From positions 43,336,632 through 43,400,631 of the forward strand of contig CP154954.1 of NCBI GenBank assembly GCA_039621445.1: DNA of 64,000 nucleotides, read 5' to 3'. Within the stretch, counting starts at the first letter, position 1. Each line of letters begins with the position of its first letter. Positions 1-64,000 of this stretch are shown piece by piece. Position numbers and translations under genes: made by a program. The notes under the pieces were generated by a model. That model was not told where the DNA came from. It did no database searches and saw nothing but the letters and a program-made list of their open reading frames with translations. This DNA comes from Euglena gracilis (Eukaryota).

Positions 1-2557
1 GAGGCAGACAACACGACAGACAATGCATGGCAGAATGCCGAGCAGGAGGCGCCGTGGGCCAGGGTCCCAAGAGGCCCCACTCCAGCTTCCCGTCGCTGAG
101 GGGGTCCGATTCCTGTTGAATCTCACAGAGGCCACAGGGGCCCTGCCATCGTCGCAACGCTCCACATCCAGCATGCTCAAGGCGTGGCACCCCCCGGCCA
201 CTCGTTCTATGGGTTCTCTGTGAATGCATGAAGCTTTGGGCCGGCAGGGGTATTTTTTGTGGGGTTTTTTTATTTTTCGATCTTGACGATTTGTGTTTTG
301 TTGTTTTTTGAGGTTATTTTTATTTGTTCTTGTTTATGGTTTCCAACGTATTTTTTCCTGCTGGAAACGAGTTCTGCAGGAAACAGTATCATTTTTTAAA
401 AGACTTTATTCTAAACTTTATTTTACCCTGAAACCAAGTTTTTTATCGTTCAATGTTTTGTAATTCTCATTTTTGGCTTAAAAACATGCTTCTGGAATCA
501 GCATGTTCCCTAAACCACAAAATTCTTTTTTTGGCAATTTCGTACACCTGATCACCAAAAAAATCCCAAAATCTTTGTGTTATCCACAGGTTTTTTGGTG
601 TTTCCTTTTTTTTGCGTTTTTTTTTGTTTCACATTTTCTGAAAGTCCATATTTGGACACCCCCCCCCCCCAAGGGTTCACACATTTGGTTAAGGTGCCGT
701 CTGACTGCAACACTTTTTCAACAAACCTGCATCCCACGCAGGTACTGTGCACCGATTGCCCTTCCGTTTTCATTTGGACCCCGCCGCACGCGGGAATAAC
801 GCCGCCGGCTACAGTTGCATTCAGGCACGAGGCCGGCAGGCAGCCCCCCCCCCCACCAGTGGCTTGTGCCCCGAGTTCTGACAGGGCCAAGCGCATTGTG
901 TTGCCAGGCGGTCCCCTGCCCCCCCACCGCCACGTCCTGCAGTCCTCGGGGACAGGGGGCAGCCGAGGCAGTGGCGGGCAGGGGCGGGCCGCCCTGCAGG
1001 ACGACGAGGCGGAGGAGAGGCGGTACGTGGCCGCAGAGCCCCCGGCGCAGTGGCCGCCCAGTCGTGCAGTCCCGAAGCGCCCCTTGCTCGTTAGCAGGAT
1101 CGCACACAAATCCGGCGGCGCCACCCCCCTCGCCAAACCCCTATGGCGGAAAACAAGCCAGGTGGAGAGTCATCAACTTGCCTCTGAAGCAGTGTATTTT
1201 GACAAAAATATAATTCAGGCAACAAAATTGACACAAAAATTCTGTGTTTTTTTAAATTGTATTTCCTGATATCGTCGTACAATTGTTCCAGTCTCCCCCC
1301 ATGTCCAACGATTGGCCCAAGTCCATTCGTCCAGAAATGGCCCAATTATCTTAAAAACGTGGGTTTGATGTGCATGCGTTGTTTTTGCGGCCAATCTGAA
1401 AATGTTGGCCCAGACTCCCCCAGCGGTGAGACGGGTCCCACAAAGTCTCAAACCCAACCCTGCTTCGTGGCGGGGCCTGGGGGTGCACGGCCGGGCCAGT
1501 GAGACCCGCCGACCACGTCGGTCCCGGGGCCCCCGCCTGCCCTTCGTCTCCCTTCGGCCCCGGACGTTCTCGGCCGCCGTCCTGCCTCCCACCGCGGCCC
1601 CAGAGCTGGCCTCCGAGCAGGCGTCTGCGGCCGACCGGGGCTGTCAGGACCCCTGTGAGGTGGGCATCCCATCCAGGGCCGACCAGGACTGTGCGATACG
1701 TCCGTCAATTGGGCGATAAGTCCGTCAATTCCGCTTTCAATGCATCTGTTTTGGCAGCCGCCTTCTGCCGAGACTGGGGGATCCGCAAACCCCAGAAGGA
1801 AGCATTCGAAAAACATGGAAGTCATTCCCAGATGCCTCTTTTGGCCAGTTCTGGCCATTATTTGCCACGTTTTTGGCATTTTCTTCTTTTTTTGCTCACT
1901 TTTTGCCCCTTCTTGTGCATTTTTGGCTGCTGTTGACTGCTTTTGGCTTTTTTTTTGAACATCTGTGACCATTTTTTGGCTATTTATGCTGCTTCAGTTA
2001 CTCTTGCTACTCCGGGCTGGTTTTTGCTGCTTTTGAATGTTTCCAGTTGTTTTGAGCCATTCCATACTACTTGGCCATTTTTTTTGCCCATTTTTCCCAG
2101 TCTGGCCACATTTGGGCAACACTTGCAACTAGTCAAAGACGACGAAACGGTCGTGAGCTGAGCTTTTTTTTTGGCATGACCCCTGCGACCGATTGTTTGC
2201 CGACCAGGGCCGACCAAAGGCTGACTGGAGCACCAACAGGGGAAGTGACTGCAGGCGCCTGCCCCCGAGGAAGCTGCAGCCACTGGATCAGCGACTGCCA
2301 CAGTATCGATGCTGGCCACGACTGCCAAATCCGGAATTTTTTTTGTCCTTTGGTCAGGAAATTATTTTCAAATTGTGGGTTTTAATTAATTGCCCAAGGC
2401 ATTTCAGTAGTTTCCACCCAAAGAAAAAAATTTGAACCTCAAAAGCCGTGGTCAGTCCTGTGTATTTTATGCATTTTATGTTTTTTCCATGCATTTTGTA
2501 ATTCAGTTCCGTGGAGGATACTCATTCTGGTTTCTGCAACACAAGCGAGTTTTTGGT

Positions 2558-2590
<33 letters not shown>

Positions 2591-4546
2591 CACACCACAC
2601 AAACACACACACACACACACACACAACCACACACACACACACACACACACACACAATATATATAATATATATACATATATAATACTGACTGGTTTTTCGA
2701 GGAGTGGACCCCCCTCCCCCCCCCCCCCCCCCCCGAACTCTTGGGCTTGGGGGAGTACTTCTTCCGACCCAACAGCCAGGGGGGGGGGTCAGTGGCTGGG
2801 GGGGGGGGGGCTGGTTGGCGGTCGCTGGCCACGCTTGGCCCCACCGCGGCGGCAGCGGCCTGTCGGGTGGGATGGCGTCCACTTCCCCTCAGTGGAGGCG
2901 GGGCCGGCCGCCCCCGGCCAGCCCCCGCCGGCGGCCGACGTCGCCCGCCCGGCAGCCCCCCACACCCCCCTGCCCGCCGCCCTGCCGAGCCCCCCCTGGG
3001 GTGCCCGGGCCCTCCCTCCTCCCCTCCCCCCTGGAGGTGGGTTGGGCATTGAAACCCCCCACAATGACTGCAATGGGTAACGTTCCGCCCCCCCTCCATC
3101 ATTTAGGCATTTGGCCGACCCCCTCCGACCGAGGAGGACTGTTCAAGGGAGCAACGTAAAGAAGGAGATTGTGGGGGGGGGGGGTAACACTTGGCGGGCC
3201 CCACATTGGGCTGGCGAAATGGCACACATTGGGTGGACAACGGCGATGTGGCGGGACGGCCCGCACCAACGTGGCCGCCGCCGCCCAACACGCTGAGCCG
3301 GGGTGGGGACCGCCTGCCTGGCCCGCCCCCGCCGCCGCCTGGCCTCGCCCCTCGCAGTTTGCCCCGCAGCCCCCTGACCACGGAGGGGCCGCGAGATCAG
3401 GCTGCCAGGGGGCGGGTTCCTGCTACGGCAAGCACCCAGCGGCGGAAGTTGATTGCCGAAGAGAAGGTCCCCCTCCCAGGAAGCTGACTGCAGGCTCCCA
3501 GCCCGGCATGGGGTGGGGGTCGCATGTGTCGAGGCCCCCCCCCCCCGTGCCTGCGAAACGCAGCGGGGTCCGTGGGAGACCCCCGGGGCGTGGCCGCCCG
3601 CCCCCGCCGCCGCCGCCGCCACTCAGTGGGCCGGCCCTGCCGAGGCACCCGGGCCGTTGCCGGCAGTCCTACCCCCCCCCCCATCTCAACCTCAGTGCCA
3701 CCCTGGACAGAGAGACAGAGCCTCAAAGGTGGCCCAGTTCATTTGCACGACCCCCCCCCCCCCCCCCCCACCCCCCCGCCCACCCCCAAAGGTCCCGGGG
3801 ACCTCCCGGCGCCTTGGAGACCGCCTCCCCCTCCACGGGTGGGGGCTCCGCCCACGATGCGGAGCAGCCGTGGCACGCTGGGTCAGCCGCCGGAGGGGGA
3901 CGGCTCACCGTGCGAAGCGTGCATTGGGCCCAACGTCCGGAGAATTTTTGACCGGGTCAGTCAGCAAGGGACGTCAGCAAACAAAGCCGCCGATTTAAGC
4001 CCACTGAGCACCGATTCCACCGGTTTATTTGCGTGGCCGCGGTTTCTGTCCGGGGGCGACACAGTGCAGCGGCCGACCCCCGGCACCCCTTGGCCGGGGA
4101 GTGGTTGGGGGCCGCCGCCCACCGCGGCGCCGCGGCCCGGCGGAGGCCCCAGGGCGGACGGCTACCACCCGCCCCGCGAGGTGTTTGGGGCCCAGAGCAG
4201 CGTTCCGCTGCCGCAAGTGTGCCGCCAACCCTTGTGGGCCCTGTGCTATGAATTTCGCTCCCAAATGCCCTCTGAAAGTGATTGGCAAACATTTTAGTAC
4301 GTATAAATTTGGTACATTTTGTCCTTTTAGTATTCAGTTCATTTTAGTACGTAGTCGCCCACCTTTCCCTCAAATCTCTCTCTTCTTTTCGCCTCCTGTT
4401 ATTAAATTGTCCTCCACTCCATGTACCTACCTGCCTTTTGGGTGACCTGTCTTTTTGGTGGGATTTAAGAAAATTTACCCCCCTCTGTCTAAACACCACC
4501 CTTGTCTAAACCCCCCCAGTCTTTATTCATCTTCTCAGAGAGGCTT

Positions 4547-4582
<36 letters not shown>

Positions 4583-5115
4583 AAGAAAAGGATTTGATAG
4601 AATTTGTTGATTTCTTCATCTAAATGCCACTCAGGCGGCCTAACTCGCATTTAACTCGCATTCGTTTTGATGTTTGTATTGCGCACGTGTCGCATGCCTG
4701 AGGGGCCTGACTTCTTGGCCACCAATTGAAACTCAAAAAAATTGTGTTTGAAAAACAACAGGTAATGTATAAACCCTAGGAATCAAAGGCAAGAAAGCAT
4801 TTTTGGGCACCCCAAAAAATGTTTTAAAAAACTTGTCACCCCTTTTCTCACACCGGATTTGAAGAACGCATTTGGAGAAAAGAGACTGAAATTGAGAAAA
4901 TGAAAAGGTACATCAACAACGGCGGAGAATGGTGGACATACTCGCACACCTTTTTCCGATGGTTTGCAGGCAGATGGATAAGGTTTGGCCAAAACAGATC
5001 TTCCACTCATCATCCCAAAACACCCAACTCCCAGCACTGAGTGCAGCGTCGGTACGGCTCCACAGCCTGCCGCCCATAATTCGTCTTATTGGAACGGCCC
5101 CTCCCTGGGTGCCTG
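1..5115 (+). CDS. Partial multi-exon gene for an unknown Pro/Ala/Gly-rich protein. Proposed exons: <1-56, 151-181, 943-1056, 1498-1620, 2208-2297, 2868-~2950. Further probable exons: ~3260-3400, ~3790-3930, ~4070-4195, ~5045-5115
   Basis: GC-rich islands join in frame: ...EQEAPW|SQRSTSSMLK|SSGTGG...DDEAEERRYVAAEPPAQWP|SETRR...ELASEQ|GRPKADW...RLPPRKLQPLDQRL|WDGVHFP. Intron 57-150 has CAGGGTCCC/GGGGCCCTG terminal pairing in the +4/-6 register. Introns 182-942 and 1621-2207 fit GC-AG. No homology recognised. Confidence 0.45.
2559..2680. repeat. (CA)n/(TA)n microsatellite
   Basis: Directly visible dinucleotide run. Confidence 0.95.
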
Positions 5116-5633
5116 ATATAATTCAAAATTCCCAACCCAGCATCTGGACACAGCAGTGCACACCCTCATCATTCTCCTCAATCCACCGCCGTTTCCCACA
5201 GCATGCAAACTTTCACATACACCTGCTATTAGAATGTCCATTGCATTTGGGGGAATTCACGTGTCCCGGAGTTCAAACCTGGGGCTTTGAACTTTTTTTT
5301 AACATGGTGCACAGGCCGAAACCAAAATGAAAACTCCTGGTTTCTGGGTCCCAACATTTGCAAATGATGTAGGTCTTATCGTAGAGGGTCTCATCGGGAC
5401 CAAAGGGTGAAAAGGGTGGGTTTCACTGCCGGGTTTCAAAAAGATTGCAAAATAGAACCTCCGGCACTGGAATTTGACTTACAAAGGCACATATGGACAT
5501 GAAGAAGATGTTGGTTGCATTAACGCACAAGGGGGTGGTTTCTTGTTCCAGGCAAGGCTTCCATTCACCTTAGCTCTGTCAGCTCTGGTGTTGAGATATT
5601 TCCAGGACCGCTCTCTCCACCCACAGTGATATA

Positions 5634-6053
5634 CCCCCCCCCCCTATGTCCAGCGACCCCCCATGTCCAATGACCACCCCCCCCCCCGGTCAGAGGACAC
5701 CTTTTCGGAGGTTTGACCAAATTTTTGGTCCCGGCGCTTCGCGCCGGGACGAAAAATTTTGCCCAAAAATTGGCCAAAAATTTGGCCAAAATGCCATTTT
5801 TGACACTTTTTGGACCAAAATTTGTCAAAATTGCCCAAAATTTTCGGCGCAAAGCCCCAGAAGGGAAAATTTGGCATTTTTGGGTGGGTAGGGACCCGGG
5901 TTCCCACCAACTTTCTTTTGACCCCATGTCCAACGACCACCCCCCCCCCCCCCCGGTCAGAGGACACCTTTTTGGTCACTACCTTATGTCCAACGACCAC
6001 CCCCCCAGTCAGAGGACAGAGGTTACCGGTCATTGGACATAGGGGGGGGGGGG
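5634..6053. mobile_element. MITE with ~25-bp TIRs (Cn-TATGTCCA...) and TA flanks, Tc1/mariner-like non-autonomous element
   Basis: TA(5632-5633) CCCCCCCCCCCTATGTCCAGCGACC ... GGTCATTGGACATAGGGGGGGGGGGG TA(6054-6055). Internal ATGTCCAA(C/T)GACC subrepeats. A related copy lies at ~10565-10862. Confidence 0.8.
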
Positions 6054-6814
6054 TAAATAAAAAGTTCAAAGTTGACAATTGTTGTGCATCTGTGCAATGG
6101 GCACACTTGTGTTGAATCAAAATTTCAGAGGTATATTGCGCGAGCTGGGGGCATGATTTTGGACAAATTTTTATGGATTCTACCATGTTTAGATCGAAAG
6201 CAGAAGGGAGAATACCAAATTGCACATTTTTGAGACAAAATTCCACCCACCCTGGGTGTTGATGGCGTTCAACATTGATACAGTGCATTTCACGGTCAAA
6301 ATTTTAAACCCCAATAAATTGCAAAACATTTCGCCAAATAATGATCCCCCCAAATAATACCCCCCCCAGAGGCGGATTTCGTCTGGCCAAATAATATTAC
6401 CGGGGGAACATTATTTGGGGGGGGGGTTCTCTACCCAGGCCGTTCTCTCCCTGCGTTGTGAGATGAGTTTCAAGCAGATGTATTCCACATCTGCACAACA
6501 GCCACACTATTTCAGAATTTAAAATTTGTATTTCTATTTTGCAGCTGCACAGTGTACCTCTTAAACTTTCATTCTACATAAGTGTGCCCATTGCGCAAAT
6601 GCGCAATGAAAACACGCGCAAGTGCGGAATACAACTTTATTTCTTGAAATGACAAACTTAGTTGCGCCATTGCGCAAGTTGGCAGTGGCATCCCCTGGCT
6701 TCATTCCCCAGCACCGGGCCAAAAGGGGGAGGGTGTACCCTTAGTCCTGGCCCGGGCTGGAGGTGGTCGACCCACCCCACCTTGCCCGCAGGCCAGCGAT
6801 GTGTTCCCAACCGA

Positions 6815-9800
6815 GGCAGTTCCGTGGCGCCGCGCGATCCGGTACCGGCGGTGGGACAAGCCAGCGGACCCGGAGTCAAACCGCAACCGCGGTCAGGGGG
6901 CAGCCCGGCTCGTTGTTGAGGGGCCGCATACCGATCCCCCCAAGGGCCGTTGACCCGCCCCGGAAGCTTTTCCGACCCCTCTGCGTGTCAGCGGCCGTTT
7001 CAGCGGTCTTTTTGCCTTTTCCGGTTTCTGGGGGGTCCCCCAGAGGTCCTGCGCCGGGCCGGGTGGGTGGGGGGAATCCTGGGGTCTAAAAAAAGGAGAA
7101 GCCTATTTGTGTGGATTTTTTGGTCACAGGGCTTCGGCAACGTGGTTGGACTGCCATCCCTCCCACCCCCCTTTTCCAATAGGCGGGCTAGTCCAACGAC
7201 TCCCCCCCCCAATCAAGCTGCAATCTTTTTGTGTATGATGTTGGTACAAAAATTGTAGAAAGATTTGTGTGATTCAAAATGGATTCGCTTATTTCAGAGA
7301 ATTTTTTTGTGATTTTTTGGGATCACAATTATATAATGGGCTGAAAATGCCCAATGATGGCATGAAACAAGGCTAACAGCTCCAACAAAGGTAACAAATT
7401 AACCAGAATAACTAGAATAACTACAATGGATGTCAGTGTGCGAAATTGTGACAAATGACCGAAAAGTGCCCTAAAAAATGGCCAAACAGACCATAATTGG
7501 CCAGGAAAATGCCAAAAAATGGGCAAAAACAACTCAAAATTGCCTGTGGCCAATTTTTTGCCGACCTGGGGTCACACCCAGGGTTCAATAAACGGAGGGC
7601 GTACGGGGTTTAGGTGGGGGGGGTGCCGCCCGACCCCCCCCCCCTCCTGGACAAGAGGGGGGTCCAACCCCCTGCCTGCCTAGGGGGGGTCCGGACCGAC
7701 CCCGACCCCCCCAAAAGGTCAAATTTTTCTTTCTGGCACTCTGTGCCAAAAAAATTTGCATTTTTTTGAAAAAAATTGCCCAAAAAGTGCTGAAGATGGC
7801 ATTTTGAGCCGTTTGGGGGGTGAAAAATTGGGCCGAAAATCGGTCACCTGGACCGCGCCGGTATTCAGGTGGGGGTCCCCCACCCCCACCCCCCCCCCCC
7901 ATGCCGAAGGGGGGTCCAGACCACCCCCATGTGCCCTTGTGGTCCACCCCCCTTGTCTAACGACCCCCCCCCCGGTCGGTGGCGAACATTGGTGGTCATT
8001 GGACGGGGGGGGGGAGGTAGCGGGGGGGGGGGGCATCCGGACCACACAGCAAACTCAGCCAGAAGCGAAGCCAGCGCTGGACATAAGCAGCCAAGACGCC
8101 TTAGTGCCACTGAGGGGGCATCCGGACCTCGCCCACCGCTGCCCTCTGGCCGTGACCTGTTCCAGCACACGCCGGACATGCCGGGGACCACGGGGACCCT
8201 CCTCGGCTGCCAGTGATCAAGGGCCACTGTGGTGTTCCTCCAGCACTTGCATTTGAAGCGTGGGTGCAGTTGTTTTTGGTTGTTGATGTTTTTTTGACGT
8301 CGTGGGTGACAGCCGGGGGGGGGGGGAGGCCCCCCAATGCCAAACACACACATCCCAGAAGGACTGAAGGAATGAATCCCAGAAGGAATTTTCAGGAAAG
8401 ACAGGTTTTTTTCAGAATATTTTTGCGAACTATGCGCTGGTGTTGGGGTAGCTCCCCCTTTCATTAAAATGAACAATTTCTTACCATATCATCTGGAAAT
8501 TTCTTAAACATCGAATTTTTTGAGAATTTTATCGTAAATCACACACACGCACACACACGCACGCACGCACGCACGCACGCATGCACGCACGCACACATGC
8601 ACAATCAGCCTCTGCAAGAAGATTGGTTTTAACCCCCCCCCTGTCCAAAGCACACGGTGTCGTTGATCCCTCTTGTAGTCAGGGCACCACCTGGCATTTC
8701 CATTGAAATGTTGTGACGTTGACACACTGTGTTGTTTGACGCACGCCCCGTATCATCGGCATTTACCTGGAAGACATTGGCGTGTCTTGGCCGGGGGGGG
8801 GGGCAAGGGACGTACGTGGCCTGGGTCGACCCATTCGGGTCCGGTGTGGAAGGCAGGTGGGCTTATCTGGGTGGGTCGAACCATTCACAATTCATTGGCG
8901 GAGGGCCTGCCAACCCCCCCCCCCCCCCCGCCACAGCCACCGCCCCTTGCCCCCGCCCGTGCCACCGCAAGGCAGCGCCGCAGCCCGCCGGCCCCAACGC
9001 GCACGGCGCGCCAGCGGGCACCCCCCGCCTCGCCCTCCACTCGGACTGCGTCATCGCGTGACCCGCGTGACCTGCGTGACCGCAAATCGCCACTCCCCCC
9101 CCCCCCCCCCCCGACCGCCAGACCACTCCCGCGGCAGACGCCCGACACCCGCAGAACTGAATTGTGCCTGCCCCCTCTACCCATCTCTCCGTGGAACCTT
9201 CGGTCTGGAGCCGAAATTGGCCAGTGACAGGTCGGCCGGCAGCGGGAACCCTGAAAGTTTCCCGGGCGGAAGCCTCATAGATTCCAGGGTATGTTTCCCA
9301 TGGGGAGCACGCACGAGAAGGCTGCCTGGGCCAGAAGCCGTTCTGTGGAGTCCCTGGAGCTCCTGGGGGTCGCCCAGAATCGACCAAGGAAGCCCAGCAG
9401 CAGCGCATGTGGATTGTGAATCAGGCAAAGCCCATTTTTTTGGAGACATTTTGCCCGAGCATCATGAGTGAATGACCAGTGTTTAGAAAGTGGTAAGTAA
9501 AACCCAAAAGCCCTGGGGGACTCCTGGGCTGGAGGAGCAGGTATGGGTTTTGGTGCGATTTTTTTTGCCCTCAAATAGCCTGATTTTGAGGTGCCCCCCC
9601 CCCCAGGGGGTGTCCCACGCTGGGCAGGGTGGGTGGGGGGATGGCCTTAAAAAGAAGCCCAGTGAAACCCCCAGGGAGCTTTTCGCAGTGGGGGCTCCTC
9701 CCCAAACCCCCCAAAATCCAAAATAAAGGAATTTTTTATCTGCAAAATTTGGGTACAACACACTTCGCGTAGATCCCCCCGGTTGCAACTGCAAACCGGG

Positions 9801-12800
9801 GGGTGGGGGGATAATCAAACGGGTCCCCCACCAGGCTCCTCCGGCTGAGGAAGGAGGTGACTACTTCCACCAAATGATGCCCAAAACCAAAGATCACACG
9901 GGGAGTGGTGGTTTTGGGTCCGGGCATTTCCCCCCAAAAAAATGCAAAAGAAGGGCGTTTGTTTTGCATTCCCAGCACCTTCGGCGCCAGGTTTTTTTGT
10001 GCCAAAATCCACCCCAAAAACCCGACTCTCCCCCAAAATTTTCGGGGGGGAAGAATCAAACGGGTCCCATTTTCCCATTTTTGGGCCAAAAATGGGGGGG
10101 GGGATGCAACCGGGGAAAAGCTACAGTGATGTATAGTGCCCCTTATCCTCCCCCTCACCCCGCTTGCTCCCCTTCCTCCCCTTTTCCACTCCCCACTTTG
10201 TGCCATATGTGATTGTTTTGGTTTTCGATCAGAAATGTGCGGTAAATTTGCTTTTTCGGATTTTTTGTGTCAACCAGGGCGTCTTAAAAAAAAGTCGATA
10301 TTTTTTTATCCTCCGGGAAATAGTCCTCTGGTCACATATCTGCTGACCGTCTTTTTTTAGGGACCTGCTCTTGCCTCTGTACTCGTTGACTTGCAGGAGG
10401 TATAGCCATTTATTATTATTAGTATAGTATTATTATTAGTATAGCCATTTATTATTTTTTTGACAACCTGGGGTGCCCCCTTGTCTACCCCCCCCCCATT
10501 CGGAGACGAATTTTAGTGGTGGTTGCACAAAAATCTCTTTTTTTGAAATTTTTCCTGCCCAATGTACACCCCCCTATGTCCAAGCCCCCCCCTTATGTCC
10601 AACGACCACCCGCCCCCCAGTCGGAAGACACCTTTTCAGAGTTTTCTGCCCAAATCAGCCAAAATGCCCTTTCGCACTTTTTGGGTCAAAGATTTGTCGA
10701 AATTGCCCAAAATTTTCGGCACAAAGCGCCGGAAGGAAAAATTGGACCTTTTGGGGGGCTGTGGCCCAGCTACACTCCACGATTTTTTTGACCCTTTGTC
10801 TAACGACTGCACACCTTTTTGGTCACACCCCCATGTCCAACGACACCCCCATGTCCAACGACAAAAATGATGGCCGAAAGTTTTTTTTTGGCATTTATTT
10901 AAAAAAAATACAGAACTCTTTCCAGCGAAAATCAAGTTTTTTTGAAGTTTCCCATCGTGATTTTGCACTCCTTGGGCATGTAAATCCTTTACTCCGTCCT
11001 ACACGCCGTCTTTGCTCTTTCGATATATATCCGACCCCCCAATAGTAGAGGCGGGGGGTCTTTTACTATTTCCAGATATATATACTTCTGTCCGAGGGGG
11101 GGTGTTCTTCTATTTAGACCCTGCTCTTTTTGCCCCTTTTGAAGAGAAAAGCAATGGAAATCGGCCAATTTTAGTGAAATGGGGCCCTATTAGTAGAGCA
11201 CCCCCGCCGCTGGAGGCGCTGGTCAATTACAAGAGCACCCGCTCTACTATTGGGGGGGGGGTGATCATCTTTTTGATAATTGACAATAAAACCAACCGTT
11301 TCTTTGACCTTAGATTTTGGGATTCTTTGGATTTTCTGCCATTCCGCATTTAGGAAAATTTCCATTTCTCTGCAGTTCTCCAGAAAGATGGTTCACAAAG
11401 CTTTTCGTCCAGAATTACTCTGCTGGTTTCAACGTGCGTCCAGGATTTTTCCTGGCATTCAAAGAATCTGTCCATTTTTCCTCACACAGAGCTCTTCCCA
11501 TCAGCATATCGTCTCACCCATAATTATCCAACCACGGTATTTGGGTCAGGAAAAGAAATTTTTTTCCAAGTGGATTGGCACAAGGAACAAAACTAATTTA
11601 CTTAAGAAGGTATCTTTGACCTTCTGCTTTCTCCACAGCTTTGTATTTCACTATGCACCCTGGAGGTCTGCAAGTTCCACAGCCTTATTGTGCTCGGGTA
11701 TTCTACTTGAATCTTAAACCTGTGGCACTAAAGCACTTATTATGGCGTCGTAATAATGAACCTGAGTGGTGGGGAGGTTGGCCAACACTGTCTTTGTTTT
11801 TTTGTTTTGCTGGGCTTTAAGTTTTTGCATGTATCACAGGGAATCACAAGCACCAAGGAAGAAAGAGAAGCAAAAAGAGCGATTTCGTGATTTCATTTTC
11901 ATGTGTCTCGAGGTTTTCCTCTTGGAAATAGCTGCCGGGCATTTTGGACCGCCTCGCCAACACGTGTCCCCCCAAACGACAAAGCCCCTTTCGAGATTGT
12001 CAGAGAAGGGGGTGCCTCCTCCCCTCCTCCCGTCCTCAGGTCACTCCCACGTCACCGCCCTGCCCCCCACAGCTCAGCATCACGTCCTTCCGCTCCAACT
12101 CCGACGCCGGGATCAGCGAGTGTGAGAGCGAGGCAACCTCCGCCCGCCACGGCCCGGCACAGGGTGCCCGGCAGCTGCCTTTCCCGGTGCGTGGGCCGCC
12201 GTCCAGGGTTTGTGCTTTCAATGCTCGGGGTGGCGGGAGCTAGTGCCACCCCCCCCCCTCACTGGTGCCAAGGGTTCTTCTCTTGGGAGTGTGTTCAGTC
12301 TGGCCGATGCCACCATATGCTGCCGCCCCCCAGAAATTGTCTTTAACCCTCTGAGCCCACTAACCTGTCTTTATACCCGCCCCCCCCCCCGGGCAATTGA
12401 CGCCCCCGGGCAATTGTCACCCCTGACTGTGCCGGCCCTTTGTCACCCCAGGAAATTGTCACCCCCCCTCCCTGCTGCCTAATTTGTAACCCCCCGTATG
12501 CAGTATTGCATTGTGAACTTCTTTTCGCCAACATGACTCGATTGATCTTCTGTTTCGCTACAACGTGCTGAGAACCTTCGCATACCAAACGCTCTGCACA
12601 ATATCACGACCGCAGCTGCATTTTTCTTGCGTTCACTTGTGTTTCAAATGATGGTCTTGGTCATTTGGTTTAAATGTGGCTTACATGGGTGGGCAATTGA
12701 CGCCCCCGGGCAATTGTCACCCCTGGCTGTGCCGGCCCATTTGTCACCCCAGGAAATTGCCACCTCTCCGTGCTGCCCAATTTGTCACGCGGCAATTGCC

Positions 12801-15614
12801 CAGGGGGGCGGGTAGGAACCTGTATCTCACCCTTGTGCCCGTTAGGCCACATTGCATTACGATTTTGGGGGGAATTCAGGTCGAATTCGGGCATTTTTTG
12901 GGGCAAACGGGTGATTCAAAAACCTTCCCAAAATGAAACTTCTGGCCAAATTTGGTCCCTAATAACTAATAATAAGGGACGGTCCTAACCCCTAACCCTG
13001 TCCTTGAAATTAAATGCCCACCCGCTGACCCAAACTGTAACTGAAATTTTTGAAAATTTTCATTTTTGTTGAAAATAGAAAAGCAATTTTCCCAAATTGA
13101 AAAAGAATGCCCCTGTTTTTATTTGGCTGCTGATCGCACTTATGTGAATTCCCGCATTTTCGGACTTTTGTTTCGTGCAGGGGGGGTCAAAACGTCAATT
13201 TTTCTCTTTTGATTGTCCTTCAGCTCCGTACTCATCAAGTGACAGTTTCTGGGGGGGGAGGGGTATGTGAGGAAGTATTTTGGGACATGATTTTGTGTTG
13301 CTGAACAACTCTTGGGACGATTTGGGGAAGGAGGAGAAAATTGTGAAGTTTGTTTGAGAAGGAAGGTGTGCTTGCATCACATCATCAATTTTTTTGGGAC
13401 AGATTCCCGTATGCTTTTTTGTTGGTCAGCGCGACAAATCCTCCACCAAAGATTTGTGCAAATCTTTTCCATCACAACGCACCTCCCATTTTCTGCCCAC
13501 AGGATGTCCCCAATGCGCTCTTTGGCGTCGATGATTATATCTCTGGTGTGTCTCCATTTGCCTTCTGTCCAAGGTTCCCTCTCAAAGAGACTTTCACGAA
13601 ACACAGGCAAATGAGAAACGGGGGCCAAAGCGAAAGTCTGCAGTCCTCTCGGTAAAACACACATTTATTCACCTCGTGTGTGGTCTGTGCATTGTCCCCC
13701 TGCCTTTTTCCGGCTTCACCCCCCCATCCTCAATCCTCAGGGGAATGGCCAAGCACTCCAGACATGGATGCAGTCCCCCTCGAGGTGTGCAATCACCCCC
13801 AATCTCTCCAATGTTCCAATGTGTCACATCCCTTCCATTCTTCCATTTGCTTTTTGTCTGGGTGTGATTGAGTTTTATTTTCGCTTTCCCCTCCGCAGGA
13901 AGACATCAAGCGACGGGAGCCGTACTTCAAGGTGCCTCAAAGTGCTTGTTTTCGCCATTTGAAATGCCCAAATAAATGTTCTGACAGAATTCCCATTGTG
14001 AAATACCCAGCACACGGGTCATTCTAAACAGCCCCCCGACTTTGCAAAGGCGTGCTTGTGTCGCTTCCCCCTTCCAGGCTTGTCAGATAGGGGAGGCGGG
14101 GAAAGAGGCTTTGTTCTTCAGCGCCCAGCCCATTCCAGTTTGCAATGATAATTTGAATTTGTCTTTGATCCAACGAAAGCCTCCAAAAAGCTTGCCCCTC
14201 CACCAGGCAAGGACAGCCACCGGATCCCATCGGGGATTTTTTTGACCATTTGACTAGTGGGTTTCCACCGGACCCCACCGGATCCCACCGGATCCGACCG
14301 GAGATTTTTTTTTCCATGCACAGATTTTTCTTCTGGATTTATGGCTCCAAATCTCCTTCCCCCGCATCCCCCCCACGTCCCCCCCCCCTGCGTCCTGGAT
14401 CTTGGCCGGCACATTTTTTGGTCGGTCAATGGAAAAATCCATACAATTTTGAGTGACGTCAATGAAGGTTATATGGGGACAGTTGAGCCACAGTTACCCC
14501 CCCCCCGCGTGCGTCCCCCCCCCCTCGTGTCTCCCGCACCCCCCCCCCCCTCCGTGTCCGAACCACCCCAAAGTCTCATTATGACAAAGAGGGATGTCCA
14601 ACTAAACAGAGCCAAAAGGTGACTCATGCGGGACAAGAAAAAGGGGCCAAGACCCTGACCCGAGGGTCATACAGGTGGTTATGCTGTGCACCCACTGCAT
14701 GACACAAAAAGAGTATCCGGTCCAAACCACCTTGCCGCATGTGTTTTTTCCCCAGTCCCCCTCCCCCCAAGGCAACCCATCGGATCCCACCGGATCCCAC
14801 CGGACCCCACGGACCCCACCGGAGACCAAAAAACCGAGGATGACTGTCCTTGCCCTCCCTCCACCCCCCACCCTCCACCCCCCAGGATCGTCGTTGGAAT
14901 TTATATTCAGTGGTTTGTCACATTGGGGTCAAGCTCTATCTTCCCAGCCAGCACCTCCATAGAGTAGATCGGTGGCTCTGCAAGAGTGTCGCAAAATGTG
15001 CTTTGGAACCAAACTGACAGGTGATCGTGGAATTCGGCACAGTGCGTATTTTTGGTCCGCTTTCGTAATAGGCCTCTCCCTTGCAAACCTCTTAGCCAAC
15101 ATTTAATATTAAGCGTCTTAGTGTGCAGGTTCCAGGTACCCCCCGTCAAAGGAACACCTACCTTACGCGCAGAAACATCAGCCCAAAATATGGATATCGA
15201 CCCCTAGAATGAGCCTCCTTGTTGACCGAGGGTTTGGGGGGGCCGGGAGTGCCAAAGGGGAAATTAGTGGTACACTTTAAAGAAAGCGGGTGCTTTCATT
15301 ATTTTGCATGTCTGAAGGTTCTCGCGCTCGCCAAGCCCAAGGCCAGCAGGCGGCTTGGTCCCCAGAGCTCTGAGCTCAGGGCGGCCCGTGTCTTTTTCTC
15401 ACTGCAGAGCATGACTGACATTCTTGCCGACAGCCAAGGGACTTCGGGGCTTCAGGGCATTCTGTATGGAGCAGGGCTACAGAGCCTCCATGGTGCGTGT
15501 GCGCGTGTGTGAGAGTTGTGTGTGTTGTGTGCGTGTGGTGTGTCTGTGTGTCTGTGTGTGTGCTGTGTGTCTGTGTGTGTGTGTGCGTGCATGTGTGTGT
15601 CTGTGTGTGCGTGC

Positions 15615-15657
<43 letters not shown>

Positions 15658-15782
15658 ATGTGTGTCTGTGTGTGTGTGTGTGTCGTGTGTGTGTGTGTGT
15701 GTGTTGTGTGTGTGTGTGTGTGTGTGTGCGGGTGTGTGCGTTGTATGTGTGTGCTGTGTGTTGTGTCTGTGTGTGTGTTGTG

Positions 15783-15819
<37 letters not shown>

Positions 15820-15821
15820 GT

Positions 15822-15901
<80 letters not shown>

Positions 15902-16127
15902 CACACACACACACACACACACAACCCACCCATCCACCCACCCACCCACACATCATGCACGCACGCACGAGCGCACAGACAAAACACAACACATACACAC
16001 ACACAAACACAATACACAACACACAGGCATAACACACACACAACACACAACTCAACACACACACACACACACACAGCACACACACGCACACACACACACA
16101 CACGCACACACGCACACACACACACAC

Positions 16128-16158
<31 letters not shown>

Positions 16159-16234
16159 ACACACACACACACAGAAAGAGACACACACAACACACAACAC
16201 ACACACATACACACAAAGAAAGACACACACACAC

Positions 16235-16303
<69 letters not shown>

Positions 16304-16460
16304 GCACACACACACACACACACACACGCACACACACACATACACACACAACACACACACACACACAGAAAGAGACACACACAACACACACACACACACA
16401 CACACACGCACGCACACACACACATACACACACAACACACACACAGAAAGAGACACACAC

Positions 16461-16498
<38 letters not shown>

Positions 16499-18300
16499 GA
16501 CACACACAACACACACACACACACACACGCACGCACACACACACATACACACACAACACACACACACACACAGAAAGAGACACACACAACACACACACAC
16601 ACACACACACATGCACACACAGCACACACACGCACACACACACGTGTGTGTATGTGATGTGTGTGTGTGTGTGATGTGTGTGTGTGTGTGCCTGCATCGG
16701 TCGCATGGGCATATGTACGTCATCGGCACCTTTTGATCTTCCTCACAACAGGTTCGAAAATCGCCTTTCATTTGCACCACCAAATATTTTGGAGTTTTCT
16801 GGGTCACAGCAGCCGTTGGCTGATTTTGACGGTTTGAAACTCTTTGGAATTTCAAGATGACTCACCTTGTTTAGACCAGAAGTGATTTGTGAAGGACAAT
16901 GGAGAGAGAGAGAGAGAGAGAGAGAGATGAATTAAATGAATTAATTTGTTTTAAGAAGCAAAATGCAGTCTTTTACATTTCATGGGTCGTTTTTTCGCGA
17001 CATTGGCTTGGTGTACGTCACCAAAATCCAAAGAAGGATTCTATTTAAGTGTTACGTAAAGTTGACAGCCGCAGAAGAAGGGGATGTGCAATTTTTTTCT
17101 GGGGAATTCGACGGCGAAAAAAAACTGAAGGCACATGACCCATCAATAAAATTGTTGAGGTTTTTTTTGGAAGTCCCAGAAACAAGCCGCCGATTTGCTG
17201 GCTTTTCCAAGTGTTTTTTGTTTTTTCCCCCAATGTTCTGGAGTTGAATTTTGCGGTTGATGTGCAGGTTTCCCAAGAAATGGGTGATGGGTTTTTGCCC
17301 ACAGGGCAGTGCCCACCCCCCCCCCTCCAGGCCACATTCCAGTGAAACCATGTCCCCCGTCCCCGGGGCCATGCTCGCCCCTGCCTCGGCCCCTGCGCAG
17401 ACCTGGTGGGGCCCCTGCCGACGCCGGCCGCCGCCTCCCCACCGCCGGGCCCCACCCCCCTGAAGGCGAAGGCGGTGGTGCCGCCGACCCCGCCCCGCTC
17501 CCCCACGTTCCCCTCCCTGGCATTGTCGCTCTCGGCGGAGCATTAGCCAGAGGGGGTCCGTTATGGGGAGGGGGGCAATTTCGCCCCCCCCCCCGGCAGG
17601 GTCCGGCTTTGTGTTGAGCCCGAAAATGGCCGTTAAAAAAATATTGTTGGCGTTGCGCCCCGGGAAGGTTCAGAAGGTGCCTGGCCATACGTTGCCTTTT
17701 TTCACCCGGGTCACCGATGACGGCTTTTGCAGGAGTCCATGGCTGCATCGACTGGGTTGTCGGTATTCGCAAGCTGCAATCCAAACGCTGATGCCATTTG
17801 CTTTTGTCACCTGCCATCTGGCTCGGCTGTTGGCTGTACAAAAGGTGCTTGGTTTCCCTTTGGGGTACAGAAATGCCCTGTGAATATGGGCTGCAAACAA
17901 TTTTTTTCCAAAGCATTTTGTAAGAGTTTTCTGATTATTTGTTCTGACCACAGGTTGCCCCCCCCCCAGATCGACGGGCGGCCTTTTTCCCGCCGGCCCG
18001 TATCCTTCGGGCTCTGAGCAGGGGGTCGGCAGGCTACGCCCTGCCCCGCATTTGTTCCGGTGGTGGGACGCCGCCCTGCCCGCATCCCGAGGCCCTCCCA
18101 GTACACGTCCGAGTGGAGCCGCCGGCTGTCCCCGGGCCTGTGCTACACTTCCCCCCCTCCTGGCGCCCGGGGCCCGGCCCGACCTGGCCGCATGCGGTGC
18201 AAAGCGTTTGTTGGGTGCGGGGGTGGGCGCCGCGCCGGAGGCGAACCACCTCCCGCCGGGGCACCGCGGGGCGGCGTGTCGGGGCGCCAGGGGAAAGACT
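6815..18300 (+). CDS. Scattered probable exons of a low-complexity protein gene (~6815-6900, ~8045-8170, ~8940-9050, 12073-~12156, ~15320-15390, ~17370-17530, ~18060-18290); may continue the upstream gene
   Basis: GC3-rich islands such as ccccccacag|LSITSFRSNSDAGISECESEATSARHGP at 12073 and TANSARSEASAGHKQPRRLSATEG at ~8045. Most junctions were not resolved. Confidence 0.3.
10565..10862. mobile_element. Partial second copy of the ATGTCCAACGAC MITE family
   Basis: Same left end (cccccctatgtccaa), same subrepeats and same internal AAAATTTTCGGC(A/G)CAAAGC core as 5634-6053. Confidence 0.7.
11035..11261. mobile_element. Small MITE-like element with CCCCCCAATAGTAGAG(G)CGGG TIRs
   Basis: ccccccaatagtagaggcggg ... 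cccgctctactattgggggg inverted termini; internal AGTAGAG subrepeat. Confidence 0.65.
12376..12812. mobile_element. MITE with CCCGCCCCCC..GGGCAATTG TIRs, TA flanks and an internal ~100-bp direct duplication
   Basis: TA(12374-12375) cccgcc..gggcaattg ... caattgcccaggggggcggg TA(12813-12814). The block gggcaattgacgcccccgggcaattgtcacccc occurs at 12391 and ~12691. Confidence 0.75.
14217..14823. repeat. CCACCGGA(T/C)C 10-mer subrepeat clusters, probably a MITE-like element
   Basis: Tandem ccaccggatc/ccaccggacc units at ~14264-14303 and ~14777-14823. Confidence 0.55.
15493..16690. repeat. 1.2-kb compound (GT)n-(CA)n-(GT)n microsatellite with a higher-order unit containing CAGAAAGAGA
   Basis: Directly visible; orientation switches at ~15820 and ~16643. 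Confidence 0.95.
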
Positions 18301-19386
18301 GTGCATTGAAACAGGGCTTGGAGTGCGGCTCCCGGGTTGGCCCTCCAGCCAACCCGGTGTTCGTCCAGCATCCCCCCCCCCCGAACCCCTCCGGCCAAAT
18401 CCGGGCCGGGCCCCGCAGCCCCCGGCCACTGTCTCCGGCAGGTCCCCCTGCCGGTCCCCCGGCCGGTGCCCCCATCGTTGTCGTCGGGCCCCACCCCATT
18501 GGTTTGCCCTCGCGAGCAGAGCGCATCCAGAGATTTTTTCTAAAGTTTCGTGATCTGGATCTGGGTAAGGAGGGTCCGGGGCTGAGCTGGGCTGAGCCCC
18601 TCCCCCAGGGTATCCCGGGGTCGGGCTGAGCAGGTACCCCCCCCCTGAACTTCGGAGTTTGCCCATTTTCGGCGCGAAGAGCCGAAAATTTTGAGGCAAA
18701 ATTGACCCCCCTAAATGTGGTGAGCCCCCCTCCCCCCCCCCCAGGGATGGGTGGGTGAGCCCCCCCCCCCCCCCGCTCCCCAGGCCCTAAAAATATACAA
18801 CCTCTGAGCCCAGCCCACGGCCACAGCTGCTGTCTCCGCCTGCTCCTCCCCCACCAGCCCCTAACCAAGCCTCCTCCTCCTCCTCCTGCCCCAGCAGGAG
18901 GGAATCAGGCCAGGAGGGCTGCGAGGGTAAAGAGGTGGTCATCCTAATTCACCTTCGAAATGGAACATTTTGAAACTTGCAAATGTAAGATTCCCCGCGG
19001 TGAATAATCACTGTAGACTTTAATAGTGTAAGTATATGCTGTCAACGCTTGACCAAAGTACGGATGTTGGTGTACATTTGTGTGATTGAGAAAAGTGCCC
19101 CCCCCCAACCATAAAGCCCCCCCCCCCCGAATATAAAGCCCCCGCTAAATATGAAGCCTCCAAGGGGTTTGGTTTTGCCACCCCCTGACGTGGAGCCGGG
19201 TGACGGTGCCATTAAGGAAAAGGTTGAAAAGTTTTGGGTGGACAGAACAGTTTTTTTTTCACCAGACATGTCCATTTTGGATGATAATTGCACATTTTTT
19301 GGAAGAATAGGAGTCACGACGAAATTTGGTATAAAATTTGGCATTTGGCCACCATTGAAGGCCGCTGAAGGACACCCAAAACAGTT

Positions 19387-19745
<359 letters not shown>

Positions 19746-19866
19746 TACTCCTCAGGGTATTACTTGGGGGTTTACATACACCTCATACGTGCATGCTGTA
19801 CCCCCCCCCAAATATAAAAACCCCCAGCTGCATTGAACGGGATTTCAAGTTATATTTGGGTGGGAA

Positions 19867-19900
19867 TCGTAGTCGTAGTCGTAGTCGTAGTCGTAGTCGT

Positions 19901-19932
<32 letters not shown>

Positions 19933-19964
19933 TAGTAGTAGTAGGTAGTAGTAGTAGTAGTAGT

Positions 19965-20041
<77 letters not shown>

Positions 20042-20104
20042 TAGTCGTAGTAGTCGTAGTAGTAGTAGTAGTAGTAGTAGGAGTAGTGGTGGTGGTGGTG
20101 GTGG

Positions 20105-20135
<31 letters not shown>

Positions 20136-20148
20136 GGTGGTGGTGGTG

Positions 20149-20198
<50 letters not shown>

Positions 20199-20218
20199 AG
20201 GAGTAGGAGTAGGAGTAG
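19867..20218. repeat. Compound (GTAGTC)n(TAG)n(CAG)n(TGG)n(GTGGTC)n(GTAGGA)n microsatellite; left flank of the retrotransposon
   Basis: Directly visible. Confidence 0.95.
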
Positions 20219-20325
20219 GGGGGGGGGCTCGGTTGGCGATGGAGCTGTCCATCACCGGGCGCTGAGTGGGCTCAACGGCCTAGGCGCGAACCCAGGCCGC
20301 GATTCCCGCGCCCTGGCCCACCGGG

Positions 20326-23300
20326 CTAGGTGGGCGGGCCCTCCGTGGCACGCCCATGGGGAGGCGGCCGGGGACGAGCGGGCTGCATCCAGTCGGCCAA
20401 GGTGGCCTGCTTCTTCCGCGGGGGCGGGTCGGCCGGCAGCGGGGCGGGTCGGCGTGCTGAGGAGCTGGCATCCGCGGCTAGGGGGCTGCGGGAGGCAGGC
20501 GGTCGACGGCCGGAGAGAGCTGGGGTGGGCGGCCGGCGTTCGGAGGAGACCGCGCGACGTTTGGGGGCTACACGGTGCGGCCGGGCTGGGTCGGGCGGGC
20601 TGGGGGGGTCTGCGTCGGCTGGTGCGGGGGCGTTCACTGAGACGGCCGACACTGTCGCGGTCTCGGACGCTGGGTCTGGAGGGGGCGATGACGATGGCGC
20701 CGGAGGGAGCAAGGGCATCGGGGCTGCCGGGGTCACCGGGGGGAGGGCGGGGGCCAGCAAGCTGCGGAGGTACAGCTGCCAGTGTGCCACGAACCGGTGG
20801 TACCAGGCGGCACCCGCTCCGGCTGTGGGCTCCACCACCTGCACCGACCATCGGACGTGGTGGGAGCACGGGAGGCCCCGGGCGAGGGGGAGGTGAACGT
20901 CCTTGTGGAAGAACCAGTCCAGGTCGGGGGACTGCCGCACGTGGGTCTGGAGGCGGCGGGTGAAGCCCGACAGGATCTTGGACGGGTCGGCGCCGGTGGA
21001 GGGGAAGGGGCGATCGTGGTCGATCTCCCACAGCAGCAACAGGGCCATGTTGCACTCGCCCCGGTCCGGGGGTACGGGGGTGAGGGAACGGTGATCGCGG
21101 ATCCATGGGACGAAGGTGGAGTCGGCGGAGGTCATCCGGTGGTGGAGGGCGGCCGCGGGGTGGGCGGCCTCGCGGGCTTGGGTGGAGCGTCGCCACCGGT
21201 CCGCGTCCAGCGAGGTCTTGGGGGCACGGCTGTAATAGAACGTGCCCTGACGCCGGATTCTCGAGAGGGGGGGCTGCATCAAGGCAGATTCGGCCAGCAA
21301 GTTGCTCAGCACGCGGGCCACAGCGGACACGCGGTCCTTGACCGGGGTGCCGGGGGAGGCGGTGAAAGGCTCTCCCGTGGTGGACTCGAAGAGGGCCAGG
21401 ATGGCGACGGCGGAGCATCCGGAGGCGGCCGGGCAGGCCACCATCTCATCGCGCAGGAGCTCGTCGAGGCGGGAGCGCAGCCACAGCCGTCGGGCTTCGC
21501 CATGCGGTGGGGTGGGTGTGGTGGTCGAGGGGGGGCGGGGGGCGGCGCGGTCGGAGATCTCCCACTGGCGGAGGGTGGGGACGGTGGGCTGGCGTGAGGC
21601 GGGGAGCGGGCAGGGACGACGGAGGCGGGGAGCCGATGGGCTGGGGGGGGCGGGGGCAGGCCCGGGTGAGGGATCCGCCAGCACGAGGGTGTAGCGGCGG
21701 CTGAGCAGCTCGGCGAGGCGCTCGGCCAACGCCACGTGGAGGCGGCGCAGGAAGCGAACCGCATCTGCCGAGGACAGAGGGTGGTGCTGCAGGGTGGACG
21801 TCGGGATCAGGGCCGCCGTGAGGGGAAGATGGTGCTGATGCAGCCAGTCCGCTGGGGGAGGGGGGACGGCCAAGCGGCAGGCGAGAGCCACCGAGGCCCA
21901 CAGGGTGGGGAGCGCCGCTGGCCAGTCGCGTGAGCCGGTGGCCGGACAGTCTGCCAGGAGGTGGCGGTCATCTTCGTCCATCTCGGCACAGCAAGGGCAT
22001 AGCGCGGAGTCGACCCATCGGCATCGGAGGCGGCGGGCTTGGGTGGCCAGGCAGCCGCTCCGGACGCGGGCGACCCACTTCACCACTGCTGGGGCCACCG
22101 GGTGGCGGAACTGGCCTGACGCGCAGCAAGGCCGCAGGAAGACGACCACGACTACGAAGGCGAAGGCGACCGAGGAGGGCCAGTCGAAGTCCATCTCCGC
22201 GGGGTACAGCAGCTCGAGGCGGGGGCGGGTGCCAGGGGGTCCCCAGGAACGGCGTTGACGACGCCACCAGGTCACGGGGAAGGCGGACAGCACGTCGATG
22301 ACGGGGGCGCCGGAGGGGTCCAGCAGCTCGACGGCGTCGCGGCAGGAGGGGGGCGGATCCCAGACGGGGAGGCCGGTGTCTCGGGCGGCCCGCTTGGCGA
22401 GGGAGTCGGCCTGGTCGTTGCCGATGGCGAGGGGGTGACCGGAGGCGATGGCGTCCTCCTGGTGGGCCTGCACCTTGTGCAGCGGGGGGGCGGAGGGGCA
22501 GCTGCGGGCGAGCTCCAGCACGTGGCGGACATCGAAGCGATCGACGCAGCGGAGGGCGGCGGCGGTGGAGCGGGAACCCCAGCGAAGCAGCAGCTGAAGG
22601 GAGCACAGGCTGTCGGAGAACACCTCTGAGGGGCAGCGCCGGAGGGCAGCGCCGAGGGCCGCCAGCTCACAGTGGGTACTGCTGCGGGGTGCGGGGACAC
22701 TGATCAGGGAGAAGTCCTCGGTGTCGGGGAACCACGCTGCGGCTCCGCCTCGGCGGCCTAGCGAGCCGTCCGTGAAGGCCGCACCAGGGGCGGGGAGGCG
22801 GTCCACCGCGGTCAAGGTCACGTCTCCGGGATACGGGGGTTCGGGGGACAGCGCGGGCCACTGTGAGGCTCGTGGGCAAGCCGGGTTACGGCGCACGGTC
22901 CACGAGACGGCCTGCAGGGCGGCACGGAGGGCGACGGAGTGCTCGAGCCAGTCAGGGCCGGGGCAGGCGATGGCGCGGTGGAGGCAGCCGACCAGGCCGG
23001 GGGAGTTGGCGATCAGCTGGAGCCACTGCAGCTGCAACAGGCGGGCCTCCGCGAGGGGCTCGCGGACGGCTGAGGCGCCGAGGGGGAGGCCCATGGCCAC
23101 GTCGGGGCTGCGCCAGAGGTTGAGCTCCAGCGGGGGTTTGTGGAGCAGGGACTTCCCGGCGGCGGCGAGGAGGGCTACGTCCGCAGGCAGCAGGTTGCGC
23201 AGCTGGCAGCCGTAGAGGGCTTGGGGCAGCACGGCGGTGCGCCACAAGGTGCAGCAGACGGCGGCGGGGAGCGGCAGGGAGCGGAGGCGGTGGGCAGCAG

Positions 23301-26004
23301 CCAGGGCCTTCTCCACCCGGGGGGCAAAGTGGACCCGTGAGGCCGCGGGCTCCCGCATTCCGAGCTCGATACCCACGAAGCGGAAGCTCGCGGCGGAGGT
23401 CAGGACCATGTTCGGGACAGGGACGGAGAGGCCCGCGCCGAGGGACGACCATAGCTGCACCTTCGTCACGCGGACGCCCAGCAAGGCGCACCAGCGCAGG
23501 TAGGCGGAGATGAGGGATGTGATAGCGTCACGGCCGGAGCCCACCAGGACGAGATCGTCGGCGAAGCTGAGGGAGGCCACGTGGTGTCCGGCGATATGCA
23601 CCCCGCAGCTGGAGGTGGCCGCCCATCGGTGGAACCCCTCGAACAGGATGTTCAAGAGATCAGGGCTGGCAGGGCAGCCTTGGGCCAGGCCATTGGCCGC
23701 GCGCCATGAGGAGCCGTCGACGTGGCCATACCGGAAGCGCCGGGAGACGGAGGTGTAGAACGCCTCGAAGCAGTCCACCGTGGCTGCTGGGACTCCCGCA
23801 TGTCGGAGGGTGCCGAACACCGCCCACCACGGGAGGGAGTCGAAGCACTTCATCACGTCGAAGGACGCAAGCCACAGCTCGGAGTCCTCGCGTGCGGAGC
23901 GCTCGATGAGGTCCGCGACCACCTGTGCCGCGGGCAGTGTACCCCGCTGCGAACGGAAGCCGAAGGCGGCGTCACTCAGCACGAACTGCTCCAGCGTGGA
24001 GGCCCAGGAGGTGACAGTCCCCTTGGCCCACACTCGATAGATCAGCTCCAGGACGGTGATGGGCCGCTGGTCTTGGGGCCGGACGCCGCCAGAGGACTTG
24101 GGCACCATGGCCACGTAGGCCTGCAGCCACTCCTGGGGCCAGCGGCGCTGTTGCTCCACCAGAGCGAGGAGGCGCGCCACAGCAGCGTACCACCATGTCG
24201 GCATGGCCTTCCACGCTGCCAGGGGGATGCCGGTGATGCCCGGGGCGGCGCCATCCCGCATGCTGCGGAGGGCGGACCGCACCCGCTCTGTCGTCCAGGG
24301 TACCGAGGGCCACGAGGCCGGCAGCAGAGTGGCGCCGAACTCCGAGGAGAGGAAGGCGCTCCAGCGGGCTGCGGGGTCCTGGGAGGCGTGCTGGCGCAGT
24401 ACACTGTCCACCCAGAAGGACTGGACCACTTGGTCGACGGCGGCATGGGTCATGCACTGGTAGCCGGAGGCGTCGAGGATGGGCCGGGCGCCAAAGGGAG
24501 GGGCTTCCGCCTTGAGCCAGCGGAAGATCACTGCGGGGCGCTCGTGCCACAGCTGGGGGAGGGCGTCCCGCCACCGGGTATGGCGGGCGCGGCGGTGGGC
24601 TTGGAGGGCGCTGTCCAGGGCGGTGCGGCGGGCGGCGGACGCTGCGGAGATGGCGCTGCGGAGGGCGGGGACGGTCGTGCGGGGGAGGTGGACACCGCGG
24701 GCGGCGAGGGAATCCAGCAGGCGGACCCAGGACCAGGGCCATGGGCCGGTGGAGGGCGGGCGGGCGGTGAGGCGCTCCAGGCGGTGCAGCTCCGCGAGCG
24801 TGCCACGGAGGTGCACCACCTTCACGGACTCGTACGCAGGCCGGCGGTGCGGGGCGCGCCGCGTCCAGCCGCCAGCCAGACTGACCAGACGCTGCAGGGC
24901 CGCGTGCAGGGCGGCCGAGAGGGACTCGAGCGTGTGGTCGCGGTCCGGGGACAGGGCGGCCACCTCTGGCGAGGCTTCCCAGGAAGTCAGGATCTCGTTC
25001 CACGCGGAGGACTGCAAGAGGTCGGCGGAGGGGCCGTACAGGAGGGGCGGTGGGCGGTCCACGGGGGGGCGCCATTCCAGGCGTCCGGCGGAGAGGGACA
25101 GGGAGACGAAGCACGGTGAGTGACCCCCATCGCGGAAGTCCGACTCCACGGAGGCGCCGCGGAGGAGGGGCATGGCGGCGTTGTTGGCCAGGATGAGGTC
25201 GATCCGGGAGGCCGCCACCTGGCCGGACAGCTGGGGGGAGTGGAAGGTCATTGGGAGGGGTTCGGGGAGGAGGGCTGCATGGGCGTCAGTCCACGGGGCT
25301 CCGGGACCCGTGAGGTGGGCCAGCAGGGGGCAGGGGGTACGCTGGCGGCCGCTGCGACTGCTGTAATCCCGGGAGGGCAGCACGGAGCCGTTCCAGTCCC
25401 CCAGCAGCAGTGTGGGTACCTGCATGTCGAGGGAGTGGGAGAGTTCGCGGAAGGCGAGGTCGAAGCTGGCGCGCTCTGCAGACTGCCGATCCAGCGGGGC
25501 GTACACGGAGAGCAGCAGCAGACCGCGGGGGAGGTCAGGGCGCGGCGGGAGGGAGACGGCGTGCAGGCGCCGCATGGACACCAGGCGGCACCACGCAGGA
25601 AACTGGGGGACCATCGGGGAGACGGGGAGGCCGCTGCGGCAGAGAAAGCCCACTCCGACAGAGCGGGCATGCTCGGAGTGCTCCAAGGGGGGGGCGGGGC
25701 GTCCATGGTGCAGGTGCAGCTGCAGGTGGCGGGTGGTGGTGTGTGCGCGCTCCAGCAGCACGGGGGCGAGGTGGGTCTCCTGCACTGCCAGGATATCGAA
25801 GGGAAGGGAGGCCACCGCGGCCACCTTGGCGGGTGTCCAGTGGGACATGTTCCACGTGCCGATGCGGAGAAGGGGCGGACGGGAAGGGGCTGGCGGCGGG
25901 GCGGTGACTGGGGAGGGGGAAGCGGGTCTTGATCCGGCGGCTCCGAGGGGTGTGACGACCGGCTCCCGCCCGAGCCGGGCGCCAGGGTAAGACATGTCAG
26001 TCAT
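20326..26004 (-). CDS. Retrotransposon ORF2 polyprotein: APE endonuclease (~25870-25110), reverse transcriptase (~24260-23360), RNase H (~22785-22385), CCHC zinc motif (~22000-21940), C-terminal extension
   Basis: APE motifs IGTWNM, AVQETH, SVYAP, LGDWNG, SRIDLI. RT motifs APGITG, QRPITVL, FGFR, FDVMKCFDSL, GLAQGCPASP, SFADDL, FRFVGI. RNase H motifs FTDGS, CELAAL, FSDSL, KVQAH, GNDQADSLAK. Zinc motif CPCC..EDDRHLLADCP. Confidence 0.97.
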   Translation of the reverse strand: MTDMSYPGARLGREPVVTPLGAAGSRPASPSPVTAPPPAPSRPPLLRIGTWNMSHWTPAKVAAVASLPFDILAVQETHLAPVLLERAHTTTRHLQLHLHHGRPAPPLEHSEHARSVGVGFLCRSGLPVSPMVPQFPAWCRLVSMRRLHAVSLPPRPDLPRGLLLLSVYAPLDRQSAERASFDLAFRELSHSLDMQVPTLLLGDWNGSVLPSRDYSSRSGRQRTPCPLLAHLTGPGAPWTDAHAALLPEPLPMTFHSPQLSGQVAASRIDLILANNAAMPLLRGASVESDFRDGGHSPCFVSLSLSAGRLEWRPPVDRPPPLLYGPSADLLQSSAWNEILTSWEASPEVAALSPDRDHTLESLSAALHAALQRLVSLAGGWTRRAPHRRPAYESVKVVHLRGTLAELHRLERLTARPPSTGPWPWSWVRLLDSLAARGVHLPRTTVPALRSAISAASAARRTALDSALQAHRRARHTRWRDALPQLWHERPAVIFRWLKAEAPPFGARPILDASGYQCMTHAAVDQVVQSFWVDSVLRQHASQDPAARWSAFLSSEFGATLLPASWPSVPWTTERVRSALRSMRDGAAPGITGIPLAAWKAMPTWWYAAVARLLALVEQQRRWPQEWLQAYVAMVPKSSGGVRPQDQRPITVLELIYRVWAKGTVTSWASTLEQFVLSDAAFGFRSQRGTLPAAQVVADLIERSAREDSELWLASFDVMKCFDSLPWWAVFGTLRHAGVPAATVDCFEAFYTSVSRRFRYGHVDGSSWRAANGLAQGCPASPDLLNILFEGFHRWAATSSCGVHIAGHHVASLSFADDLVLVGSGRDAITSLISAYLRWCALLGVRVTKVQLWSSLGAGLSVPVPNMVLTSAASFRFVGIELGMREPAASRVHFAPRVEKALAAAHRLRSLPLPAAVCCTLWRTAVLPQALYGCQLRNLLPADVALLAAAGKSLLHKPPLELNLWRSPDVAMGLPLGASAVREPLAEARLLQLQWLQLIANSPGLVGCLHRAIACPGPDWLEHSVALRAALQAVSWTVRRNPACPRASQWPALSPEPPYPGDVTLTAVDRLPAPGAAFTDGSLGRRGGAAAWFPDTEDFSLISVPAPRSSTHCELAALGAALRRCPSEVFSDSLCSLQLLLRWGSRSTAAALRCVDRFDVRHVLELARSCPSAPPLHKVQAHQEDAIASGHPLAIGNDQADSLAKRAARDTGLPVWDPPPSCRDAVELLDPSGAPVIDVLSAFPVTWWRRQRRSWGPPGTRPRLELLYPAEMDFDWPSSVAFAFVVVVVFLRPCCASGQFRHPVAPAVVKWVARVRSGCLATQARRLRCRWVDSALCPCCAEMDEDDRHLLADCPATGSRDWPAALPTLWASVALACRLAVPPPPADWLHQHHLPLTAALIPTSTLQHHPLSSADAVRFLRRLHVALAERLAELLSRRYTLVLADPSPGPAPAPPSPSAPRLRRPCPLPASRQPTVPTLRQWEISDRAAPRPPSTTTPTPPHGEARRLWLRSRLDELLRDEMVACPAASGCSAVAILALFESTTGEPFTASPGTPVKDRVSAVARVLSNLLAESALMQPPLSRIRRQGTFYYSRAPKTSLDADRWRRSTQAREAAHPAAALHHRMTSADSTFVPWIRDHRSLTPVPPDRGECNMALLLLWEIDHDRPFPSTGADPSKILSGFTRRLQTHVRQSPDLDWFFHKDVHLPLARGLPCSHHVRWSVQVVEPTAGAGAAWYHRFVAHWQLYLRSLLAPALPPVTPAAPMPLLPPAPSSSPPPDPASETATVSAVSVNAPAPADADPPSPPDPARPHRVAPKRRAVSSERRPPTPALSGRRPPASRSPLAADASSSARRPAPLPADPPPRKKQATLADWMQPARPRPPPHGRATEGPPT

Positions 26005-28205
26005 GGTGGGCAGCGCCCACCGAAGCAGAGCGGCGAGGCAGCTTCTGCTTGTCCTTCTCCGGCGTGGTCAGCACGGCGGGGTCGGTAGGACGCTTAGCAC
26101 CGGAGAGCGCGGCGGGGGTCATCGGGGGGTCTCCGCCAAAGCTGGCGGCGATCGCCTCGTCCTGCGCGAGCAGGGCCTCTGCGTCGCGCCGGTCGCGCAC
26201 GTCGCCGGGGGTGGACAGCGGCCGCGTTGGGGAGAGGGGCTCGGATGGGTGACCAGCGGGAGGAGAGGGCTCATAGGGGGGGACACTGAGGGGGCGCGGC
26301 AGGCGGCGGTTAGAGGAAGTAGCGGCGGCGAGTTGCCGACGGAGCGTGGCGTTCTCCTCCTGCACCGCGGCGAGTTGGCGTTGAAGACCCTCCAGGGCGC
26401 GGCGCATCTCACGCAGCTCCAGCACGAGGTTGTCCGTCGCGGCGGACAGCGGAGGTGGCGGGGCGGCGGATGGGGCGCGCGGGGCCGGTGCCCCTGCCGG
26501 CGTGAGGACTTGCTGTCGCTGTGCTGCACGGCGCTCCTTCCGCGAGCCTGGGGGGGGCGGGGGGTGGCCAAGCCGGTGGGGACGGGGCGGACAGGGTGGG
26601 CCGGGTGGCTGGGGCGGCCATGGATGACGGGGGGGGGATCTTCCGTGCACCGCCCCACGTCGAGGAGGGTGGCAGCGCTGAGGAGGGTGAGGCAGATCGT
26701 GGCGCAGATCGTGGCGAAGAACGAGGCGCAGAACGCGGCGGGGCGGACGCCGGGGTGAGTCGTGCAGCGCATGAACGTCCCCACCCGCCCGTGTCGAAGG
26801 AGAACTTCGCGGGGGTGCCCACGGCCTGCACGTAGGCCGCTCGACGGAACGGCCCGGCGGCGGCAAGGCGTGTCTGCAGCGGCTGCAAACCCAGCTGGGC
26901 GAGCAGCGACGGCAGCTGGAAGACGTCGGCGTCCTCGAGAGGGCCCAGCCGCCACCAGACCGCCCCCCGGACGGGGACGTGGATGTTGGCCTTGGCGTCA
27001 CCGAGGAGGAAGCGGATCTGCGCCTCCAGCTCCCCACGTCCAGGACCACCAACGATGCGGACGGCCACATCCTTTTCCGAAGGCAGCAAGCCCGCGAAGC
27101 CCTCCATCGCGTGGAGCTTCTCCCACAAGGCCGCCGCCTCCTCCCGGCGCCCGCGGAGCCACACCAGGTTGAAGTTGGCGCGATTGAGCGCTGGGGAGGT
27201 GTCCGCCGTCCAGAAGGGTCGCAGGAACACCCCAGCGCAGCCAGAGCCGCGCAGCCAGCGCGAAGCCTCAGCCCGCGGCACGGCCAAGATGGCCGCCAAG
27301 CCCCCATGGGTCAACTGCACCTGCTGAAGACGGTGGGCAGGGCCGAAAGTAATGCCCATCGCCCCAGCCAGCTTCTCCAGCGCCCGGCGAGCCTCTCGTT
27401 CGACTTGCCGCTGTCGGGTCGCCGGGGGTGCTACATACTCCACCCGCAGGAGCTCCACGGCAGAGGGTTCAGGGTCAGGGGGTAGGCCGCGGATCCACGT
27501 ACCGCTCAGCAAGGGGCGATCGGTGCCTGCGCGGCGCACCCGCAGGGCCACGAGGACCTTATTCCGGGGAAGGAACGCGGTTTCCCAGGTCGGCGGGGGG
27601 AGCTGCCGAGAGTCCGCGGGCACGCGGCGGATGGGGGCCCGCTCGCCCACGGCGATGACGTCCACGGCCAGCTGCGGGTCGTCGAAGAGGGCGACGGCCT
27701 GGGGGAGCAGGTGACGGAGGGTCTCCGCGTTCAGCTGGGCTGGGCAGCGCCGGCGCTCCACCACCGCGAGGACGGCGACGACGGACGCGGCGTCTTCCAA
27801 CGGGATCTGCAACCGCACCCTCTCCAGCCACTTCTCCAAGTGGGGGCGCGGTGGTACTAGCAGCAAGTGGGCCCCCCCGGGGCCCCATGGTCGGGCCACC
27901 GACGTCTGCAAGGCGTCGGCATCCACGACATCTGGGCCAGAAGCGAAGTCGCCTCCGACAACGCGTATGCCTTGCAGGTCAGCCATCTGGTCGGACTCGA
28001 GGTCATGGGCCAGCCCTCGGAGCCATTCTGGGTCCAGCCGCGTGTCGTACACGCGGACCGCCGCATCGGGGGCCACGGAGGTGGGTAGTGTCCAGCCAGC
28101 AGCGCGCAGAGTCGCCACCAGCTGGAGCTCCTGCAGTTGCCGCGGCTCCAAGCGTGTGGCAGGCGCGGGCGTGGGCCCCGAGGCAGTCTCCGCGGGGGTT
28201 CCCAT
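25997..28205 (-). CDS. Retrotransposon ORF1 (putative nucleic-acid chaperone with C-terminal coiled coil), split by a +1 frameshift at the C8 run 26550-26557; may extend 5' to ATG 28374 through a second +1 shift
   Basis: 598-aa ORF 28205-26409 lies upstream of ORF2. The coiled coil LVLELREMRRALEGLQRQLAAVQEENATLRRQL is in the overlapping frame, whose stop (25997) overlaps the ORF2 start. Removing one C joins WPPPAPP to GSRKERR. Confidence 0.8.
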
Positions 28206-28425
28206 TCAGGGCATGCTGCCGGCGGTTGCGGGCCTTGGAGCTCATCGCCCACAAGACGGTCGCGTCCGAAGCCGGGTCACCCCACCGCGCAGCCGTAGCG
28301 CAAGGGGGCAGTCTCCATGGGGACAGCATATCCTCGAGGAGCCGGTCAATGGGGTCAAAGGGGGTCAAGGTCATCAAGGGTGAGGGGGCTCCTTCGGGGC
28401 CGTGCAGCAAGACGCTGCAACCATA

Positions 28426-29030
<605 letters not shown>

Positions 29031-29399
29031 CATTCGGGGGTTGTGTTATGTATTTATGTTTACAAGTATTATCTCTGGGCAGCTTGACTCATTCTTGTAC
29101 AAAAATAATTGGAAACCATGTGGTGGAAATGCTGATGTATATGTGTGTTTCACGCTCGCACATGCATCGTCGTTTGTGCATAGTCGGTGTACGTTCATAG
29201 GGCGTGGCACTTTCGCGTTTTTCAATGTGCGGCTTCCTCGGCATTTGAGGGCACCCAAAACCCTCCCCCCCCTTTCATGCCCTTTCATGCAGAACATCGT
29301 CGAAAGTGCCACACACATTATCTGGTGCTGAATGCGGAGAGGCGCCGAACGGGACAAAACGGGCAGCCCCAAAAAAGTCTTGCCCATTCCGCCGCCGGC

Positions 29400-31645
29400 C
29401 GCAGCCCCCTGCCCCCAGCGGTCCGCCGCCGTGTGACCCTCGGCCGCTGACGCCGCCGGCCGGCCCGCAGTCCACCCCAACTGCCCCCGGCGGCTCCCCG
29501 CAGAAGTTCGGCCACTTCCAGGTGCTGTCCCCGAAGGTGGACCTCACCGCGGACGGCGGCTACTACGTGGGCATCCGCCCGGGACGACGGAACAAGGTCC
29601 TCTGCCACGCAGCACTCCCCCCCCCCCGGCGACTGATGAAAACCCCCAAAAATATAAGCAACCCGTTGTTTAAAGTTGGGTTTCACTGTACAGGGGGGAG
29701 GGGAATGGCTGCCGAAAAAAGTGGTATGGAAGAAATTGGTGGAACAGAATCCTGCCAAATGTTTTCGCGCCTTTTTTGGCCGATACCACAAATATTTTCA
29801 CGTCACTTTTGGAAAAATTTTCGAAAATCTCCATTTTTTTTCCGCTGGAGTTCATTCAGAAAATATACTCGATTGTGTTGTCTGAAATTTTCTTTCATAC
29901 CAAAGGCAACAATTGTTTAGCGACGACGGGGCTGTTTGTCATTTGATGGTGGTTTGAAGGCTTCCAATTAGTGTCATATGAGATTCAAATTCCTTTTTTT
30001 TTTCTCCTTAGATTTCTTTTTGCACACCGTCTGCAAAATTTTCTCCAAACATTCTTCACAAAACGTCTTGCCAAACATTTCCGGACGCCAAAGCGACCAA
30101 ATTTTTTCTATCTTCAATTTTCTTGCCACCAGGTTCTTTTGGCACCAATTCCCCCCAGGACTCGCCGAGGGTTGATTCAGTTCGGACAACAGTCAATGGA
30201 AAAAATGTCTCAAATTGCTCAAGTAATGGGATGATTGTCGAATAATCAGAGGAGGAAAATTTTTTTCAGAGTGAAATTATGCAACAACATACGTCCAAAA
30301 TCAGTACAGACTCAATCAGTTTGAGCGTTTCCCCTAAAATTCGGTTTTTATTTTATTTTTGAACTTTGCTTCGGGTTTCCTGTATTTTCTCTTCTTTTGA
30401 CTTCATTTTAGGGTTGTTGCTTAAATTTGGAGTTTTCTCTGGTCCTGGAGGGGGGGGGGGTTGCTTGAGTTTTGAGGTTGCTTATATTTGGGTATTGGTT
30501 GGTTCGGGCCCAAAGTTTGCTTAAATTTGGAGGGGCTGCTTGTATTTGGGGAGGGGTTTGGAGCAATTGCTTGGAACCCTGAAAATTTTGCAATCTATGT
30601 CACATTACACACATTCATAGTTTTTCCTTTATATCTTTTTTTCAATTTTGGAGGTCTTCAAATACACCATCTGCACTTTTTTTGTTGCGTCGCGTTAGAC
30701 AAAACAACGCCACATTTCCCAAACCACAAAATAAAGAGAGAGATTTGGCGATGTTGTGTTTTGTATTTGAATGATGAGATAACAGTGCAGGCAACTGGAC
30801 AATGCACCATGCAAATAATAATAATTGACAATAATGCAATTCCACCCTGCCACAAGCAAAACAGCCAGGGCCTGGTCGCCAGCCGGAGGGTACCCCATCC
30901 CCGGAGGAAGGGTCCAGCCAGCAAGCAACCTTTTTGCAGGAGACCCCAGATCTCCCTCCCCACCACCACTGATGAGTTGATTTCACTGTCCAGCTGCCCA
31001 AAGGACGGCTGGATGGTTACAGATTATTTGCTTTTGGAGGTTCGGAAGTGGAAAGTGAAAAATTGTGGGGGGAAAAGTGGAAGTGAAATTTTTTTGCCAA
31101 AGAATGGCAAAATGGGTCAAAGTTGTGTTTCGATTTTTTTATACAATCAGCAGTTTCGATGCATTTTTTGCAGTTTTTTTTGGGTACCAGCGCGAAGACA
31201 GCATCGTTTCTGCTTTTTGATTTGATATTTTGGCCTCCGAATTTTTCCCAGTAATGCATTGGTTTTGTGTGTGTATATATACACCCTCAGGGGAAGGACA
31301 TCCGCGTCATCAGCAAGAAGAACCGCCAGAAGCTGCAGGTCTGTACCACGTACACCTACGGACTGCAGGGGGCTGAGCAACACGGGGTCAGGGAGGGGGC
31401 CTCCCTGTGATCGAGTGGGACCCACTTTGTTGACTTGAGCCTTTTGTCTCCTGTCGTTCTCGAAGACAAATTGGCAGCGCAATTTCTGGTGGCAAAGCAA
31501 GTCATGCTCCCTCAAGAAACCGACCGGGAGGAAGGGACACCGAGGGCGAAGGACAAATGCCATATACAGCCCACAGCTGCTGCGGACTACGACAACTCCG
31601 GGGCGGCGCCGCAGGATCCCGAAGTGATGCACTTCCTGCGCCAGT
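29400..31645 (+). CDS. Three linked exons (~29400-29596, 31291-31337, 31575-~31645) of an unknown protein; further probable exons to ~40400
   Basis: ...SPQKFGHFQVLSPKVDLTADGGYYVGIRPGRRNK|GKDIRVISKKNRQKLQ|AAADYDNSGAAPQDPEVMHFL. First intron is GT-AG (29597-31290). Second (31338-31574) has CTGTA/TACAG pairing in the +4/-6 register. Strong GC3 bias. Confidence 0.6.
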
Positions 31646-31657
31646 CAGTGGCGCCCG

Positions 31658-31960
<303 letters not shown>

Positions 31961-33810
31961 GCACCTGACAAGTCGCCAGCAAGGCACCAGACAAGTCATC
32001 GGGAACAAGCCTGGGCGACAAACTCCCCCCCTTCGCAGGGTCCTCCCCTTGACCGCCACCCGCTCTGCCGGGGCATCGCGGCGGGGCGGGCCAGCGGCCG
32101 CGCCTGGAGCGTGGCATTGCTTGGCATCGCCCCCGGCAGCCGAGACGGCACCGCGCTGGAGGAATGCTGGGGGAGGGGGGCCCTCCCCCCGCAGTGGAAG
32201 CCAGCAGTAAAGTAAAGTTTCCCCGTTTTGCTTATGTAAGGTGCTTGACAAATGCTGAGGTTTTTTTTTTAGAGGCAGCCAAGAAGTAATTTCGGATTGA
32301 ATGGAAATCTGAAGGGGGGGGGGGAAGAAGGTTGGTAAGGTCCCGGGTAGTGAAGAGGAAGAAGAGTAGCATGCATACGCATGGCGAATGTGCATTTATG
32401 CATGTGCATTGTCTGCACATACATATACGCAGTTCAAAAGGTCGTTTCATTTTCATAGTCATTTTTGAATGTTCTGAAATTATTCTCCTCCTCAGCAATG
32501 GGTTGGCAGTGGTGGAGGAGAAACTTGGGTGCCCAATGGTGTGCCCAACACACAGAGGACACCACTGGTGAGCCCGTGTGTGAGCTTCGTTCAATGCCAT
32601 GCCAAGCATTCAATGTTCTCTTCGAAATCCCTGAATCGCTCTGTGCAGGATATTGGAATTTTCCAGCAGCCGTTCTGGCTTCCCCGGCTCTCAATTTTGA
32701 GTCTCAGTGTCCAATTATGCTTTGGTTTGTTTGTGTTCGGTTTGGATTTATGGCTGGGCCCTCAGGTTGGGGTCACACAGCAGATTGAAAGTTGATTAAC
32801 CAAACCAAACCAAACCATAATCGGATTCTGGAAGTTGTTGTGAAAAAAAAATGACCGGTTGTTCCTCCTCAAAGTTTTGAGACCACCAGCACCGAATCTG
32901 GGATTTCAAAGAGAACATGAAGTGTTTGGACGGCATCGAAAGAAGCTCATAGCCGTGATAGCAGTGGTGAAGGCTGTATGGTGTCTATAATTAGTCTCCA
33001 ATTATGTATGCATGAGGTGAAGCCCTGGATCAAGACTTGATTTCGGGAGTTACCGGTGGTTTTTTGGGGGGGTGTTTGCTGCTGCCGCCGCCTTTGAGCC
33101 TTAAAGCTTGACAGCTTAAAAGAAAACATTTGGGAAGGGACCTGTGAGCAATGGGACGCCGCAGATGCCAAGCCCGATGGGCTCGTCAGGCCCCTGCTCC
33201 AGTTGGTGTCTGCCTGCACAACAGAGCCCTGCCATCAATCTGATGTGGGAAGCAAATTTGAATCACACAAGCACCCAAGCTACTATAAATCTTGCTTGTT
33301 TTTTTTTTAAAAAAAAGAAGAGTAAGAAAAGAGGCTTAACTCAGGCCGATGCAAACAGTGCATATAATGGGATTTTCCTGACTTCTGGCAAGGGGCATAC
33401 GGGTCCTCCTTGGAAGGGTCTTCATGTGAGCCGATTCTTTTTTTGACGAAAACCTTCTTTTTTTGGGCAACGACATTCTTTTTGGGGGGGGCAACGGCAA
33501 CCACTCCAGCCAATCCCCTCTCAGAGGCACGAGCAGGTGCCTGCCGGCACATTTTGGTGCCCCGATTCCTTTTTCCAGTCCACTGTCGCATTCATATTGT
33601 GCCCATACCAGTGCTCAACGCTGGGGGGGGGGAAGGAGAGAGGCAGAGCACTGGCATGTGTGAGACGTGTGACTTCGCCGAGCGGCTGGTGTACCCGAGC
33701 CTGGCATGTGTGGTTGTGTATGCCCCCACCCTACATCAGACTCAGGCCAGGCACTCCACTGGTCCTGTGATTTTATTTCTCTCGTTGAATGTTCCCCTGT
33801 AATCAGACGC

Positions 33811-33981
<171 letters not shown>

Positions 33982-34287
33982 ACATGCGTGCATGATACTC
34001 CACACGTTTGCGAACCACCAGATTGGCCAGAAGTGGTCGATAGTATTGGCAAACATCCCACGTGGACATTTTTTTACTGTGGGAGAATGGGGAGGCTGAA
34101 GAGGGTCAATTCCAATATTTTCGGTCTAATTGCCCCCCTCGAAGATACTCTCAATGAAAACACCCTGGGGGCTAGTGAGCAGCTTCGGCGCAACCTTGCC
34201 ACACGAGACGCTGGAGACCAGACACCCGGTGTGTGTGCAGGGTTCGCTGGATGGAGGCCAGGGAATTTCTTAAGCCAGAGGGTACCC

Positions 34288-35287
34288 TACCCCCGGGGGG
34301 GGGGGTCCAGCCAGCCAGCAGAGTCAAGTGAAATGAAGTCGGGTCCAGCCCAGCCGGAGGCCGGGCCAGCCGGCCGCTGGCTGGCCAGCCAACTGGGCTG
34401 CCCAGCTCACCTATCCCTGCATTTTTCCCCCTCATCACAGCTTCCCCCATCACAGCCCCCCAGCCTTGATCTAGCTCCATCCATCAAAATGTCGAGAAGG
34501 CAAAAATGTTTTAGAAATTCTTGTTTTTCACCGACCCAGCCCAGCCCAGCCCCCTCCAGCCCCGGACCCCCCCCCCCTGTACTCCAGGGTCCAACCAGCA
34601 GGTTGTTTCCAGCCAGCAGCCTTTTTGCCAGCCAGAGGCTGGACCTCCGCGGGGGGGGGGGGGGGTTCCTTAGGCAATTCCCTGATGGAGGCTATCTGAG
34701 GTTTGGTTGGGGGGGGGGGGGCGGCTGTACCACAGAGGATCAAGACCCCATTCCCAGCTTTGCATCATAACCTTGCATCAGAAGACTGAGCTGACCTTGC
34801 GGGGAGACAAGAGCAAACGAACCTTCCTCCTTCGGTGAAAAATGGTGTTCATAGCGACGTTTTCGCTCCGCTGTAGGCAAGCATCGGCGATCAGGGCAGA
34901 GGTTTTCTTACGCCGAGGGACCCTGACCTCCGGGGAGGGGGAGTCCAGCTAGCCAGCAGCTTTCTTCCAGCCAGCACCTCCTAGCCGGGATGCGCCCCCC
35001 CCCCCCCTAGGGGATCGATGAAATAAAGTTCGGGCCATCCTGGCATAGCCAGGATGGACAGAAAAAAATCTTGCGCAAAACGCCGAAAATTTTGGGGACA
35101 TTTTTGGGGCGGCTTTTTTTTGGGATTGTACTTTCAAATTTGGCTGAAAAATGCCAACCCAGCTGGATTTGGGTTTTTTTCAGGCATTTTCCATTTCCAT
35201 TTGCCTGGTCCAGCTGCCAGCCAGCCACACCCCCCTGGACCCCAAGGGGAGGAGTCCAGTCAGCACCTTCTTCTAGCCACCCCCGGG
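34288..35287. repeat. Two adjacent CCAGCCAGC-subrepeat elements (MITE-like)
   Basis: Dense ccagccagc motifs at ~34290-34665 and ~34925-35287, bounded by C/G runs; the second contains the shared GCGC..GCCGAAAATTTT core. Confidence 0.5.
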
Positions 35288-38200
35288 CTGCTTAAGAAGG
35301 CCCCCTTGTTCTGGGCCATCGTTTTGGGCGGCTATTGTTTCTTCTGCCGGGGTGTGTTCCATACCGTCACAGGGTTTCTTTTGCACCACTGCACCACTGC
35401 GCAATCCCGCAACACATATGGGCGGCTGGGAGTGCTTGCCAGCACATCCGTTGGAACACTATTCCCGGGGTTCGCTCTCGGGTCTGCCTGACCGCTCCAT
35501 TGGAGCCCCCACCGTGGTCCACCTTTGGTTCTTTCTTCCCATCCGGTGTGGATGGCTGCGTCGCTGTGCACTACCTGCGACTTGGCTGGGCAACCTCTAT
35601 CCTGGTATCCTGGGAGTACAAGTTACCCTGAGAGCCAAGCCCCACCCTGAGAGCGAGAAAACAGAACAAACCGTAGCCTCCCACAGAGAACCTCCGCCAC
35701 ACGTGCATGCACGTGCGTACACTCAGAAGCCCCCCTCCAACTGGTGCATTGATCTTTTGAAGGTCTTTTAGGCTTATATCTTTTGTGACGAGGCCAAGGT
35801 GAAGAGGTGAGGTTTGTTTTCAAAACATGGTCTCAAACGTCAAGAAATACACAACGGGTTCGGTAACTCAGGGCAGGGCAATTGCTTCTGGAGAGCGTTT
35901 CATCAAAGAAATTTGTGCTGTGTGATTTCTGTTAGGCTGATTCTGGCGACAACCACCCCATCATCCTTCTTTTCTGGCAGCTGTTTGTGGTGATGGAGAA
36001 TCAGGAGTAGCAGGGAAGGGGGAAGTCGGCAAGCCAACGCGCGGCAGCATGCTTGGAGGCCCGGCCTACACCCCTCGCCCAGCCTCTCTTCCAGCCCCCC
36101 CCCCCCAGCCTGGACGGCCCTCTTATCCTCGCACCCCGGAGAGACAAGTCATTCCGTGCACTGTGTCTGCCTTTCCCCCCATCATTCTAATTCACGCTCA
36201 CGCCGGAGGGGCAGTTGCGAACAGAAGTTTGCTGAAGGAACGGGCCCCACAGGCTGATTTTCACCAGCTCATCCCTTCGAATGGACAGCCTGAAGTCGGT
36301 GTCGCCTTGTCTGTGTATTAACCTTTATCACCCGACCTTGTGCACCAGCTTTGTCAGAACATTAAACGTTGACGAAATAAGTCCCAGTCACTCGTTGAAG
36401 AACGCCAAAATAAAAGAAGGAGCTGGAAAAAATTCGCCACCAAAGACACTGACCAATGCACGAGGTACACATCCCATTGTACCCCAATACGTCCACCATC
36501 CATCTGTCCACCCAGGCACAGCCATCCACCCGCATATGCCCTCCAACAAACAAGAAATGACGCAAGGTGAGGTCTGAACAGCTATGGCGTTCCTACACCC
36601 CGAGGGCACTGCCGACGTCAATGATTCATCACTGTTGCGAAACCCCGGGGGGTTTCGAGAGGTTAGTTTGGGGCTACCGGACCTCCGGGGGGGGGGGGCG
36701 ATGCGCCATCGGTCAGCCCAGCCTGGCCGGGCCAGAAGAATTTTTTCCAGGCGGACCTGAGGTGGGTGGATGGGTCCACCTGTGGGGGGGGGGGGGGGGT
36801 CGTGCATGGGTGGGTTTGGGCCCCGGGAAAGGTGCCCACCTGCCCCCCCCCCGGGTCATCAAGTCGATCGGGGGCATCCATTTACGGATGGATAATGACG
36901 CAAAAGCCCCCCGGTGCATGTCTGATGGGTGCCGCGCAAGGTGCCGATGCCCACCCCGGGGCATCGGCATCCCCGGGGCCGGGGCGGGGGGGGGGGGGGT
37001 CAGCCCCGCAGCGGCCCCAACGCCGTGGACCAGCCGGCGCAGGGGGCCTGGGGCGTGGCCTCGGCCCGGCCCGCACGCACACACTGCGCCACCGAAGGAG
37101 CCGAAGGAGACCTGCCCCACCCTTTGACCTGCGGCGTTGTGCCCCTGGAGGGGGATGGACTGCAACGGGAGACATGGGGCTGAAGAACCTTGGCCGTCTT
37201 TTTGGGTTGGTGACGTGTTCGAGGTGGTACAGAAGGTGGATCAGGAGAGAGGCAGGTATGCCCGGACATGCACCGGTAGTGAACGTTTCAGATGTTGACG
37301 TTTAAAAAGGAATTTCGAACCAGCAGGAATCCCAAACAAATTTTGTTGTTATTTTTTGATTTGGAATTATGTCCTTTGTTTATGGGTTTTTAATTGGGAA
37401 TGATGCTCTGGGTGCTTTGAGGGTTGGGGACTGCGTCATGGGTGAGCCGCAGACGTTGTCAACCGACATGCCAGAAATCTAGAAATTTGGGCACAGGGGT
37501 TTACAGGGGTGGTCTTTAAGATGCTTTGCATCATTCACTGGGGGGGGGGGGCGAGAGCAAAGAAGAGGAAGCAGGAAGTCTTTCCACCGTGGCAGCCCGC
37601 ACAGTTATAGGTTTACTCCGTTTCATCCTTATTGTAATTTGCGCACCACACCCCCCCTGCACCTCCATTGAGCATGGGCCTTGCTGAACCCGAGGGGGAG
37701 GTTCCCCCAAGCTCTTCTGTCTTCCCCTGATCCCCCTCCCCAAGCAACCAATCTTTGCATGGTCATGTGTCTCCAATTAGACTTCTGCTCAATGGTTTGC
37801 CGGGGAAGGGGGGGCTTGATTGCAGCTAGTCCAAATTCGGCCAATGGAAAATTCCATTGGACCCCCTGGGGTCCGCCAGCAGGAGCAGATTTGTTCCCAG
37901 TGACCGGTGCGAAGCGCCGGAAACTTCCTTTTTTTACCCCAAAGCCTGCCAAAACTGCCGATTTTTGGTTCTATTTCCATTTCCATTTCCACCTTGGCGA
38001 GCAGCGCCAAAGGAGCAGCGCCAGGTGCTCCCCCCCAGGGTAGGTCTTTGTCAGTGGCTTTTTCCCAAAGCCTAGTCAAATGGCTGGCCAGTGGACCCCC
38101 CCCCCCTTCAACAGAGGGCAGCCAGCTCTGGGTGGTTTTTTGGACTTCCCCGGTGTCGGGGTCCCTTGCTGCTGCCGGCGAAGGTGCTGCGGTCCCCCTC

Positions 38201-41200
38201 CCCCTCCCCCCCCCCGCCCCGACCTGCGATGTCCAAACCACCACCGCCACCCTCCAACAAGGCCCTTCGGCCCGCCCTTGAAACCGCCTGCTGCACAGTC
38301 AGGCAGGGGGTCTGATCTCTTTGCCGGAAACACGCCGCATTTCCCACGATGCCCCGATGGTGCCGCGCGGCACGGCACGCCGCTTTCCAAGGCTGGCACT
38401 GTTGCCGCTGCGTTCTTCGGTGGATTGGTAAGCCTGGCCAAATGACCTGGTGGGGCACTGGCTGGAGGGAATGGCAGCCAGCTGTGCAACCCACCTGCAG
38501 GTGGGGTGCCGTTTATCCCGGGTCGTTCAAATTTTTGTTGTTGTTGCTTTCGGTGCAAACAAAAAAATGTACTCATTCTTTTCATCTTGTAAAGCTGGAA
38601 GACACTCTCACCACACTTTGGGAGATTTGAAGAGAGATACAGCTACCACCAACATAATTTCTTCCCACAGAAGGCTGTCCTCTAGCGTTTGGAGTTTCAG
38701 CCGCATTTGCCTACAAAGATAAAGCGCCAGGAGCGGTTGGTTTCATTTTGCACCCCCCCCCGGTCACTGCTTCTGGGTTCATCGACATTGAGCTACGTAC
38801 AGTTTGTTGCACAGGAGCCAGTAACCACCACTGCCTCAGGAGGCAGAAAATACCGAACCACACTGTGATGTTCTGTTCGCCCTTTGTCACCTGCCATGAA
38901 CTTTCTCATTCCTCTTTCGGGCAAGCCAGGGTCGGCCGAAATCTGGGTGCATGGGCAGCCCTTCATTTTGTGGGATATGAGCAGCATCCTGCTTTCCACC
39001 GTACTCTGTCCTGTGATCCCCATGCGCACATTCATATTAAAGCACAATTGTGCCAAACCATCAACCCAGCATTCACAACCCTCCAGGGAGGGGGAACAGA
39101 GGAAAACAGTGGGGGGGGCTTTCACACACTCACCCCAAAGGTACATCGCCCCAGGGGGGGGGGGGCGGTGTAACCCTGCGAATGGTGGTCGGGGTGATCA
39201 CCATTTGAGGCATTGCTTGGGCCTATCAGGGGGAACAGGCCGGTCCTTCCCCCGATCGTCCCCTGACTGCACTGACCTCGGCCTTGGGCGGCTGACCCCC
39301 CAGCGGGCGGCGCAGGCGGCGGCCCCTCGCATCCCGGTGGCTTCCACCGCAGGAATCGCAGGCTGCGGGCGGGCCTTGACAGCGACCACGCCCCGGTACC
39401 CGGCCCGTGGGTGGGTTGTGGGTGGGCGGGTGTTGGGTGTCGATGGGGGTACCAGAGGAGCTTTCCACATCTGTCCTCCGGCGAACAGCAGCAGAACAAC
39501 AACAGCAGAGGACACGGGCACAGGGTGTCCCCCGGGTCCGCCAACGCCGCGTGGTCAAAGCCCGGCAGGGCGTCTGTCCGCCTGACCTCTCTACAGGGAC
39601 GGAGATCCTCTTCTCCTGCACAGGCATGGGCTGGCACTGGCCATATGGCGCGGCATGCGGTAGACCTGTGGCTTTCTCCCGCCCGCACCAAATCTTGGCG
39701 GACTGGAAGCATGCTACAACTTACTCAACAGCCAACCGCCTTGGGCGGCTGGATTTTCAAGAGCAACTGACTGGCTCGTCCCAAACCCTCTCCTGGGGGG
39801 GGGGGTCGGCAAAAACCCATTGAACTCACCCTGAATTATATTCCGGGATATATTTCTTGGACCACCAGGGGTGGTTCCCGGTAGTTTTCCAACGGAACAC
39901 CACTTTTTGGAAGAGAGGAAGTGACTCCCCTCCCCCGGGTCAGTTAAGGAACCCCACCCCCAAATGATATTCCCCCAACAAATATTATTGGGTCGGGGGA
40001 AGTCCACCCCACGGCAGCGGTCCGCAAGGGACGCGGTTCCTTGCTTTCTTCTTCTCGTTAAGGACCGCCCCTTGCGGGCTTTTTTGTGGCGGTTTCGAGG
40101 TCTCGCCCTCCGCTCCGCCACCGCTTCGCTTCGGCAATGCCCCCCCCCCCGGCCCTGGCTGGCCCCGCCGGTATGAGAGGGGATGGGGGGACCCGGTCAC
40201 GTGGTATATTGGGCCCGGGCCCCTCTGCCCGCTGACCTCCCGTTGACCCGCGTCGTGACCCACGGCCACTCCGGCCGGCTCATGCCACCCCAGTCCCCCC
40301 CATCGACGAGGGCCGCCCCTCGATGCTCGGGCTCGCAGTGGCCAGGCTGGGTCAATGGCGCAGGGGTGGATGTGCCGAAACGTTGTCGCGTCACCATTGG
40401 CCCTGAGCAGGACCCAGTTGTGCTATGGTTGAGCCAGGGGTGTGTCTTCACCGGGAACTTCCCCGGCATTTTCCTCCCCCCCCCCCAAACCCCAAAAAGA
40501 GGTGCGCAGAGAGATGGATGGGACGTGACAATTCTAGCTCCCGAGTTCCATCCCGGCCAAGAGTGGGGGGAAGAAGCTCAACATTTTTGAAAATTTGCTG
40601 GTATTTTGTCTTTTTGTCATTTTAGTTTGCAGTTTTCCCTGATCCGGTTTTGTTAGTCAACTTCCATTTTACGACCCGGTGGAGGTTTTCTTTCCAGTCG
40701 CTCTACGTTCGCCCTCCAGATTCCCCCATCCCCAAACCCACCGGGAGGGCAGATCCTCCATCCACTGCACTGTGCCGCACTGCTCCCCCCAGGGTTGAAC
40801 AGGAAGCTCAGAAACCCCATGGATAGTGGCGGAGGGTCCGATCCTCCCTCTCGCCGCGCCATCCCATTCCTTTTTTTTTTCCAGGGACCAACTTTTATGC
40901 AAAACTTTCTTTCACCGCAGTAATTTTTCATGGCACGGTGCCCATGGGTTGGTGGGGTGTCCCCACCTCCTTCTCATTCCGCCCTGCCTATGCTCTGCAC
41001 TGCCCAACTCCCAAACCATTCTCCCGGGGGGCTGCTTGCCTGGACAGAGGATGGCGTTGCTTCTTCCTCTTCTCTTTGCGCCGCGCCGTGCCGAGTGCCC
41101 CCCATCCTTTCCTGTTTTTTTTGTTTTTTTGCGGTCCAGCCACCAGCCTTTATGCTCCCTCCCCCCCACCCCCCCCCCTCTCAGGAGGCTGAAACTCAGT

Positions 41201-41467
41201 CCCACTGCTGGGATGCAGATTGCTACCAACGGGGGTTTTGTTTTGCATGTGTCTAGCTCTGAACTCGGACGGCGGTGCAAGCGCGCCGGGGAATTGTGCA
41301 TTGTGTCTGCCCATCAATGCACCCCCGAGTTCACATATTTCGAATGATGGAGAGGGGGTGCTGTTCAAATCCCGTAGTTCTGTATTGCGATGCGTTGCTT
41401 GGCTCACAAAGTTGCCGTCGGGCCCCCCCCCCTCGCCTCTGGGCCAGACAATTGCTTAAGCACTGTC

Positions 41468-41790
41468 CCACCCCCCCCCCCGGGGGGGTGGGTGACTGGT
41501 TTTTTCAGAGTGACTGACTGGTTTTGGGCCCGGACCCCCTCCCCCCCCCCCGGGGGGGGGGGGTCGGCCAGGAGTGGGCAAAAGTGGCTTGAGTGACCCC
41601 GGCGCCGAAGGCGCCGGAAATTTTTTTTTGGCCTAAAATGGCCTAAAGTGACTGGAAAGTGGCCGTTTTTCTGAGTGGCCGACCCCCCCGGGGGGGGGGG
41701 GGGTAGTGACTGGCTGGTTTTTTGAAAATGAGTGACTGACTGGTTTTTAAAAAAGTGGAGTGACCCCCCCCTCCCCCCCCCGGGGGTCGG
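41468..41790. mobile_element. GTGACTG(A/G)CTGGTTTT family repeat (MITE-like); related copies at ~2685-2810 and ~47760-48042
   Basis: Repeated gtgactgactggtttt motif, central CCGGCGCCGAAGGCGCCGG hairpin, end ..cgg-TA. Confidence 0.65.
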
Positions 41791-44700
41791 TAAGCAATTG
41801 TATGCTCTGGGCGTGGCGCGGCTCCCGGCTTCGCAGTGGAACGCTGCTGGTGTCCAGCGGCTGCACTTCCGATGCACCGCTGCGGGTGGCGGCCGTCCAG
41901 CTGCTTCAGTCTGTTGTGACAATGAAAAGGAAGCAAAACGGAGAAGGAGAAAATCAAAGCTTCACGCCGGCTATCGGTAAAAAGCAGTGCGGATCTTATG
42001 GGATATTGCCCCTTGACATGCCCTTTTGGCTGTTTTGGATTTTGGTCACCAGACCACGCCATTGTTTAGGTGGGGTGTCCCCCCCCCGGACCAGAGGGGG
42101 GGTCCGACCCTCCCACCTGCCTTCACATGGAACCCTGTCTGACCCCTCACCAGGCCTTCCTACCCATGGCGCCAGGGCCACACAATGGCTGGTCCGGAGC
42201 GCGAACAGGGTAGAAAGAGATATTTTTCAACAGAAAATTATTCAAAAAAAAACTCTTTTTTCCCCATTTTTGTTTGATGGCCGATGGTCTAAGGAAGCCA
42301 AAAGTCGCTCTATCCCCCCCAAATTTCGACCCCTTTTTTTTTACCAAAGTATGGAGTTTTTTCCCGGCCGTTTTCCATGAGAATTATTCATTGAGTGCGT
42401 TGACAGAGAATTTTTACCATTAAGGACCAATTTGGTAAAAGAGCTGGAACCCCAAGGGCGGCAATGCAGTGAGATAATTCCCAACGGTTCCATCTCGATG
42501 TGTCGGATTTTGTTTTGTCTTGTTCGAGGTGAGTGTCCCTCCTCCAGTGAGCACCCCAAACACCCACTGCAGTGATCCCATAGCTCCATCACTGGAATTG
42601 TGTGGTAGCTTTTGTCGCCTCCGTCTCCTCCAGTCAATGAAAACTTCCAAAAACCATAGAAATCAATGAAATGAAAAACGTTCACATTCCAAAAAAAAAT
42701 GGTAAGCAATTCAGAAAAAAGCCACAAAATTTCAAAGTAAAGGATTTTGGTTGCCCAAATAACCCCCCCAAAAAATATAAGCAACCCCCCCCCTCTATAA
42801 GCAACCCCCAAATAAAATTTTAATTAAAACAGCACACACAAAAACGGCAGAAATCAGCGAATTTCAAATACGAACAACCCCTGGAGCCAGGTTTCGGAAA
42901 CCTGAACACAGGCAAATGGTTGCGTACATTTGGGGAGGGGGGTAAACCAGGAGGTCTTCAACTGATGTTTAACATCTGTACTGAAGTATATCAAGCAACC
43001 TTGGCGCAAACAGGATTTTACCCAGGTTTGATACACGGAGGGTGTCACGTTTTTAGTTTTCCCATTCCCCCTCTTCACTGACTTCCAGAGCCAGAAAAGA
43101 ATTATTTTGGGTAAGTTTTCCAAACCCAAAAAAGAAGGCCTTAACCTAAACACACACTTCTTTGTTTAGAATTCTTTGTTCGTGCTCTATTTGACAATGA
43201 CAATGGCTCTGTTTCGTTGGGCCAATCATTTCATTTCATTATTCCATTGGACCAACCAAAACATGATTTTATAACTGACATAAATGCCGATTATTAAAGG
43301 AAAATCAGGGTTTGATTCTTTCCTCCAGGCCCAAAGTGACCCAAAATGGTCAAAGAGTGGAGCAGGCGGAAGCCCAGTTGGGGAGGTGCTCACAATTTAA
43401 GGATGAAATTTCGGGCCCATTTTTTGACATTTTGGGGTGGACAATTGTTTGACAGGATACACATCACAACCATTTTCTGGCAAAGAATCAAAAGAAATCG
43501 ACGAGACACCCACACACATGCGCGCGCACGCTTGCACACACCCACACACACAAGCACACACAACACCAAGAACCCGCAATTTGGGCTGAATACTCTTGGA
43601 TGCAAACATGAGAAAATGTATGTATTTTTGCTCTATTTTCAACCGACGGGTTTTTATTTTGAGGTCGTGCCCCCTGCCTCCTTAAAATTAATCAATTAAA
43701 ATCCACCATTATTTTTGTGCTATTGTTATCCACCAAAATAATGATATCCCCAAAATGCAAAACTTTTGTATTTTCATGCTTGAGATAGATATGCTTCATA
43801 GATTTGGAGGAATCTCTTGCCCACCTCGGGAAGCCTGTGCCGTAAAGGCAGGGATGCTTTGGGAGGTCCATTTGGGGGGGTTGCCGACTGGTCGGTCCAG
43901 GGGATATGCTTTGGGGGGGGGGGGATGCCACTCCAGCAAGCAGTTGCACGGCACGGACCCCTTCCCACCCACCCACCCCCTTCCCACCGGTGCCTCCCGC
44001 CTCTGCCCCCCGCGATGCCATGGCCCTCTGATCCCCCGCCCTTTGAGGGGGACCCCGTTTATTTTGCGTCCTCTGCCCGCCCCCCTCCCCCTCCCTCAGG
44101 GGGGGGCCCGCGCCGTAGTCGGCCCCTGACCGCCCCCTCTCAATGCCCCTCCGCCGGCCGGCGCTGGGGGCATTGCCCTGGGGGGGGGGGGGGGGGCTGG
44201 CGCGTTGGGCGGACGGAAGGGCCAAGGTTGGGGGTGGAAGCGGGGACCGGAGGCAAGGACCGTTGGCGTCGGCCAGGGTCGGGGCTTGGGGGCAAGAGGA
44301 GTGGCCCAACAGGAATCCAGCAGGGACACAAAGGTCAGGCGGGGGGTGGCGTCGAGGGGGCTTGGGTGGCCGCCTCGCCGCGGTTCCGGTTCTGCCCGGC
44401 TTCCGCCCTCCCTCCCGCGGGGTGAGGGAGTCCTCCAATCCCGGGCGACTGAGTTGATTTCCCACCGGCATTTGCTAAATGCTCCGAAGGGGCAATGCCC
44501 CGCTGGGCCTAGTCAGGGCGCCGCCCCCACAAACGCGCCGCCGCCCGAGCCTTGTTACCCCTCGGGTGCCTTTTGTCCAGCCTCCAAGCCCATAGCCATC
44601 GTGATACCGTTGCTGAGCACAGCGGGCCTCAGCACCCCCACTCCCCGGGCTGTCCGCTGCCTCTATTTATAATGCAGTGGTCCCATGTGTTTGAGCTCCC

Positions 44701-45580
44701 ACCCATTTGGCGTGCAAAAAGTTTCGAAGAAAAAATGATGTGTCGCGTACTTTTTTTCGTACGTTTTTAATGATGACAACTCGGAACAAATGTAAATGTG
44801 CTCGAAAAATGGTCCAAAATGCCGCACATGGCTAAAACAAGGGGAAATGGTATCTTTTGAGGCAATGAGATTTTCCAACCAAATGTAGATACCCCCTGAG
44901 GGTCTTGAAGTTCTGCTGAATAAAATGGGGGGATATTATATTTGTGCTTCGGGATTTGGGGCGTAAATATCCTTTTGTCCATCCATCAATGGCAAACATG
45001 GATGGTGCCGAATTTGTTCCACGTTCTTTCCTAACTTGGCAATGGCACTTCACCCCTTAGACGCACTTTGCTTCTGTTGGCAATTAACTCCCCAAAGAAC
45101 GCCTAAAAGGCATGACACATGAGGGAAAAGCCTTAATACACAGTGCTATGATGGATTCAACAGTTTTGCCTTGCCGTTGCTGGCATTCTCGCTGCATGCT
45201 GAACAGACCACAAGAAGAGGGAGGAAAGAAATTCCACACTCAGACTTTGCCTGAGTGTCTCTTTTTTAAAAAGCAGAGGATGTTCCTGTAACGTGGTCAC
45301 ATGACAAACGAGACATTGGGCATTGGGGAAGCTGACGCACACTGCGTGTCAGCATCCCCATTTGGGATGTGGGGGGGGGACAGCATGCATCGATGTGAAG
45401 CAGTATTGGGAATAGCGAAGAAGAATTTTCTTGTCATACCGCAAGTGTCCACGAGCAGATGAAAACAGGGCCTTTGTGAAGTGAGGAAGCTTTCCTAAAC
45501 ATCCACTCAACCATTCATCTTGAGGAAGCCTTGCCTGAGGGGGAGTTTGACTCCCTCTCAACCCAAGTTGGGTTTGTTTG

Positions 45581-45624
<44 letters not shown>

Positions 45625-46257
45625 ACCAGAAGGTTTTCTTTGAGGTAGAACTCAACTGCATAGACTCACGATTGATCGCCAGCTTCAAAAAGTATTTATT
45701 TTCCTCGTTTTTATGAAGAAAGTTTTTCGAGCCTGGCCGCATCTAGCACCTCCGTATCTCCTCTCAGACGACCACAAATCGATGGGCAAGAATTCGGCGA
45801 CAATTTCCCAAGGTCAAAAAAAAAACTTCCTTGTCGCCCAGACTAGCCAGGAAATGCACATACTGGGAGTATGAAACAGCTAGAAGACAGTTCTTTGTAC
45901 CGAAAGACCAAACCCGAAGGAAATTTCAGCAATTCGCGAGAGTAAAGCAACCAATCAAAGCCAAATTCGTGTTATCTGAACAATAACGGGAAAAGAAAGA
46001 AGAAGCCACAGTATTTCAAGCAAAAGTGACACAAATGGTAGTTGGGGTCGATTGGCCCACACAAATGAACACTGATGATCATTGCCATCCAGGGCATTTT
46101 CAACGAGTTTCATAAAAGAAAAGTTTTTGCTTCGATTTTGCAGGAAATTGGTTCTTACATGAAAGCTCAACGTATGAATGGATCAGTGCCAAAAAAATAT
46201 CAGCATATTGTTCAGGGAGGTCACACGCCCAACCCCCCCATCCTGGTGGGGGAAGTA

Positions 46258-46451
46258 CCCCCCCCATAAATGACACCCCCCGGTCGCAAAAAAAAAATTC
46301 CTGCCGCATAATGAAAATGGACAACAAATGAAGGAAAGAAACCCCCCCATAAGTGACACCCCCCCCATAAGTGACACCCCCCATAAGTGACACCCCCCAT
46401 AAATGACACCACCCACAAGTGTCGGGGGTGTCATTTATGGGGGGGGGGGTG
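46258..46451. mobile_element. MITE with CCCCCCCCATAAATGACACCCC TIRs, TA flanks and internal 16-17-mer tandem copies of the TIR motif
   Basis: ta-ccccccccataaatgacacccc ... ggggtgtcatttatggggggggggg-tg-ta. Confidence 0.8.
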
Positions 46452-48118
46452 TAGGCCAAAGTTTTCCTTCGGTGCCGAAGGAAACTTTCCTTTGTGGTTC
46501 CATGGTGGGTGGCAGGCCTCTTCGGAAGGGTTCGCCGGACCCGCAGCACCCCGGGGACTTGACTGCAGCCAGTCCAAATTGGCTGGTGGAAATCCCACTG
46601 GACCTCTCTGGGGAGAAATTCGACAAAAAAAAATGCCGAGGTTGCCAAAAATTGCAGTTTTCAGGGGGTTTCTGGAACCAAATCAGCCAAATAATGGACC
46701 TAATCAGCTCATTAAAAACCCTATTTTCCACCTCGGCACACAGTGCTGGAAGTTTTTTTTCCAGTTTCAGGGACCCAACCCCCCCACCAGGGAGAGGAGT
46801 CTAGCCAGTTAGCATTTTTCCAGTGGCTAGCCAAATGGCAGGCTAAGTGGACCCCCCGCGGTCCTCAAGGAAAAGCCAAAAGCCTGGGGGGTAGACCCCC
46901 CCACCAGGCCCTCCCGTACGGCCCTGCACACACCCCAGGCAGCGGGGAGGCGGCCTCCCCACGCCCTACCGCGATGGGAGCGCGAACTGCCTCTGGCGGC
47001 GGATGTGGTTGCCGTGCCCGCCAGCCTTTTCCCCTCCTCCCCCTCCCCTTTTTGCTTTGCCGATGCCGCCCCACACCACACTGCCACGTTGGCGTCAGGC
47101 TGCCCACGTACCCACATCTGTGGCCGCGGGCCTCCATCGTGCGTGCATGCACCCATTTTGGGGGGTTTGCACGCCGTTTTGTCGGGTCGGCAAGAATGCA
47201 AGTGTCAAGCATACCCGAGGGCTTTGGATTTTCATCGGCAGAGGGGAGGCGCCTCCGCCTGTCTTTCAGGCTCTGCAGACTCACGGCGAGGGGGCTGCTG
47301 CAGCAAGCCCCATTTTCGGTCCAGCCCTGCCACATCAGCACCTCCCCCTGGGCTGTGGGGGGGGGGGGAGGATGCTCTGCCGCCAACCTGCTGCCACGGT
47401 CGCAAGCCTGACTCTTCTTCCCTCTGGGCATGAACAGAGCTTCAGCCTGCGGCGTGTCTGGTGTGCTCGGTCACCGCTTTCCCATTATTTGTTCCCGCTC
47501 AACCGTGAACTGAGCTGCTTCGTCTCCCCCATATCCAGCTTGGCCTTTCTGTTATTGCGGCTTTGTCCCAAACAGATTTTAAAGCTTTTTTAAGGAAGGT
47601 TAAGGAAGGTCGGGGGGGGGGGAGGACGACCCTGTTTTTTTTTCGACCCTGTTTTCGATTTTTGGGATGATTAATGTTAGTACACTCTCCCGACTCTGAA
47701 GGCACTGTGACCTCAATTCAAGGGAACTGGGCCGGGACCATACCATTGTTAAAGGTGTGTCTGACCCCCCCGGAGGGGTGACTGGCTGGTTTTTCGGAGT
47801 CATTAACTGGTTCTTGGCCCCCCCCCCAGGGGGTGGCGTCGGCCTGGATTGGCCAAAGGCACTGGAAAAAATTTGGGGTTTTGACCAAGATCCTTTGATT
47901 TTTGGCCATTTTTGGCCAAGTGGCCAAAGTGACCGACCACCCCCACGGGGGGAAGGAAGTGGGTGACTGGTTTTTGAAAGGATTGACTGGTTTTTTTGAA
48001 AGTGGAACGTGAACCCCCCCCCCCCCCAGGGGGCCGGCCGGGTAAGCAACAGTGTGGTCGGGACCCAGGGCTGCTGCCTAGAAGGCGTGTGTGTTGTGGT
48101 GTGTAGGTGTGTGTGGTA

Positions 48119-48151
<33 letters not shown>

Positions 48152-48814
48152 TGTGTGTGTTGTGTGTGCCTTGTATGTATTGTGTGTGTTTGTGTTATGT
48201 TGTGTTGTGTTGTGTTGTGGTGTGGTGTGGTGTGTTGCGTTGCGTTGCGTTGCGTTGTGTGTAGGTGTGGGTGTGTGAGTGGGTCTGGGTGTGTGTGTGT
48301 GTTGTGTGTGTTGTATGTGTTGTATGTGTGTGTTAACACGGAAGCCTGGGAAGGCTAGTGGCTACGCGGGGGGGGAGGGCTCAAGAGTTGCAGCGGTGGG
48401 TGTCTGAGTTTTTTTTGGCGCAGATATAGGAAGAGTTGTTTGGACGGAGGAGCAGTGCCGCAGCTCCGGTACCGACAAATCAGAGGCTTCGAAGCAGAAA
48501 CCCATCACCCCCCCAAAACCAGCCTCGATACATTTACCGAGAGCACACCCACCCACCCACCCACCCACCCACAAACACACACACGCGCGCGCGCGCACGC
48601 ACGCACACACAACACACACAACGCGTGCGTGCACACACGCATGCACACACATACACACTCGACATATAACGCGCACAGACACAAAGCGCCATGAGCGACT
48701 CGGGTTGGTGAGTATTGGGGGTGGGTGCACAGGGGGTAGGGAGGTTGTCTACCCGCCTCACCACTGCAGCCCCCCCCCCCCCCGGCTCCACCCCAGGGCT
48801 CCACCCCACCCGGG

Positions 48815-50290
48815 ATGGATGACTTCCAGCAGCCGGAGGAGACCACCATCCAGCCCGAGGAGGTGAACGTCATCGTGAAGGATGCGGTGGACTCTGTGGT
48901 GGGCGGCAACATGCAGTACGACCACTCCAAGGTGCACGTGTGCGCGGCACGGGGGGCGGGGGGGGGGGCGAGCTGAGCAGGAACCTGCAAACCTTGTAGG
49001 TGAGTGGCACCACCCCCACCCCATCCTGGTGGGTGGGTTGGGGTCGATCACCCTCCACCAGGCTTTCCTGTGCACCCTTGGGCGGGCGTCCATTTTTGTT
49101 CCCATTCCTTCCTGGCAAGCCCCTTGCACTTTTCATTTTTACCCCTACAATATGGTATGCTTTGCTGGAAGGTATGCAGCAAGAAGCTCGCAGGACCCTT
49201 TAGATGACAGGAACACAGCGAAATAACACCAAAAAGTTCGGGGCATCACCATACCCAACTGACTGACTGCTTTTGTTTTCTTCGCCGCACATCTCTTTAT
49301 CCCCGGGTAAAGTGGTAGTGGTAGTTCGTGCAAAATGAAGGTGAGGTTTTGGGGGGTATCAGGATTGGGTAGAATTTTCATCTTCTGTAACCCCGTCGCC
49401 AAGCGCCGAAATTTCCCGGCTTTTTTCCCTGTGCGGTTCGTCATTACCAAAGTGACCCTGAATACCCCAAAGGGAGGTAACAAAAGTGAGTAAACCCCTC
49501 CAAATAACCTGGCGGGGCCATTGCTCCTGGCACTAGCCGAATAACTTGGCGGGGGGGGGGGGGCAAAAAGATGGTTCCAGTAACTTTGCACCCCCTTTTT
49601 AAGCAAATTCTTTTACGGAGCTGAAAAAAGGGCCCAAGTAACCTGGCGGGGAGGGGCAGGGCCAAAAGTTGGTTCCAATAACCTGGACCCCCGCGGGGTT
49701 ATTGGGGGGGGGGGGGGTAACTGGCTTTTGAATAGTCACTGTGTGGGGGTTCGAAAGAAGACAGCAACCCCACGGTTGCGGCTCGAAAACGTCATGAAAG
49801 GAAAAATTTGCCCGGGTCGGTCCCATTCTGCACCCCTCCCACGAGAGCGGGGTACCATGGACCTGCCCGACAGCGGAAGGAGAGGCGCCTCCATTTTGCC
49901 GCCTTAGGTCAGCCACTGGATCAACACCATCGTGGAGACATGCCTGAAGAAGCTCACCGCCCTCAACAAGCCCTTCAAGTTCGTCATCACCTGCATGATC
50001 ATGCGGAAGACCGGTGCGTTGATGGACCTCTCTCTGGCGGTCCCCATGCGCCCTCCTCCTCCCCCCTGTGCCGTAACCCAATATCCACCCCTACCCCCCT
50101 CCCTCAAAAAGCCCCCCCCCACCGTCCAACAGCCACAAGTTCGCAGTGGGGACCCCTCCTCGCAGGCGCGGGGCTGCATTTGGCCTCCTCCTGCCTCTGG
50201 GACATCACGTGCGACAACCTGTACATGCACAAGGAGGAGAGCAACAAGTACCTGTACTGCATCACCACCGTGTACTGGACCGCGCTGTAG
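48815..50290 (+). CDS. DYNLT1: Dynein light chain Tctex-1 family, 115 aa; exons 48815-48931, 49908-50013, 50166-50290
   Basis: Spliced product MDDFQQPEETTIQPEEVNVIVKDAVDSVVGGNMQYDHSK|VSHWINTIVETCLKKLTALNKPFKFVITCMIMRKT|GAGLHLASSCLWDITCDNLYMHKEESNKYLYCITTVYWTAL*. It has Tctex-1 signatures (KPFKF, GAGLH.ASSC.WD) and two in-phase GT-AG introns. DYNLT1 versus DYNLT3 orthology is not resolvable. Confidence 0.93.
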
Positions 50291-52862
50291 GTGTGCCCCA
50301 GGAGGGCGAGGGCAGGGGGGGGGGGGGTGCAAACCATGAGGACCCCAGGAGGTCCAGCTTCCCAGCAGCAGCAGCAGCAGCCACGCTGATGGCTTCCAGC
50401 GTGGCTGCCAACCCTCCGCCGGGCGTCTTTATTTTGAAATAGTTGATAATTGCGTCAAAAAGGATAGTTCCTGGTGTGGAGCGCAAGAAGTTTTTAAGAA
50501 AAGAAATGGTCACAATGGCGCTTTTAGGAGTTCTCATGGTGCAAAAAAAAGAATACAATGGGGGGGAAAGATGCTGCTCTTCCCACCCCAAACTGATTAT
50601 TTAACACAAACATAACTTGGACCCAGGCTTGTGCTTAGTCGGGTGCCTATCCCCCGGGGGGGGGGGGTGCTAGGGGCAGGCACCCCATAGCACCCGATCT
50701 GACCCCCCCCTGGGGGTTAGGGTTTTGGGGGCTGCCTGCCCATAGTAGGCACCCCCCCTCCGACCCCGGCGCCTTGGGCGCCGGGGGTCCGGAAAAGGCC
50801 ATTGTCAATGAAGAATTTCTGGGTCCCCCCCAGACCCCCCACCCACCTCCTCCCCCCCGGTTGGTAAGCACAAGCATGCTTGGACCCACTAAATGGTGCT
50901 ATTTATTTCCGCATAGAAAACTTTCACATTTGGACCATTTTGCATGCATTTTGTTGTGGGGTTGAGTAATTTTTAATTTAAGACTTCATTATATGATGAT
51001 AATTCATAGCAGATGGCGTAAAATTGTTAAATTTTTAGAAAAGACCTCGGGTTTCTTCAAAAAGGAATTTTGGGGATTGAAAAAAAATTTTTGGCTGCAC
51101 TGAAGTTTTACCCTTCAATCATATCCAGAACTTCACTTCTTGGCTGGGATGGGGCAAGGTTTTTTATGTTCAAATTCCAAAATGAATTACATTTTCATCT
51201 TCGTCACGGAGTCTTGACAAACGTTACCAATGTAAAAACCCACCGGATTTCAAGTCCATAATTGTTTTTGCCGAGTGTTCCCATGACACCCTTGGTGCAA
51301 TGGGGGAACACAGAAATCCTTTTTTTTTGTTTTCTTTTGATTTTCCTTGTTTTTTGCAGTGTCTTTTTTAATTATTTGACAGTAAATAAGTAGTATTTGA
51401 AGGATCTTTTCTGTTTTGAGCAAAAAAGTCTTGAATTAGAATTTTTATTTTTGCACTTTGGTCATGTTTATTGCTTTGAAACGTTTTGATGAACGTGGCC
51501 CCCTCCAAAAAAAAGATCTATAAAGTCAAATTTCAGCGCTTTTTGCAGTCTTTTTTTGCTTTTTTTTGCCCTTTCCAAGGGTCCTAAATACCCCCTGCCA
51601 ATTTCAACAATTTCTGCTTGCCCGCTGCCCATGAATACTGGGACTAAACAAATTTTCTGTCTCTCACATACCTCATTGTCAAGTCCATTGGCAATACCAT
51701 TCTAAATATACCCCCTCTTGCCTTGGTGTTTGGCGGTGCCCGTTTCATTCCTTCCATTTGGTCTTCGGTGCAAACCACCCCAAAAAGTGGGTCGCACGTG
51801 GCGAGAGGTGCAAAGGTGAGGGCAGACGATTGGACCGGATTCCATTCCAACCCCCAATTTCGTTTCCGCCACTTCCTGGTGCCCCCTTTGCTTGCAGGTC
51901 AGGCTTCTGGTTTGGGGCTGTGGCCGATCTCACAGCTAGCCCTGCCTCTACACCCGCACTCACCTCCAACCCCTCCCGCTCGCACGCCTCCCTGGCACCG
52001 CTGTGTGTTGCGCACCCGTTCCACTGCCTCATTGTCTGCCCCACTGTCGCACCGAACCACCACCCCCCCCCCCCACTGGCTGCGCTGACGCCGTTTGGCA
52101 CTGCCTTTTTTCCACTTCCACAGCTCTTGGACAAATGACGGGATGTGCATTATGTTCGGGTCTTGAAGTTTGTTGAGGGGGAAGAGAAGCAGTCACCCCA
52201 CCCCGCCCTCCACGAAGGAGCGCCTGGACACAGTTTGTCCCTCTGAAGGGCCATTCAGGGAACAATGCTGCCTTGTGTGCTGTGCGTCGTGCGTTTTTGT
52301 AAGGCAGACATGTCTTCCACCCTCCGTGCCTGTACCTCGCAGCATGGGTCAAGGGCCATGTTTTCACAGGCTCCAGCGCAGAATGCCTCCGGCTCTAACT
52401 ATTTTGTCCCATCACGCCTCACGCCCACCCTCACCCTCACTTCGCCCAATCTTTCGTTTTCCCTGCCGATGATTGTACTCTTAGCAATGAGCATGTCCCA
52501 CCTTCCCACCTGATCAAATGTTGTTTGTGAGTCGCTCATTTGTTTGACACCACATGAAAAATGGCAAATGGAAGGAAACAGTGTATCATTCACACCGATC
52601 CATAATCCACACACCACAATTCCAACTGCCTTCATACACCTGAAAATCATGAATTCTGTGGGGAAATCATCAATGGTTTTTTTTCCTGCTTTTCTGGCAT
52701 TTTAAGATATTTCACTGGAGGGACAACAAAATATCCTGGATCCCAGATTCAGTCTGTATGGTCGGGGAGTCCTAAGAAGTCCACATCTGCAAGGAACGAA
52801 TAAGGCTTGGGCACTGCCACCCAGCCAGCAAACCAGCCACCCGACCTTCTGCTTTTATCCAG

Positions 52863-53389
52863 CAGGGGGGGGGGGGAAATTGATATCCGCAATTTTTCCG
52901 CAATTTCCGCAATTTTCCGCAATTTCCGCAATTTTCCGCAATTTTCCGCAATTTTTCCGCAATTTCCGCAATTTTTCCGCAATTTTTTCCCATTTTTTTT
53001 CCGCAGAATTTTTTTTACATCACATAAGATGGTAGATTCAATGAGTTTAATCTATTCTTCAAATGGATCAATAGTTGTGCTATTGTGTTTTGTTGTTTTT
53101 TCCCCCCAGTTTACCAATTTTTCTCACAGGTGCACCACTGGTTACAGAATTGGGTGCGTCCCACCTGTGCAAAAAACATCAAGCGTGTTGATTTGTGCTC
53201 GCCTGCATCGACGTGGGTGTTGCGGTGTTCTGAACCTCACAATTGAAAAATTTCTAAGTCCCCTCAGACAGAAATGTGTACACCCGATATCAATTTTTCC
53301 GCAATTTTTTCCGCAATTTCCACAATTTTCCCGCAATTTTTCCGCAATTTTTCCGAAGGCCTCCGATATCAATTATTCCCCCCCCCCTG
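52863..53389. mobile_element. Non-autonomous DNA transposon with CAG(G)n..AATTGATATC TIRs, AATTTT(T)CCGC subterminal tandem repeats and a 7-bp TSD (TATCCAG)
   Basis: TATCCAG at 52856-52862 and 53390-53396; inverted termini; a degenerate relative lies at ~63143-63722. Confidence 0.85.
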
Positions 53390-53403
53390 TATCCAGACCG
53401 CCT

Positions 53404-53406
<3 letters not shown>

Positions 53407-53475
<69 letters not shown>

Positions 53476-53490
53476 TTGACAGACAGACAG
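53407..53490. repeat. (AGAC)n microsatellite
   Basis: Directly visible. Confidence 0.95.
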
Positions 53491-54498
53491 ATGTTGACTG
53501 ACAGGCGTTGGCAACACAGAGAGCAAATTTTTGTTCCATGTCAAAGCATTATTGATTTAAAATTTTATTTCGGGTTGTGTTATTAAGTTTCTGGGATTGT
53601 GCAAATTTTTGAATCATGTATATTTTCATGGTTTTCTTTTGTTTGGCCGTTGTAGTACTGCTCAGAGGGTCTTTTCCCAGAGTTTCAAAAGTTTCACAGT
53701 CTATTTTCATAGCACGTTCATTTTTATGAAATGCAAATGCATATGTAAATTTGCATAAAGATTCAAAATAAATTGCAATTTTTGGGGGAAAATTATTTCT
53801 CTGTCAAAATGTCCCAAAAAAAAGTCTAAAATCAGTTTGATCAGTTAAACTCAGTGCATGCAAATGAAGCAATGGGCCTTGCATCCAAGCTTGCATTTCG
53901 CTTTCTTTTCTGCACCGTTTGGTTGGGTTCATTTTTTTTCGTAATTTAGAATTTCAGGGCACTGCATTATTTGTGTTTTTGAGTTTTTGGAAATGAGAAA
54001 TGTGCATCGTTTTTAAACACCCATGAACGTCATGGGTCTTTCCAATCCCCTTTCCATTGAGAACAAGAGCACCAAAGGGTCTCGCGGAGTTTGCCTGGCA
54101 TTTTCCATCTTTGTGCTTTATTCGCATATTCTCGGCCGCCTTGTTGCATCCCTGGCAAAGGGTCCATCTTCAACCGGTGCCGTGCAATGGGACGGGCAAT
54201 GGCACAGACACTCACAGACAATTGCGGATTGCCAGAGAAAACCGATTGGTCAACCATTCGTTCCCCGACCGGCCCCGGCGGCCACCGCAGCTCACGAGCC
54301 CGCCAGCCCCTTCCTTGGTTGCACTGCAGGGGCGGAGTGGGTGTCCTCCCCTCCCCCCCCTCCACCCCCCCCCCCCCCCCCAAGGGCTGCACAGGAACGC
54401 CCGACACCTCATGGGGGTGGGGGGTCCAACCCCCCACCTCTCCTCCAGGTGCCTGCCCACCCCCACATGATGCCGCGGCGCTGAGGTCGGGGCCGGGG

Positions 54499-64000
<9,502 letters not shown>

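What the first reader, a model, noticed from the sequence alone, without database searches (positions are those of the whole stretch)
20196..28448. Microsatellite-embedded LINE with a 23-bp target duplication: candidate new sequence-specific family
Both ends abut an identical CGTAGGAGTAGGAGTAGGAGTAG inside a TAG-type compound microsatellite. Microsatellite-targeting non-LTR elements are established (e.g. Waldo at AC, Dong at TAA). I do not know of a TAG/GTAGGA-targeting, RNase H-bearing two-ORF element in euglenids. The open 1892-aa ORF2 suggests recent activity. It appears to lie antisense in an intron, between exon islands at ~18 kb and ~29.4 kb.
Basis: partly seen in the sequence, partly recalled or inferred. 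Interest (0 to 1): 0.75.

Follow-up and report, generated by a model that had tools for sequence, protein, structure and literature searches.

The report
Euglena LINE inserted in a microsatellite
This is a young, full-length copy of an undescribed but ordinary-type LINE retrotransposon of Euglena gracilis that landed in a TAG-type microsatellite, and one copy cannot show that the family aims at such repeats.

Summary
An 8,207-bp, 70-73% GC body (20219-28425, minus strand) lies between two exact copies of the 23-bp CGTAGGAGTAGGAGTAGGAGTAG, inside a compound microsatellite.

It is an APE-type non-LTR retrotransposon. ORF2 is open (1,892 aa) and reads APE, RT, RNase H, CCHC, then a conserved C-terminal region of about 350 aa with no known family. 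All catalytic residues are invariant across 21 relatives. It has no poly(A). It ends in C9 after a strongly folded 3' UTR (z -4.47).

The host is Euglena gracilis. A Tctex-1 gene at 48.8-50.3 kb is 100% identical to EG_transcript_29924.

Many unnamed relatives at 45-70% identity exist in public protein sets, often on contigs of about 8.2 kb.

Against "recent activity": ORF1 as assembled is split over three frames compared with its relatives.

Against "sequence-specific": there is one copy only, and tandem repeats cover 10% of the rest of the window. No Euglena genome was searchable, so other copies could not be collected.

The intron claim is not supported. Verdict: a new member of a known kind; specificity is untested.

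The parts
19388..20195 (.). Left part of the compound microsatellite cluster: (ACT)n, (ACA)n, (CGTAGT)n, (GTA)n, (GCA)n, (GTG)n, (GTGGTC)n
   Evidence: TRF rows; sequence
20196..20218 (.). Left copy of the 23-bp target-site duplication. It lies at the 3' end of the minus-strand element.
   Evidence: Exact match; sequence
20219..20227 (-). Element 3' terminus: a run of nine C (G9 on the + strand). There is no poly(A).
   Evidence: Sequence
20219..20325 (-). 3' UTR of 107 nt, with stable stem-loops
   Evidence: The last 152 nt fold at -90.7 kcal/mol, z -4.47, and 0 of 200 shuffles fold as well. No Rfam match.
20326..26004 (-). ORF2, 1,892 aa, open, stop codon included
   Evidence: Codon-position GC 0.72/0.58/0.86. 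26 relatives at E<=0.001.
25105..25869 (-). APE-type endonuclease domain (ORF2 residues about 46-300)
   Evidence: Invariant N52, E76, D203, N205, D269 and H295 in 21 sequences. The family profile matches L1 endonuclease and APE1 chains at E 3e-7 to 1e-4. PF03372 is precomputed on relatives.
23365..24105 (-). Reverse transcriptase domain (residues 634-880), FADD motif at 814-817
   Evidence: RVT_1 E 4.1e-18. A815, D816 and D817 invariant. L1 ORF2p 3e-29 and R2 1e-26 with the profile.
22384..22779 (-). RNase H domain (residues 1076-1207)
   Evidence: RNase_H E 4.8e-6. D1079, E1113, D1131 and D1200 invariant. Gammaretroviral RNase H chains match at 3e-10.
22144..22164 (-). In-frame insertion of 7 residues, private to this copy (approximate position), made of GTC/GCC-type triplets
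   Evidence: Gap in 17 of 17 other rows shown; DNA
21946..21999 (-). CCHC zinc knuckle (C1336, C1339, H1348, C1353)
   Evidence: Invariant in 21 sequences. Weak zf-RVT match, E 0.003, below the Pfam cut-off.
20755..21807 (-). Conserved C-terminal region of ORF2 (residues about 1400-1750) of no known family, with two similar helix/strand modules
   Evidence: Conservation 0.34-0.49 per 50-residue block. Most 10-residue blocks of the model have mean pLDDT 80-97, with two dips (47-70 around residues 1440-1470 and 61 around 1490-1500), up to about residue 1750. No PDB fold match at E<0.001. The two halves align at E 0.038.
25997..26472 (-). ORF1 segment C (third frame): coiled-coil-like C-terminal part. 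Its stop overlaps the ORF2 ATG (CACCATGACTGA).
   Evidence: Aligns to P0178 residues 655-779. Frames mapped. Junction. An overlapping junction is also present in relative L001.
26409..28205 (-). ORF1 segment B (598-aa ORF). Its first 484 aa are the conserved core.
   Evidence: 68% identical to P0178 residues 48-531. GC by codon position 0.77/0.53/0.82. Model pLDDT 86.
28189..28329 (-). ORF1 segment A (another frame): the conserved N-terminus, including the RNRxxHALNGN motif
   Evidence: 60% identical to P0178 residues 1-44, E 2e-13. Also matches P0182. Frames.
28330..28425 (-). 5' UTR (inferred), up to the element's 5' end
   Evidence: Start codon aligned with M1 of P0178. The fold is not significant, z -1.26.
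28426..28448 (.). Right copy of the 23-bp target-site duplication. It lies at the 5' end of the element.
   Evidence: Exact match; sequence
28449..28959 (.). Right part of the microsatellite cluster: (GTA)n, (CGTAGTAGTA)n, (GTT)n, AT-rich triplets, (ATTAGT)n
   Evidence: TRF; sequence

Best explanation
A full-length copy of an APE/RT/RNase H LINE of Euglena gracilis inserted, recently in evolutionary terms, by target-primed reverse transcription into an existing compound microsatellite. Inferred steps follow. The endonuclease nicked the + strand after ...GGAGTAG (20218 / 28448 in the empty site). That 3' OH primed cDNA synthesis on the element RNA, whose 3' end is a structured UTR ending in C9 rather than poly(A). 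The second strand was cut 23 bp away, at the (GTGGTC)n/(GTAGGA)3 border. Fill-in then produced the 23-bp duplication. The element belongs to a large, diverse, transcribed and so far unnamed Euglena family. I judge the microsatellite address of this copy to be most likely chance or a loose bias in a repeat-rich genome, not strict sequence specificity. As assembled, this copy can make ORF2 protein but not a full ORF1 protein. Shown: the anatomy, the duplication, the conserved catalytic residues, the host species, and the existence of the family. Inferred: the order and positions of the nicks, the age, and the lack of specificity.
For: An exact 23-bp duplication lies at the borders of a compositionally distinct 8,207-bp body. 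The element matches nothing else in the window and has no internal long repeats, so it has no LTRs. The domain order APE-RT-RNase H-CCHC has invariant catalytic residues in 21 of 21 aligned relatives. There is strong codon periodicity in both ORFs. Of the 26 ORF2 relatives, 17 cover at least 99% of the query region, and 12 of those 17 sit on contigs of 8.0-8.9 kb. That matches the 8.2-kb body and so supports the boundaries. An exhaustive search found 187 representatives at E<=1e-30. Two of the 33 ORF1 relatives are named EG_transcript_*. The host gene is 100% identical to an E. gracilis transcript. The 3' end is strongly structured. The base rate for landing in a tandem repeat is 5,578 of 55,793 non-element bases, or 10.0%; for period 6 or less it is 3,687, or 6.6%. 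The genome-wide figure is 9.85% (PMC11252322, passages). The element's C9 end shows at most 1 nt of complementarity to the primer end, unlike the repeat-matching tails I recall for known microsatellite-targeting LINEs.
Against: An insertion exactly inside a microsatellite is still about ten times likelier for a targeting element than for a random one. The lack of poly(A) is also common among site-specific LINEs (recalled). The duplication spans precisely the (GTAGGA)3 block between two other arrays, which could reflect recognition of that block. ORF2 has a conserved C-terminal region of unknown function that could be a nucleic-acid-binding module. With one copy, none of this can be weighed properly. 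The 5' and 3' ends have not been checked against any other copy.
Confidence: 0.7

Rival explanations
1. One reading: the family is a microsatellite-targeting LINE lineage that recognises TAG/GTAGGA-type repeats. Recognition would come through its endonuclease and/or the unexplained ORF2 C-terminal region, and the family would insert at a fixed register.
For: The only copy available sits inside such a repeat, with a clean duplication covering the whole (GTAGGA)3 block. There is no poly(A) tail. The C-terminal region is conserved and confidently modelled. Its non-significant fold neighbours (best E 0.16) are mostly winged-helix DNA-binding proteins such as IclR, ScpB, Stn1, Cdt1 and MukE. APE-type LINEs that target microsatellites are established: Waldo, Mino, Kibi and Koshi, with Dong also listed (PMC3812793, passages).
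Against: There is only one copy. The base rate of tandem repeats is 7-10%. The element's 3' end (C9) does not resemble the target. The family profile retrieved L1 endonuclease and APE1 chains, but no chain named as a TRAS1 or R1 endonuclease, among the 60 listed of 61 matches at E<=0.01. The fold matches are far from significant.
Confidence: 0.2
2. The 23-bp repeat is not a target duplication. Either the (CTACTC)3CTACG at the 3' end is the element's own simple-repeat tail, or the element entered the middle of a longer (GTAGGA)7 tract without any duplication.
For: Many LINEs end in short tandem repeats (recalled). Inside a repeat, flank identity is cheap.
Against: Both copies have the same length and include the non-repeat C at the outer end. 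The two outer flanks are different arrays, (GTGGTC)n and (GTA)n. A no-duplication model therefore needs two equal arms by coincidence. C9, not the repeat, directly follows the conserved, folded 3' UTR.
Confidence: 0.07
3. Assembly artefact: a GC-rich LINE contig wrongly joined into a microsatellite region.
For: Repeats and GC-rich DNA are hard to assemble. The two ORF1 frame breaks lie near C/G runs and could be consensus errors.
Against: A mis-join would not produce an exact 23-bp direct duplication precisely at both borders of a complete element.
Confidence: 0.03

Closest known systems
RNase H-bearing APE-type LINEs of the I/ingi kind (for example L1Tc/ingi of trypanosomatids, the other well-studied Euglenozoa)
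   Same: N-terminal APE endonuclease, RT, then RNase H, then a C-terminal zinc motif. TPRT-type insertion with a target duplication. Host phylum Euglenozoa. (The architecture of those clades is recalled, not tested here.)
   Different: Two overlapping ORFs rather than L1Tc's single ORF. CCHC rather than C2H2. No poly(A). A 23-bp rather than a 12-bp duplication. No HDV-like ribozyme or other Rfam match at the 5' end. An extra C-terminal region of about 350 aa. No reference sequences were available, so there is no phylogeny.
L1 (human LINE-1 ORF2p, PDB 8uw3/9k6g and others)
   Same: Best solved-structure match of the family profile (E 3e-29, APE plus RT). Two ORFs. A CCHC after the polymerase. 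ORF1 has a coiled-coil-like segment and RRM-like predicted folds.
   Different: An RNase H lies between RT and CCHC. ORF1 (about 780 aa in relatives) has no Transposase_22 match, or any other Pfam match, and its coiled-coil-like segment is C-terminal. No poly(A). R2 scores nearly as well (1e-26), so the PDB match does not assign a clade.
Microsatellite-targeting LINEs: Waldo (ACAY), Mino (AC), Kibi (TC), Koshi (TTC), Dong (TAA) (PMC3812793, passages)
   Same: A LINE found inside a microsatellite.
   Different: Those families are defined by many copies at the same repeat. Here there is one copy. The repeat type (TAG/GTAGGA) and the host differ. Relationship to those clades is untested.

Membership tests
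APE-type non-LTR retrotransposon (LINE) | N-terminal apurinic/apyrimidinic-like endonuclease with its catalytic residues | tested here: met
   N52, E76, D203, N205, D269 and H295 invariant in 21 of 21. The profile hits L1 endonuclease and APE1 chains. Pfam PF03372 is not detected on this copy at E<=0.1 but is precomputed on relatives.
APE-type non-LTR retrotransposon (LINE) | LINE-type reverse transcriptase with the xADD catalytic motif | tested here: met
   RVT_1 E 4e-18. FADD invariant. L1 ORF2p and R2 are the top solved relatives.
APE-type non-LTR retrotransposon (LINE) | No terminal repeats; flanked by a target-site duplication | tested here: met
   Only the self-match appears in blastn of the element against the window. 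Exact 23-bp duplication.
APE-type non-LTR retrotransposon (LINE) | 3' poly(A) or short tandem-repeat tail | tested here: not met
   It ends in C9. This is an atypical tail. The feature is usual but not universal among LINEs (recalled).
Sequence-specific (microsatellite-targeting) LINE | Most independent copies lie in the same repeat type at the same register | not testable with these tools
   One copy in the window. The only DNA collection open holds bacteria and archaea. It gave two internal fragments without ends (L001, L002).
Sequence-specific (microsatellite-targeting) LINE | The insertion in a repeat is more than the base rate explains | tested here: inconclusive
   One insertion, against a 6.6-10.0% repeat fraction.
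R1 clade (Waldo, Mino) | Endonuclease and RT group with R1/TRAS | tested here: inconclusive
   No chain named as a TRAS1 or R1 endonuclease is among the 60 listed of 61 PDB matches at E<=0.01, while L1 endonuclease and APE1 are. No RT phylogeny was possible.
ingi/L1Tc clade | Single ORF, poly(A) tail, 5' Pr77/HDV-like ribozyme, C2H2 finger (features recalled; the ribozyme and Pr77 are also in the abstracts listed) | tested here: not met
   Two ORFs. C9 tail. No Rfam match at E<=1. CCHC. RT-based membership is untested.
L1 clade | ORF1p of the Transposase_22 type (coiled coil, RRM, CTD) | tested here: not met
   No Pfam family on P0002, P0178 or P0182. The predicted fold shows only weak RRM/ACT-like similarity (E 4e-4 to 1e-2, TM <0.2).

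The most novel reading that the evidence does not exclude
The element represents a Euglena LINE lineage that aims at TAG/GTAGGA-type microsatellites. It would recognise them with the family-specific, tandemly duplicated C-terminal region of ORF2, possibly winged-helix-like. It would prime from a structured, poly(C)-ended RNA instead of poly(A). That would be a new target type, a new targeting module and a new tail for APE-type LINEs.
Probability: 0.15. Interest if true: 0.6.

Novelty: new member of a known kind. Interest (0 to 1): 0.3.

Why it matters
E. gracilis has a 2.4-Gb genome that is more than half repeats, and in the papers I could search its LINEs are only counted, not described. A full-length reference copy with defined ends, ORFs and domain map is useful for annotating that genome. 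If a genome-wide survey showed real microsatellite targeting, it would add a protist example, and a candidate targeting domain, to a short list drawn from insects, a snail and fish. As it stands, this is a well-preserved ordinary LINE insertion.

Tried and rejected
- **Second copies in the window:** blastn of the element, tblastn of its three ORFs and tblastn of all 210 stored relatives. This gave 240 HSPs, and only 1 lay outside the element: a weak RT-like match at 63656-63934, E 0.001.
- **Source names for the nearest out-of-family relatives:** Pfam on those proteins showed only APE plus RT. Clade assignment against Ingi, Proto, L1/Tx1 or RTE could therefore not be done. Reference sequences cannot be typed in.
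- **Rfam:** nothing in the window at gathering scores and nothing in the element at E<=1. No tRNA was found.
- **5' UTR fold:** not significant (z -1.26).
- **Protein atlas:** the whole ORF2 gave only unnamed APE/RT/RNase H clusters with no taxa. The C-terminal region gave nothing usable.
- **Fold search of the C-terminal region:** no match at E<0.001.
- **Flanking 'exon islands':** 18 ORFs across the window, eight of them beside the element (17.1-18.9 kb and 29.0-29.9 kb), gave 0 Pfam matches. There is no codon periodicity at 18 kb.
- **Short dispersed repeats with long C runs:** I considered whether they are poly(C)-tailed partners of the LINE. The alignment shows C runs followed by G runs inside the repeat, not a tail, so I rejected the idea.
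- **Literature:** five searches found no description of Euglena LINEs.


Full report
**1. The observation**

The 23-mer CGTAGGAGTAGGAGTAGGAGTAG is present exactly twice, at 20196-20218 and 28426-28448. None of 100 shuffles of the window gave a match.

Reading both junctions shows that the identity stops sharply on all four sides. On the left...GTGGTCGTGGT precedes the repeat and GGGGGGGGGCTCGG follows it. On the right...GCTGCAACCATA precedes it and TAGTAGTAG follows it.

Removing the body and one copy rebuilds a continuous compound array, (GTGGTC)n-(GTAGGA)3-(GTA)n. TRF confirms arrays on both sides. The intervening 8,207 bp (20219-28425) is 70-73% GC in a region that is otherwise 43-47% GC.

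**2. What the body is**

*ORF2.* On the minus strand there is an open 1,892-aa ORF2 (26004..20326). It has Pfam RVT_1 (residues 634-880, E 4e-18), RNase_H (1076-1207, E 5e-6) and a sub-threshold zf-RVT match over a CCHC motif.

An alignment with 20 full-length relatives (A1) shows these residues invariant:
- the APE catalytic set: N52, E76, D203, N205, D269, H295;
- the RT FADD motif: A815, D816, D817;
- the RNase H DEDD set: D1079, E1113, D1131, D1200;
- the CCHC motif: C1336, C1339, H1348, C1353.

A profile of A1 against PDB sequences gave these matches (61 at E<=0.01):

| Solved relative | E-value |
|---|---|
| Human L1 ORF2p (APE plus RT) | 3e-29 |
| R2 proteins | 1e-26 |
| Gammaretroviral RNase H | 3e-10 |
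| L1 endonuclease and APE1 | 3e-7 to 1e-4 |

Codon-position GC is 0.72/0.58/0.86 in ORF2 and 0.77/0.53/0.82 in ORF1, so both are real coding frames. The element has no LTRs, because blastn against the window returns only the self-match. It is therefore an APE-type non-LTR retrotransposon with the order APE-RT-RNase H-CCHC.

*C-terminal region.* Beyond the CCHC lies a conserved region (about residues 1400-1750) with no Pfam family. Conservation is 0.34-0.49 per 50-residue block. AlphaFold2 on the family alignment models it well: most 10-residue blocks have mean pLDDT 80-97 up to about residue 1750, with two dips, and the rest is disordered. The model shows two similar helix/strand modules, and the two halves align weakly (E 0.038).

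Foldseek against the PDB found nothing at E<0.001. The best match is E 0.16, and the non-significant list is rich in winged-helix proteins. That is a lead only. The protein atlas gave nothing usable.

*Extreme C-terminus and a private insertion.* The last residues, HGRAxxGPPT, are conserved to the final residue in the 15 complete relatives shown with the query, although they are only about 50% identical overall. This may reflect a constraint on the RNA 3' region as much as on the protein (inference). This copy also has a private in-frame insertion of 7 residues made of GTC/GCC-type triplets.

**3. Ends of the element**

After the ORF2 stop there is a 107-nt 3' UTR ending in nine C, and then the duplication. 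There is no poly(A).

The last 152 nt fold at -90.7 kcal/mol against -72.2 +/- 4.1 for shuffles (z -4.47; 0 of 200 shuffles fold as well). That fits a LINE whose RT recognises a structured 3' end (inference).

Rfam has no match, at gathering scores for the window or at E<=1 for the element. The 5' UTR fold is not significant.

**4. ORF1 is not intact as assembled**

ORF1 has 33 relatives at E<=0.001, and 17 of them are 695-791 aa long. The closest, P0178 (780 aa), maps onto this copy in three different frames:

| P0178 residues | Match in the window | Evidence |
|---|---|---|
| 1-44 | A small ORF starting at the ATG at 28329; 60% identity, E 2e-13; holds the conserved RNRxxHALNGN motif |; also P0182, |
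| 48-531 | The 598-aa ORF (28205..26409), residues 6-484; 68% identity | |
| 655-779 | A third frame ending at 25997; coiled-coil-like | |

The breaks lie at about 28190 and between 26472 and 26428. Each is equivalent to one extra base.

Both breaks are in C/G-rich stretches. They may be real mutations or consensus errors, and I cannot tell which.

The ORF1 stop overlaps the ORF2 start (CACCATGACTGA). A 43%-identical relative (L001) also has an overlapping junction, so the arrangement is a family trait.

The 484-aa ORF1 core has no Pfam family. Its model (pLDDT 86) is a string of alpha/beta modules. The fold matches are weak: tandem RRM, ACT and ABM folds at E 4e-4 to 1e-2, with TM below 0.2. 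This is compatible with an RNA-binding ORF1p but does not prove it.

**5. Host and family**

A three-exon gene on the + strand encodes a 115-aa Tctex-1 dynein light chain. Its exons are at 48815-48934, 49908 to about 50020, and 50165-50287. It is 100% identical to eukprot EG_transcript_29924, so the window is Euglena gracilis.

ORF2 has 26 relatives at E<=0.001 in the word-indexed search. They are 36-56% identical over long alignments, and one is 71% identical over half the region. Of these, 17 cover at least 99% of the query region, and 12 of those 17 sit on contigs of 8.0-8.9 kb. That matches the 8.2-kb body and independently supports the boundaries.

The exhaustive search found 14,868 representatives at E<=0.001 and 187 at E<=1e-30. 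Most of the best 150 were fragments of the same family. Two ORF1 relatives carry EG_transcript names. The family is therefore large, diverse and transcribed, but unnamed. No hit is closer than 71%, so this particular subfamily is not in the protein sets.

Five literature searches found no description of Euglena LINEs.
- The chromosome-level genome paper only counts them: LINE 1.49%, TRF 9.85% (PMC11252322, passages).
- The 2019 draft-genome paper has no occurrence of 'retrotransposon', 'transposable', 'microsatellite' or 'reverse transcriptase' (PMC6366073, term search).
- A 2026 preprint mentions 'LINE/L1-like RTs' in Euglena only in passing (10.64898/2026.05.21.726589, passages).

**6. Is the family sequence-specific?**

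There is no second copy in the window. The only open DNA collection holds prokaryote genomes. It gave two internal fragments without ends, from a MAG labelled Nitrososphaerales, which is presumably eukaryotic contamination.

The base rate is high. Tandem repeats cover 5,578 of 55,793 non-element bases (10.0%), and those of period 6 or less cover 6.6%. This agrees with the published 9.85%. One hit on a repeat is thus only about a tenfold likelihood ratio in favour of targeting. Starting from a low prior, that leaves roughly 0.15-0.25.

Against targeting: the RNA's C9 end shows at most 1 nt of complementarity to the primer end ...GTAG.

In its favour: there is no poly(A), the duplication covers exactly the (GTAGGA)3 block, and there is an unexplained conserved C-terminal region.

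**7. The intron claim**

Five frames tested over 17.67-18.90 kb and a sixth over 17.15-17.93 kb have flat codon-position GC (for example 0.65/0.65/0.65) and junk-like translations. None of the 18 flanking ORFs tested has a Pfam match.

A scan for periodic, stop-free 50-codon windows found a segment at 29432-29671 (+) and nothing at 18 kb. The translation of that segment is not convincingly protein-like, and I did not search it against protein databases.

The only verified gene begins 20 kb downstream. The claim is unsupported but not excluded.

**8. Verdict**

This is a real, young, full-length LINE insertion with a clean 23-bp duplication, and a useful reference copy of an undescribed E. gracilis family. 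It is a new member of a known kind. Target specificity, clade placement and autonomy of this copy remain open. The decisive test is a genome-wide junction table.

Noticed in passing
window 48815-50290 (+): A three-exon Tctex-1 family dynein light chain gene, 115 aa, 100% identical to eukprot EG_transcript_29924. It identifies the organism as Euglena gracilis. The two introns are about 970 and 140 bp.
   Followed up: yes
L001 and L002 (contigs JBEKFK010000135.1 and JBEKFK010000331.1 of a MAG titled Nitrososphaerales archaeon): Two contigs of a genome bin labelled archaeal encode 43-46% identical relatives of this eukaryotic LINE ORF2. L001 also holds the ORF1 end. The bin most likely contains euglenid (eukaryotic) contamination.
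   Followed up: partly
window 19399-19636 and 28449-28730: (ACT)n on the left and (GTA)n on the right are inverted complements of each other (about 238 nt, 89-92% complementary). Before the insertion they lay about 580 bp apart and could form a large hairpin or cruciform. Whether such structure attracts the endonuclease is unknown.
   Followed up: no
window 15493-16690: A 1.2-kb dinucleotide array switches strand in the middle: (GT)n, then (CA)n, then (GT)n.
   Followed up: no
window 2684-2730, 41509-41555, 41735-41781, 47781-47827, 47982-48028 and others: A short dispersed repeat family with the core GTGACTGACTGGTTTTT followed by a long C run and then a G run. At least 5 aligned copies. It is not a poly(C)-tailed partner of the LINE. 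Its nature is unknown.
   Followed up: partly
window 63656-63934 (+): A weak tblastn match (E 0.001, 21% identity over 101 aa) to a distant RT protein (P0165). It may be a decayed fragment of another retroelement at the window edge.
   Followed up: no
window 62132-62341 (+): A stop-free segment with strong codon periodicity and a protein-like translation (GHYLTATSEPDKEVIIGNIFAQFADMFYHVDLF...). It is probably an exon of a second host gene. Not searched.
   Followed up: no
window 20326-20360 (-), the end of ORF2: The last ten residues of ORF2 (HGRATEGPPT) are conserved to the stop codon across subfamilies that are only about 50% identical, after a long unconserved disordered stretch. This suggests an RNA-level constraint next to the structured 3' UTR.
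   Followed up: partly
window 52886-53005, 53291-53355, 63645-63695: Arrays of a 10-11-nt unit (CCGCAATTTT) recur at three places in the window.
   Followed up: no
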